A stretch of DNA of 57,494 nucleotides, from IMG/VR virus record IMGVR_UViG_3300049032_000056, positions 1 to 57,494 of that record, one strand, 5' to 3'. The notes under the pieces are model-generated. The model was not told the DNA's origin, did not search any database, and saw only the letters and a program-made list of their open reading frames with translations. A program made the translations under genes and the position numbers. The number at the start of each line of letters is the position of its first letter. The first letter of the stretch is position 1. Shown piece by piece: positions 1-57,494 of the stretch. Source of the DNA: a virus (taxonomy: Duplodnaviria > Caudoviricetes).

Positions 1-127
1 AGAACAAGCAACCAAAAACGACACAGATAATGGAACGCAAACCGTGGCAACAGAAGGCGGGAACGCAGACAGTTCAAAAGATTCCGGTCAGTAGCGGCCC
101 GATCCCTCACAAAGTAGGTAAGGGAAC
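1..127. repeat. Terminal direct repeat, identical to 57368..57494 (circular assembly overlap)
   Basis: Exact 127-nt match of the window start and end; ORFs read continuously across the join. Confidence 0.97.
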
Positions 128-167
128 GAAGAAGCCTGCTGATTTCATCGCAAAAGCTATTAAGTAA
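30..167 (+). CDS. Small basic hypothetical protein, 45 aa (MERKPWQQKAG...AKAIK), not in the ORF track
   Basis: ATG at 30, TAA at 165-167, 1 nt before the next ATG; overlaps the 57102 ORF across the join. Confidence 0.45.
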   Translation: MERKPWQQKAGTQTVQKIPVSSGPIPHKVGKGTKKPADFIAKAIK

Positions 168-168
168 C

Positions 169-336
169 ATGGCAAAGCAAAAGATTCTTACAATAGAGCA
201 CAAGGACTCGCTGGTACGTGACGATATCACGCAGGAAGAGTTTGATGGCTTACAGCCACGCATTCAGCGAATGTATAAAGTGGTAAAAGAGCGTGACGCA
301 GCAGAAGCCCCGGCGGAAGTTGCTAAACCAAAATAA
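169..336 (+). CDS. Small head-region protein, 55 aa (MAKQKILTIEHKDSLVRDDITQEEF...), not in the ORF track
   Basis: ATG at 169 to TAA at 336; resembles the N-terminus of 57102..57461. Confidence 0.75.
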   Translation: MAKQKILTIEHKDSLVRDDITQEEFDGLQPRIQRMYKVVKERDAAEAPAEVAKPK

Positions 337-459
337 TCGGGAACCCTACCGTACAGGGGAAAGAGTTTGGGTTGACTACCCGTAACAGGTCTTTTCAAAA
401 TAATTAAACCACTTGGCAGAAGTGCCGTAAACTTTTGGGTGTGAATCCCGTATCATTCT
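337..459 (+). promoter_or_regulatory. Leader with 3-4 tandem TTGG-(stem-loop)-CCGTA(A) motifs
   Basis: CCGTA at 349, 380, 425 and 448; the last three close clear GG..CC hairpins. Confidence 0.55.
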
Positions 460-1371
460 ATGGAACTAAACGAAGTTGCTAAAAACTTGCTGGCCGCGAT
501 TCTCAATGTAAGCCCCGATAAAGTGGCTGAAATGGCAGAGTCAGAAGAAGCGGAACAGCAATTCAAGGAACTGAACGCAACGAATTTGAAAAAGAGGTTT
601 GACGACGGACACAAGAAAGGAGTCAAATTTTCATCCAAAGAGTATATTGCAGCATTAAAATCGTCTTTGGACGTAGATGTGAGCGGTGAATCCCCGGAAG
701 ATATTGCAAATTCGATCAAGGAAGCGTTATCAGACCGCGACGCAGACGATATTTCGGAAGAAGCTGTAAAGGCCCACCCGTTATTCAAAGCGGAATCGGA
801 GAAAAGCCTCAAACTTGAACAGAGTTTCAATAAAGAGGTAGAGAAGAAAGCGAAGGTGTTAGTAAAGGAAAAGGAAACAGAGTTTGAAAGGAAGCTGAAA
901 GAAGCCAAGCGAAGCGGGTTTTTAACCGAAGCGGAAATGGCGGCAGAAAAGTGGCTCACTGAAAACAATGCAATCCTTTCCCCTGATCCCGAAAAGCGCA
1001 AGAAGCAGATCAAGGAACTCGCTAAAAAGCTGGATGCCTACGATCTGGACAAGGATGAAGACGGTCAATTCTTGATCAGCCAAGGCGCAACCCCGGTACT
1101 GAATAAAGAAGGCCACAACGCAAGCCTGTCAGACGTTTTTCAGGAGTACGACTACCTTTACAACTTCCAAACAGTTCAGCAACGCCAAAGCACAGGCATT
1201 AACCCAAATGCTCCGTCAAGCGGAAACAATGGGTTTAAGCATTACAAAGGTGAAGTTCCAAAAGATGAAGCAGGGATGAACGAATTGCGGACTAAGAAGC
1301 TTTACGGCGAATTGACCGCAGACGCATACAAGGAAGTTGAGGCGGCTTATGTAGCCAGCAAAACAGCGTAA
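460..1371 (+). CDS. Capsid scaffolding protein
   Basis: Highly charged, helical/coiled-coil, 303 aa, immediately upstream of the major capsid gene. Confidence 0.75.
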   Translation: MELNEVAKNLLAAILNVSPDKVAEMAESEEAEQQFKELNATNLKKRFDDGHKKGVKFSSKEYIAALKSSLDVDVSGESPEDIANSIKEALSDRDADDISEEAVKAHPLFKAESEKSLKLEQSFNKEVEKKAKVLVKEKETEFERKLKEAKRSGFLTEAEMAAEKWLTENNAILSPDPEKRKKQIKELAKKLDAYDLDKDEDGQFLISQGATPVLNKEGHNASLSDVFQEYDYLYNFQTVQQRQSTGINPNAPSSGNNGFKHYKGEVPKDEAGMNELRTKKLYGELTADAYKEVEAAYVASKTA

Positions 1372-1376
1372 CTTAA

Positions 1377-2489
1377 ATGGCACTTGGAGACTTTTCACCA
1401 TCAGCAATGCCCAAGCTCCTTGTGAGTCTGGATGATGCAACGACCGATTCACGCGTTCAGCAGCGTCAAGACCTGATGCCGGAATTGGGGATCATTGAAA
1501 TGATCAAAAATATTGAAACCGCAAACTGGAATTCAGTTCGCCCGGCAGATCGTTATTGCGAAGAGTTTGACGTTGCATGGCTTGAAGAAAGCGACACCGA
1601 AGCGGTTGTAGCAACAGGGCAAACGATGATTCACCGCCCCTTGTGTACAATCGATGGGGAAGAGCTTCAATCTGTTAAAACGTCCTACAAAATTGACAAA
1701 ACCGTAACATCTACCCTTAAAGTTAAGGATGAGGATTGCGGCAATATGTACGATTGGAACTCGAAAGTTCAACTTGGACTGAAACAGAGCTTTAAGAAAC
1801 TGCTGGTTGGTTTGGCGCAAGCCCTTCCCGCTTACGTGGATGCTTATTCAGGCGACAATCAATTGAATACGGCAGGATGGAACGGCCAGGCATGGAACAT
1901 TGGTTCGGCCAACGGTGCGTTTACCGAAATCGAGCCTTCGGATCTGACAGCAAACAAAGTCATTCCTTATTTGACAATGCTTGCTCAGATGAACAAACTA
2001 CAAAGCCCAGGTATCGTAGACGGCGGGTTGCTGTTTATGGACTACTGGAATGCACAAGCACAGGCCGGAACCGGAGCGGGGGACATTGGCAATGCCAACT
2101 TCTGGGCTCTGTGGAAAAACCGTTACGAGCTTGATGTTGTGAACATGGCAGCCGCTGGCTACCTGAACGCGGCGTTTGTGATTGATCAAGGTGCGCTTGC
2201 TTTGCCTATCGTTTCTTTCTTCCCACGCTTGGGCAGCGGAGAAAACGAAGTTGTGGCGAACAAATACATTTACTCTGTGCCTATCCCAGGTTACACACTT
2301 GGAGGCAACCCGGTTTATGTGGATATCACCTACACCAGGGCAGAAGAAGCAATCGCAGGCGGATCAGGACGTTGCCAAATCGTTCACACATTCCACATGC
2401 AATTGAAATTCAACCTGTGGCGTGCTCCGAAATACACTAGCGACACCACTACCGGTATCGTTACGTTGAAAGCTGGCGCGGCAGTATAA
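1377..2489 (+). CDS. Major capsid protein
   Basis: 370 aa, follows the scaffold in portal-head-scaffold-MCP order; composition fits an HK97-fold MCP. Confidence 0.75.
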   Translation: MALGDFSPSAMPKLLVSLDDATTDSRVQQRQDLMPELGIIEMIKNIETANWNSVRPADRYCEEFDVAWLEESDTEAVVATGQTMIHRPLCTIDGEELQSVKTSYKIDKTVTSTLKVKDEDCGNMYDWNSKVQLGLKQSFKKLLVGLAQALPAYVDAYSGDNQLNTAGWNGQAWNIGSANGAFTEIEPSDLTANKVIPYLTMLAQMNKLQSPGIVDGGLLFMDYWNAQAQAGTGAGDIGNANFWALWKNRYELDVVNMAAAGYLNAAFVIDQGALALPIVSFFPRLGSGENEVVANKYIYSVPIPGYTLGGNPVYVDITYTRAEEAIAGGSGRCQIVHTFHMQLKFNLWRAPKYTSDTTTGIVTLKAGAAV

Positions 2490-2498
2490 ACATAGCTT

Positions 2499-2807
2499 AT
2501 GGCTTCAACCTGCTACGACGTTTGGAGGAAACAGATTAACTCCAAAGGACAGTTAAAATGGGTGAATGAGGGACGTGCGCCAGACGGTGCATGTCCTGAC
2601 TGCCCACAAGCACAGTACCCGGCAGCCGGAACTTGGAACGGATATACCGCTGGTTGTCAGAATGGCAGCATTGTCAAATTTGTTGCAGACGGATCGGGCG
2701 GATTGATGCCGGGAGACGTGATTCAGGCAAGCGGAACGCCCAAAGCTATTGCAGCTTGCAATAATAGTTGGTATATTGGCACCGGCCCAATAAGCAACTA
2801 CTTTTAG
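2499..2807 (+). CDS. Small Cys-rich protein, possible capsid decoration
   Basis: 102 aa; carries a C..AGT...C...FVADGSGG module also seen in tail proteins. Confidence 0.6.
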   Translation: MASTCYDVWRKQINSKGQLKWVNEGRAPDGACPDCPQAQYPAAGTWNGYTAGCQNGSIVKFVADGSGGLMPGDVIQASGTPKAIAACNNSWYIGTGPISNYF

Positions 2808-3440
2808 ATGACTGCAATTTCCGAAATACTTTTAGTCAACAAGGTATTCGAATTGATCGATTACCAACCCGAAACGGCGCAGAAGTTGTATCTCGATATG
2901 ACGGAAAACGCCGTTTTTGATGCTTCTATGGTATCCGATAAGCGAGGGGATCTACTTGCTACTGAGGATACATCCTACATAAACATTGTCAATCAGGGAC
3001 GGATAAGTGAAACCGCGTGGGCGACTACGTTTAGCAGTCAGGCGCAGGCTACGTTATCGGCGTTACAGGAAGATATCGCGGCAATACTTGGTGTAGATAC
3101 TAACCAGTTCGAACCCTGGCAGTGTACGCGTTATTACGTAGGCGGCAAGTTTGATTATCACGACGATTGCGGAAATTGGGGGAGCAACGAACGCCTTTAC
3201 ACTGTGATGTATACCGTTCGCGCGGCTGATGTTGGTGGCGGCACTCATTTTGATCGTTTAGGGATCACGGTAAGTAGTCAGTTTGCAAAACTACTGATTT
3301 GGCGAAACCTAAATGAGGACTATCTTTGTGATGGAATGGCCCGTCACGCTGGTCTGCCCGTTGGCGGTGACGCTCATGAGCTGTTTGATGAGAAAATGAT
3401 TCTTGTAACCTGGATAAGACGATTTGAATATGTACCCTGA
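2808..3440 (+). CDS. 2OG-Fe(II) dioxygenase, prolyl 4-hydroxylase-like
   Basis: EPWQCTRY..GGKFDYHDD (HxD), R.YTVMY, GGGT.F, HAGLPV and distal K..LVTWIR follow the P4H catalytic pattern. Confidence 0.88.
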   Translation: MTAISEILLVNKVFELIDYQPETAQKLYLDMTENAVFDASMVSDKRGDLLATEDTSYINIVNQGRISETAWATTFSSQAQATLSALQEDIAAILGVDTNQFEPWQCTRYYVGGKFDYHDDCGNWGSNERLYTVMYTVRAADVGGGTHFDRLGITVSSQFAKLLIWRNLNEDYLCDGMARHAGLPVGGDAHELFDEKMILVTWIRRFEYVP

Positions 3441-4452
3441 TTGTTTAAAAGATATTGTTGGCCTTGTCCGGGATGGTTCAAAATGCTTGGAAGGAACAAC
3501 CATTTCCAATGTCTCCACAATCGATCTGTTTGTTGATCAAGATCCTTCGTATGACACATGCCGGTTTAAAGGCGGCGAGGTAATATGTAAGCTCATTGAA
3601 TTGATGAACGACAGGCGCGAAGAGGCTCTTAAAGCCATTACGCGTGATGTTGGCGCTATCCTGATGGGTAAGGTTAAAGCCCGGACTGATTTTAGCACCT
3701 TTATAGGCCAGAACAGTTTCAGTAGTGACTACTCACCGAGCCTTGTTCCTGCCAACCCATCTATTGAGATTTACACAGAGTACCAGCCAGGCGCGTACAT
3801 ACGCATTGACCGGATTGCTTTGATGATATACCCGAAAGCGGGAACAATCACCGTGCCGCTTCAAATATACCGTGTGTACGGCGAGAATGATGCCGTGTTG
3901 ATACATACATACAACATTGAGGTAGCGCGTCGCTCTACAACCTTAAATCCGGTCTTATCTTTCAATATCCCATGCGACGGCTTGACTTACCGTATTCAGT
4001 ACGAATTCCATGAGCAAACGATGACTGTGCCAATGTCTAACATTGAGTGCGGCTGTGGTGATCAATTGAGACAAGCACGCGGATTCCGCCTTGTGAACAA
4101 CCAGAAGTCATACGGAATAAGCCTGTGGGTTACCTACAAATGCTACGACGGGCAGGTGATCTGCAATTTACTTCGCGATGAGACGTACAGGCTCGTTATC
4201 GGGAATATGATCCGCCGTCAGATCCTTGTAATGATCATGCAGCGTATTTATGACAGCCAGGAGGTTAACCGGTACACCTTACTTTCATCGGAGGATATGG
4301 TCAACCGGATTGAGGCTTACAACCTGGAATACAATGAAAACCTGCGTTGGCTGTCAGAGCAACGAGAATACGATTTAGGGGACGGCTTTTGCCTGACCTG
4401 TGGGAGCGGCGGTAGTGGAATGAGGAAAGTTAACCTTTTGACGGGAGTGTAA
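3430..4452 (+). CDS. Putative head-tail connector/structural protein
   Basis: Position after the MCP; about 340 aa, Cys-rich; ATG at 3430. Confidence 0.5.
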   Translation: MYPDCLKDIVGLVRDGSKCLEGTTISNVSTIDLFVDQDPSYDTCRFKGGEVICKLIELMNDRREEALKAITRDVGAILMGKVKARTDFSTFIGQNSFSSDYSPSLVPANPSIEIYTEYQPGAYIRIDRIALMIYPKAGTITVPLQIYRVYGENDAVLIHTYNIEVARRSTTLNPVLSFNIPCDGLTYRIQYEFHEQTMTVPMSNIECGCGDQLRQARGFRLVNNQKSYGISLWVTYKCYDGQVICNLLRDETYRLVIGNMIRRQILVMIMQRIYDSQEVNRYTLLSSEDMVNRIEAYNLEYNENLRWLSEQREYDLGDGFCLTCGSGGSGMRKVNLLTGV

Positions 4453-4458
4453 AATTGC

Positions 4459-4992
4459 ATGAGCCTTGACGAATTCATAGCAAAGATGAAGAGCGACATA
4501 GAGATTCTTACTCGTGCCGCGCCGTCTATGTCCAATGAAATCGCAGAGTCAAGCCTTACGATGATCAAAGACCGGTCAATCAACGAAGGTATCAACATTG
4601 ACGGCAACGCTAACGAAAAGGCAGAGTATTCAACCCGCCCTACACGCACCGACAAATTCAGAAAGAATATTCTCAACAAAGCCGGGGATTCGTACATACA
4701 GGCCAATTTAATGGGTACATGGCACGGATTCAGAAAAGCACAGGGGTTAAGCAGTGCAAAAGTTAATCTGAGCTACACCAATGATATGTGGAGCAAAATA
4801 CAGGTTCTTAGCACGAACGAAACATCACCCGGAAAAGCTGAAACGACTGTCGGCACTTACGACGCTGAGACTTGGAAGAAAATGCAGTCCAATGAGTTCC
4901 GCTTTGGTGAGTTCCTTGTCCCGCTTCCAGAAGAGGTTCAGCTTGCGGAAGAAGTTTTGCAGGAAAAAATACTTAAATTACTGCGGCAATAA
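4459..4992 (+). CDS. Neck/tail completion (virion morphogenesis) protein
   Basis: Synteny plus a VNLSYTNDMW..I motif typical of tail completion proteins. Confidence 0.6.
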   Translation: MSLDEFIAKMKSDIEILTRAAPSMSNEIAESSLTMIKDRSINEGINIDGNANEKAEYSTRPTRTDKFRKNILNKAGDSYIQANLMGTWHGFRKAQGLSSAKVNLSYTNDMWSKIQVLSTNETSPGKAETTVGTYDAETWKKMQSNEFRFGEFLVPLPEEVQLAEEVLQEKILKLLRQ

Positions 4993-4994
4993 CA

Positions 4995-5261
4995 GTGTAT
5001 ATCAAGGTTCGAGATATAGTATCCAAGTGTACGGAGAAATCCGAGGGGATACGTGTCTACGAAAAATGTCAGTATTCGCTCTCTGAAAATATCATAAGCA
5101 TTGACTTTGACGGGGTGATGCAAGTAACCGACGAATTTGTTTTTGCATTGTTAGGAGAGATTGCCAAGCAGGATAAAACCGTAATCAACCGCATTCAGTA
5201 TGTCAGAATCCAGACTTATATCAAAACCCGGTTTAAAAGAGCGAGTAAGCGGCTCGCTTAA
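4995..5261 (+). CDS. STAS-like domain protein (DUF4325-like)
   Basis: 88 aa with EG..VY, ISIDFDGV..VT.EF...LLG pattern. Confidence 0.65.
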   Translation: MYIKVRDIVSKCTEKSEGIRVYEKCQYSLSENIISIDFDGVMQVTDEFVFALLGEIAKQDKTVINRIQYVRIQTYIKTRFKRASKRLA

Positions 5262-5448
5262 ATGGATCAGGGCGTTTTTCCTTATCTGTCTGGCATATAT
5301 TGTCATGTTGCTTGCCAGGGTGTGCGTATCGGTGGCAATTGTGCTGTTCGCGGTGGTGATGTTATTGTTTAACATACTGTTCGGATCGGTCAGCGCCGGT
5401 AATGCAATCATTGCCTTTGGCGAAGCACTTAAAAAACACAGGATATGA
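5200..5448 (+). CDS. Small membrane protein
   Basis: Long hydrophobic segment; ATGA coupling to the next gene. Confidence 0.55.
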   Translation: MSESRLISKPGLKERVSGSLKWIRAFFLICLAYIVMLLARVCVSVAIVLFAVVMLLFNILFGSVSAGNAIIAFGEALKKHRI

Positions 5449-6056
5449 CCCACGAAATTGCAAAGGTGCTTGCCGGATCATTGCGGCCCCTATATAATCA
5501 GGAGTTGATAAGCGTATTGGTGGGGTTGGTCAAGTTGGTTACGCAGGATCGCGACAACAGGACGATCCGATTCCCAATTCCTTATGACTTTGATGCTGCG
5601 GCGGTGCAAATGGAGAATGTGGATGTGATTCCAGATCAAAAACACAGGGCTATCGTATATTTTGAAGGGGATAGTTCAGATTTGACCTCCTTTGAGCCAA
5701 AGAGCAGCCGCGCCAGGACAGACTTGCGGCTTGTTTGCTGGTACAATAGCATGGCTTACCAAGTGCCGGATGGCAACAGGGAGACAATCCATGCGGTTCT
5801 TGTATCGCAGATCCTTACACACCTTAAAGCGGCAAGGCCAACGCAGAACGGGATCGTTGCGGCGTTCAAAATAGAGCCCACAAGGATTTATGACAGCGCA
5901 CAGTCGCTGTTCACCAAGTATTCATACCACCAGACGCGCGGACAATACCTTCAATCTCCGTATTTTGCCTTCGGGATAGATGTTACAGTGACTTATCAGA
6001 TCAATCATGGATGCACAACAACACTTATTGCTGTCGAGCCTGATAACTGCTGTTAG
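5445..6056 (+). CDS. Putative tail terminator protein
   Basis: Synteny; about 200 aa alpha/beta protein. Confidence 0.5.
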   Translation: MTHEIAKVLAGSLRPLYNQELISVLVGLVKLVTQDRDNRTIRFPIPYDFDAAAVQMENVDVIPDQKHRAIVYFEGDSSDLTSFEPKSSRARTDLRLVCWYNSMAYQVPDGNRETIHAVLVSQILTHLKAARPTQNGIVAAFKIEPTRIYDSAQSLFTKYSYHQTRGQYLQSPYFAFGIDVTVTYQINHGCTTTLIAVEPDNCC

Positions 6057-6393
6057 TATCGGCATCGCTTCGGGCGTAATGGGATCGGTTTACGTGTTTA
6101 AGCTAACACAGCCGGGGCATATATTAGGCGGATGGGCGCGTGTCCTTACAAACGTAGTAAGGTATATTATTAGCAAGACAACTAACGATGAATGGAAGCG
6201 CACCGAGCGGGAAGAGTACTGGTTAAAACCGGTTTTGACCTGTGAATTATGCGTTTCAGGACAGATAGCATTGTGGACGTGGGTTTATACCCTGTTTTAT
6301 TCTTTCAGCTTTTTTAGCGTAACTTTTGGCTTAATTTTCTGTATATGTCAAGCAATCCTGACGGCGTGGCTGATAGCCAAGTTGGAGAAGTAG
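6007..6393 (+). CDS. Membrane protein with CxxC (DUF1360-like)
   Basis: About three TM segments; KPVLTCELCVSGQ motif. Confidence 0.6.
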   Translation: MDAQQHLLLSSLITAVSIGIASGVMGSVYVFKLTQPGHILGGWARVLTNVVRYIISKTTNDEWKRTEREEYWLKPVLTCELCVSGQIALWTWVYTLFYSFSFFSVTFGLIFCICQAILTAWLIAKLEK

Positions 6394-6893
6394 TAGAAAC
6401 ACCAATTATTCAGTTGCCCGACAAGACCCGGTTCTTTGAGGCTGGTGGGTGTAAGTACCAAGTAGAGGAAGAAATAACGGTAGGGCGCTATAAGCACTAT
6501 CAGCAAATGGAAGTGCAGTTAGGTTTCACGGTTTCCTTTTCGTCGCTGGTGGATATGATGAAAGGGGCTTACTCCGCATTGAATGAACGTCGGGATGCAG
6601 ACGCGGCAGTCCTGATAAAACAAATGCTGGAAGGAGCTACGCTTATCGTTGAGAAAAAACCAATTGCTTTATACGTCGCAACACTGTTTATTAACAGGCC
6701 GGATGAGAACCGGGCGGAATGGAGTCAGGCGCTGGCCGAGGAAAAGATTAAGCACTGGGAGAATATAGATGCCAATTTTTTTTTAGGGTCAGCTCTCGCG
6801 TGGGTGAGAAGATTTCCAGAGAAATACAAAGAAATAGCTCAGATGCTACAAAAAGTAAGTCAGGTAAAAAGTCAAATGGAGTCGTACGAGTAA
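6345..6893 (+). CDS. Tail assembly chaperone (gpG-like)
   Basis: Lies upstream of the tape measure gene; contains a T9 slippery run at 6776-6784. Confidence 0.75.
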   Translation: MSSNPDGVADSQVGEVVETPIIQLPDKTRFFEAGGCKYQVEEEITVGRYKHYQQMEVQLGFTVSFSSLVDMMKGAYSALNERRDADAAVLIKQMLEGATLIVEKKPIALYVATLFINRPDENRAEWSQALAEEKIKHWENIDANFFLGSALAWVRRFPEKYKEIAQMLQKVSQVKSQMESYE

Positions 6894-7120
6894 GGCGGGA
6901 TGAGGACGGCAATAAGGTCGAGATATACGCCGGACTGATGACACACATGAGGGAGGTTCACGATTACTGGTCACACATTCAGCAGTCATTGTCGGATGTG
7001 TTTTCGATAACAGAGCAGAACAGAATGAATATTATTGAGTTCCTGAGACATCAAAGGATTTGGGAAAAACGGGCCAGGCAGCGCTTGGAACACATGAAGT
7101 CGAAAAATGGCAAACGTTGA
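6776..7120 (+). CDS. Tail assembly chaperone -1 frame extension (gpGT-like)
   Basis: The -1 frame is open from 6752 through the slippery site to 7120. Confidence 0.7.
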   Translation, partial: FFFRVSSRVGEKISREIQRNSSDATKSKSGKKSNGVVRVRRDEDGNKVEIYAGLMTHMREVHDYWSHIQQSLSDVFSITEQNRMNIIEFLRHQRIWEKRARQRLEHMKSKNGKR

Positions 7121-10100
7121 GAGTACCTATGTATTGGATATGGATCCTTTTCTGTCACCCCTTCGCAAGGGGGTTGCAGAATTGGAGTCTTTTAGAGATA
7201 AATTAAATGAACTATCAAACGACCCTTTTAAGGAGGCGACAAAAGGCGCTGGGGCGCTCGAAAAAGAGCTTACGGACAATACAAAGAAAGTTGTCGAACT
7301 GGAAGCGGTCACTACCCAATACAAGGAGGAAGTAAAGCAGCTTACCTCGGAACTTGCCCGGCAGAAAAAGGAAATGAAGAGCCTTGCCGACGCGAGTAAG
7401 TACAAACAGATGGAGGGGCAGGTAAAAGCCCTGAAAGAAGAAATCAAGAAACTTAACGGCGAGCTTCGCAATACCAGCAAAACCACTTCCGCCTTGTCTC
7501 GGATAAAAGGAGGGTTGCTTGGAGCGATTACAGGCAATTTGACTGGCGGCGGCGCGGGAACGCAGGCTGTTTCTGGGATATTAGGGGCGATCAATCCAGT
7601 ATTAGGAGTTACCGCTGCGCTTCTTGGCAGCGTGGCGACCCGCGCTTTTGAAGCTACCGGGAAGTGGCAAAGTTATAGTGTAGCCTTAAAGAGCTCACTC
7701 GGCTCTCAGCAACTCGCTAACACAAATCTCTCTGTGTTGGAAGAATTGGCCGTTAAGTTACCTATAACACTTAATGAAGCTACACAAGCCTTTCAAATAC
7801 TGGTCAATAGAGGGTTTAAGCCCACAAAAGATGAAATAAATAACCTGTCGGGGTTTGCTGCCGCCAATAATAAGACGATTGATCAATTAATCCAAGCTAT
7901 TGTTGATGCAGAAGAGGGCGAGCTTATTAGGCTAAAAGAGTTTGGAATTCAGGCCAGGACTGAGGGGGATAAAGTTTCTATTACTTTCAGGGGCATCACT
8001 AAGACGTTCGAAAAAGGCGCAAGGGAGAGCACCGCAGCATTTGCCGACCTTGCAAGGGAGTTGGGGAGCGACAAATTAAACGCGGACAAAATGCTGACGC
8101 TCGAAGGAAGAATGTCCAATCTTTCTGACCAAAGCGACAGGGTATCTAGGAAATTTGGCGAGCTTCTTCTGCCGGTATTCGAAGCGGTGCTTAATGTGGT
8201 TAGCAAAACTCTGGGGGTTATTGATAGTGCAATAACCGGCTGGACGGACTTCGACAAGGTTCTTGCAAAAACAGGAAATACGGCTTCTGTCAATACATAT
8301 CCCACGCTGCAAAAATTATTTAACTTATTCAAGTCGGACTCCCAAGAGGGGTTTAGCATTAAAGAGAGGTTTTTCTTGATGCAAGCTGGCTTGGAGAAGG
8401 TTTTGGTTACAGCAGAGGCGACAGCCGCTGTTCTATCGAATCTATTCAACCCACAGCAGATAGCGGTTTCAATGGGTTTATGGAGGCAGGGGATTGATAA
8501 TATAAACAAAACCACAAAAAGGTATTTTCTAGACCAGAGAAGATCACGTAGAAGAGGATCAACAGAAGGTGATTTTGAGTACGACCCCAACTCCCCAGGT
8601 GGTAACACAGGCCCCACGGCAGACGAGATAAAGCTGATGGAAAAGAGGGCTAGGGAATTAGCCAAGCTGGAAGAAAAACTCAAAGACGAACTCCTGAAAA
8701 TTGAAAACGAATACGGCAAAGAGAAGCTGGATGCGCTGAAAGATAACGAACTAGAATATATTGAGGCAAAACGCAAGTACGATCAGGCGCGTATCGATCA
8801 GGAGCAACAGGCTTTGTTAAAGCTCAAACAGCTTGTTTCAGGCGCACGCAGAGGCATGTACGACCGGAACGGGAAAGTGATTGCTGACCAGTCGGCGACA
8901 TTATCAGGGGCGGAAACGGCACCTTTTGACTTCCGTAGGCAGTTGGTGGACGATCAGGCATCAAAAGAACGCGCTGAATTCATCAACAAGGCCGAAAAAC
9001 AGATCACCGAGCTACTTTCCAACGAATTCCAGAAGCAATTACAAGAGATCGAATACCGCTACGAAAAGGAAATAGAGCTTGCCCGTAAAGCTGGAATCGA
9101 TATCGTTAAAATACAGAAGCAAAAGGAGAAAGAGGTTGCGAAGGTATTGTCTGATAAAGGCATTGCAGACCTAGAAAAACAGGCCTTGCAGGAGCAGACC
9201 GACGCGGAGCGAAACATTATCCGGGCGCAGATCGAAGGGCGCACAGACCTTGAATTAGAGGCACGTGCGGGGCTTCTGGAAATCGAAAAGAAATACCAGC
9301 TTGCGAAGATCAAACTCATTGAAGCGTCCGGCGACGAAGAGTCGGAAGCGCGTATTGCAGCCATAAAAAAGGTGATCGATCAGATCGACCTTGAAATAAG
9401 CGAGATTGCCGACAAACAAAAAGATCAGAAAGGCATTGGAAAGTACTTGCAGTCTCAGCTTGGCATGTCTGATGATAAGATTGACGAAACACTTGAAGCG
9501 GCAGAGCTATTTTCGAGTAAGATGCAGTCTATTATGTCGGACTTGTACTCTACCCTAAATAGACTCTCAGAGAACCGAATTCAGCGCATCAATGATGAGA
9601 TAAGCAAAAAAGAGGATCAAGTCCGTACAGAGGAAGAATTGAACAAAGAAGGCGTTGCAAACAACCTTTCTCTGCGCTTAAAAGAGCTTGCCGATCTGAA
9701 AGATGCACGTGAGCGCGCTTTGGAAGATCAAAAGAGGCTACAACGCACACAAATGATTGTGGAGACGGCGACACAGGCAAGCTCAATGATCACGGCAGCG
9801 TCAAAGGTTTACTCAGGATTTGCCGGGATACCCATCGTAGGGGTAGGGCTTGGTATTGCAGCGGTGGCATTAATGCTAGGCGCTTTTGCGGCGGCCAAGA
9901 TAAAGGCATTCCAGTTGGTCAATCAGCAACCGGCCCAATTCGGCGAAGGTGGGGATGTTGGGGGTAATCTGCACCGTGACGGCGGCACACTGATCGAAGC
10001 GGAGAAAGGCGAGTACGTGGTTAACAGACGCGCTACCAGTGAGCACCACGACCTGATTGAGGCGATTAACAACAACGACCGTGGAGGCATTATGGATTAC

Positions 10101-10385
10101 CTGTTAAAAGACCTTTTGGACGGAACAGGGGTGACGATGAATGATATGCAGCGCCGGGAGGGTATAAAGTTGATGACAGAGTTCAGGAAGAGCAATGACA
10201 ATCAGAAGAATGAGGTAGTAGAGAAACTAGAAGAGCTTAAAAAAGAGCTTGAAATGATTAAAGCGGCTACTGGTAGACTTCCCCGTAAATTCCTGCTACC
10301 TATTGGCAACAACAAGATTTACGAAAAGGATATTTTGAGTGGAAGTTGGTCAATAAATGATGTTTCTGATTTTATTAAAAAGTAA
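7107..10385 (+). CDS. Tail tape measure protein
   Basis: 1092 aa; coiled coils, tape-measure N-domain (LPITLNEATQAF..LVNRGF), TM segments, C-terminal GG.H..GG..IEAEKGEYVVN motif. Confidence 0.92.
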   Translation: MANVESTYVLDMDPFLSPLRKGVAELESFRDKLNELSNDPFKEATKGAGALEKELTDNTKKVVELEAVTTQYKEEVKQLTSELARQKKEMKSLADASKYKQMEGQVKALKEEIKKLNGELRNTSKTTSALSRIKGGLLGAITGNLTGGGAGTQAVSGILGAINPVLGVTAALLGSVATRAFEATGKWQSYSVALKSSLGSQQLANTNLSVLEELAVKLPITLNEATQAFQILVNRGFKPTKDEINNLSGFAAANNKTIDQLIQAIVDAEEGELIRLKEFGIQARTEGDKVSITFRGITKTFEKGARESTAAFADLARELGSDKLNADKMLTLEGRMSNLSDQSDRVSRKFGELLLPVFEAVLNVVSKTLGVIDSAITGWTDFDKVLAKTGNTASVNTYPTLQKLFNLFKSDSQEGFSIKERFFLMQAGLEKVLVTAEATAAVLSNLFNPQQIAVSMGLWRQGIDNINKTTKRYFLDQRRSRRRGSTEGDFEYDPNSPGGNTGPTADEIKLMEKRARELAKLEEKLKDELLKIENEYGKEKLDALKDNELEYIEAKRKYDQARIDQEQQALLKLKQLVSGARRGMYDRNGKVIADQSATLSGAETAPFDFRRQLVDDQASKERAEFINKAEKQITELLSNEFQKQLQEIEYRYEKEIELARKAGIDIVKIQKQKEKEVAKVLSDKGIADLEKQALQEQTDAERNIIRAQIEGRTDLELEARAGLLEIEKKYQLAKIKLIEASGDEESEARIAAIKKVIDQIDLEISEIADKQKDQKGIGKYLQSQLGMSDDKIDETLEAAELFSSKMQSIMSDLYSTLNRLSENRIQRINDEISKKEDQVRTEEELNKEGVANNLSLRLKELADLKDARERALEDQKRLQRTQMIVETATQASSMITAASKVYSGFAGIPIVGVGLGIAAVALMLGAFAAAKIKAFQLVNQQPAQFGEGGDVGGNLHRDGGTLIEAEKGEYVVNRRATSEHHDLIEAINNNDRGGIMDYLLKDLLDGTGVTMNDMQRREGIKLMTEFRKSNDNQKNEVVEKLEELKKELEMIKAATGRLPRKFLLPIGNNKIYEKDILSGSWSINDVSDFIKK

Positions 10386-12202
10386 TGGCATTCAGGTACC
10401 GGTTAGAATATGCGACAAGGACAAAGCTCGTTTCTCCAAAAGATCCGGTTAAAATCGTTGTCGCAAAAGAGCAGGAAGAGGCTTTCTTCCGCGAAAAGCT
10501 CACAGGATCGGTAACACTTACCAATGAGGATTACCAGTTCTTGCGTGACGCGGAGACTTACGCGGTCGAGTGCTGCCAAGAAATAACGTTTGTCATTGAA
10601 CGTACTTGCGAGGAAGAAATATTCTGGGAGGGGTATTTTACGCTCTATAACGTCTCATGGAATCACGACAACCAAGAGGCGGTTATCAACAAGATAACGG
10701 TACGGGATAAGTATAATGTGGTCTTCGCCAACTGGCACAAGGAAATTAACTGGTTTGGCGATATTTCACCACGCAGGCCAGCGGCACCGTACATCCCCAT
10801 TCATCCGCTTCAAACGTTCTATCAAACAACGCCTACTTCGACCGAATACAACCCTAACGGATCGAACGTGTACGACCGTGGGTTTTATTTTAACTATGCA
10901 ATCCTGTGGCTGATCCAACAAACTTTATCAGGATCTGGCTCTGAGTCGTACAGCGACATAACGCAAGAACAAATGTCTGACTTCCTTACTGCCCCGGTCA
11001 ATCCGGCCAACGGGAAGCCAAACTACCTACGGGACGTATTGTTAATGCACATCTCAGACGCTAAGAGGCCAGCAGCGTTTAACCCGGCATGGATAGGCAA
11101 GGTTACACTCAGGGATGTTCTTTCTAACTTGAAATTGCTTTACAACGCATGGTGGTACATCGACGAAAATAACCATTTCAGAATAGAGCACGTCAGCTAT
11201 TTCAAAAACTTCTCATACACGCCGGTGGGCGTTACGTTGGACTTGACCGAAGAGCAATTTACAAAGAACATGGTGGGCAAGAATAAGTATTCATACAATG
11301 CCGACGATTTGAACGGAAGGGAAGGGGTGGATCAAACCCTTACATCAACAGCGTTCGATCAGAAATCGCAGATATGGACGCAGTTTGCTAATCCAAGCCT
11401 TCGCGAGTTTTCCAGTGTGTACATGAGCTACCCCGATAGCTGCGTGCCGAAGGATGACAAGGGCGTGGCGGCGGAAAAGTATCAGAACATATCGCTATTC
11501 ACTACCGATTGGCGAACTGTCACCTATAAGCCGGATACGGTTCCTGAACAAGGATGGATGTTGGCGCATGTAGTTTTGTCAGAGGCGAGCACTGGCGTTC
11601 AGCAGGGGTGGGTTCCGATCACTAATGAATATTACCCAAACGGGGCCCTATCTATGTCACGGCTTTTTTATGAGTTTGGCAGGACGGATTTGAGCTTTCA
11701 ATATGGAATGATGACCTTTGAGAAAGAAAGCAAACCGGCATCGCCTGATCCTGACTCTGATTACGTCACAGCAAGGCCAATGAGGGCGAAGTCAACAAAA
11801 AGAATTAAATTGTTCGAGCCTGTTGATCTGCCGATGTGCTGCGGGGATGATTATGATTTCTCAGGGATAATAAAGCACCCTCTGGATGATGAGACATACG
11901 TTCAGAGGATTGAATTTGACCTTGCAGAGGAAAGTGTTTCGGCGACATTGATAGCAACCAATGACTGTGATACCATTCCATTCCCTGAGTATGTGGAAAT
12001 AGAAGAGCCAACGGTGGGGTGCATAGAACAAGGGAGGTTGTTAAGGTCAGAGGAGCAGAGCACGCGGACGGATCACACGCCTATCAATTATGTATACATC
12101 ACCGTTTATATTGATTATTTTGCAGACGGGGAATGCGGGGAATACTACTCAACGAGAGAGTCAAGAAGAGTAACACCAAAAAGGGGTAATGGCCCACGAT
12201 AA
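10385..12202 (+). CDS. Tail tip/hub protein
   Basis: Directly follows the tape measure gene; beta-rich, 605 aa. Confidence 0.65.
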   Translation: MAFRYRLEYATRTKLVSPKDPVKIVVAKEQEEAFFREKLTGSVTLTNEDYQFLRDAETYAVECCQEITFVIERTCEEEIFWEGYFTLYNVSWNHDNQEAVINKITVRDKYNVVFANWHKEINWFGDISPRRPAAPYIPIHPLQTFYQTTPTSTEYNPNGSNVYDRGFYFNYAILWLIQQTLSGSGSESYSDITQEQMSDFLTAPVNPANGKPNYLRDVLLMHISDAKRPAAFNPAWIGKVTLRDVLSNLKLLYNAWWYIDENNHFRIEHVSYFKNFSYTPVGVTLDLTEEQFTKNMVGKNKYSYNADDLNGREGVDQTLTSTAFDQKSQIWTQFANPSLREFSSVYMSYPDSCVPKDDKGVAAEKYQNISLFTTDWRTVTYKPDTVPEQGWMLAHVVLSEASTGVQQGWVPITNEYYPNGALSMSRLFYEFGRTDLSFQYGMMTFEKESKPASPDPDSDYVTARPMRAKSTKRIKLFEPVDLPMCCGDDYDFSGIIKHPLDDETYVQRIEFDLAEESVSATLIATNDCDTIPFPEYVEIEEPTVGCIEQGRLLRSEEQSTRTDHTPINYVYITVYIDYFADGECGEYYSTRESRRVTPKRGNGPR

Positions 12203-12438
12203 TGAATAACTACGTAATCTTCTACCCGGAAGTGGGTATTACACAAAAGAAAACTCTAATTCCTCATTGGATGTATCATATGGGTAAATCCATAAAAGAC
12301 AAAGAGGCGAGGAAAGTTTATTTTGACGGGCTAGGAGATTATTTTACAGACGAATCCCCGTTGTTCTTTGCAATGGGAACAGGAATACTAAACTGTAACG
12401 GCAAACACAAGGTACAATTCTCAAAATGCAATGAATAA
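12202..12438 (+). CDS. Hypothetical protein
   Basis: Translationally coupled ORF, 78 aa. Confidence 0.55.
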   Translation: MNNYVIFYPEVGITQKKTLIPHWMYHMGKSIKDKEARKVYFDGLGDYFTDESPLFFAMGTGILNCNGKHKVQFSKCNE

Positions 12439-15400
12439 CTACTTACACGGATTGCCTTTTGCAGCCGGACCAGCAAGCGCATCGGACTGTAACTGCCCCG
12501 GCCAGGCATTCGACCCTGTTGACTTTAAGCTGTACTCGCAGGATGACCGGTTGCCTACTTTTGTGCTGCGCCTACCCGCGATGGGCGAAAACCCTGACCT
12601 TACCTATGCCGCTGAATGTATCCGCGTCTTTACCTGTGATGGGAAAGAAATGGTTCGCAGTATCACAATGGAAGAGGCTGGTATACGCATCGTAAAAGAC
12701 ACAGCATCGTACTATCTTACTTATGATGGCAGTATCATTGAAGGTATAAAGCTGGAATGCGGCAAATGCTACCGGCTTAAAATCATGTCCTTTTGGTCTG
12801 AATTGTTCTGGGTTACAGACATTCCGCAATCCAAAGTCCTGATCGAGCTATCTAATAAGTCGCAGTTAGGTGATGTGCCGTACCAGGCTCCTTTGAATTT
12901 TGTTCAAAAGATACTGCTAGACGGGGATATCTGCTCGCTAGACGCAGAGCTTTTCCAGAACAAGAAAACGGACGCTAACGGCAATGAAACGGCTACTTTC
13001 CAGCGCATGACAACGCGTAAGAAGTTGACTATATCTTCCGCTCCCGAATTTATCGAACAGATTGCAAAGTCTATCGAGCTTCACAATAATTTCACCGTAT
13101 CCCAAAAAGGCATCACGCACACGCCGATACCGGGCCGGACAACCGTAGAGTCATCGCAGCTTGATTGTTGCCGCTATGACCTGAATATCACGCTACCATT
13201 AAGGGATGTCAACATATTGGGCGGTGTCTGTCAGTCTGACGCGCAAGGAACGCTTGTGGAGGTTGATATTCCAGATGAATTACCCGACTCATGCGAGGTG
13301 GACGGCGACTGGGAATATACAGACGATCCGCCTTTGTGTTTGAAGATAGGGGAGGTTCCGCCGCCGATCACTCCGCCTATTACGCCAGTAGGGACACCAC
13401 CGGTAGGCGCTCCGTGTCCACCCGAAGGAACGGTAGTCAATTCCAACACGCAAACGGTAAGCTGTGAAAATGCTTTCATCTTTGAGGGGCTTCGGTATAA
13501 GAAGAAAGTTACAAAGAGCATTGCGGACGGAAGCTGCGGCACAACACCAGAGGTTCAATACGTTGATCAGTGCCAAGACGACCTTGTTGTCCACACAATC
13601 AGCAATGTAGTATGCCAAAATGTTATACCTGTTCCACCAGTAGGCACGCCGCCGGTGGGTACACCTCCGGTTGGGACTCCGCCAGTAGGAACCCCACCTG
13701 TCGGTACGCCGCCGCCAGTAGGTACGATTGGTACTAATTACGGGGCGTTCAATACAAAGGTTAACGGCAGATATTACACATATAGCAAAGCGCCTAAGTT
13801 TGATATTCAGTTTAACTCTGACGGCACCATCAGCGACGTAACGCCGGGGCTTATAACAACCGGATCTGTAAATATTCAGGACGGGCAGAATGTATTTTAC
13901 ATGCAGGATTACCTTGCCCTTCGCAATGAGGACGGGACAGCGTTTAAGATGCAAAATGCTTACTTCCCTGACATGATAATGACATTGCGCAAGTTTGTGA
14001 TGAACCCCACCAAGTTCCCTGACCAAGCGGCGTTTGACGCGAACGAAAGCGATAGCGGGTACGACACGACAGGCGTTAACATGAAAAACGGGTACGTGGC
14101 AGAAGTTTTCATGTCCATCACTTCTGATATAAAGCAAGGTACCGGGTTGGCCCCCAAAGGATTAACGGTAAGCAGGATTAATAACTTCCTTGACTTTACG
14201 CCAAATCAAGACTGGGCAGCGTACAATAAGTATTGCGCGGTCACATGGATGAACAAGGGTGACTCACAGGCTAGCTTCATACAAAAAGGAGTGCTGCCTA
14301 ACACGCTACTGGGTCAAGGGCCGCAGCCCCAAACGTGGCTCACCTTTAAGAATGGGCAGAATGAGGTAAAGACAGCAGAGCAGCTTTATGATCAAGGCCG
14401 GGCAACAATGTGGCTGTTGGGTAGCTCGCCAAGATCAATCTATACATCTGAGTACATTGAGAACGAGCAGGGGCAAGGGCCCGGAAATGAGTTTTTCAGG
14501 ACGGCGCAGGCGTACAGGGGAGCATTCGACGTGATAACTGAAAATCATCCCGGCACGAACGTTAAAAACACTGGATTATTTGGAGAGTATGGCAGTGACG
14601 ACTACTACGGTTTGTTTGCAAAAGGAATCTTGAAAGCCAGCCGCGCAGACTACGAGCTTTACTTGACAGACAATATCTACAAAAGCCACGGAATAAATGG
14701 TTTCGGGGCCGGAACGCATGAATATTTTACGCAAGGGCAAATCAATTACAGGAACCTGAATAGTAGGTATTATTTCTATCAGCGCAAGTATCATTACGTG
14801 TACGAGTTCTTGACTTGGAACGAGAAAACAAAGTTAAGCACAAAGACTTATGACGGCCAGGATAGGGAACGTTCATGGGCGGTGTTTACTGCGACATCCA
14901 TCGAGAACATGGCAATTGACAATACCGGCAGTAAGGTAGGGATAGAACAAACCAGGACAGGGGAAATTATCCCTTACCCGAATGGAGAGTTATTGACCCG
15001 GTTGAATACTCAGCCACCTATGCCGTGGGGGGCTGCATTCGATGTTGGTATATGGGGCACGCTGCTATCTAGTGCTGTTATTAACTGGGATGCGCCCAAC
15101 TCGCTACTTGGAAGTGACCAAAGTAAGGTGAACTGGTATAGCGATCAACAGGTACAGTGGCGACCAACAGGCTCCGGATCATGGGAGCCGTATGTTCCCG
15201 GACAAAACGGAGCGCCAGCCAACAGCAGTGACGGCCTAAAAAATAGTCTCTTTTCAAGTGTTACCGATGCTTTGATCGCTGGGCGAAACGCACTGTGGGC
15301 TATACGGGACAGGATGCAAAACCTTAGACACGTGCCTTACACGAGTAGTAGGGGTGGGTTTTCGCCAACACCAGGTCAGGCCGGGTATCATTTGAATGGT

Positions 15401-15598
15401 CACGGCCCGGTTAACTGGGGACAGTTCACGGCCAGGGACATTTACGATAACAAGGTAGGCGCGGCGATTCGCGGCGACGGAATGGTGATCTACAAAAACG
15501 AATACCTTCCTGCCAACCTTTACGAAGACAATGTAACTATTGCAGGGCATAACTTAGGTCGGGTTTATGGCGGACAGACGGCTATTGGTTTATTATAA
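12431..15598 (+). CDS. Large tail protein with a Pro-rich linker and a C-terminal putative receptor/carbohydrate-binding domain
   Basis: 1055 aa; Cys-rich N-terminus, (PPVGT)n linker, G/N/T/Y/W-rich C-terminus. Confidence 0.7.
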   Translation: MNNYLHGLPFAAGPASASDCNCPGQAFDPVDFKLYSQDDRLPTFVLRLPAMGENPDLTYAAECIRVFTCDGKEMVRSITMEEAGIRIVKDTASYYLTYDGSIIEGIKLECGKCYRLKIMSFWSELFWVTDIPQSKVLIELSNKSQLGDVPYQAPLNFVQKILLDGDICSLDAELFQNKKTDANGNETATFQRMTTRKKLTISSAPEFIEQIAKSIELHNNFTVSQKGITHTPIPGRTTVESSQLDCCRYDLNITLPLRDVNILGGVCQSDAQGTLVEVDIPDELPDSCEVDGDWEYTDDPPLCLKIGEVPPPITPPITPVGTPPVGAPCPPEGTVVNSNTQTVSCENAFIFEGLRYKKKVTKSIADGSCGTTPEVQYVDQCQDDLVVHTISNVVCQNVIPVPPVGTPPVGTPPVGTPPVGTPPVGTPPPVGTIGTNYGAFNTKVNGRYYTYSKAPKFDIQFNSDGTISDVTPGLITTGSVNIQDGQNVFYMQDYLALRNEDGTAFKMQNAYFPDMIMTLRKFVMNPTKFPDQAAFDANESDSGYDTTGVNMKNGYVAEVFMSITSDIKQGTGLAPKGLTVSRINNFLDFTPNQDWAAYNKYCAVTWMNKGDSQASFIQKGVLPNTLLGQGPQPQTWLTFKNGQNEVKTAEQLYDQGRATMWLLGSSPRSIYTSEYIENEQGQGPGNEFFRTAQAYRGAFDVITENHPGTNVKNTGLFGEYGSDDYYGLFAKGILKASRADYELYLTDNIYKSHGINGFGAGTHEYFTQGQINYRNLNSRYYFYQRKYHYVYEFLTWNEKTKLSTKTYDGQDRERSWAVFTATSIENMAIDNTGSKVGIEQTRTGEIIPYPNGELLTRLNTQPPMPWGAAFDVGIWGTLLSSAVINWDAPNSLLGSDQSKVNWYSDQQVQWRPTGSGSWEPYVPGQNGAPANSSDGLKNSLFSSVTDALIAGRNALWAIRDRMQNLRHVPYTSSRGGFSPTPGQAGYHLNGHGPVNWGQFTARDIYDNKVGAAIRGDGMVIYKNEYLPANLYEDNVTIAGHNLGRVYGGQTAIGLL
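13634..13726 (+). repeat. Coding repeat (PPVGT)x5 + PPPVGT
   Basis: 15-nt units with identical amino acids but different synonymous codons. Confidence 0.95.
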
Positions 15599-15612
15599 CT
15601 CACAAAACAGAA

Positions 15613-17787
15613 ATGGGAACGTTTTCGATTAATACACCAGGAAGACCAGAGCCGCTACTTATAAGCGTTAAGCGTGTTGGTGACAGTACAGAAAGATTTA
15701 TTTCAAGGACTGCCAATACGGTAACTTTTGACGATGACCCCGGCCCCAACATTGCATACGTCAATAAAATAACGGATGCGAACGGCGTTACTTCCACGGC
15801 GAACTTTACGACATCCTGTGAAAGGCCGGAGGACTGTCAAGACGGGCCCTTCTTGCTTGGAATAGTATCATTTAACGCGCTGGAAATTACGTATCAGTTT
15901 CATGGAGTACGCGTTAACCAGATTCGGCGCAGGATCAAGTTAAATGGTGTCATTGTAGACGAAAAGATTGATATCCCTGGCAGCCCGACGGTTAACTCTA
16001 CTTTTAATTCAGCACTTGATAATGGTGATTATGAGTTAGAGATAGAAGGGGCTAGCTGTTCGTCCGAACCATCTGTAATGCCATTTTCTATAACCGAAAG
16101 CGGCGCGGAATTGGCATGGTGGACGGGGTATCCCCGATACAACTACGATCCAACCTCTGACAGGTACAGGATTTTGCTTTCTATTAACAAGGCGATTGAC
16201 GGGGCTTGGTACCTGATACGAAATACTGACACGAACACAATCCTTACGCAGGGGTATGCGAATATGACCCCAGGAAGTGTTTTGGATTACGTGGGCGCAA
16301 TACCGGGCAATTATCACATTGAAGTGGAAACGCTGTCCGCTCAACTTGAAATAACGGAGCCAGACGAGCCGTGCGAAAATGGGCCTGAGTTGTTATCTGT
16401 TACGTCGTTGGGCACTACTCAGACGCAATTTTCTTTCGATGGATTGGGAGTAACTATCGTTGAATATATTATCAAGAATTCTGGCGACCAGATTGTTGCA
16501 ACAGCAACGGTCAACCCGTCAAGCCCTACCGTAACTATCAATCACGTCGCACTATCGCCTGGGGTTTATAATTTAACAATCAAAGGGGCGAACTGCCAAA
16601 GTGAAGAGGGTGTTGTGGATAATCTTGATTTCACCGTGGCTGGCGGCGGCGCTATTGACCTGACCAGCGTCGTAGTTACACAGCAGGAGGACGGAAGGTA
16701 TAAGCTTGCTGTGAATTTCACAGGAGGGGTAGCCAATTATACAATATTGGTTCGCGGTCAGGCCAACAACACAATTGCCTCTTTTGGCAACACCACAGGA
16801 AGCCCGGCAAACGTTGTGTTGCCTTTTGGCATAACGCCCCAGACTGTCAAAGTTTCGGTTATCGATGCGAATTTAGCCTCTGACGAAATAACCAATGTTG
16901 TCCTGCCTCCCGCAGTCCCGAAGTTAAACTTTTTGCAAGCGGAGAACTTTTTCACAGTTCCGACAAAATCGCCAATGGTAGCCGATGGTGCAACCTATGT
17001 GGCAACAGCATCGTCCGCTTATAATTTCGATATCGAGTTCGTATTTCCAAATGGCGGCTTGTGGGACTTCATCGAAAAGAGGCTGAGAAAATTATCGTCT
17101 GGTGTTTATGTCGAAAAGAGCATTTCGTCAGCAACAGGAAACCCGCAAAATTATGCCGTAGGGCCTTCGATTAATAATGAGCGTGCATTCCTGCCAAGAA
17201 ACGGAACGTCGCTAGTTATAGACGGCGAAAACGTATTTAAAACAACCAATACGTGGGAGATCAGATTCAGGGCACGTAAAGGAGGGCCTAACGGCGCTAT
17301 TATTGGCGAGATTACAAGGAGCTTCAACATTAGCGGATCGGCAGTTCCTTTGTCAGGGATTATATTGTATAACCGGAACGGGGATACACTGGGATCTGCA
17401 ATAACAGAGGTTCCGGCAACGGGCGGCGTTTACCCAAAGCCTACGCCAATGTATGATTTAGGGATTACGACGTTCGGCGGGGTTCAGTTCAACCAAGTTG
17501 TTGCTTACTATCGCCAAAAGGTGAACAGTGTATTTACGCAGCGGTGGACGAATAGCAAGAACTGGACTTCATTGCAGACGACAATTGATCCTAGCGATTG
17601 GACAATGTTTGATGGTGCTGACTTTGGTAATGTCCACACTTCTATACTCGCCCCTGTTGCGCAGGAGTGGCAGGTTGAGTTTGTGGCATACAATGGATCG
17701 ACAGTTGTTGGCTCAAAGTCTGCGATATTCAACTTTACAGCGCCCGTTGCCGGAAATTCAGATTTATCAGTCTATTATAGCGAATAA
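15613..17787 (+). CDS. Multi-Ig/beta-sandwich tail appendage protein
   Basis: Two internal copies of C..GP.LL.....F.G..V...G.Y.L.I.GA.C; beta-rich. Confidence 0.65.
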   Translation: MGTFSINTPGRPEPLLISVKRVGDSTERFISRTANTVTFDDDPGPNIAYVNKITDANGVTSTANFTTSCERPEDCQDGPFLLGIVSFNALEITYQFHGVRVNQIRRRIKLNGVIVDEKIDIPGSPTVNSTFNSALDNGDYELEIEGASCSSEPSVMPFSITESGAELAWWTGYPRYNYDPTSDRYRILLSINKAIDGAWYLIRNTDTNTILTQGYANMTPGSVLDYVGAIPGNYHIEVETLSAQLEITEPDEPCENGPELLSVTSLGTTQTQFSFDGLGVTIVEYIIKNSGDQIVATATVNPSSPTVTINHVALSPGVYNLTIKGANCQSEEGVVDNLDFTVAGGGAIDLTSVVVTQQEDGRYKLAVNFTGGVANYTILVRGQANNTIASFGNTTGSPANVVLPFGITPQTVKVSVIDANLASDEITNVVLPPAVPKLNFLQAENFFTVPTKSPMVADGATYVATASSAYNFDIEFVFPNGGLWDFIEKRLRKLSSGVYVEKSISSATGNPQNYAVGPSINNERAFLPRNGTSLVIDGENVFKTTNTWEIRFRARKGGPNGAIIGEITRSFNISGSAVPLSGIILYNRNGDTLGSAITEVPATGGVYPKPTPMYDLGITTFGGVQFNQVVAYYRQKVNSVFTQRWTNSKNWTSLQTTIDPSDWTMFDGADFGNVHTSILAPVAQEWQVEFVAYNGSTVVGSKSAIFNFTAPVAGNSDLSVYYSE

Positions 17788-17788
17788 T

Positions 17789-19372
17789 ATGGGAAGGCTA
17801 AAAATAAGGGAATTGACTACAAACCTGCCTTACAGCGTAAAAGTAACGCCGATTGGGAGCGAGACTATTTTGCACTCGGCAACGGGAATAAATGACGCAG
17901 AGTATGAAATACCTGACTTCGTTTCTGATTCGCTCACTAATTTTCGCGTAACGACAACAGGCAGTCAGGGCAATATACATTACCAGGATATTGACGCAGG
18001 CACATTTAAGCACCTTAAAAAATTCCATTTCGGCCCTTCTATTGCTAACGGGAATTTCGAGAACCACCTTGCCGCAATTGCGCAGGCGGCGGCCAACAAT
18101 TGCACGTATGCAGGAACTGTTTATGAACGCGAAGATATTCAAAACGACGCGGCTTTAAATGCTCTTGATTCCATTGTATTCGACCACACTGTTGCTCCTG
18201 CTGGCGGGGTGTACCTTAAAGGGTTTGATGAAGTGGTCAGAGAAGCTTATTTGGCTGGCGTAGCACTACGCGTAGGATTGCATCAGGCACTGGAAGACAC
18301 TAACCTCAATAATGGATCGGACAGGACATTGTTTTATGGGGATAGTGCGCTCAGTAAAAGGCCGGATGGGACTAATACCTATATGGAAGAAACCGGGCCT
18401 GTACCGTCACGCATGATACCTTCTTATGCGTCTTCGGAGTTCAGGGCTTTTTCCAGGAACTTTGTAACGAAGTGGTTTAAGAGGTATTTACCTGCTATCA
18501 ACGACGGAACTATATTGTGTGTAGGCCTTTTGATGGGGGCAACCGGAGAGTCGGAATATGTTTTTAGTACCAGGGATGCAGACGGCAATGACATGGGGGC
18601 TAGTCAAGGCGATTTTAATGCTGAGATGATTGCTAAGTTTAAGGCTAGATTTACCCAGTTTGCCAGCAAGAATAATTCAGAGATTGCGAATGCGGCCAGT
18701 GGAAGTGATCTGGGTCTTAAATACGCATGGTTCCTTTCGGATGTAATGCGCGAGTATGAATGGTATATCATCAATTCAGTTATTGCCGACGTTCCGGGAT
18801 TGACGCGTAGTAAGTGGTTTCAAATCGATAGCGGGTCTTTTACAGATGCACTAACACCACGAAGAAGGACGTTCAATTTATGGGAGAGGATACACCCGGC
18901 GACGCTTGTCCTTAAAAGCAATGATAATACCGGATACTCGGACAATAGGCTCCGATTTATTGCCGCTTTCCTTGCGTCCTGCGTGAGAAAGTACGGAGGA
19001 ATAGGCATTATAGAGCCGTCGCCTATGGCCGGAGACTTTACGCCGGGAGGCGGCAACCGGCCATATATACAAAGCACAATCAACATCAACAATGAATATG
19101 GAATAGGCGAATCCTTTGTGAATGTTGAAGAGGAGGTTGTGGACTGGATGATTTCGGTCGGAGGGCTTGCAACTATTGGTGTGCCTAACTATATCAATGA
19201 GTTTAGGACTGTAAACGGGAAAAAGGTTCTCAATAGGTTTACTTATAACCTGTCGAGTGTGCTGTCTGCCGGGGATATTCAGCCCATGATTACAGCTTAC
19301 TACGCGTATCTGTCCGCAAATGGTATTACGCAGGCCGATATCCGTCTTATAGACGATATTAAACCATCATAA
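17789..19372 (+). CDS. Putative glycoside hydrolase-like (TIM-barrel) tail-associated protein
   Basis: True start is probably MGRLKIRE at 17789; VGLLMGATGESEY resembles the beta-amylase (GH14) VG.GPAGELRY motif. Confidence 0.55.
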   Translation: MGRLKIRELTTNLPYSVKVTPIGSETILHSATGINDAEYEIPDFVSDSLTNFRVTTTGSQGNIHYQDIDAGTFKHLKKFHFGPSIANGNFENHLAAIAQAAANNCTYAGTVYEREDIQNDAALNALDSIVFDHTVAPAGGVYLKGFDEVVREAYLAGVALRVGLHQALEDTNLNNGSDRTLFYGDSALSKRPDGTNTYMEETGPVPSRMIPSYASSEFRAFSRNFVTKWFKRYLPAINDGTILCVGLLMGATGESEYVFSTRDADGNDMGASQGDFNAEMIAKFKARFTQFASKNNSEIANAASGSDLGLKYAWFLSDVMREYEWYIINSVIADVPGLTRSKWFQIDSGSFTDALTPRRRTFNLWERIHPATLVLKSNDNTGYSDNRLRFIAAFLASCVRKYGGIGIIEPSPMAGDFTPGGGNRPYIQSTININNEYGIGESFVNVEEEVVDWMISVGGLATIGVPNYINEFRTVNGKKVLNRFTYNLSSVLSAGDIQPMITAYYAYLSANGITQADIRLIDDIKPS

Positions 19373-19441
19373 AAAGGTAAGCATTTGGTTTACATAGCGA
19401 AAATTATTTCATTTGATTATTAACGAAAATCTTATAACGAC

Positions 19442-19990
19442 ATGGCAAACGAATGGTGTAATACAAATTGTCCTGCTGACTGTGATGATATTCTCGTAGT
19501 TATCCCTGAATTCGGCTGCGAGGCTCCGAACGACGAGCCGATTACGGAGATATTCTTTTCCAGGGCGGCGCTAGTCAGTGGAAACCTGACAGAGTGGAAT
19601 GCGCGGCTTTCTAATAGTTCGACCGATTCCGGCACAGCGATACGTAGCATTGGTGATATTATCGCCTCATTGCCACGTGTAGAGCCCACGTTCAAGACTA
19701 CGCCGCGTGGTAGTGCTTTGCCTCAATTGGTGGACTGGGTGATAACTTTTCCTATCATGGATGACAAGGACGCTGTTTTCAACTATCTGAAACAGTTCCA
19801 GTGCGGGTTGAAGGCTTATTTCTGGTTTCGTTCCGGCGGACACATCTACGGGGATCTAAGCGGTATTGAGGCTACGCTGATTGCTACTTACGAGATCAAT
19901 CCTGATTCTGACTCAATGGCCCACAACTGGCAATTGCAAGTCCGGTGGAGAGCTAAATGTTTCCCTTCTCGTGTTGCAGCGGTCATATGA
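19442..19990 (+). CDS. Probable major tail tube protein
   Basis: 182 aa, beta-rich, Cys-rich N-terminus; no other tube candidate lies upstream of the chaperone. Confidence 0.55.
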   Translation: MANEWCNTNCPADCDDILVVIPEFGCEAPNDEPITEIFFSRAALVSGNLTEWNARLSNSSTDSGTAIRSIGDIIASLPRVEPTFKTTPRGSALPQLVDWVITFPIMDDKDAVFNYLKQFQCGLKAYFWFRSGGHIYGDLSGIEATLIATYEINPDSDSMAHNWQLQVRWRAKCFPSRVAAVI

Positions 19991-20418
19991 TCCGCCTGTT
20001 GCTATTGTCGCTACTGCTACTGACTGCTTGCCGGACTATTCAAAAGGCAAGCAGTAGTAGTAATACGGCTCAAATGGAAGCAGAAAGCAATAAATACAGT
20101 CGGGAGACAGTAACCGAGTACATTGTAAGGGATACGGCAACCGGTAAGCCGGTAATAGTCAATGTAATGCCTGCCCAATCCGGGCAAATTTCTACGCAAC
20201 AGCCCTTAATAATCACACAAAAGGAGCCTTACATTATCCGGCAGACAATACGTGAAACCGGGGAGCAGCAGATTGTAAAGGCGGAACAATCCCAAACTGA
20301 AACGAAAGAAAAAGAGGCCGGTGTACCTATATTACTGCAATGGGCGGCCATAATCATAGCGATTGCCATACTTTGTATTGCCGTTGTTATGGTGATAAAG
20401 ACAGTATTTCACCGCTAA
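19987..20418 (+). CDS. Lipoprotein with C-terminal TM, unimolecular spanin-like
   Basis: MIRLLLLSLLLLTA-C lipobox plus a C-terminal hydrophobic helix; sits in the lysis cassette. Confidence 0.7.
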   Translation: MIRLLLLSLLLLTACRTIQKASSSSNTAQMEAESNKYSRETVTEYIVRDTATGKPVIVNVMPAQSGQISTQQPLIITQKEPYIIRQTIRETGEQQIVKAEQSQTETKEKEAGVPILLQWAAIIIAIAILCIAVVMVIKTVFHR

Positions 20419-20472
20419 GTAGATTCTTTTGCAATTAGCACGGAATTTGCTGTTTTTCGATAACCCACCGAC

Positions 20473-20925
20473 ATGAGCAATTTTAACGACCAGGGCGCAG
20501 GAGATGAGGTTAAGCAAGGCAAGTATGCGAATGCTTTAATTTTGTTCCTAATGTCGGCATTGATATCGGTAGCCGGTTATTTTGCTTACCAAGCCTCTCA
20601 AAGGCGAGTAGAATTTGAGCAGGCGCAGTTACGACACGAAAAGGCAGAGGCTAAGAGAACTGAGCGGGAAGACAAAATACGCGATTTATACCAAACCAAG
20701 CTAGACGAGAGAGAGCGTTACCACGAGAGCCGATACCTACTTTTGCAAACAAAGATTGACAGCATAAGGGATAATATTATTGCCGAAATGAAAATGGGTA
20801 GGGTTAAGTCCGAAGTGCTTGCTACGCAAAGCAAGAAAACTGCTCAGTCTGTGCAGGCAGAAGTCAAGAAAACTACCGCCGCCGCAAAAGAATTTGATTC
20901 GGTATCAAAAAGTATAACTCAATGA
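20473..20925 (+). CDS. Single-TM coiled-coil protein, holin candidate
   Basis: N-terminal TM followed by a charged coiled coil; upstream of the endolysin. Confidence 0.5.
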   Translation: MSNFNDQGAGDEVKQGKYANALILFLMSALISVAGYFAYQASQRRVEFEQAQLRHEKAEAKRTEREDKIRDLYQTKLDERERYHESRYLLLQTKIDSIRDNIIAEMKMGRVKSEVLATQSKKTAQSVQAEVKKTTAAAKEFDSVSKSITQ

Positions 20926-21410
20926 AAGCCTACTTAAAATTATCAATCGCTTGCGTGTTGTTCTCTGTGACCATGATGGCCTTTGTCATGCAGGAGCCGC
21001 AGCAAGAGCCTATCCAGGATGAGGAGAAGAAGGTAAAGCCATTGCAGCTCCCAGCTTCTTCCAAGTCAGACGATATTGTAGAAAATCTTAATGCCCTCAA
21101 AAAAGAGCTGGCAGACGAGCGACGTAAAAATGACAGCGTTAATACTGTTCGTCAATCAAACTTAAACAGGACTGAAAAAAGCCTTGTAGATCTTCGCAAA
21201 GCAAACGAGCAGTATCGCAAGTCTCTGAGTAGGCTTCGATTTATACTTGAAAAATTTCCTCCTGATAGCGTTATGAAGTATTACGGCGAATACACAGAGC
21301 CGGATACTTCAACGGTGGGTGATTCAAAAAAAAAAACTGAGCACGCCCAAGTAACCGCCCCTGTAAAAAAAAGGTCGTTTTTTCAGCGATTGTTCAAGAG
21401 AAACAAGTAA
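20922..21410 (+). CDS. N-terminal TM/signal peptide coiled-coil lysis-region protein
   Basis: Hydrophobic N-terminus, coiled coil, basic amphipathic tail RSFFQRLF. Confidence 0.55.
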   Translation: MKAYLKLSIACVLFSVTMMAFVMQEPQQEPIQDEEKKVKPLQLPASSKSDDIVENLNALKKELADERRKNDSVNTVRQSNLNRTEKSLVDLRKANEQYRKSLSRLRFILEKFPPDSVMKYYGEYTEPDTSTVGDSKKKTEHAQVTAPVKKRSFFQRLFKRNK

Positions 21411-21422
21411 TGGTATACCCTT

Positions 21423-21941
21423 ATGAGCTTTGAAGAAATACTCAAAATAGTAGGCATTGCAGAGGGTGGGTTTTCAACAGATAGAAGTGATCGCGGGAAT
21501 TGGTCGACGGGAAAGGTAGGCGTTGGAGTATTTAAAGGGTCTAAGTTTGGCATTTCAGGCATGTCGTACCCAAATTTGGACATTCAAAACCTAACATGGG
21601 AGCAAGCGCAGGAAATCTATCTGACTGACTTTTGGATGAAATACAAAATACACCTTGTGAACCCCGCAATCCAACTTTTTTTATTTGACTCAATTGTTAA
21701 CCACGGCCCATCGGGAGGAATTAAGCTATTGCAGGCAGCGGCAGGTGTAGCGCAAGATGGGGTTATAGGAGATCAAACAATAAGAGCATCAATGAAAGTA
21801 ACCCCGTGGGATTTTGCTCGCGTCAGGAGTGATTATTTCGTCACTATAACGCAGAACGGCACCAATGATGATAACGACCGAAGGCAATTGAAAGGCTGGC
21901 TTCGCCGGAACCTAAATATCCTTCACGAGTCTATATCCTAA
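21423..21941 (+). CDS. Endolysin, glycosyl hydrolase family 108
   Basis: EGGFS.D..DRGNW...SKFGIS, LFDS.VNHG, DG.IG.QT and GW.RR motifs. Confidence 0.92.
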   Translation: MSFEEILKIVGIAEGGFSTDRSDRGNWSTGKVGVGVFKGSKFGISGMSYPNLDIQNLTWEQAQEIYLTDFWMKYKIHLVNPAIQLFLFDSIVNHGPSGGIKLLQAAAGVAQDGVIGDQTIRASMKVTPWDFARVRSDYFVTITQNGTNDDNDRRQLKGWLRRNLNILHESIS

Positions 21942-21995
21942 AAAATTTTTCATTTTCGGCAATTTTCGCGTTTTTTAGAAAAAAAGCGTAAGAAT

Positions 21996-22306
21996 ATGCC
22001 CAACATTGAGACAGATATCCCTTGCGAACCCTGGACGCATAAAAAAATAGACAACGTATACCTCGTTATGGAGATATATAAGGAGGACGGCACGCCGTTG
22101 GATTTAACTGGAATGACCCCATTATGGGATATTTCAGACTCCGACGGCGTTCTTGTTTCCATTGAGCCCACCATTGATGGGGATGAGATTATTATCTCTG
22201 AACCGGCGACAAGTTTCGCCTCTATGCCTCTTATCGGCAACTATACGCACAGGCTACACGATACAACTACAAATCAAACCCTCGTAGAAGGTAAATTTAC
22301 ACTCGT

Positions 22307-22310
<4 letters not shown>
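21996..22310 (+). CDS. Tail fibre adaptor / BppU-like N-terminal domain protein
   Basis: DGTPLDLTG motif and C-terminal TLVEGKFTL; precedes the fibre gene. Confidence 0.55.
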
Positions 22311-24847
<2,537 letters not shown>

Positions 24848-24850
24848 GAT

Positions 24851-25660
24851 ATGCCTAGTACTATTATTAAGCTTACTTCAAATTTGGCCGTTGCAACTGG
24901 TGTTAAACTAAAAACACACCCGTTAGATTTCGCGCAATTCACTATTCGTCACGACTGGTCAAAAACCGAAACGTATCCAGCACAGGCGAATCCTGCGCCA
25001 CAAGGAACAGAATTTGTCAATTTAGCGACAGGGGTGTTGTCAGGAGAAGGGTTTAGGGCTTTTCTTGCCTCTGTTCCGTTCGCTAACAAGTCGGTTACGC
25101 TTGTTCCAGGCTCAAACAGACTTATTTATGGGTCAGAGTCGGCACCATTCCCTGTACTTGGTATTGGTGGATCTACAACAGATGTTCTTATAACTATGTA
25201 TGTAAAGATAGCCGACACAACCGGGGTTAAGAATCTATTGCATCATATTTCCACAGTAGCGGGTACAGATTTACAGAAGTCTCAATTCCTAATTTCATAC
25301 GGAAATGTCAAGGATGTGCTTGATTTTTATGCAATTGGTGGCGCAAGAGGAACGGTTGCATTTACTCCCGGAGTGTGGATGCACCTGGCATTTTACATCC
25401 GTTGTAATGGATATAACGGCAAAGTTGGGCAGGTTAAAATATACAAAAATGGCGTAGCTGTAACAACTGTTAACACTGGAATACCGAACGCTTTTTTTGC
25501 TAGCGACAACACCATCCCTCTTTATCTTTCGCGAGATAATACAGGATCATTCCAGGTAGGTCAATTCAATTTTGGGATAGGCTTGGATGCGGCAGGACTA
25601 AATCCTGACACGCTTGTCGCTAACGATTATACTTATAGTAGCCAAGTGTGGACGGTATAG
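24851..25660 (+). CDS. Concanavalin A/LamG-like domain protein (fibre accessory)
   Basis: GVWMHLAF...VKIYKNGV LamG-type motif. Confidence 0.65.
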   Translation: MPSTIIKLTSNLAVATGVKLKTHPLDFAQFTIRHDWSKTETYPAQANPAPQGTEFVNLATGVLSGEGFRAFLASVPFANKSVTLVPGSNRLIYGSESAPFPVLGIGGSTTDVLITMYVKIADTTGVKNLLHHISTVAGTDLQKSQFLISYGNVKDVLDFYAIGGARGTVAFTPGVWMHLAFYIRCNGYNGKVGQVKIYKNGVAVTTVNTGIPNAFFASDNTIPLYLSRDNTGSFQVGQFNFGIGLDAAGLNPDTLVANDYTYSSQVWTV

Positions 25661-25690
25661 AAAAGGGAGCTCTCGGGCTCCCTTGCTTTT
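25661..25690. terminator. Bidirectional intrinsic terminator at the convergence of the two genome arms
   Basis: AAGGGAGCT-ctc-GGGCTCCCTT-type hairpin flanked by A and T runs. Confidence 0.8.
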
Positions 25691-25820
25691 ATATCCAGTC
25701 CTGCTCATCTTCATCCGGTCTTTTTTCGGGGTACATCCCCAAAAACCACATCAGGAATATGAACGGCGAGATAAGGGCAATAAAGGCTACTTCTCCTGCT
25801 TTTTTCATAAAGGTTTTCAT
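25689..25820 (-). CDS. Small single-TM protein, 43 aa, not in the ORF track
   Basis: MKTFMKKAGEVAFIALISPFIFLMWFLGMYPEKRPDEDEQDWI. Confidence 0.55.
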   Translation of the reverse strand: MKTFMKKAGEVAFIALISPFIFLMWFLGMYPEKRPDEDEQDWI

Positions 25821-25824
25821 ATAA

Positions 25825-26166
25825 TTAGTGGGTTAAGTTGGTTACACCTTCTTTCCTTAGTCCCTGCGCTGACCACCGGAGGCCTAATTCATCTATCACC
25901 GCCTGGCAATTGGGTATCATCCTTCGTGATTTTCCTTCGTAGGTCACATCGATAAATAGCTTTTGTGCCTGCTATTCTGTAATGGGAATGTTATCGGTAG
26001 AGTCGTGGTATCCCGGCACATAACCGTTATAAATTCCAGACATTTCTTGCGAGAGCGCATATCCTGCATCATCGGATGCCCACAAACAAATAAACTTGTC
26101 GGTCTTTTTGGTGTGGCTCAAACTTACTACTCGGTATCTCTGGTGGGTGTTTATTGGTTTGTTCAT
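25825..26166 (-). pseudogene. Paralog of 45140..45478 interrupted by an in-frame TAG at 25972-25974
   Basis: Similarity continues past the stop: TE*QAQKLFIDVTYEGKSRRMIPNCQAV vs TEEKAESLFIKVDYEGKEKHMIPNCKAV. Confidence 0.85.
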
Positions 26167-26176
26167 GGTTGATGGG

Positions 26177-26389
26177 TTATATTTCTTTGTCGTAAGCCCA
26201 ATGTGTCGGTCGGTAGTAAACGTACATTCCGTCACTGCAAAAATATAGGCTACCTTTTCTGGTTAACACCTGCTCATTCCTAACCCCGTCTCGGTCGTCA
26301 ATTTTAGTCAACACAGGCACGTTTTCGGGAGGAATAGTGCTGTCTATCCTTTCCCACCTTATGCTTCTTAATACTTCGCTCGTTTTCAT
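26177..26389 (-). CDS. DUF551-like small protein
   Basis: W......PP.NVPVL...PTHW motif; probable start MKTSEV. Confidence 0.6.
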   Translation of the reverse strand: MKTSEVLRSIRWERIDSTIPPENVPVLTKIDDRDGVRNEQVLTRKGSLYFCSDGMYVYYRPTHWAYDKEI

Positions 26390-26625
26390 TGCTTGTTCTC
26401 GTTTTGATTTGCATATTTCCACTCTAACGGGACTTGGTATACGCGTTGTGTCCAATCGGGAAAGAACCAATACTCCCCCTTCCTTCGTAAAATCAGCGGC
26501 TCGGTAAAGCCGTTCCACAGGTTGTGACTGCGCGTTAATACTTCTCTAATTTCAGTTGGCAGTGCTTTACTGGTTGAAGTCCAATCAATGCCGTATTCTT
26601 GTTGTGGGTTATTTTTCTTTCTCAT
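26386..26625 (-). CDS. DUF551-like small protein
   Basis: WTSTSKALP...EVL...PLEWKY; ATGA-coupled. Confidence 0.55.
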   Translation of the reverse strand: MRKKNNPQQEYGIDWTSTSKALPTEIREVLTRSHNLWNGFTEPLILRRKGEYWFFPDWTQRVYQVPLEWKYANQNENKQ

Positions 26626-26630
26626 GTGGG

Positions 26631-26906
26631 TTATAGTCCTAATGCCTCCCTCTCTTCATCAGTTAGTTTCTCGATAGCCGATTGGCGCGCACGAACTTTA
26701 CTGTTTGCCATGTATTCTTCAAAGCTATCATAGATGATCAACTCCTTATTTACTGGTGTAGGAGATCCGTACCACTTCTTGTTTTTTATGCAGTAATCAC
26801 AAGCCTTTTGAGCATCAGGCAGATTATAAAACAAACCAACTGGCCTTATTGTTGAGCCTTCGTCTTCAAGAGTAACATCATAATAACTTAGTTGCACTGT
26901 TTTCAT
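26631..26906 (-). CDS. Hypothetical phage protein
   Basis: Ends in A.EKLTDEEREALGL, a common phage C-terminus. Confidence 0.7.
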   Translation of the reverse strand: MKTVQLSYYDVTLEDEGSTIRPVGLFYNLPDAQKACDYCIKNKKWYGSPTPVNKELIIYDSFEEYMANSKVRARQSAIEKLTDEEREALGL

Positions 26907-27094
26907 ATCTTCCCAAGTTTTAAAAGCCTCGTTCTTACATCGTCAAGCTCTTTAAGTAGCTCCGCCTCACGTACCGTCAGCGATTCGCCGACATTGGTTT
27001 TAACTGCACGGATGATCTCGGCAGCGTCGTAATTCTGTTCAATAATCGTTTTGACAACGATATCCGCGTATTGCGTAGAGGTTAGTGTACTCAT
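26903..27094 (-). CDS. Hypothetical protein
   Basis: Coupled ORF within the operon. Confidence 0.6.
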   Translation of the reverse strand: MSTLTSTQYADIVVKTIIEQNYDAAEIIRAVKTNVGESLTVREAELLKELDDVRTRLLKLGKI

Positions 27095-27106
27095 GTTTGT
27101 GTTTAT

Positions 27107-27307
27107 TTATTCTCTAAAATGTGAGCAAATCGGCTCGTGATCGTCCTCTGACTCAATATACCCGCATGTTGCACACCATATTTCGGGGTAAACATCAGCG
27201 TCACAGCACGTACACGCAAACTCTTCCGGTGTTCCAGCGAAAATGATATCGTCAATATCGCCGCCGCAGTGACAGCTCGTTTTGCAATGGGGGCATTCGT
27301 GGGCCAT
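27107..27307 (-). CDS. Cys/His-rich putative metal-binding protein
   Basis: CPHC, CHC, CTCC and CATC motifs in 66 aa. Confidence 0.65.
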   Translation of the reverse strand: MAHECPHCKTSCHCGGDIDDIIFAGTPEEFACTCCDADVYPEIWCATCGYIESEDDHEPICSHFRE

Positions 27308-27331
27308 AGGGGTGGGCTTTGTTAAGGTGAT

Positions 27332-27556
27332 TTATTGATGTGTTGCGAAATACCTTGCGTTCAGGTGTTCGATAAGTTTAACCTTCAAATCCATTCGGAG
27401 GCCGGTGACGAACTGAACCAGATTTTGATCGAAATCCCATTCAAACATTCCGAATAGCTGCGATCCCTCATCGTCTCCGTATATATCGCAAAAAGCTTCT
27501 TCGTCGAGTGATTTGGACGCTTTATCCAGGATACTGAATGTTTCCGCTGTTAGCAT
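27332..27556 (-). CDS. Hypothetical protein
   Basis: Operon-consistent ORF. Confidence 0.6.
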   Translation of the reverse strand: MLTAETFSILDKASKSLDEEAFCDIYGDDEGSQLFGMFEWDFDQNLVQFVTGLRMDLKVKLIEHLNARYFATHQ

Positions 27557-27593
27557 GGGTTCGACTCGTTTAAGGATTTGCCAGTATAGGACT

Positions 27594-27776
27594 CTAAGAT
27601 TTATTTTTCAATATCTGTATAATAGCAGCCACATGAAGAGAGAACATTGAGCACGTAAACAACAGAGCATATCCACTTACTTTCTCCTGATCTTTGATTA
27701 GCATCACTGTCACAAAAAAAGATAAAGACGCTCCTAGCACAAGCCAAGAGATTTTTATAAATTCTAAAAATTTCAT
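27594..27776 (-). CDS. Small two-TM protein
   Basis: Two hydrophobic segments. Confidence 0.55.
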   Translation of the reverse strand: MKFLEFIKISWLVLGASLSFFVTVMLIKDQEKVSGYALLFTCSMFSLHVAAIIQILKNKS

Positions 27777-28003
27777 GATTTCGCAAGGATTGGTAGGAAA
27801 ATAATCGCAGCACAGAAAAGAAGGAACAGAAAGAAGGCAGTAAAAACCTCTTTAAGGCCCTGTTTTTGCGTGTTATAGGCGTTGTAAATCTTTTCGGCTA
27901 TCCATAGTGGCGAACAGACAATAAACGTCACCACGCCAGAAATTGCAATAGCTCCAATAAGCCAACATTGCAACACTCTCTCGAATAAAGTTTCAGCTTT
28001 CAT
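27773..28003 (-). CDS. Small two-TM protein
   Basis: Probable start MKAETL; two hydrophobic segments. Confidence 0.55.
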   Translation of the reverse strand: MKAETLFERVLQCWLIGAIAISGVVTFIVCSPLWIAEKIYNAYNTQKQGLKEVFTAFFLFLLFCAAIIFLPILAKS

Positions 28004-28187
28004 CTTGATATTGGGGGTTAAAATGAATAATGAATGTACTCTTGTTGCTACCGGCAATTTCTTCCACCCTCACCACGCCTTTCATGCTTCTTTTTCCTTC
28101 TATCAGAGCCTTCAATGCCTGGTAGACTGCCTGCCTGCTGACTCCGATTCTTTTCGCGTATGCCGGGATGGTTAATTTCTCTATCAT
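27993..28187 (-). CDS. Small HTH DNA-binding protein
   Basis: LTIPAYAKRIGVSRQAVYQ helix-turn-helix. Confidence 0.8.
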   Translation of the reverse strand: MIEKLTIPAYAKRIGVSRQAVYQALKALIEGKRSMKGVVRVEEIAGSNKSTFIIHFNPQYQDES

Positions 28188-28251
28188 GGATGTAAATGTA
28201 TGTGATTGGTTTACTAATGTCAAGTAAGGCGGCGTATTTATTTTTAAAAAT

Positions 28252-28283
28252 AAAAAGAGCCGGATCACTGACCCGGACTCTCT
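28252..28283 (-). terminator. Intrinsic terminator after the resolvase gene
   Basis: GC-rich hairpin followed by a U-tract on the minus strand. Confidence 0.65.
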
Positions 28284-28300
28284 GATTATCCTAACCTCTC

Positions 28301-28762
28301 TTATCTGAATGTGTATGCCAGGAGCGCCGCATCCTTCTCGTCATCTGATATTTTCTTGCCGATTCCAGTTAGCTTGTAAAAGTGTTCGCGTCCAGCCGGT
28401 GTCCAGCCGTTGTTATTCTTCATAAACCCCTTCCGAAGCGGGGCGACCTCCAAAACCTCAAAGCCCATTTTTTTAAGTATACGAGCTGCGATCTTTGATG
28501 CCGCATGGTTCATACCTACATGCATAGCAATAGTCTCCGAAACTGCCGATTTGCGACCACGACGAAAATTAGCCTTCTCGTTCTTCCAGCCAGCTTCAAC
28601 ATAAAAAACAACATTTGACTTGTCAACATGGAATAGCTTTTCATAAAATCCCTCTATTGCTAATTTTGAAATATCAACCCATCTCGACTCCTGTCTATCC
28701 CATATCGCGAATCCGCAAGCATCAATGTCCGCATCGATGCCGCCTACATATCGATGCTTCAC
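28301..28762 (-). CDS. RuvC-like Holliday junction resolvase
   Basis: GGIDAD...GFAIW, YVE and terminal D.KDAALLA RNase H-fold motifs. Confidence 0.7.
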   Translation of the reverse strand: MKHRYVGGIDADIDACGFAIWDRQESRWVDISKLAIEGFYEKLFHVDKSNVVFYVEAGWKNEKANFRRGRKSAVSETIAMHVGMNHAASKIAARILKKMGFEVLEVAPLRKGFMKNNNGWTPAGREHFYKLTGIGKKISDDEKDAALLAYTFR

Positions 28763-29430
28763 TCCTCAATCAGTTCACCTTCTATTTCTTCGCCTTCCGA
28801 TTCCCACGCTTCCGAAAACTCGCGGTGAGCAAACATTTCAGCCAGGCCGGATATTTGGCCCAATCTCAACACTTCGTCAGCGTCCATACCTAAGTTCTTT
28901 GCAATTTTCTCATCTGACCAGTTGCGTTTTTTTAAGTCCAAAACAATGTCAGACATTTTATCAACCGCGTGTGTTCCTCTGGCTCGGTTGTGCCTGATAG
29001 TACTGCTCATCCTGTCCCCTAAATCTTGCCGATCAGAGTTTATCGTAACCACAGGAAGATAGCCATGAATCCGCGCCTGAATGTCTGTATCAAACTTGCC
29101 TACTTTGTGCCTATGAAAACCATCAATTACCTCGCGCATATCGTCTGAAGGGTCAACCATAGACACAATAGGCTGTGTGTATCCATCCGCCGAAATAGAC
29201 AACTTCAAAAGCTCCATCTCTTTGACATGAACATGATTAGGATTGTACTGGTTAGCCTTCACCGTATCGTTTCTAACCCACTGAACTAGGTCTACCGGTT
29301 CTGTCTTAAAAGGACTGGCATGATGCAGCTCTTTTCTTATGTAGTTCAGGGCGTCTACCTTGTCTGGCAAGTACATTTGTTCTAAATGAAGTGTTAGTTC
29401 TGCCGTCAATTGTTTGATTAACTCGTTCAT
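28759..29430 (-). CDS. ibrB: ParB/Srx-domain protein, IbrB/YbdM-like
   Basis: EPVD.V.WV, AN.YNPN.V, DGYTQPIV, VIDGFHR, STIRHNRARG.H and C-terminal HTH. Confidence 0.88.
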   Translation of the reverse strand: MNELIKQLTAELTLHLEQMYLPDKVDALNYIRKELHHASPFKTEPVDLVQWVRNDTVKANQYNPNHVHVKEMELLKLSISADGYTQPIVSMVDPSDDMREVIDGFHRHKVGKFDTDIQARIHGYLPVVTINSDRQDLGDRMSSTIRHNRARGTHAVDKMSDIVLDLKKRNWSDEKIAKNLGMDADEVLRLGQISGLAEMFAHREFSEAWESEGEEIEGELIEE

Positions 29431-29792
29431 TCCCGTTTCATTTTGAAGTAATTGATAAATTCTTTTGTGGCCTTAAATCCAGCCTTCTCAAATAATGACT
29501 TTGATTTTTTTGTGGCAGTGGTTGAGAATTCCCCGGACGGGAGCATTGATAATAGCATAGAGCCTACGCCAAACTTGCGAAACGGAAAGAATACATACAG
29601 GTATTTGACCTTTTTACTGTATGGGTTCCAACAAATGAAGCCTCTTTGTTTCTCGTCAAAAATCCAGGTATCACCTATTTCAACGAAAAGCGATTCACCT
29701 AACTCTTTTACTACTTCCCGCCCATTAAATATTAAATAATGGTCGTACATCAACTTTTTTATGTCTTCGGAGGTCTTTATATGATATTCCAT
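29427..29792 (-). CDS. GNAT-family acetyltransferase
   Basis: LYV..PFRKFGVGSMLL (motif A) and S.SLFEKAGF (motif B). Confidence 0.8.
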   Translation of the reverse strand: MEYHIKTSEDIKKLMYDHYLIFNGREVVKELGESLFVEIGDTWIFDEKQRGFICWNPYSKKVKYLYVFFPFRKFGVGSMLLSMLPSGEFSTTATKKSKSLFEKAGFKATKEFINYFKMKRE

Positions 29793-30985
29793 TCTTTCCG
29801 TCGTTTTGCCATTAATTCCAAATATCTTTTATAGGCGTTAGTCTTAGTAATACCAAAGCCCAATCCACGGCAATACCAATCGTTTCGAAGAAGTATTTTA
29901 ACAATCAGCCTCCATGAAGGCGCTTTGCCTATCTGCTCCATTCGGTAATTAGCCGCGTCTGGTATACCTGTTTCATATCCACGGTCGTAATACCACTTCA
30001 AATACACTGCTATTTTGTTCTCATAGTGCAGGCTGGTCTTTTCGGGCATTGTCCCCAATAAGAACTTTGCAAACGATTCCCATGTGTGACCAGGCGGTAG
30101 CGACACTTTCTCATTGCCTAAGATGTTGCCTTTTTCTTGTGAGTATAAAGAAGCTGAGTTAATTCCGGCCAGTCTGGCAACGAATTTTGACCATGTGACT
30201 GGCTCTATGATCTGGTATAACCAGAGGTTTTTACGCGCCTCATCGCCAAAAGGCTCATCAATACGCATTTGTGATGGCGATAAGCCTGCTTGGTGCATAA
30301 GGTCGTACACGCGGTTGTATTGAAGCTTTTCTTTTGCAAAGAACGTCCAAATGTCATCAACCAACCAGTCAAATATCGGGTACACGTTACACACAGATTC
30401 AGAGACAATAGTCGTGTATTTCCTGCCTTTGAATCGAGATACTTTGTTGCTTGTTACTGCCCGGTGCCTGTTGAGGCTTTCTTGTGCGCGGATACCTACA
30501 AAGCATGCGCATTCCTGTCCGTCTGCATACCAATCCCCGAACGCTGGTGTAAACTCTTCAAACGTTATTCCGGGATAGTAGAATGGAAACAGGCTCCCGT
30601 CGGCAATGGCGACAGCAGGTTTTTTGCGCGTCCAGAGCTCTTTTTTATTTTCATCCCATGATCGCCACATCGGTTCGTAATAGCTGCACGCGGATGAGGT
30701 TTCTATTTCCAGGCAGATCCAATACAGGTCAATGTGCTCTGCGTTTTCGGTCACCAAATGAAGCAGGTGGTCGGCAGTATATTGATACTGGCATTCCCAA
30801 TCCAATATAAACACGCCTATCTTTCTATTTCTGCGCCTTGCTTCCGCAATTACCAAGTAAAATAAGGCCGTGCTGTCCTTTCCTCCTGACAGGGATACAT
30901 AAGCCTTGTCGAAGCTATCGAACGTGTCTGATATGCGACGTTTCGCCGCCTCCAACACGTCGATGCCGATCATAGTTTTAAGCAT
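29777..30985 (-). CDS. ibrA: PAPS-reductase-fold / DUF3440 protein, IbrA/YbdN-like
   Basis: SLSGGKDS PP-loop, GIRAQESLNR, YPIFDW...DIW, YN..YDLM.QAG, PSWR and LRNDWYC..LGF. Confidence 0.9.
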   Translation of the reverse strand: MLKTMIGIDVLEAAKRRISDTFDSFDKAYVSLSGGKDSTALFYLVIAEARRRNRKIGVFILDWECQYQYTADHLLHLVTENAEHIDLYWICLEIETSSACSYYEPMWRSWDENKKELWTRKKPAVAIADGSLFPFYYPGITFEEFTPAFGDWYADGQECACFVGIRAQESLNRHRAVTSNKVSRFKGRKYTTIVSESVCNVYPIFDWLVDDIWTFFAKEKLQYNRVYDLMHQAGLSPSQMRIDEPFGDEARKNLWLYQIIEPVTWSKFVARLAGINSASLYSQEKGNILGNEKVSLPPGHTWESFAKFLLGTMPEKTSLHYENKIAVYLKWYYDRGYETGIPDAANYRMEQIGKAPSWRLIVKILLRNDWYCRGLGFGITKTNAYKRYLELMAKRRKEWNII

Positions 30986-31353
30986 AATTGAATTGGAGTT
31001 GATTCGTACTTCTTAATAATTTCTTCGGCTATCCGGTCAGCTTCATTCCGGCATTCGATAGGCACTTCGCGCCAAGTCTCCATTGTGATAGGAGAAGGGC
31101 ACTTGCACCAAAGACAAACGGCTGCCTGACCAAGCCACGCAACACGATTCATTGATTCATTGCTCAGGTTGTGTTGCGATGAATACGGCCACTGTTTGAT
31201 AACAGCTTCCATGTATTTGCTGACCATCTTTTTGTCGCAAAAAAACTCTTTGCATTTCTGCTTCAATTCCTGCTTGTTTAGTCCCGACTCATTCCAGTAA
31301 AAACCGGCTCGCCAATCTTCGTGAAGTTCGTATCTGTGGTAAATTCGCTGCAT
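30970..31353 (-). CDS. Hypothetical protein heading the ibrA cassette
   Basis: Probable start MQRIYH downstream of a promoter; WP.S..HNL.N..MNR.AWLGQAA motif. Confidence 0.7.
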   Translation of the reverse strand: MQRIYHRYELHEDWRAGFYWNESGLNKQELKQKCKEFFCDKKMVSKYMEAVIKQWPYSSQHNLSNESMNRVAWLGQAAVCLWCKCPSPITMETWREVPIECRNEADRIAEEIIKKYESTPIQLCLKL

Positions 31354-31372
31354 GACTATTTTATAACACTGA

Positions 31373-31404
31373 CAAATGTAAGCATTATTATTTACAATTG
31401 TAAA
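31373..31404 (-). promoter_or_regulatory. Bacteroidota-type promoter (-7 TACATTTG) with a 14-bp palindrome TTTACAATTGTAAA
   Basis: Matches the TAnnTTTG consensus in an intergenic position. Confidence 0.65.
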
Positions 31405-31420
31405 CAAAGGAAGGGCAATA

Positions 31421-32011
31421 TTATTGCAGTAATTTTTGACCGGTTATTTTTTGGTAGATCTCCTCGTGCAGGTTGAGGTCAAAATAAGCGTTGTGCAGCT
31501 CTTTTTCTTCCGCATCAAATCCCATGTGTGATGCTACGGTTCCAAGTTGAAAATTGGGCATCAGGTGCCGATCCGCTATCAGGTATTGTTGAGCCAGAAC
31601 CATTACATCCAGCCCGGCAGACCAGAACCATGAATAAAAGTAGTTATCGCCATTTTTGGCAAAAAATTCTCTCAGGAACGGATTATCAAAGCTTTGGTTA
31701 TTATAGCCCATCAAGAATATCTTATCATCTTTTTTGTATTTGTCGCAGAACTTAGAAAGCGTATTGACAAGGCTTTTATAGAGCGCCTTTGGGTTGCAGT
31801 GCGAATCGCTCATAATATCATCCACCGTCTTGCCTGATACTTCCAGCGATTTAATATCGTACTGATCGCCAGGCATGAGCTTAACGTTCTGATAGAACTC
31901 GAATTCTAGTTTATAGTCAACGTATATTTTACCGGCTATTTGGTGGATGCCGTTCTTTTTTGCGTCCAAACCGGACGTTTCAGTATCGAAACTCAATATT
32001 TTAATACTCAT
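31421..32011 (-). CDS. DEDDh 3'-5' exonuclease (DnaQ/epsilon-like)
   Basis: FDTETSGL, GYN..FD..FL and HNA.FD motifs. Confidence 0.9.
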   Translation of the reverse strand: MSIKILSFDTETSGLDAKKNGIHQIAGKIYVDYKLEFEFYQNVKLMPGDQYDIKSLEVSGKTVDDIMSDSHCNPKALYKSLVNTLSKFCDKYKKDDKIFLMGYNNQSFDNPFLREFFAKNGDNYFYSWFWSAGLDVMVLAQQYLIADRHLMPNFQLGTVASHMGFDAEEKELHNAYFDLNLHEEIYQKITGQKLLQ

Positions 32012-32894
32012 TTTTTGTGATGTTGTTTTCAGTGAAGTAGTATTCTAGATTGGTCTTAGCCAGTTCCAGGTATTCTATAACGTTCTCTTCGCCGACTGCA
32101 CACACCTTTTTAATCAGATTGTAAATATGCTTCCTTGTGGCAACAGCAAATGCGGATTCACTAGATTCGCCAGATAGAACCTTTTCAAGTATTCCACTCG
32201 CATGGTTAACCTTTGTCTTGTCTCGCTGATCTTTGGCATTATCTAAAATCCATTTAGCTGCTTTTTGTACTTCAACGCCTACCGGATCAACTTCCTCAAT
32301 CATTTCGAGCTTTAAGAGAAAATCGTAAAGTATGCCTCCGTAATCCTGATGAGGAATACCAGACTCAAAAGATGAAACCATAGCATTGACAAGGAGCTTG
32401 TACCTTGATACCATTGAATCATATCTTGATGGCGGCAAAGCCTCTTTTTCTTCCTGCTTGTAAACTTGTGAGGTTTTTTTCATAGCAGGCTTCTTTGTGG
32501 ATTCGATGTAATTACGAACCCATTGAAACCAGTTAGACGGGTTGAAAATTACTGGTTCGTCTTCTCGGGTCTTGTATAGTCCCTCTAATCCGTTATCGGT
32601 TGCAATATAAATTTCTCTCACAGTCAGGTTGGGAAATTTAAAAAAACCATCGATAAGTGTTTTTGATAGTATCTCATACTCAGGGCCTTCTTTTTTCTTC
32701 TGTCCTAACATAACAGAAGCTTTCAGCAAAATACTGTCAGCGGCCTTCGATGCCTGCATATTATTTAAATCCTTCAACTTTGGGTTATTATCGCTTGCTA
32801 CGCTTGCAAGAACGATCTTTCGCTCTATCGGATTTAATTTACCCAAAACCTCCTGAGTGAATGGGGAATCTGGCACTTTCTGTAAATCAGTCAT
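32001..32894 (-). CDS. Replication accessory protein (helicase-loader position)
   Basis: Directly downstream of the initiator, as in lambdoid O-P pairs; no motif confirms the function. Confidence 0.45.
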   Translation of the reverse strand: MTDLQKVPDSPFTQEVLGKLNPIERKIVLASVASDNNPKLKDLNNMQASKAADSILLKASVMLGQKKKEGPEYEILSKTLIDGFFKFPNLTVREIYIATDNGLEGLYKTREDEPVIFNPSNWFQWVRNYIESTKKPAMKKTSQVYKQEEKEALPPSRYDSMVSRYKLLVNAMVSSFESGIPHQDYGGILYDFLLKLEMIEEVDPVGVEVQKAAKWILDNAKDQRDKTKVNHASGILEKVLSGESSESAFAVATRKHIYNLIKKVCAVGEENVIEYLELAKTNLEYYFTENNITKNEY

Positions 32895-33721
32895 ATAGAA
32901 AAATTTTCTTCGTCTTCTAAATATTGATCGTATGTCCTTACCAATCCTTTGTCGAGTAGATTTTGGCTTGCTTGCCTTATCGCAATGGCCGACTCAACTA
33001 TTTTTCCTTGCCCCGGAGGTGAGTTGGTACTCTTTTTTACTTCAAATATTCCCTGCCAACCGTTTGTAATACTCTGGACTAACATTGCTACTGCTGTTTC
33101 CTCTGGAAAGCACGCAACAAGTTCTAGCTGTTTTTTCGCGGAAATCTCTGTGAGAGACTTTTTGGATTTTGACCTATATTCAACCCATTCTGTCCAAGTT
33201 TCTCTAAACTGACCATTAAATGGTAAATCCATTTTATTTGCATCAAACTTGGTACTTTTCCTAGCGGAAGAGCCCCCAACGCGATCAGCGTCATTGTTTG
33301 TATTATTATTAATGTTATGTTCTGTTATGTTATTCTTTATGTTAGAAGCGTTACAATCCGATGTGTAATGCGTTACAGTTTTTGCATCTTTCTGTTTTTC
33401 ACGCAGTTGCAAAACTCTTTCCAAAGTTTTTTTTCGTTTTTCATTCAAACTTTCAGTATAATTTGCTAGTTTTTTACTGAAAGTTTCGCCATTATTTGAT
33501 GAAATAATCTCTATTTTTTCCATAAAACACCAGCATTTGTCAAGTCTCTTCCCAACCCGAAGTTGTTTTTTTAGCACTACTGTCTTTACTGGCTTTTCCT
33601 GCGCAGCTAGCTTTTCCAGTGTTGTGTAAAAAAGGCCTAACCCCTCATATCCAAACTCCATGTACAAAAGTTGAATCTTTTCGTCGTCAAATGCTCCGCA
33701 GTAATGTGGGTAATACTTCAT
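32891..33721 (-). CDS. Replication initiator (DUF4373/Lin1244-like N-terminus)
   Basis: D.KI..L...FG.EGLGLFY..LE; Asn-rich linker; W.EW..YR and QSI.NGWQGIF C-domain. Confidence 0.8.
   Translation of the reverse strand: MKYYPHYCGAFDDEKIQLLYMEFGYEGLGLFYTTLEKLAAQEKPVKTVVLKKQLRVGKRLDKCWCFMEKIEIISSNNGETFSKKLANYTESLNEKRKKTLERVLQLREKQKDAKTVTHYTSDCNASNIKNNITEHNINNNTNNDADRVGGSSARKSTKFDANKMDLPFNGQFRETWTEWVEYRSKSKKSLTEISAKKQLELVACFPEETAVAMLVQSITNGWQGIFEVKKSTNSPPGQGKIVESAIAIRQASQNLLDKGLVRTYDQYLEDEENFSI
33297..33345. other. Candidate replication origin (AT-rich TTATG/TTATT pentamer repeats inside the initiator gene)
   Basis: tattattattaatgttatgttctgttatgttattctttatgttag; lambdoid origins lie inside the initiator gene. 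Confidence 0.4.
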
Positions 33722-33739
33722 AACTGTATAGGGCAAAAA

Positions 33740-33895
33740 TTAGGGAAGAAGAATTAAAGTAGCTCCTTTTATCTTAATGGTATCTACACGACCACTTTTC
33801 ATCATCTTAAAAACTGCCGGTTGGCTCTTCTTTATCAGCTTCGCATACTCCGTCTGAGTTATGAGCTTTTCCCGGTTAACCTGTAATGATTCCAT
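33740..33895 (-). CDS. Small HTH protein, 51 aa, not in the ORF track
   Basis: LITQTEYAKLIKKSQPAVFKMMKSG; preceded by TACATTTG at 33899-33906. Confidence 0.75.
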   Translation of the reverse strand: MESLQVNREKLITQTEYAKLIKKSQPAVFKMMKSGRVDTIKIKGATLILLP

Positions 33896-33983
33896 ACTCA
33901 AATGTAGTTATATTTAATATCCAATCCAAATGGTAATTAAAAAAATAATTCCCCGCGCTAACTACTGTAACGCAGGGATTAAA

Positions 33984-35129
33984 TTATGCCTCGGTGAGCA
34001 CAATCGTAGGCCAGACAAGATATTGTAACAATTCCCCTTCGGAAGTGTCGGGAATAATCATAGCCGGGTCGCAGTGGCGGTTCATATTTATCTCAAAGTC
34101 GCCAGAAATAGTCTTCAAGCCCTCTTCAAGGAACCTCATGTTAAAGAATATGTCTAGCTCTTCAATCTCGCTCTGAATGCTCATATCCTGGTCTGATTTA
34201 GTATTCAGAACCGGGTTAGACGTCCTGACAAAGAGCAGATTGTTTTTAAATGTCAGGCTTACGCGGTTTTCTTTTGGGTCAGCAAATGGTTTTCCGCGCT
34301 TCAATAGCGTCCTGAATTCTTCCGCGTTAACCGTTGCTGTGCTCTGAAATGAAACTGGCAAAGCCTGCTTGTAATCCGGGTACTTTTCCTCTATCAACAT
34401 CCCATAGGCCGACCAGTCGCCCATATCAACGCAAACCATTCTGTCAGATATTTGGAGGTCAATAACTTGGTCTATGTCTCCGATGTACTCCGAAATTAGC
34501 TGCATGAACTTTGACGGGAGTACGATTTTCATTTGCTCATCAGAACCCGAATACGCAGTTTTATATATTCCCATCTTAAAGCCGTCTGTACACGCAAATT
34601 CCATACTATCCTCATTGATCGTTATCGCAATACCGCAAAGCGCCGGGCGCATCTGGTCTGACGAAACGCAGTGAACAACCTGGTCAATCCCGCGCTGCAA
34701 TGTTTGTGATGGAATTCTGATTGGTTCACTTGCTGACATTTTGGGAGACTTCAAATATACTGAACCGTCTTCACAAGGAATGTCGAATTGGCTGGTTTCG
34801 TGCTGCAATTCCATCTTGAATCCATATAAACCATCTACTATATACGTAATCGATACGGGGGCATTTGGAAGGCTGCCTAATACTTTTGGTAACAGGTCAA
34901 ACGGAACGGCTATTTTAACCATCTCTGCCCCGTCAAGATCAACCTCTGACATTTTTGTTTTGGTGATCAGCGTCGTATTCAGGTCGGAGCCCGTAAATTT
35001 TAACGTTCCATCCGAAAAAGCCTCCAAAAGGACGCATTGTAAAATAGGGATAGTTGCGTTGGGATTTACCGCCCGGCCAGCAAAGTTCAAGCCTTTTAAG
35101 AACTCTTTGGAGTTGATTGAGAAATTCAT
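33984..35129 (-). CDS. dnaN: DNA polymerase III beta sliding clamp
   Basis: IPILQCVLLE, TGSDL, RPALCGI, CTDGFKM, YPDY and FN.RFL.E motifs; 381 aa. Confidence 0.93.
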   Translation of the reverse strand: MNFSINSKEFLKGLNFAGRAVNPNATIPILQCVLLEAFSDGTLKFTGSDLNTTLITKTKMSEVDLDGAEMVKIAVPFDLLPKVLGSLPNAPVSITYIVDGLYGFKMELQHETSQFDIPCEDGSVYLKSPKMSASEPIRIPSQTLQRGIDQVVHCVSSDQMRPALCGIAITINEDSMEFACTDGFKMGIYKTAYSGSDEQMKIVLPSKFMQLISEYIGDIDQVIDLQISDRMVCVDMGDWSAYGMLIEEKYPDYKQALPVSFQSTATVNAEEFRTLLKRGKPFADPKENRVSLTFKNNLLFVRTSNPVLNTKSDQDMSIQSEIEELDIFFNMRFLEEGLKTISGDFEINMNRHCDPAMIIPDTSEGELLQYLVWPTIVLTEA

Positions 35130-35455
35130 CGTTTGATTTGTTTTATAATGTCTTCGAGCTGATATGGTGAGAAATTTTTAGACATTTCCGATAACGTATC
35201 GAAAAAGTGTACAATGTCCATTCTACTTGACATGATAACAACCTCTTCGCCAAACACTTTATAGGTTGCGTGAGCAATTTCAGTCTCAATTTTATCTTTT
35301 TCGAAAACAGCCTCATCTCTTTCTACTTCAAGATCATCAACTTCGATTTCTAAATCTTCTATTTTGTCTTCTTGTTCTGAAATTTTAATCTCCTGCGATT
35401 TGATGTGATTATCAATCGACTTTAACATTTTTTCTATTTGACTAGGATTCTCCAT
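35126..35455 (-). CDS. Acidic coiled-coil hypothetical protein
   Basis: Coupled ORF with a heptad pattern. Confidence 0.6.
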   Translation of the reverse strand: MENPSQIEKMLKSIDNHIKSQEIKISEQEDKIEDLEIEVDDLEVERDEAVFEKDKIETEIAHATYKVFGEEVVIMSSRMDIVHFFDTLSEMSKNFSPYQLEDIIKQIKR

Positions 35456-35630
35456 TATCTCGTTGTTTTAAATAGTTGTAGATTGTTTGCCTGGAAAGTC
35501 CGGTTGCTCGCCGGGCTTTATGTATTGCCTCGCCGCGCTTCAATCCTTCTGTCTGGTACTTGTCGAATACCGACAGTGCCTTGATTTTGTCTCGTGACCG
35601 GCGTTCCTGGCTAGGTGTTATCTGTTTCAT
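35442..35630 (-). CDS. Small HTH protein
   Basis: ARRATGLSRQTIYNYL. Confidence 0.75.
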   Translation of the reverse strand: MKQITPSQERRSRDKIKALSVFDKYQTEGLKRGEAIHKARRATGLSRQTIYNYLKQRDNGES

Positions 35631-36342
35631 TCTCCATTATGGTTGGTTTAGTGTACCACGGCAATGCAAGCGAGTCGTAAAACTTCCTGCACGCCTCTAT
35701 TCTTACCTTTAACGCTTCGATCTTCTCAGGTTCAAACTGGAATTCAAACACTTTGATCCGGCTTCCGGTCGGGAGCTCCTCGATTAGGTCATTATTCCGG
35801 TCTATCTGCTCACAAGCTTTGATGTAATGCTTGTTAGACTCATCCCCGCCAAACTTATAAAACCAGCGCCTTTTTTCGCCGTCTAAGATGTGATCGGGAG
35901 TCTTAACGAGGCAATACACCAGTCGGTAGTTTTTCTTGCCTGTGAGCCACATGTACCCCTGCCCTTGCCACCAGTAGTTCCTTGCCAGATCCGACTCTGT
36001 AAAGGTTCGAAGGTTGAAGGAGGTTTTAACGTCCTCCACGTAGTCTTCATGCTTCAAAATAACGTCCGGCGTTCCGCAAACAAAGTCGTTTTTAAAGAAC
36101 TCGCTGTTTTTCATCCTGAATTCTCCGCCTACTACTTTCTGAACGAGTCCCAATGAATCGTCCTCACAAATCATGCCTTTTAATAACTCATCCGTCATAA
36201 AATCTTCGCGGTAGCCGTATTCTCTTTCGAGCCACATTTGCCGCAAGAATGTTTCGGTCGTTTTTGAAAGATCCTTGCTCTTTTCCCGCGCGTCGGTCAT
36301 AATGTCTCCTAGCCGACTACATCTGAATAGTACGTTGCTCAT
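35611..36342 (-). CDS. Lambda exonuclease/YqaJ-like PD-(D/E)xK nuclease
   Basis: R.S, KG...E, GTPD, DVKTS and Q.QGYMWLTG motifs. Confidence 0.85.
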   Translation of the reverse strand: MSNVLFRCSRLGDIMTDAREKSKDLSKTTETFLRQMWLEREYGYREDFMTDELLKGMICEDDSLGLVQKVVGGEFRMKNSEFFKNDFVCGTPDVILKHEDYVEDVKTSFNLRTFTESDLARNYWWQGQGYMWLTGKKNYRLVYCLVKTPDHILDGEKRRWFYKFGGDESNKHYIKACEQIDRNNDLIEELPTGSRIKVFEFQFEPEKIEALKVRIEACRKFYDSLALPWYTKPTIMENETDNT

Positions 36343-36752
36343 AGTAGATCTGGGTTATCGTGGATATTACCTATGACAATCGGTTTGTATGCATACATAA
36401 GTAGCTGGTGTGGTTGTAGCATATTTCCGCCAGGATAATAATAGAATGATCCTGAGTAAAATCCTACAACTGCATTTTCAAAAGTCTGTACAATACCACG
36501 ACCAGTGTCAGAGCTGTCGTATTCGTGACATTTCAATATATCACCCTCGTAAATCTCAACTCCGTTCTTGTCTTTTAAGCCGGTGAATTGCATAATATGT
36601 ACGTCATTCCATTGTGCAAGGGAGATGGTATTAAGTTCTCCCATAAGAGTTACTTCACCAATCAGGCTAAACCCGCCAAGATTAGGAATCTTGTACCCAA
36701 ATAGCCATTCCTTTTTTACGGTATCGTAGGCTCTAAATTTTAATGGCCTCAT
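36339..36752 (-). CDS. YopX family protein
   Basis: KFRAYD, MQFTGLKDKNGVEIYEGDI, VIGNIHDNPDLL. Confidence 0.9.
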   Translation of the reverse strand: MRPLKFRAYDTVKKEWLFGYKIPNLGGFSLIGEVTLMGELNTISLAQWNDVHIMQFTGLKDKNGVEIYEGDILKCHEYDSSDTGRGIVQTFENAVVGFYSGSFYYYPGGNMLQPHQLLMYAYKPIVIGNIHDNPDLL

Positions 36753-37666
36753 TTTTTCAGTTCGTCAAGTTTCTCAGTGTAATTGTCCGTCAACCCTAAT
36801 GCGTCCACGTGGTCGGCAACCTGTTTCAGTTCGTCAAGAGTCTTGGCGTTGTTGATATGATCCAGCACGCGTTTGGTTTGCTTTTCGGTTTCTGTTGCTG
36901 CAATGTCAACTCCGCGATCAGGAAAGAATATTTGATCAACCGTAGAATCTCCGTCTTTAATGGACTGTCCGTATCCAATTAGAATCTTGATTTCCTCGCC
37001 TTTTATCTGGGTTATTTGGCGCAATCCCAAAGCCTTTAAAATATCAGCCTCGCTTATCCCGTAAGCCTCAATCATTGCATCTACAACCTGCTTGCGACGC
37101 TTAATAAGCTTATTCTCGTCCGAAATATCGCCCACGATGAACTGTTGCGCCGCCTCGTAACCTCCTTGCCATAATGGTTTAGGCACTACCGCAAAGATCG
37201 AATTACGTCTTGCTATCGCGCATCCGGCATTAGCTGTAAGAATGATCATATCCTCACTGTAACGCTTTCCGTTTTTTCCTGTTATCTTTCTGATCACCTC
37301 TTGCCGAACTGCATAGTTTGTTTCAAGATCCCACGCTGTGGCCTGACACGTTACAGTTTTTTCGCCCACCTCAACAACTTTCGTCTCAACGCGGATATTT
37401 CCGTATGCCTGCGCTACGATGTTAGCCAAGTGCACGGACGGGCCCGTAATACTTTTACCCTCCCTGGGTACCGCATATCCGCACGCCGTCGCCGTATCCT
37501 TGTCCATTACGACAATGGCATTGATAGTTGCTTTCGCTCTGCTTAAATTTCGCGGAAACTGCCTGGCTGTTGCAACCTGGCTGTTTACTGCCGCCGCGTC
37601 TTGCGCCTGAACAGTAGATATAGAAATTACTTCCGGCTGCTCTTCTGTGAATTGCTGGTCAAACAT
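36749..37666 (-). CDS. Putative ssDNA-annealing/recombination protein
   Basis: QVATA..FPR, Y..PR.GK.I.GPS motifs; near the exonuclease gene. Confidence 0.5.
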   Translation of the reverse strand: MFDQQFTEEQPEVISISTVQAQDAAAVNSQVATARQFPRNLSRAKATINAIVVMDKDTATACGYAVPREGKSITGPSVHLANIVAQAYGNIRVETKVVEVGEKTVTCQATAWDLETNYAVRQEVIRKITGKNGKRYSEDMIILTANAGCAIARRNSIFAVVPKPLWQGGYEAAQQFIVGDISDENKLIKRRKQVVDAMIEAYGISEADILKALGLRQITQIKGEEIKILIGYGQSIKDGDSTVDQIFFPDRGVDIAATETEKQTKRVLDHINNAKTLDELKQVADHVDALGLTDNYTEKLDELKK

Positions 37667-37687
37667 AAAAATGGGATTGTTTAAGTG

Positions 37688-37909
37688 TTAATCGCTTTCT
37701 TTCAGGTCAAAATATTCCATCACCCGGTCTTTACCTATGTGATCAAGTATTGACTGCTCTTCAAAATGATAGACTATATCATCCAAATCGAAATGATCCA
37801 AAATGTCTCGCTTCTCAACCTGCGTAATCAATACATCGACGGTTTTGTAATTTTGAGGTTCAACCAATACGGTTTTTGCTTTTACCTGAATATCAAGTTC
37901 TAGTTTCAT
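37688..37909 (-). CDS. Hypothetical protein
   Basis: Internal ILDH repeat; operon-consistent. Confidence 0.6.
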   Translation of the reverse strand: MKLELDIQVKAKTVLVEPQNYKTVDVLITQVEKRDILDHFDLDDIVYHFEEQSILDHIGKDRVMEYFDLKESD

Positions 37910-37920
37910 TCTGCCGATGT

Positions 37921-38244
37921 TTAAAGTGTAAGATTATCGAAGGGAGTACCCTGCGTCTCGGACGGATGTTCGTATTCCGCGTCTTCTCGTTCCTGAGCGG
38001 CTTTTACCTCTTCCGGTTTCAGGGCGCTGATCTCGGCAATGATTTGATCGACCTTTTCGGCGGTTAATGGAAGCCATAACGCATGGTAGTAAAAGTCAAA
38101 ATCCTTCTTATCTCCCCGCCGTCCTATATCTCCAAAAACATCCACCTTCCCCACATGACCGGCATAGCTTAAAAAAGTATCATCCCCTTTCTCCGTCCTC
38201 TCAACGCAAAAGTTGAGCAGGCGATTAAGTTGTTTTGTGTTCAT
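37921..38244 (-). CDS. Hypothetical protein
   Basis: Operon-consistent ORF. Confidence 0.6.
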   Translation of the reverse strand: MNTKQLNRLLNFCVERTEKGDDTFLSYAGHVGKVDVFGDIGRRGDKKDFDFYYHALWLPLTAEKVDQIIAEISALKPEEVKAAQEREDAEYEHPSETQGTPFDNLTL

Positions 38245-38256
38245 TTTTCCTCTTGT

Positions 38257-38652
38257 TTAATATCCGTTTCTTCTACATTCTTGAATACTCTCAATGGTCT
38301 TCTTTAAAGCTTCGATCTCAGACTCTTTATCTAATATTATATCGTTAATTATTTCAGACCTATTTTCTTCTAAAATCCTCCGCCTAACTTGCTTCCAGTT
38401 CAATCCTCTATATTCTGACCTATGAGGATAGCCACACATTGCATCCATAGTTTTCTGTCGAACATCAATCCATGAGTCATCGTTGGTTATTTCATCGGCA
38501 ATCGTACATGTAAATTCATAAATAACCTCGTTAAAAGTCTTGTTAAGGTGATCTCGAAACTTGTCAATAATCCTTTGCGTCGCCAATTGACCCTGTTCTG
38601 ATAATTCAGGATAAGAATGTCTGAACTCTGATAAATCTTCCATTTTTTTCAT
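38257..38652 (-). CDS. Hypothetical protein
   Basis: First gene after a promoter. Confidence 0.65.
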   Translation of the reverse strand: MKKMEDLSEFRHSYPELSEQGQLATQRIIDKFRDHLNKTFNEVIYEFTCTIADEITNDDSWIDVRQKTMDAMCGYPHRSEYRGLNWKQVRRRILEENRSEIINDIILDKESEIEALKKTIESIQECRRNGY

Positions 38653-38668
38653 CTTGCTTAGTGATTTT

Positions 38669-38712
38669 CAAATGTACAAATTTATATAATATCTTGTACA
38701 AAATTAGACAAA
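38669..38712 (-). promoter_or_regulatory. Bacteroidota-type promoter (tandem TAAATTTG/TACATTTG, upstream TTTG)
   Basis: TAnnTTTG matches in an AT-rich intergenic gap. Confidence 0.65.
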
Positions 38713-38730
38713 AATATTATCAATAATTAT

Positions 38731-39015
38731 TTAAAACTCCTTCCTGTCAAGCCTATCGCTCAACCTCTGCAACTTCTCGTCAATGGCAATCTGGATCTGT
38801 TCTTTTGGAAACATCATATTAGCCTGGGCGATCATTATGTTCACGTCCGCTATTTCCTCAATCAGGTTCGTGTAGTGCTTAACCTGCTTACCCCGGTTGA
38901 GGTATTTCTGAACAGCCAAAGACAGTTCCGTGCATTCCTCAGACAGCATGTTTGTCTGGGCTCTGTCTCCCCATGTGCTGATAGCTCTTTTGATTATTTT
39001 CTCATCTATGTTCAT
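38731..39015 (-). CDS. MazG-like nucleotide pyrophosphohydrolase
   Basis: EEC.EL and EEIADV motifs. Confidence 0.8.
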   Translation of the reverse strand: MNIDEKIIKRAISTWGDRAQTNMLSEECTELSLAVQKYLNRGKQVKHYTNLIEEIADVNIMIAQANMMFPKEQIQIAIDEKLQRLSDRLDRKEF

Positions 39016-39716
39016 GCGTATTTGTTGGTTAGATAAATTTGACCCTTAGTGGTTATACGTGTTTGATGAAATAATTTTACTTTGTTGTTGATAACTTCTG
39101 ATTTTTCCTTTACCTCAAAATACCCCGCATCTAGATACCTCTGAAACGGGAGGTTGTGGCGATTGCCGGAGTCGATCAGTATTTTATCGTCACGCAATGT
39201 TCTGTGAAATTTATTCGGGCCCCTTTTTATGCTTTTTGCGAATTCCGCTACGGTGATAGTATCGTCTGACATCAGCATAATTTCGGCAGCTTTTACTTTT
39301 GGGGCATCTTGATCAATTTTAGCCTGCAATAGCTCCTTTTCCTCTTCTGCCTTGACAACCATTAGGGCTAAATCCTTTCTGGTTAATTCTGGCATAATAA
39401 TAGACCGCGATTGCTTTTCTCTTTCAATAAAATAAAGTCTAGCCTGCTTGCCCTTATCGCTCCGCTGAATCATACACACCTCCTTTGCCATATCTGTGGT
39501 AATAGCAAAATCGTCAAGATCTTGTTTCGCCAGGGCGTTAAAAACTTTACACCCTACGTAATCCAATTTCTCAACAAATCCGTAGGTGATCTGCCTGTCA
39601 AACCATGCAGAAAATCTTTCCGAAGCCCCCAAGTATTCATAGAGCTCTCTGGCTGATACGATGTCCTTGCCTCCCTCGCTTTTTGAAATCTTAATTAATT
39701 CTTCCATATAGAACAT
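39012..39716 (-). CDS. Antirepressor (AntA/AntB N-domain + ANT/KilAC C-domain)
   Basis: VSARELY..L, F..WF, DMAKE..M, G.QAR.YFI; PKV, P.QRY...GYF, T.KGQ.YL. Confidence 0.9.
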   Translation of the reverse strand: MFYMEELIKISKSEGGKDIVSARELYEYLGASERFSAWFDRQITYGFVEKLDYVGCKVFNALAKQDLDDFAITTDMAKEVCMIQRSDKGKQARLYFIEREKQSRSIIMPELTRKDLALMVVKAEEEKELLQAKIDQDAPKVKAAEIMLMSDDTITVAEFAKSIKRGPNKFHRTLRDDKILIDSGNRHNLPFQRYLDAGYFEVKEKSEVINNKVKLFHQTRITTKGQIYLTNKYA

Positions 39717-39719
39717 AAA

Positions 39720-39810
39720 AAAATCCCAGCTGTTCGGCGATTACGGCGCGTACTAAGCCAGGATAAAAATAATGTCTTCAATTCAACAGAGCCGTAATCA
39801 ATGTTGATGC
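39720..39810 (-). ncRNA. Structured antirepressor leader with loop-loop complementarity (C4-like)
   Basis: Two hairpins whose loops carry complementary GATTACGGC and GCCGTAATC; G-U pairs favour the minus strand. Confidence 0.55.
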
Positions 39811-39819
39811 ACTAAGTTA

Positions 39820-40464
39820 TTACTTTTCAACTAAAATTCCAATACCAACGCCTGTTAAATATATCGACTCCATAGCATACGAGACTATTACGACGTCGTA
39901 TAACTCATGTTTTGGCCCGAACCTCTCAACCATGTTGAATATGGGTGTCGTAAAAGTGGTTGCGGAGTAGTAACAGAATACGCCTGCTGCTATCCAGAAC
40001 ACCGGCCATTCCAATAGATTAGGTACTTTCAGTGTCATCGAGAGCCATGCGAAGAATATCAGACAGTAAGCGATCAGTAAGAAGCATTGCAGAGTGCCCG
40101 AAATTTTAACAACCTGATACATGCCTACAAGGTGAATGTCATAGGCGAACACGATCATAAAAGATAAAGACCCTATGGCTATTATACGTTTTGCGATATT
40201 ATGCTCAATAGCCTCATAAAACATCCTGGAAATAAGGGAGTAGCTGACTAATACGAGCGTATTGTAAAGGAAAAGGTTGTTTTGTCCACGTGATGCCATG
40301 TAAAACATCACAATCTCAATTGCAAACTTAAAGCACAGGTAAATAAAAAAGTACCGCTCGATATGTTTCTTATAATCGAGTCGGTACCATAAGGCCAATA
40401 GTGGAACCAGCGTTAAAAACGTCGGAAGGTCATCTATCGGATATTTGATGAAGTGGTCTATCAT
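39820..40464 (-). CDS. Multi-pass (about 7 TM) membrane protein, Bacteroidota host-type
   Basis: NNLFLYN and P.FWI..G...YY motifs; ATG 2 nt after the upstream stop. Confidence 0.8.
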   Translation of the reverse strand: MIDHFIKYPIDDLPTFLTLVPLLALWYRLDYKKHIERYFFIYLCFKFAIEIVMFYMASRGQNNLFLYNTLVLVSYSLISRMFYEAIEHNIAKRIIAIGSLSFMIVFAYDIHLVGMYQVVKISGTLQCFLLIAYCLIFFAWLSMTLKVPNLLEWPVFWIAAGVFCYYSATTFTTPIFNMVERFGPKHELYDVVIVSYAMESIYLTGVGIGILVEK

Positions 40465-40466
40465 AA

Positions 40467-40832
40467 TCAGTTGCAACTATTTGGGCAGCGAACGGGAGGC
40501 GGATTCGGATCATCCATAATCTGCACCTCATCATCTTGTTCTTCGTCAAACTCGATATCGGTCGGATATGGCAGTTCATTTCCTCTGGCATCCACAGCGG
40601 TTGGTATGACATACATTTGCTCTCCTTGAATATCTTCGTTGTATCGGAGCGCCATTGTGAGCTTCAATCCCTTTGCGTCTTCGACAGATAGCAGTCGCTT
40701 GATGAACCTTTTCCCGAAGATCATAAATTCGAGGAAGTGCGGGTCTTGTGAATAGGAGTTGACGAAGTTTTGCTTTGAATCAATTTTCTCTTGATTGGTA
40801 AGCTCTTCGCCTGCATTTGGTCTAACGCGCAT
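40467..40832 (-). CDS. Small protein ending PPPVRCPNSCN, Bacteroidota host-type
   Basis: FGK..I..LL....GL.....VD..GN.L core plus a terminal CPxxC. Confidence 0.8.
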   Translation of the reverse strand: MRVRPNAGEELTNQEKIDSKQNFVNSYSQDPHFLEFMIFGKRFIKRLLSVEDAKGLKLTMALRYNEDIQGEQMYVIPTAVDARGNELPYPTDIEFDEEQDDEVQIMDDPNPPPVRCPNSCN

Positions 40833-40938
40833 CGCTGGTATGTTTAAGTTTCCCCTAAATTATGCAGTATACGCGATATGGGAAAACCGGAAAGTAAGAA
40901 CAATTGAGGTGGAACGAAATTTGTGTGATATTTAGGTT

Positions 40939-41301
40939 ATGAAATTACAGATCGACATAAACATTAACCGGCGCAATGATGCGGTTGTAGAGTCGTTAGA
41001 AAAGTTGTATTCACTACTTAAAACTATAAAAAACACAATGGCAACAAAAGAACAACTTACGGCGGCATTTGACCGTATCCAGGCTGCACAGGCGGACATT
41101 GCGGGTGATATTCGCTCTTTAAAGGATCAACTCGAAAGTGCTGGCGTTGACCAGGCTTTGGTAGATCGCGCCGAGGCTATCGCTACATCCCTTGAAGGAC
41201 TTGCAGGCGAAAACCCTGAACAGCCTACTGAACCTATTGAACCTGCCGACCCAACACAACCAATTGAGCCAGATTCTGGAACAGCACCAGACAGAGCCTA
41301 A
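40939..41301 (+). CDS. Coiled-coil protein with acidic Pro-rich tail, against the local strand
   Basis: Has its own terminator; PTEPIEP/PTQPIEP repeat. Confidence 0.75.
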   Translation: MKLQIDININRRNDAVVESLEKLYSLLKTIKNTMATKEQLTAAFDRIQAAQADIAGDIRSLKDQLESAGVDQALVDRAEAIATSLEGLAGENPEQPTEPIEPADPTQPIEPDSGTAPDRA

Positions 41302-41306
41302 CTCTT

Positions 41307-41334
41307 AGCCCGGTTGATAGCCGGGCTTTCTTTT
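41307..41334 (+). terminator. Intrinsic terminator
   Basis: AGCCCGGTT-gat-AGCCGGGCT followed by TTCTTTT. Confidence 0.8.
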
Positions 41335-41355
41335 GGTTCATGGTGTTGGTTGGGG

Positions 41356-41709
41356 TTAAACGCTTTCACCTCTTAGGAGGGAATTAATAATTGATGCACA
41401 TAATTCTATATTAACACGATGATCCGTCCCAAATATTTCATCATGAGCCTTGTAAAAAGCTCCCGCGCAGGCAAGTTGGCCAATACGATCCTTATTAATT
41501 ATCTTATCCCTTGATGTATCATTCCAGTCCTTGGGCCAATCGTTTTCATCCATAATCAGACAGAAGTCGGCTGCTTGTAGCAACTGTTTTTTATCGTACC
41601 ATTCGGGATTGTCTATTGCGTGTTGAACACTATACCCATGCTTGTTAATTTGCTCATCTCGCTCCTGCAAGATGTAATCCATGCCTGTTTTAATAATACC
41701 TTGTTCCAT
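41356..41709 (-). CDS. Conserved phage hypothetical protein
   Basis: I..ER..QI.K.GY motif. Confidence 0.65.
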   Translation of the reverse strand: MEQGIIKTGMDYILQERDEQINKHGYSVQHAIDNPEWYDKKQLLQAADFCLIMDENDWPKDWNDTSRDKIINKDRIGQLACAGAFYKAHDEIFGTDHRVNIELCASIINSLLRGESV

Positions 41710-41727
41710 TTCCTTCCTGTTTAAGTG

Positions 41728-41928
41728 TTAATTACTTTCGGGGACTTCCCGAACGAGGTCGAAGGGATGTGGAAAATATGATTGATCATAAATACCACTT
41801 TTTGTATAAGTTTCCCCGTTTTCGTCTCCAAACTCGTGAATTAGGGCGGGGATATGGGATATGATTTTGGTAATTACTCCTTCTCGGTTCACAAATCTTT
41901 TCCCAACTTCCAATTTGATCTGTTCCAT
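41728..41928 (-). CDS. Hypothetical protein
   Basis: LEVGK.F.NR.G...FDLV.E pattern. Confidence 0.6.
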   Translation of the reverse strand: MEQIKLEVGKRFVNREGVITKIISHIPALIHEFGDENGETYTKSGIYDQSYFPHPFDLVREVPESN

Positions 41929-41929
41929 G

Positions 41930-42187
41930 TTACGGGGTGTTAATTACGGTGTTGGTGATTGAGTCGCGGTCAACGAAAGCTACATCCGTCCAATATCCAT
42001 CAATAGGTTCCTGTACTATATCCGCTTTCGCATTCTCCGCCGCCCGATTCAACGCGTCCTGAGCGACTTCGCGGGCGTAATCGCGTACAGCCCGGAGTAA
42101 ATCATTATCGGATAGCATTGGGGCGATATGCCTCATCTCGTCCTCTGTGCCAAAGATTTCTTGAAGATGTTGCTCGAATGTTTTCAT
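41930..42187 (-). CDS. Hypothetical protein
   Basis: Operon-consistent ORF. Confidence 0.6.
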   Translation of the reverse strand: MKTFEQHLQEIFGTEDEMRHIAPMLSDNDLLRAVRDYAREVAQDALNRAAENAKADIVQEPIDGYWTDVAFVDRDSITNTVINTP

Positions 42188-42221
42188 TGCTGTTCGGGGT
42201 ATGGGAGTGGTAGCTCTTCGA

Positions 42222-42461
42222 TCAATTGCGTGGCCGGGAAAAACCCAGCAGAATCAAGCTCATACAACCCCTTAGAGATAATACTCGATTCATATCATTC
42301 ACAGCCTCGTTCGCCTTGTGACGGGCGTACAGTTCAATTGCTTCCATATTGCGAGAGTGACGAAGTATTCCCGGACAGAAGAACATGAACCAGAACCAGC
42401 TCTTAAACCCATTCTTCTCAGCCACCTGCTGTTTCGCGTCCTCAAATGTGAAGTCTTTCAT
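42222..42461 (-). CDS. Hypothetical protein, possibly frameshifted near 42290
   Basis: An alternative frame would end at 42184 with ATGA coupling. Confidence 0.5.
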   Translation of the reverse strand: MKDFTFEDAKQQVAEKNGFKSWFWFMFFCPGILRHSRNMEAIELYARHKANEAVNDMNRVLSLRGCMSLILLGFSRPRN

Positions 42462-42691
42462 GTTGTTTTTATATTAAATTTTCGTACAGAAAACTGCATA
42501 GCCTCTTGAACTTTACTGAGCCTTTCTTTGGTCTTCGAAAGTTCTTCTGTATAACGATCAGCATCGGCCTTGTGACCCAAGTGAATAGATGTCTCTAAAT
42601 CGCTTTCACAATATCCGATAGCTTCTTCCAGCCTTGATGCTGTATCAAACAATTCGTTAAAAATGATCGAATAAATTTCTCTTGGCTTCAT
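42458..42691 (-). CDS. Hypothetical coiled-coil protein
   Basis: ATGA-coupled ORF. Confidence 0.6.
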   Translation of the reverse strand: MKPREIYSIIFNELFDTASRLEEAIGYCESDLETSIHLGHKADADRYTEELSKTKERLSKVQEAMQFSVRKFNIKTT

Positions 42692-42915
42692 TGATTCGCT
42701 TCTGCGTCTTTAACTTTTCTCAAAACATCCTCTCGTCTGTATTTTTCTATTTCTATTAAATCCATAACATCGCTTGTGTGCTTAACATTTATTACGTGTC
42801 CCTCCCGAAATTTAAGCGGTATGTCGATTTTTGATGCAACCGCAATTTTAAGAGTTGATGAAATGGCAGTAATAACATCATTTGTGCACTCTGCCATTAT
42901 TTTAAAGTGTTCCAT
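42688..42915 (-). CDS. Hypothetical protein
   Basis: ATGA-coupled ORF. Confidence 0.6.
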   Translation of the reverse strand: MEHFKIMAECTNDVITAISSTLKIAVASKIDIPLKFREGHVINVKHTSDVMDLIEIEKYRREDVLRKVKDAEANQ

Positions 42916-42926
42916 TTCCCAATCGT

Positions 42927-43343
42927 TTAGTTTATGAGTTTAACCCAACCAACATTCACCAATCCCTCGACCGAGTGACCCATGAATTCAACCGCAAAGC
43001 CCATTGATACCAATTCGTCGCGAATATGCAAGTGATTTATTCTGGTTATGCTCGTGTTGCCCCATGCATCGTTCATAGAAATTATCTTTCTCATGTGCAC
43101 TGCGGTTTTATACTCGGTAGCGATATCCAAAAAAGCAGATATTCGAAGTAATTCACCATCAGTGATGGAGTCAATCGGCCTGAGATATAAAAAGGCTTGC
43201 TCCTGCTCTGCTTCTAATAGGCTGATTAGCGCGTTAGAATCCCATTCGACGCAGAATTCTTCACCCTGATCACCGCAATCGCAGCAGTTAAGGTACTGCG
43301 CAAAAAATCTCAGCCTGAGTGAGTCGTTTAATTCTGCTTTCAT
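42927..43343 (-). CDS. Hypothetical phage protein
   Basis: L.LRP..SITD.E motif; coupled ORF. Confidence 0.65.
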   Translation of the reverse strand: MKAELNDSLRLRFFAQYLNCCDCGDQGEEFCVEWDSNALISLLEAEQEQAFLYLRPIDSITDGELLRISAFLDIATEYKTAVHMRKIISMNDAWGNTSITRINHLHIRDELVSMGFAVEFMGHSVEGLVNVGWVKLIN

Positions 43344-43765
43344 CTTAGTGGTGGGGTTAATAGGTCATGGTTGTCATGAATGTTCCCGATTACAGTAAGC
43401 GACGTAGAAGCATAGGAAGGGTCAATCGTTTCGTACTCGTGCCCTTTGAGGTACTTCACGACCTTTTCGCTTACCGGTTTCAATCCGAAGTTTGCGTAGT
43501 CAGTGAATGCCACTTCGAAGATGTCTTCCATGATGTACTCTTGGACCAGGTCGCCTTCAAAAACTTCCTTGCCCTCCCTATCTTTTAGGCCGGTGTATTG
43601 ACCTATTGTTTCATGATACACACGGAATGTATTGAACTGGTTTTGGTTCTCGCTATTTCCGAATCCAGATATCTGGTCAATTTCACCTCTATCTCCTAGC
43701 CCTATCAGTCCGAATACCCATTGTCCTGTCAATCTTCGCTTTCCTCTGAATTTTATCTCTCTCAT
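43340..43765 (-). CDS. YopX family protein (second copy)
   Basis: MREIKFRGK, GQYTGLKD..GKE.FEGD, VIGNIHDN. Confidence 0.9.
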   Translation of the reverse strand: MREIKFRGKRRLTGQWVFGLIGLGDRGEIDQISGFGNSENQNQFNTFRVYHETIGQYTGLKDREGKEVFEGDLVQEYIMEDIFEVAFTDYANFGLKPVSEKVVKYLKGHEYETIDPSYASTSLTVIGNIHDNHDLLTPPLR

Positions 43766-43785
43766 CTCCGTCTATTTAAGGTTTT

Positions 43786-44103
43786 TCAATACTTTGACCT
43801 CTTCGGCTTAATACCCAGCCACTCTCGGAATGTCTCTACACAATCTGACGCTAAATAATCGCGGTAACGTTGCTTAGAATGATGGTTTTTGTCCTTCGGA
43901 GGCTTATTATTGAACGTGTCCAGGTATTTTACCGCTGATGTTGGATGACACGGGAGTGGAAATTTGGATTTCTCTTCGTAAAAAACGACCCCAATATAGT
44001 GGCCCATATCCTTTGTTATCACTCCTTTTTTGCCACCTACGACTACTTCTCGGTGCATTTCAGCAGGCACGCCGTAGTATTGCCTTACGTATTCGAAATT
44101 CAT
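43786..44103 (-). CDS. Conserved phage hypothetical protein
   Basis: FEYVR.YYGVPA, PCHPT and RY..YL..D...F.EWL. Confidence 0.7.
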   Translation of the reverse strand: MNFEYVRQYYGVPAEMHREVVVGGKKGVITKDMGHYIGVVFYEEKSKFPLPCHPTSAVKYLDTFNNKPPKDKNHHSKQRYRDYLASDCVETFREWLGIKPKRSKY

Positions 44104-44124
44104 GGTATTTGAGGTTAAGGTTTT

Positions 44125-44532
44125 TCAATGCGATTGACTTATTTTACTCTTGAAGTGTACGTGTTGCTCAATCCACAAAAACGCTGTTAGGATGAGACTA
44201 GCCTGCTCAATGGTATCAACATTGTGCGGCATAAGCGTTACGACTCCATCGCGATCATAGGAGTGGTCTAAATCTAGTCCGCATGCATTCCCAGGTACTG
44301 AAATATGCTCTGGCCCCCACTCACCCCAATGGATTTTAACCCCAGGCAATTCAGGATGGAATCGGTGATCTTCCAACCATTGTGGAGACATGTTTTTCAT
44401 TGCTTCGTCAACCTGCACCTGGTTTAATGCTGTTTTGGCTACGAGCTTCTTCCATTCAGGATAAAGTTTGATTGCGAATCCACACCCTGACATTCGCTTA
44501 GTATCGGGATTCCATCGTTCTATTCTATACAT
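44125..44532 (-). CDS. Hypothetical protein
   Basis: WGEWGPEHI.VPGNACGLD; operon-consistent. Confidence 0.7.
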   Translation of the reverse strand: MYRIERWNPDTKRMSGCGFAIKLYPEWKKLVAKTALNQVQVDEAMKNMSPQWLEDHRFHPELPGVKIHWGEWGPEHISVPGNACGLDLDHSYDRDGVVTLMPHNVDTIEQASLILTAFLWIEQHVHFKSKISQSH

Positions 44533-44537
44533 GGCAT

Positions 44538-45143
44538 TTAAGGTTTATCAATTTTTCTAACAGTTGCGTACCATATCCACGGGTCACCCACAAATACATC
44601 TAGTCCGTATTTATCCAGAAAAACATTTTCCCAGTTGTTGTTTTCTGTCACATCTCGGCTATCAATTGCTTGGCTCAACTTACACACCTTCACCTCCAAC
44701 ACTTCCAGCCACAGGCGGCAGGCAGATTTGGGCATCAATATTGGACTCTTCCATCCGTCGTGGGCATAAGGATCAGTGTATGGTTCCAAATGATCGGCAT
44801 GATAATAATACCGGTTGTATTTATGCCGAAGCACAAAGGATTCCTTACACCAGAGAATGTCACCAAATCCCCCAAATGGGCTTTGCTCAGAAACATTATC
44901 TTCGCAATTCTGTCTACGAATTCCAAAGCGATCAACAAAGTCATAATGATCAGCAAACTTTATTACAGGCCCGCCGATGCAGTTCAAAACAGTACTACTT
45001 TGTTTGTAATTAACCTCTTTCGGTAACGATGACCAATGGTGATGATGTGTCCTTACTTTTACCGGCCTGCACAGGGCAGTCATCCGACCATCCAGCAAAA
45101 GCGGAAGCTCAGATTTTGTAGGGTAGAAAGGCTGACTTTTCAT
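44538..45143 (-). CDS. ASCH/PUA-like phage protein
   Basis: LLDGR.T...R, GD.LW.KE.F, WKSPI.MPK.A.R..LEV and PW.W motifs; probable start MKSQPF. Confidence 0.7.
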   Translation of the reverse strand: MKSQPFYPTKSELPLLLDGRMTALCRPVKVRTHHHHWSSLPKEVNYKQSSTVLNCIGGPVIKFADHYDFVDRFGIRRQNCEDNVSEQSPFGGFGDILWCKESFVLRHKYNRYYYHADHLEPYTDPYAHDGWKSPILMPKSACRLWLEVLEVKVCKLSQAIDSRDVTENNNWENVFLDKYGLDVFVGDPWIWYATVRKIDKP

Positions 45144-45478
45144 GCGTGAACAGTAGAAATATTTCTTCTCAGTCCTTGCTTTGTCCATTTAAGGCCAAGG
45201 GCTTCCCAAACGGCTTTGCAATTGGGGATCATGTGCTTTTCCTTTCCTTCGTAATCTACCTTTATAAAAAGCGATTCAGCTTTTTCTTCGGTGATTGGCA
45301 TATTTCCTTCCGAATCGTGGTATCCCGGAACGTATCCATGGTATACGCCCGACATCTCTTTGGAGAAATGATACCCTGCGTCGTCCGGCCCCCAAAGAGT
45401 TATGTATGTATCCCGCTTGCCGGTATGCTTCATTGAAACAATCCTGAACACTTGATCGGTATTTATTGAGTCTTTCAT
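45140..45478 (-). CDS. Hypothetical protein (intact paralog of 25825..26166)
   Basis: S.KHT...ITLW.PDDAGY. Confidence 0.75.
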   Translation of the reverse strand: MKDSINTDQVFRIVSMKHTGKRDTYITLWGPDDAGYHFSKEMSGVYHGYVPGYHDSEGNMPITEEKAESLFIKVDYEGKEKHMIPNCKAVWEALGLKWTKQGLRRNISTVHA

Positions 45479-45484
45479 CTTCTT

Positions 45485-45730
45485 TCAGTTTGTGGTAGGT
45501 GTCTTGTTGAGTTCAGCGATTAGAGCGTCTGCGCATAGTACAGAATTTGCAGCTATATCTGCTGGATTAGCATTTCCGTATTTGGAAATGTTTGCTTGCA
45601 TCGCAAGACCGGCGTAGTACTGCCTCATTGTCATTCCTGTTGGTTGTTTATGCGGCTCTTGGTTTTCGCTGGATTGTTGTGCTGCCCTAGATGGGTCGGG
45701 GAAAGCCGGATCATTCGGTTCTGTTTTCAT
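45485..45730 (-). CDS. Conserved phage hypothetical protein
   Basis: PAFP...GMT.RQYYAGLAMQA...ADALIAEL. Confidence 0.75.
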   Translation of the reverse strand: MKTEPNDPAFPDPSRAAQQSSENQEPHKQPTGMTMRQYYAGLAMQANISKYGNANPADIAANSVLCADALIAELNKTPTTN

Positions 45731-45906
45731 TTCTTTATCCACTTTATCTCTATGTAATTGTCAGCCCAGTCTTTTACTATCTCATCAATCTCCTTCTCAA
45801 TCTGATCTTCCGTATCATCATCGTCAAATTCAAACTCGAAGTTTTGCTCCCTGCTCATGTTGGTGTATCCGATTCCAAGGGTTGCTTTAACTTTTACTGT
45901 TTTCAT
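45727..45906 (-). CDS. Small acidic protein, 59 aa, not in the ORF track
   Basis: MKTVKVKATLGIGYTNMSREQNFEFEFDDDD...; ATGA-coupled to the next gene. Confidence 0.7.
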   Translation of the reverse strand: MKTVKVKATLGIGYTNMSREQNFEFEFDDDDTEDQIEKEIDEIVKDWADNYIEIKWIKK

Positions 45907-45936
45907 CTTATTTCCGTTTTGTTGTTAAGTATTAGT

Positions 45937-46218
45937 TTACTTTTTGTTTTTATAATAATGCATTCCGTGTCTAATAAGCCATGACATCGCATGGTAAAAT
46001 GCATACTCGGAATCATCCGACATTACACTCTCCTTATAAATTAATATTCTACCTTCTTTGGACTCCTTCGAGAAGAATTTAATAGTCCATAAGTGCGAGT
46101 AATTTTCGGGACGTTCCTCTGATTCTACCTCAAATTCAAATTCTGTGTAATTTACCTCGTTACCTCCCATCAGAAGTGTTTTGAGTACGATTTGGTATGG
46201 CAATCCTTCTATGTACAT
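45937..46218 (-). CDS. Hypothetical protein
   Basis: Operon-consistent ORF. Confidence 0.55.
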   Translation of the reverse strand: MYIEGLPYQIVLKTLLMGGNEVNYTEFEFEVESEERPENYSHLWTIKFFSKESKEGRILIYKESVMSDDSEYAFYHAMSWLIRHGMHYYKNKK

Positions 46219-46267
46219 ATCTTAATTTGGTTTAATTGTCGTCATTGTGAAATAGAAGTTAAGAGCA

Positions 46268-47008
46268 TCAGCCCCGTTTAAGCCTTATGTTTGTTATCCG
46301 CTTTGCGATTGGGAAGAAAACCAACCCGCCCTTGTGAGGGAACAACTTACCTTTAACATGAGAAGCGTCAATCTCACAACCTTCTGATTGTTTCAATAAA
46401 CCACGAGAACAGCCGTAAAAAATCGGCGCTGACGTGTATTTTGAAACTGACTGCTTCTTCCTATAACTGCAAGCCGTAGAAATCGCTACACCGGCCAATT
46501 TCGCTGCACACTCGTTCGCAAACAGTAGATCAAATGCTCTTAAATCTTGATTCCTGATTATTTCACGTTGTCCGTCGCGCTGATTGGTTACAGCATAGCC
46601 TTTAACTTTGGCTCTTTGGTGCTTTTTGTACCTCTCCGCCTCTAATTCAAGTAGGAAAGCCCGGAAGTAAGATATTTTTTTAAGTGTAAACCCTATTAAT
46701 TGTGCGTCTGTAATGGAATAGTAAGTTTGCCTTGCGCTAGGGTTGCTGAAAAGATTTCGGTGACCCACAACGCGGTAATTTGTGGCTGTTTCTTTCCTTA
46801 CAAATCCGCGCTCTACTAACTGTTTTAGCAATGCAGATCCTGCGCGGTGTTTAAGGCTTACTGATTCCAGGAAAACGTTGATTTTGAAACCTCCGGCGGT
46901 TTCTCGTGTGGCTCTACGAATCAAAAGGTACGCAAGATAGCACCTGCCTCTGTCGGAAGACTTTAACTGTTCAGTGCTGATTTGTACGTAGATTCTATTG
47001 TGATTCAT
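46268..47008 (-). CDS. Basic putative DNA-binding protein (winged-helix-like N-terminus, HTH-like C-region)
   Basis: LLKQLVERGFV and AAKLAGVAISTA segments. Confidence 0.6.
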   Translation of the reverse strand: MNHNRIYVQISTEQLKSSDRGRCYLAYLLIRRATRETAGGFKINVFLESVSLKHRAGSALLKQLVERGFVRKETATNYRVVGHRNLFSNPSARQTYYSITDAQLIGFTLKKISYFRAFLLELEAERYKKHQRAKVKGYAVTNQRDGQREIIRNQDLRAFDLLFANECAAKLAGVAISTACSYRKKQSVSKYTSAPIFYGCSRGLLKQSEGCEIDASHVKGKLFPHKGGLVFFPIAKRITNIRLKRG

Positions 47009-47170
47009 TTAGCCCGTGGGTTGTGGGCTAAAAATGAGTTAGCCCAGATTCAAGCGGCGGTCTGGTGAACCATCGAGCGAGTGGACGCGCTCTAACCGCC
47101 CGAATCCGGGCTGTAATATCTATCCACTTTACATCAAGTTTACCAGGCTTGACGGCTCTCTTTCGAGCAA
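47008..47170 (-). ncRNA. C4 antisense-RNA-like structured leader
   Basis: 11-bp closing stem (47041-51/47102-12); two internal segments complementary to upstream boxes; TAATTTTG promoter at 47173-47180. Confidence 0.65.
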
Positions 47171-47197
47171 AACAAAATTAATGCTTTTTTGTGAAAG

Positions 47198-47398
47198 TCA
47201 AGTGTTGGTTGGATTATTTTTTTCTGGATACAAATGTATTTCAACACTGAACGACACAGAACCGTCATCATAGGTAGAACTTCTGAAATGAATTACCTTT
47301 TCAACCCCTAATCGATCAATCTTTGCTTTTAGGTTGCCCCAAGGAACCTCGTTTGATTTCTTGTACCCCATAGAGTAAACTTCTTTTTTCTTTCCCAT
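47198..47398 (-). CDS. Hypothetical protein
   Basis: Probable start MGKKKE. Confidence 0.5.
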   Translation of the reverse strand: MGKKKEVYSMGYKKSNEVPWGNLKAKIDRLGVEKVIHFRSSTYDDGSVSFSVEIHLYPEKNNPTNT

Positions 47399-47572
47399 TT
47401 CCGTCTTATTTAAAAATTCCAGTAAAAAGGTCAACAACAACGCCTACTGCGATAATGAGAAAGCAAAAGATTGCCAGGTAAGCGAATCCTACTCCTGCCG
47501 CGTTGTTTCCGCAAAGGATTGCAAGTATCAGCAGGCATACCATCGCCCGGAGCGTGTATCGGTTCATTTGGC

Positions 47573-47770
47573 TCATGCTTTCCAGTCTTTGTAGTCCCTC
47601 TCTGTAAGCTCAATAATATTCACTATTTTAACCCAATCATGGCCGGACTCTTTAAAATCACGAGCAATCTGAGATTTGGATATATATCCACCATCGCAAC
47701 TCATATCCATGTGACCTTCGTAATTGGTGTAGTCTTTGCGAGACTTAAAAAAAACTATAAAGTATCTCAT
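47573..47770 (-). CDS. Hypothetical protein
   Basis: Probable start MRYFIVFF; ATGA-coupled. Confidence 0.6.
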   Translation of the reverse strand: MRYFIVFFKSRKDYTNYEGHMDMSCDGGYISKSQIARDFKESGHDWVKIVNIIELTERDYKDWKA

Positions 47771-47964
47771 TTCCGTGTAAGTTTTAAGTGAATGCCGAGA
47801 ACCATGCCGATCATTCCAAGTGCTACGCTGATGTATACTGTCGCCCAAGTTGTGAAAGGAAACTGCCATACTGTTGCTTCAAGCCATATCATAAATAGCG
47901 ACGCAATCACTGATCCAATCGACAATCCCATTGATCCGAAGAATATTTTGTCTGATGTGCTCAT
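47767..47964 (-). CDS. Small two-TM protein
   Basis: Probable start MSTSDK; hydrophobic segments. Confidence 0.55.
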   Translation of the reverse strand: MSTSDKIFFGSMGLSIGSVIASLFMIWLEATVWQFPFTTWATVYISVALGMIGMVLGIHLKLTRK

Positions 47965-47966
47965 GA

Positions 47967-48254
47967 TTATTTTGATATAATGTTTTCCTGATGCGACCAC
48001 CATTTCTCACCTTTCTTGTTAGGCGTTCCATCCTTTTTAAGCCACACGCCAAAGTATCTCATCATCGGGGTGTTATTAGCAGCCATGTATGGCTCCATTT
48101 TCTCTATTCTGATCGTGTACGCGTGATCCGTAACCAAGTCTCCTATTTTGTAGGTATTGTTGTCAATAGCGCATTGCCTTGCTGCATCACCCTTTTCTTT
48201 GTAAGCCCTGTCGCTTATTTCACGATATAGCTTTTTATATTCTTCAACTGTCAT
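47967..48254 (-). CDS. Hypothetical phage protein
   Basis: YKIGDLV...LKKDGTP motif. Confidence 0.7.
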   Translation of the reverse strand: MTVEEYKKLYREISDRAYKEKGDAARQCAIDNNTYKIGDLVTDHAYTIRIEKMEPYMAANNTPMMRYFGVWLKKDGTPNKKGEKWWSHQENIISK

Positions 48255-49243
48255 TGTGCCGGTATTACTTCAATCTGTGAAACATCGATCCCCTTATGCT
48301 GCGCGTAGGATTTAAGAAGCTCGTCGTAAGTTACTTTTACCGGGTCTGGCCTCCTAGCCTCTTCAACAAAGCACAAAACCCCTGTTAGCTTATCAAATAC
48401 ATAGTGCCCAGTACTTACGGAGGGCTCAATGTAGTATCCAGTACAGTAGTGCTTACCGTTATTGAAGCAAATAACCAGATCGCCCGTCTTGAATTTGTCT
48501 TTTTGTGGTTCGGAAATGATCGACTCCGGCTCGCTGCTTGGATTCTTCGATATGGTTCCTCCTGATGGGAAATTTGGATATCCCTTTGCTTTCTCGGCAG
48601 ATACCTTTAACGCTTCTCTGGCTATTTCAGCTACTCTGTCTGTGAACTCCTTTATGGTCTCCGGGTTGACCTTGAATGGCTCTTGTGAGTGAACTTTCGG
48701 CTTTATAATGTCCGCTATCTGGTCGAAAAAAGAAGTCGGTTCGGGACTTTTCTCCGCCTTTGGTTTTGTGAAATACTCAGTTAACTCACCCACTGTTGCT
48801 TTCCTGAAATTTGGACCATCATCGCTTTTGAGGTACATATATCTCTTATCTGAGTATGGCTCTGGGTATAGAAATTCGTCATCAACGTGGTGTACCTTGT
48901 ATAAGCCCTCAAATTCAAGCACTGTACTGCCCTTCCATAAGCAAACCGCCCACTCACCTGGGCAGAACTCATCCCCCTGACTCATTGCCGCAATTGCAAG
49001 GAAAAGGTCGGGGTTGAATTCAGGGATGTGAGTCTCAGCACAATTGCTTGTAGGTGCTGAGAAATAACATCCATTAGGTGCCGCTGCCCAGTTATCAACT
49101 ACAATATTGTTCCCCTCGTGGAACCGTTGCGGCTCCATCCAGAAAGGCTTTATTCCTATTGAATACAATTCCTCTTTAAGGAATTCGTCGAACTGACCTT
49201 GATTGCACGGCATGCTAACAGGCTGCTTAAATTTCCTTTCCAT
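48251..49243 (-). CDS. Multi-domain hypothetical protein
   Basis: About 330 aa; FN.DLFLA.AAM motif; probable start MERKFK. Confidence 0.7.
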   Translation of the reverse strand: MERKFKQPVSMPCNQGQFDEFLKEELYSIGIKPFWMEPQRFHEGNNIVVDNWAAAPNGCYFSAPTSNCAETHIPEFNPDLFLAIAAMSQGDEFCPGEWAVCLWKGSTVLEFEGLYKVHHVDDEFLYPEPYSDKRYMYLKSDDGPNFRKATVGELTEYFTKPKAEKSPEPTSFFDQIADIIKPKVHSQEPFKVNPETIKEFTDRVAEIAREALKVSAEKAKGYPNFPSGGTISKNPSSEPESIISEPQKDKFKTGDLVICFNNGKHYCTGYYIEPSVSTGHYVFDKLTGVLCFVEEARRPDPVKVTYDELLKSYAQHKGIDVSQIEVIPAQ

Positions 49244-49369
49244 TTTTCGTCTCGTTAAGTTGATCAATCAGTTTGTCAGCGTTTTCGCAAATGTTGTTAA
49301 CCTCTTTGTAATTCAGGTGTCCCATGTATGCGGCTACGCACATTGAAACAATAAATATCGATATCGGTA

Positions 49370-49561
49370 TCATACTCGGGAGGTGATTTCGGTGAGGAAA
49401 TATTCGTAGGGCTCTGACGGGAATAACTGAGCGCCTCCCGATAGTCGGATAACCATTCTTCTTTCGTCTTCTTCCCCGAACGAGATCACCGAATCAACAT
49501 GAAATGCTTTTCTGCATCCGTATTTGTCAGTGTACTCGATGAATCTGCTTTTCTTTTCCAT
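49370..49561 (-). CDS. Small FlbD-like beta-rich protein
   Basis: FIE.TD..G....HVD.V.S.....I.L..G....EP pattern. Confidence 0.5.
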   Translation of the reverse strand: MEKKSRFIEYTDKYGCRKAFHVDSVISFGEEDERRMVIRLSGGAQLFPSEPYEYFLTEITSRV

Positions 49562-49562
49562 G

Positions 49563-49730
49563 TTAGTTTTCGTCGGTTAGTGTTTTCATAGCAACAAAGT
49601 ACAAAGCCGCAAATATGCCTGGCCCGACCAATACAGCCACCCCTCCAAATAATAATACGCAAACCGGCATTGAAACTATGACCAATAATGATGCAGCTAA
49701 GTACTTTTCCGACTTCGTGAGATTTTTCAT
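49563..49730 (-). CDS. Small two-TM protein, 55 aa, not in the ORF track
   Basis: MKNLTKSEKYLAASLLVIVSMPVCVLLFGG... Confidence 0.55.
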   Translation of the reverse strand: MKNLTKSEKYLAASLLVIVSMPVCVLLFGGVAVLVGPGIFAALYFVAMKTLTDEN

Positions 49731-49894
49731 TCCTTATCCGTTTTGTTTTGATAGTTAACGATAGCCCGGTCGAGCGTTTCGGCTTTTTTCTCCCATCCGT
49801 TGTAGATTTTGAGAGCTTCGTTTGAGGGTACAAATGTGATCTTCCTCTTTTCGCTGTTCTTCGGCGTTCTTCCGCCAGTTTTTTTGCCTTTCAT
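49727..49894 (-). CDS. Small basic protein, 55 aa, possibly ribbon-helix-helix, not in the ORF track
   Basis: MKGKKTGGRTPKNSEKRKITFVPS...; ATGA-coupled on both sides. Confidence 0.6.
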   Translation of the reverse strand: MKGKKTGGRTPKNSEKRKITFVPSNEALKIYNGWEKKAETLDRAIVNYQNKTDKE

Positions 49895-50367
49895 AGATTA
49901 TTTTGGTGTTTACATGCTTCAATAAGTGATTCGGTGTCCTTGTAAACTGTTAATAGGCTTTTTAGTAGCCAATCAGGAACAAGATCGAGCCTTCCTTTGC
50001 CGATTTGCTTTGTCATTGTTGCGACCGAATTTTGAACCCGAATCCAACTTGTAGATGTTTCCGGTGTTTTCATATCGAGCCAATCCATGTAAGCCTCATA
50101 ATCCACAATATATTCGGATTCAACGTGGCATGATTTGCATAGCAAATGCAGGTTGTCAACTCCGTCACCACCTCCCTTAACTTTCGGTACAATATGACAG
50201 CGCTCAGTACCTCCTTGATAGCCACATGCGAAACACACCGATTGAATCATCTTTGGGGTGCAGTTATCTTCGTAGATAGCTTCCATCCAATATTTATCAT
50301 TTTCAATCAAATCATTTGCCCAATAGGATAATATTTGAGCTTTTGAAGGCATATTTCTTTTGCACAT
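49891..50367 (-). CDS. HNH endonuclease
   Basis: CFACG...HIVP...GG.D...NL.LLC..CH; TACCTTTG promoter at 50392-50399. Confidence 0.88.
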   Translation of the reverse strand: MCKRNMPSKAQILSYWANDLIENDKYWMEAIYEDNCTPKMIQSVCFACGYQGGTERCHIVPKVKGGGDGVDNLHLLCKSCHVESEYIVDYEAYMDWLDMKTPETSTSWIRVQNSVATMTKQIGKGRLDLVPDWLLKSLLTVYKDTESLIEACKHQNNL

Positions 50368-50497
50368 GCTCGTTTCGTTTAAGTGATGAATCAAAGGTAT
50401 TGCAATTAGATATATAATGCAAGCATTTAGATAATTATTTTTCAGAATTATTATTTTTTCGCTTAATTCGCCTAAACAACCTGAAAAAGATCATACG

Positions 50498-50929
50498 ATG
50501 AAAAGCATTCTTCTAACATTAGTGTTCGCAATCGCTTGCATAGGAGTGCAGGCTCAAACATCAAAGGCGTTTCCGTTAAAGTCGGACGTAGCCGGTAAGA
50601 CATCAACGCAGGCAAAAGCGGATACGGCAGTCAATACGACCGCTAAAAGCCAGACGGCAGTAATTCCCGGTTATTGGGCCACTATTTCAGTTCAGGTCGA
50701 TCTCACAAGGATATCAGGCACCACGGCAGGTAAGCTTTACTACGAAGGATCGTTGACCGGATCAGGCGTATATGAGAAAGTGGATTCGCTGACACTCGCC
50801 AACGTCGCGGCACAATCAAAGGTATTTAATTCCACGCCAGGTAAGTTTGTATATTACAGGGTTCGCGTGGTTCCGACAGGTACGCAGAGCACTTCATTCC
50901 GTAGTCTCGCAGTAGCCAGAAAGCAATAA
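50498..50929 (+). CDS. Secreted/periplasmic beta-rich protein with signal peptide
   Basis: MKSILLTLVFAIACIGVQA-Q, a Bacteroidota-style SPI cleavage site. Confidence 0.8.
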   Translation: MKSILLTLVFAIACIGVQAQTSKAFPLKSDVAGKTSTQAKADTAVNTTAKSQTAVIPGYWATISVQVDLTRISGTTAGKLYYEGSLTGSGVYEKVDSLTLANVAAQSKVFNSTPGKFVYYRVRVVPTGTQSTSFRSLAVARKQ

Positions 50930-50957
50930 TTCTTTTCCGTCTTGTTTAGATTACTTC

Positions 50958-50988
50958 AAACCGGTTGTTTTTTAATGGCCGGTTTTTT
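50958..50988 (+). terminator. Intrinsic terminator
   Basis: AAACCGGTTG...TGGCCGGTTT followed by a T-run. Confidence 0.75.
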
Positions 50989-50998
50989 ATGTTTGTAC

Positions 50999-51155
50999 GT
51001 CAGGTGTAGGCAACCAAGCATTCTTGTCGGATCTGACTTGTATCAGATTGTTTCGTTTGCAGAAGAGGGGCCATAGACGAATGGGTATAATTCGCCTGCT
51101 TTGAATAGTAGGAGGTAGCTGGTTCGAGTCCGGTTGGCCGCGCGCCTAACCTGAC
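50999..51155 (+). ncRNA. Structured RNA with paired ends enclosing a tRNA-like domain
   Basis: GTCAGGT(G)TAGGC pairs with GCCTAACCTGAC; TATGTTTG promoter at 50988-50995. Confidence 0.55.
51067..51142 (+). tRNA. Aberrant tRNA-like element (tRNA-Ala-like scaffold, 8-nt anticodon loop TTTGAATA, no CCA)
   Basis: Acceptor GGGGCCA/TGGCCGC, anticodon stem CCTGC/GTAGG, T-arm GCTGG-TTCGAGT-CCGGT. Confidence 0.65.
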
Positions 51156-51199
51156 AACATTTTAACATTAACTGTTATGGCTGATATAATCTTAGTATA

Positions 51200-51736
51200 A
51201 TGTTCAAACTCCGATCACTCGAAGAGCTAACCAAGTATGAAAGAAACCCCAGAAAAATTACTGAGGTAGATTTGGCAAAGCTGATTCAGTCAATTCGTGA
51301 TAACGGGGAGTATTTCAATGCCAGGCCGCTGATACTTTCGGATAGAACCGGAGAATTGGTTATTATTGCCGGGAATCAGCGATATGAGGCGGCTAAGTTC
51401 TTAGATATGGATGTAGTGCCAACTTATCTCATATCAGGGCTTACAGAGGAAAAGGAGAAAGAGATTTTAGTTCGCGATAACGTTTCCAATGGCGAATTTG
51501 ATTGGGATATGCTCCACAATGAGTGGGATGAGATGCAGCTTAATGATTGGGGGTTAGATATTAAATTTCCCGATCCGACCGTTGAAGAAGAGACTCCAAG
51601 CGGATCAACTGAACTATCGGACACGACAATAAAATTGGAGTACACAGCAGAAGACTGCGAAAGAGTGAGGCAACACCTGGCAAAGATAAGTTCAACGCCT
51701 GAACAGGCAGTTTGGAAGCTATGCGGGTTTAATTGA
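51200..51736 (+). CDS. ParB/Srx N-terminal domain protein
   Basis: Y.RNPR.I, L..SI, IIAGNQRY.AA, RDN...GE.DWD.L. Confidence 0.85.
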   Translation: MFKLRSLEELTKYERNPRKITEVDLAKLIQSIRDNGEYFNARPLILSDRTGELVIIAGNQRYEAAKFLDMDVVPTYLISGLTEEKEKEILVRDNVSNGEFDWDMLHNEWDEMQLNDWGLDIKFPDPTVEEETPSGSTELSDTTIKLEYTAEDCERVRQHLAKISSTPEQAVWKLCGFN

Positions 51737-51738
51737 CA

Positions 51739-51794
51739 TTGGACGCGGAATCGTCCGTAAATAATAATTGGCTGGTGGTATTGCCGTAAATACC
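51739..51794 (+). promoter_or_regulatory. Two TTGG-(stem-loop)-CCGTAA motifs upstream of terS
   Basis: TTGGACG-cggaat-CGTCCGTAA and TTGGC-tggtggtatt-GCCGTAA. Confidence 0.55.
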
Positions 51795-51823
51795 TAGTTT
51801 TTAAGCAGTGAACGAGCAGTGAG

Positions 51824-52228
51824 ATGAATCCCGATGAGAAATCTTACAATGTCCAGAATCTAACGCCATTTCAAAAAGGAGTATCAGGTAATCCGACCGG
51901 GAAGAGGGGAAAGAAGAATAGAAGTACAATTATTAAGAAGTGGATGACGGCTCAATCAACAGGGAAAAACCCTGTTACTGGCCTTGAAGACACACTTTCA
52001 CAAGAAGATTGGATCATTATCGCAATGATCGGACAGGCCAGAAAAGGCAATGTCAGGGCTGCCGAATTTCTACTTGATGGCAAGTACGGCCCACTACTCA
52101 AACTCGCAGCATTAGGACAAACAGGCAACCCGGACAATGAACCGGTGAAAGATAGCTATATCTCATTCGAGATTGTAGATCCCAAATTTGAAGAAATAAC
52201 CGATCTGGAAATCAGTGCAAATCAGTAG
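51824..52228 (+). CDS. terS: Terminase small subunit
   Basis: NL.PFQKG.SGNP.G and A.KG.V.AA..LLD..YG; upstream of terL. Confidence 0.8.
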   Translation: MNPDEKSYNVQNLTPFQKGVSGNPTGKRGKKNRSTIIKKWMTAQSTGKNPVTGLEDTLSQEDWIIIAMIGQARKGNVRAAEFLLDGKYGPLLKLAALGQTGNPDNEPVKDSYISFEIVDPKFEEITDLEISANQ

Positions 52229-53600
52229 GAAACAGGCCGAAGCCTTGCAAGTGATGTCCGACCCGAATATATCGGCAGTGCTGTATGGCGGGGCGATAAG
52301 GGGCGCTAAAACCTACCTTCTTGGACTTAGCCACGCGATCCGGGCCTTATCTTTCCCTAAATCAAGGTGGACATTAATGCGTAAGGATACGCCGCGTATT
52401 ACCACCAACCTACTACCTTCAATATCCAGTTGCTACTCACAGCCTGAGATAGCAAGGCATATCCGCACTTTCAACCAAAACAAGCTCGAATTTCACTTTA
52501 AGAACGATTCGATTGTAAAACTGTTTCCTGAATCGTTCGATCAGGACAAGACGTTATCTAGATTCTTGGGCCTTGAAATGAATGGGTTTGCCTTTGATGA
52601 GCTCAACGAGTTTCAAGAAATCACCTACGAGCAGGCTTTTGTTCGTGCCGGTTCGTGGCTTAATGCAGAGCCAAATAAGTTTGGACATGACCCAAAGGCT
52701 TCGGTAGACGCGTCCTGTAACCCGAATAAAGGATGGGTAAAAGACAAGTGGTATGATCCGTGGAAGGACAACGGCGGCGTGCACCCCAACCCAAAGTGGA
52801 AGTATATCCAGGCTAGAATAACAGACAATCCGTGGGTTAAACCGGAATTGTTGCTGCAATTGAAGAACAACATGACTCCGATCAACTATCAACGGTTTGT
52901 TGCCGGTGATTGGGATTATGTAGAGCGGCAAGGGCATGAATGGCTTTATCAGTTCAATCATAATCAACACGTGCGGCCCGTAGAATACGACAAATATGCA
53001 CCAACCTATCTGACCTACGACTTTAACGTTGTGCCGTACATGACAATGCTCGCGTTCCAGGTTAAGGAAGAGAACGGGTACTGGTACATGCGTTTTTACG
53101 ATGAGTTCTGCATGGAGCACCCTAAAAACAACTCGCGTGATACTACGCAGGAGTGGGTGAATAAATACCCGAGGCAATACGGGAATGTACCTGTGTCTTA
53201 CTGTGGGGATAGATCAGGAGAGAACAGGGTGCCCGGATTCGGTGAAGATAAGGCGTTTAATGAAGTCCGGCGGGTATTGCAGCCATATCTTCACAACGGA
53301 AGCGACAGAGTGTTTAAAAGGCAGTTCTTCAACGAGTTTATCAGGACAATGCTCAACGATGCATTATCAGGCGTTTTGCCTATTGCAATCCAGATAGACC
53401 CCAAGTGTAAGAACCTGATTAAAGACATTCAAATGACGCTGGAAAGTAAAGACGGCGGGTTTATGAAGGAACGGGCGGTGTACGCTGAGACTCAAATTCC
53501 TTACGAAAAAAACGGTCACTGCGTCGATGCAATGAAATACGGTTTTCTTTCTGTATTTTCGGATGTTTATTTGAAACAATACCATAACAGGCAGTATTAA
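52215..53600 (+). CDS. terL: Terminase large subunit
   Basis: Walker A GGAIRGAKT, Walker B FAFDE, CNP, DNP, nuclease YDFN and H.VDA.KY. Confidence 0.93.
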   Translation: MQISRKQAEALQVMSDPNISAVLYGGAIRGAKTYLLGLSHAIRALSFPKSRWTLMRKDTPRITTNLLPSISSCYSQPEIARHIRTFNQNKLEFHFKNDSIVKLFPESFDQDKTLSRFLGLEMNGFAFDELNEFQEITYEQAFVRAGSWLNAEPNKFGHDPKASVDASCNPNKGWVKDKWYDPWKDNGGVHPNPKWKYIQARITDNPWVKPELLLQLKNNMTPINYQRFVAGDWDYVERQGHEWLYQFNHNQHVRPVEYDKYAPTYLTYDFNVVPYMTMLAFQVKEENGYWYMRFYDEFCMEHPKNNSRDTTQEWVNKYPRQYGNVPVSYCGDRSGENRVPGFGEDKAFNEVRRVLQPYLHNGSDRVFKRQFFNEFIRTMLNDALSGVLPIAIQIDPKCKNLIKDIQMTLESKDGGFMKERAVYAETQIPYEKNGHCVDAMKYGFLSVFSDVYLKQYHNRQY

Positions 53601-53869
53601 TGAAAAACCTTCCAACTTTTGATGAGAGTTACTTAATATATCACGACGACGATCATAGTAAATCTGAATCAAGGGTATTGCTTGATAAGATAACCCATAT
53701 AGAAGGTTCAGAAACCGGGGCCGGGTCTGCCTATTCCTTAGTCTATGTGGAAGGGGGTAAATGGGTTAAAGTTTACGGAAAGACCCATGAAATAGCAGAC
53801 GTCCTGTCCAATGCTTTGGATAAAAGAAAAAACAAATCATTCTTTGGAAGGATATTTAACACCAAATAA
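53600..53869 (+). CDS. Small FlbD-like beta-rich protein
   Basis: V.LDKITHIE...S.VY..GG..V.V.....EI...L pattern. Confidence 0.55.
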   Translation: MKNLPTFDESYLIYHDDDHSKSESRVLLDKITHIEGSETGAGSAYSLVYVEGGKWVKVYGKTHEIADVLSNALDKRKNKSFFGRIFNTK

Positions 53870-55678
53870 ATGATCACCGTAGAGCAAGGTTTACAAATAT
53901 TAAAGCCCTTTGTGGACTCACAGGGCAGGCACCCGCATTACGAACGCACGGTTGATAAGCGCAAGTTTTACGAATCATCCATGACAGGCGACGGGTTGGA
54001 TGAATACCTCATACATTTTGAGCGCAGGGAAACGCTGGAACAATTGGGGTTAAGAAAGAAGATCACCAACCAATGCGTTACACCTCCTGTTAACGAGGCG
54101 AGCGTCAAGTTCTCCAAAACCAGCCGTTATCCAAACATCAAAAAAGACCTGTACTATTTAACCGATACTGACAGGATTAAAACCTTGCAGGAGGCGCTAA
54201 ATAAGTTCTGTTTTGAGGGTGATGTGCAGGAGTGGATTGCGATAAACTACGACCGGCGCGGCCTGATAGACCCGAACTCGTTCCTGATCATTGATTTCAA
54301 GAGCTTTGACGTTGCACAGAACGAAAGGCCGGAGCCTTACGGGGTGTTCGTTCCTTGTGACGATGTGGTAGACTTCGAATTCCTGCCTAACGATGAGCTC
54401 AATTACCTGATCATCACGCGTCCCTATATTTTCTACACTCAGGACGGAGACAGGGTTGTTCTTACGGATTACTATTGCTATTGCGGGGATGATATCATTG
54501 TGCTGGAAGAATACCATGAAGAGCGCAAAATGATGGGTGAGCTACTTCCTGATGTTGGCGTAAGTGACTATTACATTTATACGCTATCTTCAAAAGCCGG
54601 GCAGGTTCAGGCGTTCCCGATGGGGTACATTAAAGACCCTAGCACAAATTATAAAACCTTCATATCGCCTCTCGATCCGGCAGAGCCCGTAATACGCGAC
54701 CTGATAAACGATAAATCAGAATATGACCAGACAAAACGGTTTCACGTGTTCCCTCAGAAGTATCAATTCGTGGATAACTGCCAGGGTGAAAGCGAGTACA
54801 TCACGTGCGATTCGGGATGCAGGCCAGACGGGGCTAAGTGTAAGAAATGTAATGGAACAGGATTAGCGCCAATTCATACGAGTAGTTCTGACGTATTGAC
54901 ATTTAGAATGCCCAAAGAAAAGAATGATTATTTCATTCCTTTGGCCGACATGTCGCATTACAGTAAGCCGGAGATAGAGATTATCCAGCACTTGCGCGAA
55001 GACATCCAAAACGGGCAGCGGGAAATACTAAGGGCAATATTTACAGCCTCCACCGCTAAGAAGCCAAACGGAGGCGTAGATATTGAGGAAACAGCAACAA
55101 AGACCGTTATTACAGTAGACGAAGAAAGCAACACGCTTTTGCCTTACTGTTATCACAAGGCCAAATGCTACAAGTTCATCATCAAGCAAATCGCATTGTT
55201 CAACGACATTGCGGACGGATTGGTAATTGAATTTGAATATCCCAAATCCTTGCGCCTGGAATCGGTGGAAGAACTGCAAGACCTGCTTTCACGCATGGTG
55301 TCCGCTGGTGCCCCTTCTGCTTTGATCGATGACATTGAGCGTGAAATATTCGTTAAGCGATACATTGACGACCCGAAAGAACTTAACAGGATCGAGATTT
55401 TCAACCTTCACAGGCCGTTCAGGAACCGAAAAGAGTCAGACGTTCAGTTTGCCATTGGTCAGGGCATTGTTCCGAAATGGAAACAGGTTGCATGGGCGAA
55501 CTACGAGGCTATCGTTGCCGAGCTCGACGAAGACGAATCGTTCTTTAAAAAGAAGTTTGCCGAGCGTGAGAAAATGATACGCGTGATTGCCGAGAAAATG
55601 GAAAAGGAATTGGAGCCGGAACCGGTTGAGGGCTTCTTGAATGGTAAGGCACAGGTGGTAACGCCCAATTTAAACTAG
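53870..55678 (+). CDS. Portal protein with Cys-rich zinc-finger-like insertion
   Basis: 602 aa after terL; C..(CDSG)...CKKCNGTG insert. Confidence 0.8.
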   Translation: MITVEQGLQILKPFVDSQGRHPHYERTVDKRKFYESSMTGDGLDEYLIHFERRETLEQLGLRKKITNQCVTPPVNEASVKFSKTSRYPNIKKDLYYLTDTDRIKTLQEALNKFCFEGDVQEWIAINYDRRGLIDPNSFLIIDFKSFDVAQNERPEPYGVFVPCDDVVDFEFLPNDELNYLIITRPYIFYTQDGDRVVLTDYYCYCGDDIIVLEEYHEERKMMGELLPDVGVSDYYIYTLSSKAGQVQAFPMGYIKDPSTNYKTFISPLDPAEPVIRDLINDKSEYDQTKRFHVFPQKYQFVDNCQGESEYITCDSGCRPDGAKCKKCNGTGLAPIHTSSSDVLTFRMPKEKNDYFIPLADMSHYSKPEIEIIQHLREDIQNGQREILRAIFTASTAKKPNGGVDIEETATKTVITVDEESNTLLPYCYHKAKCYKFIIKQIALFNDIADGLVIEFEYPKSLRLESVEELQDLLSRMVSAGAPSALIDDIEREIFVKRYIDDPKELNRIEIFNLHRPFRNRKESDVQFAIGQGIVPKWKQVAWANYEAIVAELDEDESFFKKKFAEREKMIRVIAEKMEKELEPEPVEGFLNGKAQVVTPNLN

Positions 55679-55710
55679 ACCCCTCATTATTCTAGGAGAT
55701 TTAACGTAAA

Positions 55711-55986
55711 ATGCTAAATATGAATCCATTACGATTAGTTAGAGTTGTGGCCGAGTGCCAGACACAGGAAGGCAAGGAAGTTGGTGTTTTTGTTGGAGAG
55801 GAAGAGGCGATGGCTTACACAGAATTCTTGACAATTTACATCAATCCAAGCATGGTAGACAGCATTGCCCCGGCTTACGATCGATCCAAATCTGTTATTT
55901 ACATGAGGTCGGGAGATTCATTCGTAATGAGTGGAAGCCCTGATGAAGTGTATTCGGAGCTAGGTAAATTATATCAAGATCTGTGA
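55711..55986 (+). CDS. Small FlbD-like beta-rich protein
   Basis: IYINP..V.SI.....S.IYM.SG....V..SPDEV pattern. Confidence 0.6.
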   Translation: MLNMNPLRLVRVVAECQTQEGKEVGVFVGEEEAMAYTEFLTIYINPSMVDSIAPAYDRSKSVIYMRSGDSFVMSGSPDEVYSELGKLYQDL

Positions 55987-56879
55987 CAGAAAAATCCATA
56001 GCCGAGCGTATTGAGGCAATACTAGCCTTGCAAAAAGCCTTCGACCTGCGCGTTGAATCGGCTGAAACCGCTTTGCTTATTGATACACTGGCTTCATGGG
56101 TGAGCATGCAAGAAAAGCTATACCCGGCGTTTACTAAGCTATGGAAGCAGTTCCTTGAAAAAGAGTACATTCCGCTGATCGAGTCGTTTATTGCCGATAT
56201 GAACAAAATTATCGAGCTTAATGAGGCTTATTTTAACGCGGAAGTGCCAGCGGCGGGGATGCTGGAAAGATTAGGTGTTACAACAACTGGCACAATCATT
56301 CGCGAGGGCTACGTACACACTGTTTTACAGGATCAGACCGTAAAGCGCGACTTACAAAAGTTCATTTCGAGCACCAAGCAGCTTAAATTTGATCAGAAGG
56401 TTAAAGAGGACGTTACAAAGCTGATCAAAGGCGAAAAGGCAAAACCGGCAACTAAAACAACGCCTGAAATACCGGAAAGGCCCGGCGTGATCAAGAGGTT
56501 TACCGATAATACGGTTAAGGACACATACAACGAGGCAGACCGGGTTATCCAGCAGGCATATTCAGACGTTCATTTTCTTGACGCAGGTATGTACACAGGT
56601 GGTTTGGTAGAGAATACCCGCCCTTTTTGTAAAGAACGCAACAGGCACGTGTTTTTGAGGTCAGAAATTGCATTATTTGGGACTCCCGAAGATAAATTCG
56701 GCGGATATTCTGATAAGTCAATCGGCATGTTCAACGGAAAGCCAAAAACCGGGTACGATCCTTTTACCATGTGCGGTGGTTACAGGTGCCGTCATCATTG
56801 GTCTTACCTTGCTAACGAATACGCGGTAAGGATTGATAAGACGCTTGAAGAAGTTGACGGTAAACTAAGGAGGATATGA
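55983..56879 (+). CDS. Minor capsid/head morphogenesis protein
   Basis: Y.GG....TRPFC and GGYRCRH.W motifs; follows the portal. Confidence 0.75.
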   Translation: MTEKSIAERIEAILALQKAFDLRVESAETALLIDTLASWVSMQEKLYPAFTKLWKQFLEKEYIPLIESFIADMNKIIELNEAYFNAEVPAAGMLERLGVTTTGTIIREGYVHTVLQDQTVKRDLQKFISSTKQLKFDQKVKEDVTKLIKGEKAKPATKTTPEIPERPGVIKRFTDNTVKDTYNEADRVIQQAYSDVHFLDAGMYTGGLVENTRPFCKERNRHVFLRSEIALFGTPEDKFGGYSDKSIGMFNGKPKTGYDPFTMCGGYRCRHHWSYLANEYAVRIDKTLEEVDGKLRRI

Positions 56880-56977
56880 AAATATTCAGGCACTTCAAAT
56901 TAGGCGATTGGCTGTTTATCCTTGTCGAACTCTGCTGGATTGCGTGGATTATAATAGGGCTTGCGAATAAACCATAA
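56876..56977 (+). CDS. Tiny single-TM peptide, 33 aa, not in the ORF track
   Basis: ATGA-coupled; MKIFRHFKLGDWLFILVELCWIAWIIIGLANKP. Confidence 0.45.
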   Translation: MKIFRHFKLGDWLFILVELCWIAWIIIGLANKP

Positions 56978-57101
56978 ACAAAAAACGCCTGAGTCATAAA
57001 CCCCGGCGTTAATGTACAATCCCTCCAAATAATACTTGTGCTTGAACGCGATAAAAATATGAAATTTTGTTTGTGTATCAAAAATTATTTTATTTACGAC
57101 A

Positions 57102-57461
57102 ATGGCAAAGCAACATCAATTAACAGAACTGGTCTGGGCAGAGAAAGACGGACACCAGCGCCGACAGTTTACACGTCAGCAGTTGAATGCGATGGGTACT
57201 GATCCGAGCGGCAACACTTACGACGGCTGGAAGATCACTCAGGCGGCCAAGGAACCAAAAGAGGTGACAGCGGCGAAGGCTAAAACAAAAGCCTCTACTG
57301 CTGATCAATCAAAAGGACATGATGATCCAGGCCCAAAAGGGGAATTAGGCCCGACCGGAATAGCCGGAGAACAAGCAACCAAAAACGACACAGATAATGG
57401 AACGCAAACCGTGGCAACAGAAGGCGGGAACGCAGACAGTTCAAAAGATTCCGGTCAGTAG
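57102..57461 (+). CDS. Head-region protein with a short collagen-like stretch and disordered tail
   Basis: GPKGELGPTGIAGEQ; N-terminus similar to 169..336. Confidence 0.7.
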   Translation: MAKQHQLTELVWAEKDGHQRRQFTRQQLNAMGTDPSGNTYDGWKITQAAKEPKEVTAAKAKTKASTADQSKGHDDPGPKGELGPTGIAGEQATKNDTDNGTQTVATEGGNADSSKDSGQ

Positions 57462-57494
57462 CGGCCCGATCCCTCACAAAGTAGGTAAGGGAAC
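57368..57494. repeat. Terminal direct repeat, identical to 1..127
   Basis: Exact match. Confidence 0.97.

What the first reader, a model, noticed from the sequence alone, without database searches (positions are those of the whole stretch)
2808..3440. Prolyl-4-hydroxylase-like enzyme in the head operon, with Pro-rich structural substrates in the same genome: candidate virion post-translational modification system
Seen: an intact P4H-type motif set (HxD...H and a distal Lys rather than the AlkB-type Arg), located two genes after the MCP and not with the DNA metabolism genes. Candidate substrates are the (PPVGT)6 and PPPITPPITP linkers (13358-13726), the collagen fibre (22361-22852) and a short GXY stretch in 57102. 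Established: plant, algal and chlorovirus P4Hs act on Pro-rich repeats, while animal collagen P4H needs Pro in the Y position. Here the collagen has Pro almost only in X (GPA, GPK, GPQ, GPE; one GLP). Inference: the PPVGT linker is the better substrate.
Basis: partly seen in the sequence, partly recalled or inferred. Interest (0 to 1): 0.75.

Follow-up and report, generated by a model that had tools for sequence, protein, structure and literature searches.

The report
Phage prolyl hydroxylase with proline-repeat tail protein
An uncultured tailed phage carries a real collagen-type proline hydroxylase among its head genes, and a tail protein whose PPVGT linkers are strictly kept, so the phage may hydroxylate its own particle, which nobody has tested.

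Summary
ORF 2808-3440 (210 aa) is a collagen-type prolyl 4-hydroxylase (P4H). It has the HxD...H triad (H118, D120, H180) and the 2OG-binding Lys (K196). Its best sequence and fold matches are solved P4Hs: Chlamydomonas Cr-P4H (Z 22.3), chlorovirus vCPH and B. anthracis P4H. It lies two genes after an HK97-fold capsid protein in a complete 57.5-kb phage genome. It is as conserved between relatives as the capsid, portal and terminase genes.

The Pro-rich linkers and the collagen fibre are also real. New here:
- 21 of 26 homologues of the tail protein keep 3 or more tandem PPVG[T/S] units.
- The six units in the window are identical in protein but differ at nearly every synonymous site, so the peptide itself is under selection.
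- Viral contigs with (PPxGT)3 repeats carry a PF13640 oxygenase more often than control contigs (6 of 28 against 0 of 24).

The substrate link stays circumstantial. The gene is about 10 kb from the linker, and most PPxGT-bearing contigs show no oxygenase. The chlorovirus precedent has no hydroxyproline detected in virions. A host target such as EF-Tu is not excluded. The scan has noted similar pairings on other DNA. Verdict: real enzyme, plausible but unproven virion modification.

The parts
2808..3440 (+). 210-aa collagen-type prolyl 4-hydroxylase (P0001). Fe ligands H118 (3159-3161), D120 (3165-3167) and H180 (3345-3347); 2OG-binding K196 (3393-3395); R65-x-S67 loop motif.
   Evidence: Pfam PF13640 at 27.3 bits. 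Alignments A1 and A3. Profile against PDB: P4Hs only at the top. AF2 model pLDDT 90.4. Foldseek and VIA-align: Cr-P4H 3gze_A Z 22.3.
1377..2489 (+). Major capsid protein, HK97 fold.
   Evidence: No Pfam or PHROG hit. AF2 model pLDDT 76.5. Foldseek hits are viral capsids and encapsulins.
2499..2807 (+). 102-aa Cys-rich protein of unknown function. Its TAG stop abuts the ATG of the P4H gene.
   Evidence: A homologue lies between MCP and P4H in 5 of 5 loci where that stretch is visible: window, L001, L002, L006, L007.
3424..4452 (+). 342-aa protein of a viral-only family with no known domain. It overlaps the P4H stop by 17 nt.
12431..15598 (+). 1055-aa modular tail protein (P0040), downstream of the tape measure (7107-10385). 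It is the candidate substrate.
   Evidence: Only the N-terminal ~430 aa are shared with relatives; the C-terminal domains are swapped.
13343..13432 (+). Linker 1, aa 305-334: VPPPITPPITPVGTPPVGAPCPP.
   Evidence: The motif P[VI]GTPP[VL] is present in 23 of 26 homologues.
13619..13729 (+). Linker 2, aa 397-433: six PPVGT units.
   Evidence: The six units have six different DNA versions, and 58 of 58 differences are at third codon positions.
22307..24847 (+). 846-aa collagen-like tail fibre with a C-terminal GDSL/SGNH hydrolase domain. The collagen region is 22361-22855 (55 GXY). It is a secondary candidate substrate.
   Evidence: Pfam Collagen 2.8e-27 and Lipase_GDSL_2 1.3e-8. PHROG tail-fibre families. 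Triplet count.
57330..57374 (+). Five GXY triplets in a 119-aa protein. Not conserved in G001, so an unlikely substrate.

Best explanation
ORF 2808-3440 encodes an active Fe(II)/2-oxoglutarate peptidyl-prolyl 4-hydroxylase of the collagen/plant/chlorovirus type.

It is transcribed with the late head-tail genes. The genes abut or overlap, and no promoter or terminator signal stands out. Using O2 and 2OG, it most likely hydroxylates prolines in the phage's own structural proteins. The best candidates are the PPITPVGTPPVG and (PPVGT)6 linkers of the 1055-aa tail protein (12431-15598). These linkers join a conserved N-terminal anchor, a small Cys-rich domain and an exchangeable C-terminal domain. 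Hydroxyproline would stiffen or stabilise these polyproline-II spacers.

Shown: enzyme family, catalytic residues, fold, position, conservation, and selection on the peptide repeat.
Inferred: activity, late co-expression, the identity of the substrate, and the effect of the modification.

My odds: enzyme is a protein prolyl hydroxylase about 0.85; a virion protein is the substrate about 0.55; the linker specifically about 0.4.
For: Enzyme:
- PF13640 hit.
- The clade profile A1 matches vCPH 5c5t at 5e-12 and B. anthracis P4H at about 6e-11.
- The wider-family profile A3 matches B. anthracis P4H at 5.5e-30, vCPH at 7e-27, human C-P4H alpha-2 at 1.7e-26 and Cr-P4H at 2e-26, over nearly full length. 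The HxD, His, Lys and RxS motifs are aligned.
- AF2 model pLDDT 90.4.
- VIA-align gives Cr-P4H with its (Ser-Pro)5 peptide Z 22.3, rmsd 2.3 over 182 aa. vCPH scores 19.2, PPHD 18.9 and PHD2 about 18.3. All 50 listed entries but one, an unassigned 2OG-oxygenase-family oxidoreductase (6n1f), are prolyl hydroxylases.

Core structural-module gene:
- Same position in G001 and L002.
- 61% identity between the window and G001, against MCP 59%, portal 59% and terminase 57%.
- 16 of 26 MCP homologue clusters share a contig length with a P4H homologue cluster, including 14 of the 17 with contigs of 6 kb or more. Equal length is a proxy for the same contig.
- In a Dyadobacter genome the source's locus tags run 02768 (MCP), 02769 (P4H) and 02779 (tail protein).

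Substrate:
- P0040 is the only plausible gene product in the window with a Pro-rich window of 6 or more Pro in 15 aa.
- 21 of 26 homologues keep 3 or more tandem PPVG[TS] units, although the flanking domain has diverged to 47-70% identity.
- The six units in the window differ by 3.87 of 5 synonymous sites on average, with 58 of 58 differences at third positions and none at replacement sites. G001 gives 109 of 109.
- Plant PRP repeats PPVYK/PPVEK carry hydroxyproline at the second Pro (PMC4020777, passage).

Independent co-occurrence:
- Of 28 IMG/VR contigs with (PPxGT)3 that could be searched (2 were not held), 6 carry a PF13640 gene. Of 24 contigs picked by a chance pattern, 0 do. Fisher one-sided p = 0.019, or 0.045 with near-duplicates merged.
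- In the 177-kb contig G004, the single PF13640 gene lies 0.6 and 2.8 kb behind two proteins with (PVGT)n and (PPVGT)n tails, in a tail-fibre cluster.
- In G010 and G013 the oxygenase gene starts 2 nt after a (PPDGT)6 protein.
Against: - No chemistry is available.
- The P4H gene is about 10 kb from the linker and sits in the head block, not beside the tail protein.
- 22 of 28 (PPxGT)3 contigs show no PF13640 gene. Many are fragments, but 3 of the 6 that are at least 60% complete also lack one. Such linkers therefore do not need a hydroxylase.
- The oxygenases found beside repeats in other phages belong to other PF13640 subgroups (PKHD/PiuC-like, Arg type). They have no BLASTP similarity to this enzyme.
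- Five of 26 tail-protein homologues lack tandem PPVG[TS]. Two of these five share a contig length with a P4H-bearing contig.
- An MCP homologue and a tail-protein homologue share a contig length of 40,629 bp, and no P4H cluster does. This may be a relative that keeps PPVG[TS]x3 without the enzyme. I could not fetch that contig.
- Co-conservation within one syntenic lineage is not independent evidence.
- For PBCV-1 no hydroxyproline was detected in virion proteins (PMC7019647).
- Pfam found no glycosyltransferase in the window, so a plant-like Hyp-glycan route has no phage-encoded support.
Confidence: 0.4

Rival explanations
1. The enzyme hydroxylates a host protein, for example EF-Tu or another translation factor. 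It would do so during late infection, or after being packaged and ejected with the DNA. The Pro-rich linkers would then be ordinary spacers.
For: - Solved relatives act on EF-Tu: Pseudomonas PPHD with EF-Tu (4iw3, Z 18.9), and B. anthracis P4H 5v7y, whose entry title says it modifies EF-Tu (Z 17.6).
- PBCV-1 P4H is a virion component with unknown role, and no Hyp was found in virion proteins (PMC7019647).
- A place in the head block would fit a packaged protein.
- Most (PPxGT)n-bearing contigs have no oxygenase.
Against: - Late-operon position with no sign of early expression.
- The best fold match is the peptide-bound plant/algal type (Z 22.3), above the EF-Tu and HIF types (about 18-19).
- Lys, not the Arg that I recall for the PHD/PPHD group, sits at the 2OG site.
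- It does not explain the selection on the PPVGT peptide.
Confidence: 0.2
2. The main substrate is the collagen-like tail fibre (22307-24847), and hydroxyproline stabilises its triple helix.
For: - 55 GXY triplets with 10 Pro.
- A collagen fibre is also present in G001.
- B. anthracis P4H hydroxylates both X and Y Pro of (PPG)n (PMC8968730, passage).
- The enzyme's closest solved relatives include collagen P4Hs.
Against: - Only 1 of 10 Pro is in Y.
- The helix is rich in KGD/KGE charge pairs. Bacterial collagens are stable without Hyp (PMC8968730).
- Collagen-like fibres are common in phages that have no P4H (my own knowledge).
Confidence: 0.12
3. The substrate is a head protein encoded next to the enzyme: the capsid protein, the 102-aa Cys-rich protein or the 342-aa protein.
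For: - Tight coupling: the stop of the 102-aa gene abuts the P4H start, and the 342-aa gene overlaps its end.
- The small protein is present in 5 of 5 visible loci and keeps the 'CP..[YF]P' prolines.
Against: - None of these proteins has a Pro-rich or polyproline-II-like segment.
- In the Dyadobacter record the MCP and P4H locus tags are consecutive, so the small gene may be absent or uncalled there.
Confidence: 0.1
4. It is not a protein prolyl hydroxylase. It would act on a nucleic acid (AlkB-like) or a small molecule, or be inactive.
For: - The Pfam score is only just over the cut-off.
- PF13640 holds enzymes with other substrates (my own knowledge).
Against: - All catalytic residues are invariant.
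- At E <= 1 Pfam gave PF13640 and no AlkB-type family.
- All top sequence matches and all but one of the 50 listed fold matches are peptidyl-prolyl hydroxylases.
- The RxS peptide-loop motif is kept.
Confidence: 0.06

Closest known systems
PBCV-1 (chlorovirus) prolyl 4-hydroxylase A085R / vCPH (PDB 5c5t) and the virus's Pro-rich repeat ORFs
   Same: - A small single-domain viral P4H with the same HxD...H...K set and the 'HAGLPV...EK....WIR' C-terminal motif. It is the best sequence match of the clade profile, 5e-12, and Z 19.2.
- The virus also encodes Pro-rich repeats.
- The gene is kept in all members of the group (PMC7019647).
   Different: - The host is a bacterium, not an alga.
- The gene sits inside the head-tail operon of a 57-kb siphovirus-like genome.
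- The enzyme has a 6-residue insert between the distal His and the Lys, and three clade-invariant Cys.
- The candidate substrate is one defined tail protein with PPVGT units.
- For PBCV-1 the in vivo substrate is still unknown, and no Hyp was found in virions.
- The peptide preferences of vCPH (Eriksson et al. 1999) are recalled. I saw that paper only as a reference.
Chlamydomonas reinhardtii P4H-1 (PDB 3gze, 2jig) and plant P4Hs acting on extensin and PRP repeats
   Same: - Best fold match: Z 22.3, rmsd 2.3 over 182 aa, to the (Ser-Pro)5 complex.
- The substrate type is an extended polyproline-II repeat.
- Plant PRP pentapeptides PPVYK/PPVEK share the PPV core with PPVGT and carry Hyp at the second Pro (PMC4020777).
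- Some relatives' linkers weakly hit Pfam Extensin_1.
   Different: - Only about 20% identity.
- No secretory pathway.
- No phage-encoded glycosyltransferase found.
- Five-residue units containing Gly-Thr.
Bacillus anthracis P4H (PDB 3itq, 5hv0, 5iax, 5v7y)
   Same: - A bacterial collagen-type P4H of about 215 aa.
- Best match of the wider-family profile, 5.5e-30.
- Lys at the 2OG site.
   Different: - A chromosomal bacterial enzyme.
- Its reported substrates are collagen-like (PPG)n peptides and EF-Tu (PMC8968730 passage; PDB title), not a phage protein.
Phage 'P4HA / 2OG-Fe(II) oxygenase' auxiliary genes listed in viromes (phrog_61)
   Same: Phage-borne PF13640 genes are known from annotation. 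Their use is called cryptic (PMC9301287, passage). The window's protein has a weak phrog_61 match.
   Different: This gene is a core member of the structural block of a whole lineage, not a sporadic accessory gene. It comes with a specific candidate substrate.

Membership tests
Collagen-type prolyl 4-hydroxylase (P4Hc; vCPH, BaP4H, Cr-P4H, C-P4H alpha catalytic domain) | Double-stranded beta-helix fold with the N-terminal alpha/beta extension of P4Hs. | tested here: met
   AF2 model pLDDT 90.4, pTM 0.88. VIA-align: 3gze_A Z 22.3 over 182 of 210 aa, 5c5t_A Z 19.2. Foldseek top ranks are all P4Hs.
Collagen-type prolyl 4-hydroxylase | Fe(II) facial triad His-x-Asp...His. | tested here: met
   H118, D120 and H180 are invariant in 36 of 36 and 39 of 39 sequences. 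They align with the HYD and distal His of BaP4H, vCPH and human alpha-2.
Collagen-type prolyl 4-hydroxylase | Lys, not Arg, on the last core strand binds the C5 carboxylate of 2OG (that it binds C5 is recalled). | tested here: met
   K196 is invariant in 36 of 36 sequences and kept in at least 90% of A3. It aligns with the Lys of 'GEK' in BaP4H and vCPH and of 'GCK' in human alpha-2. It lies 16 residues after H180, not about 10, because of a clade-specific insert.
Collagen-type prolyl 4-hydroxylase | R-x-S motif of the peptide-binding loop (Arg93/Ser95 of Cr-P4H; the residue numbers are recalled). | tested here: met
   R65 and S67 are invariant in A1 and kept in at least 90% of A3. They align with IRTS of BaP4H and YRVSKS of human alpha-2. 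Contact with a peptide is not shown.
Collagen-type prolyl 4-hydroxylase | Significant sequence match to the family. | tested here: met
   PF13640 27.3 bits against a cut-off of 27, which is borderline. A1 profile against PDB 5e-12. A3 profile 5.5e-30 to 2e-26 against four P4H groups. No NCBIfam model hit.
Collagen-type prolyl 4-hydroxylase | Catalyses 4-hydroxylation of peptidyl proline. | not testable with these tools
   Needs an enzyme assay or MS.
Animal C-P4H holoenzyme | Alpha2-beta2 tetramer with PDI, plus an N-terminal peptide-substrate-binding domain. | tested here: not met
   The protein is 210 aa and consists of the catalytic domain only. All 38 homologues are 186-215 aa. It works like the monomeric or dimeric microbial and viral P4Hs.
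HIF-PHD / Pseudomonas PPHD type prolyl hydroxylases | Arg at the 2OG C5 site (recalled), and closest fold and sequence match to PHDs. | tested here: not met
   Lys at that position. PHD2 and PPHD score Z 18-19, below Cr-P4H at 22.3. No PHD chain reached E <= 10 with the A1 profile, apart from none listed.
AlkB-type nucleic-acid dioxygenases | AlkB family match and nucleotide-recognition lid. | tested here: inconclusive
   Pfam at E <= 1 gave only PF13640. No AlkB entry is among the 50 entries listed by VIA-align. Absence from a list does not exclude the family.
Viral P4H plus virus-encoded Pro-rich repeat substrate (PBCV-1 model) | Enzyme and Pro-rich repeat protein encoded by the same virus. 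| tested here: met
   Window. G001. Across the lineage.
Viral P4H plus virus-encoded Pro-rich repeat substrate (PBCV-1 model) | The repeat is hydroxylated by the enzyme, and Hyp is present in viral proteins. | not testable with these tools
   No data here. For PBCV-1 itself, Hyp was not detected in virion proteins (PMC7019647).

The most novel reading that the evidence does not exclude
A whole lineage of siphovirus-like phages, probably of Bacteroidota, runs a dedicated virion modification system. A core P4H in the head operon converts the strictly conserved PPVGT and PPITP spacers of the modular tail enzyme protein into hydroxyproline-containing polyproline-II rods.

This would be the first hydroxyproline shown in a bacteriophage particle. 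It would be a bacterial-virus counterpart of plant PRP/extensin chemistry. Because the reaction needs O2, it could tie tail-protein mechanics or host adsorption to the oxygen supply of the producing cell.
Probability: 0.35. Interest if true: 0.75.

Novelty: new member of a known kind. Interest (0 to 1): 0.55.

Why it matters
Viral P4H genes have been known since PBCV-1 and are among the abundant 'auxiliary' genes in aquatic viromes. Their use is still called cryptic (PMC9301287; PMC7019647).

This lineage offers a clean test case:
- one small enzyme, kept as tightly as the capsid gene;
- one defined candidate substrate with a five-residue motif under strong protein-level selection;
- a related element in the genome of a named Dyadobacter strain (sources' names), which may allow genetics.

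A positive result would add hydroxyproline to the known chemistry of phage particles. It would also explain why Pro-rich linkers and PF13640 oxygenases travel together in unrelated phages. A negative result would point to host-protein hydroxylation as the viral use of P4H.

Tried and rejected
- **Complex prediction.** Complex prediction of the P4H (alignment A1) with residues 392-440 of the tail protein gave no verdict: score 0.12 against a mark of 0.32, and the controls were not run. It counts neither for nor against binding.
- **Wider family in viral contigs.** The search for related loci with the wider alignment A3 failed because no conserved stretch was found. A back-translated E-x-WQATRY pattern then gave 25 viral loci. 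None encodes a P4H relative by hmmsearch, so all are chance matches. I reused them as a control set.
- **Genome and metagenome scans.** The genome-contig scan gave one weak Paracoccaceae match of 37 residues, which I did not pursue. The metagenome scan gave three short contigs only.
- **Phage records.** No DNA-level relative in INPHARED. By protein there were only two distant hits at 29-31% identity.
- **Names for the nearest non-clade relatives.** The listing of cluster members on 10 of them gave only 'prolyl 4-hydroxylase' for 2 clusters.
- **Other family libraries.** NCBIfam gave nothing for the P4H, its neighbours or the tail protein. The protein atlas placed the 342-aa neighbour in viral clusters without a family.
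- **Promoters and terminators.** The scan of 1-8000 found fewer sites than shuffles (7 against 10.6; 5 against 9.1) and none between the MCP and P4H genes. The sigma-70 consensus may not apply to this host.
- **Phage-encoded glycosyltransferase.** None found by Pfam in 57 ORFs.
- **Literature.** Searches found no paper in the held library that reports hydroxyproline in a phage virion or a characterised phage P4H. Subscription journals are not covered.
- **Rejected readings.** The AlkB-like reading, and the short GXY stretch at 57330-57374 as a substrate, because it is not conserved.
Full report
**What the window is.** The 57,494-base window is a complete virus record with direct terminal repeats. 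The plus-strand block 50.5 kb to the end, continuing at 1 to 26 kb, holds the structural and lysis genes:
- large terminase (52215-53600) and portal (53870-55678);
- a probable scaffold (460-1371);
- the capsid protein (1377-2489);
- the tape measure (7107-10385);
- large tail proteins, a GH108 endolysin and a collagen-like fibre.

Replication and other genes lie on the minus strand at 26-50 kb. No phage in the INPHARED collection is similar at the DNA level.

**The observation.** ORF 2808-3440 (210 aa) exists as described. It matches Pfam PF13640 at 27.3 bits against a cut-off of 27, and phrog_61 '2OG-Fe(II) oxygenase' weakly.

The large protein collection holds 38 homologues at 49-72% identity, all 186-215 aa. 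I aligned 36 of the 39 rows, the query included, leaving out three shorter ones: P0008, P0009 and P0023. In that alignment H118, D120, H180, K196, R65, S67, R204 and three Cys are invariant.

The ORF called MCP has no family hit. A model built from 22 of its 26 homologue clusters, with four shorter ones left out, has pLDDT 76.5. It matches only viral capsids, a satellite capsid and encapsulins in Foldseek. So 'two genes after the MCP' is right.

The 102-aa gene between them ends with TAG directly before the P4H ATG. The next gene overlaps the P4H stop. The linkers, the 55-triplet collagen region (Pro 9 times in X, once in Y) and the 5-triplet stretch are all present.

**What the enzyme is.**
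- A profile of the clade, searched against all PDB sequences, finds only prolyl 4-hydroxylases at significant E-values. These are PBCV-1 vCPH at 5e-12, B. anthracis P4H at about 6e-11, human C-P4H alpha-2 at 9e-7 and Chlamydomonas P4H at 7e-4.
- An exhaustive profile search of 1.84 billion representatives gave 3,837 relatives at E <= 1e-3, but only 11 at E <= 1e-30. The phage clade is therefore compact.
- I aligned four clade members with 35 single-domain proteins chosen from about the first 47 of the 150 listed, leaving out the long multidomain ones. This wider profile matches B. anthracis P4H at 5.5e-30, vCPH at 7e-27, human alpha-2 at 1.7e-26 and Cr-P4H at 2e-26, over nearly the whole length. 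H118/D120 fall on the HxD, H180 on the distal His, K196 on the 2OG Lys, and R65-x-S67 on the RxS loop motif.
- The AF2 model (pLDDT 90.4) is closest to Cr-P4H bound to (Ser-Pro)5: Z 22.3, rmsd 2.3 over 182 residues. Next come vCPH (19.2), Pseudomonas PPHD (18.9) and PHD2 (about 18.3) (Foldseek).

Two features set the clade apart: a six-residue insert between H180 and K196, and the invariant C106, C121 and C174. I conclude that this is a genuine collagen/plant/chlorovirus-type P4H. It is not an AlkB-like or PHD-type enzyme.

**A core gene of the structural block.**
- The same gene order (scaffold, MCP, small Cys-rich protein, P4H, 342-aa protein, and so on to the tape measure) is seen in the complete relative G001 (57,634 bp) and in contig L002.
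- Between the window and G001 the P4H is 61% identical, against MCP 59%, portal 59% and terminase 57%.
- Sixteen of 26 MCP homologue clusters have the same longest-contig length as a P4H cluster. That includes 14 of the 17 with contigs of 6 kb or more. Equal length is only a proxy for the same contig.
- In a Dyadobacter sp. genome the sources name MCP, P4H and the tail protein as locus tags 02768, 02769 and 02779. This also hints at Bacteroidota hosts.

**The candidate substrate.** Among plausible genes, only the 1055-aa tail protein has Pro-rich segments. It lies two genes after the tape measure. Only its first ~430 residues are shared with relatives. The C-terminal domains are exchanged, and several relatives carry a PF00144 serine-hydrolase domain.

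I examined 26 homologues (P0070-P0095). Three rows that match only through the linker (P0096-P0098) and the self row were set aside. The results:
- 21 of 26 have 3 or more tandem PPVG[T/S] units at the same place.
- 23 of 26 have the first motif P[VI]GTPP[VL].
- Longer relatives have a further (PPVGT)n before the C-terminal domain.
- Five lack tandem PPVG[TS] and have variants such as TPPVVTPPVV.

The flanking domain has diverged to 47-70% identity, yet the pentapeptide is unchanged. At the DNA level the six units of the window are all different. They differ at 3.87 of 5 codons on average, and 58 of 58 differences are at third positions. In G001, eight units show 109 of 109. The repeat is therefore kept at the protein level, not by recent DNA duplication.

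Plant proline-rich proteins are built of PPVYK/PPVEK pentapeptides whose second Pro is often hydroxyproline (PMC4020777, passage; PMC11062476, passage). The PPV core is thus a known P4H target context.

**An independent test of co-occurrence.**
- A scan of IMG/VR for DNA encoding (PPVGT)3 gave five contigs. One is G001.
- Another is a 177-kb contig (G004) with no MCP of this lineage. In a tail-fibre cluster it has two small proteins ending in (PPVGT)n and (PVGT)n. Behind them, by 2.8 and 0.6 kb, lies the only PF13640 gene of the whole contig: 58 bits, PKHD/PiuC-like, with no BLASTP similarity to the window's enzyme.
- A broader scan for (PPxGT)3 gave 30 contigs, of which 28 could be searched. 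Six carry a PF13640 gene above the cut-off: G001, G004, G010, G013, G019 and G024. Of 24 contigs found by a chance pattern, none does. The totals are 852 kb against 679 kb. Fisher one-sided p is 0.019, or 0.045 when the near-duplicate pairs G010/G013 and G019/G024 are merged.
- In G010 and G013 the oxygenase gene starts 2 nt after a protein with (PPDGT)6.

The other side of the result matters as much. Twenty-two of 28 contigs show no oxygenase, and PPxGT repeats occur in many kinds of phage proteins. Such linkers clearly exist without a hydroxylase.

**What speaks against the substrate link.**
- The P4H gene is about 10 kb from the linker and sits among head genes.
- Co-conservation inside one syntenic lineage is not independent evidence.
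- An MCP homologue and a tail-protein homologue share a contig length of 40,629 bp that no P4H cluster shares. This could be a relative with PPVG[TS]x3 but no P4H. I could not fetch it.
- The chlorovirus precedent is weak in vivo. Its P4H is packaged in the virion, is present in all chloroviruses, has an unknown role, and no hydroxyproline was detected in virion proteins (PMC7019647, passages).
- B. anthracis P4H and Pseudomonas PPHD have solved complexes or reported activity with EF-Tu (PDB titles). A host target therefore remains open.
- The collagen fibre cannot be dismissed on Pro position alone, because B. anthracis P4H hydroxylates X and Y prolines of (PPG)n (PMC8968730, passages).

**Comparison with what is known.** The enzyme is a new, divergent member of the collagen-type P4H family. 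Phage-borne 'P4HA' genes are already listed among virome auxiliary genes, with their use called cryptic (PMC9301287, passage). My four literature searches found no characterised phage P4H and no report of hydroxyproline in a phage particle within the held library.

Earlier notes of this scan report similar pairings of P4H-like genes with Pro-rich fibre-linked proteins in other uncultured phages. They are unchecked leads. One of them is marked as partly fallen. I did not use them as evidence.

This case differs from those in three ways. The enzyme is a core head-block gene, it lies far from the repeat protein, and no glycosyltransferase accompanies it.

**Verdict.** The virion-modification reading, with the PPVGT linker as substrate, is the best single explanation at about 0.4. 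It rests on circumstantial evidence only. Interest is moderate: a clean, testable case for an old open question, not a new kind of system.

Noticed in passing
window 2499-2807: A 102-aa Cys-rich protein (conserved C5, C32, C35, C53 and a 'CP..[YF]P' motif) lies between the MCP and P4H genes in all 5 loci where that stretch is visible. It matches no family. It could be a head decoration protein or a partner of the enzyme.
   Followed up: partly
window 12431-15598 and homologues P0070-P0095: Relatives of the tail protein share the N-terminal ~430 aa but carry different C-terminal domains. Eight of the 26 have PF00144 beta-lactamase-like serine hydrolase domains. The joints are at (PPVGT)n linkers, which look like domain-shuffling points.
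   Followed up: partly
window 22307-24847: The collagen-like tail fibre ends in a GDSL/SGNH hydrolase domain (PF13472, 1.3e-8). This suggests an esterase, perhaps a deacetylase, that acts on a host surface polymer.
   Followed up: no
L040 9809-13652 (177-kb viral contig G004): Two small proteins end in (PPVGT)n and (PVGT)n. They sit in a tail-fibre cluster, followed by the only PF13640 oxygenase of the contig (PKHD/PiuC-like) and, further on, a fatty-acid desaturase gene.
   Followed up: partly
L049 6422-8624 (same arrangement in L053): A 539-aa Ser/Thr/Gly-rich protein with (PPDGT)6 near its C-terminus is followed after 2 nt by a 193-aa PF13640 oxygenase.
   Followed up: partly
loci L045-L069: Pentapeptide (PPxGT)n repeats, with x = A, E, D, G, T, S, M or V, are common in phage proteins of many kinds, including ones that look scaffold-like or tape-measure-like. 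Most of these contigs show no oxygenase.
   Followed up: partly
window 29777-30985 (-) and 51200-51736 (+): A PAPS-reductase/DUF3440 protein (IbrA-like, from recall) and a separate ParB_N-domain protein. They may be a DNA-modification or regulatory pair.
   Followed up: no
window 33984-35129 (-), 36339-36752 (-), 43340-43765 (-): A phage-encoded DNA polymerase III beta sliding clamp and two YopX-domain proteins.
   Followed up: no
window 6345-6893 and 6800-7120: Two overlapping ORFs lie just before the tape measure, in the position of the tail assembly chaperone pair that is often made by a programmed frameshift.
   Followed up: no
L072 1483-2707 (contig G019; same in G024): Two tandem 2OG-oxygenase-like genes lie about 7 kb from a 1269-aa protein with PPTGT/PSPPSGT repeats.
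   Followed up: no
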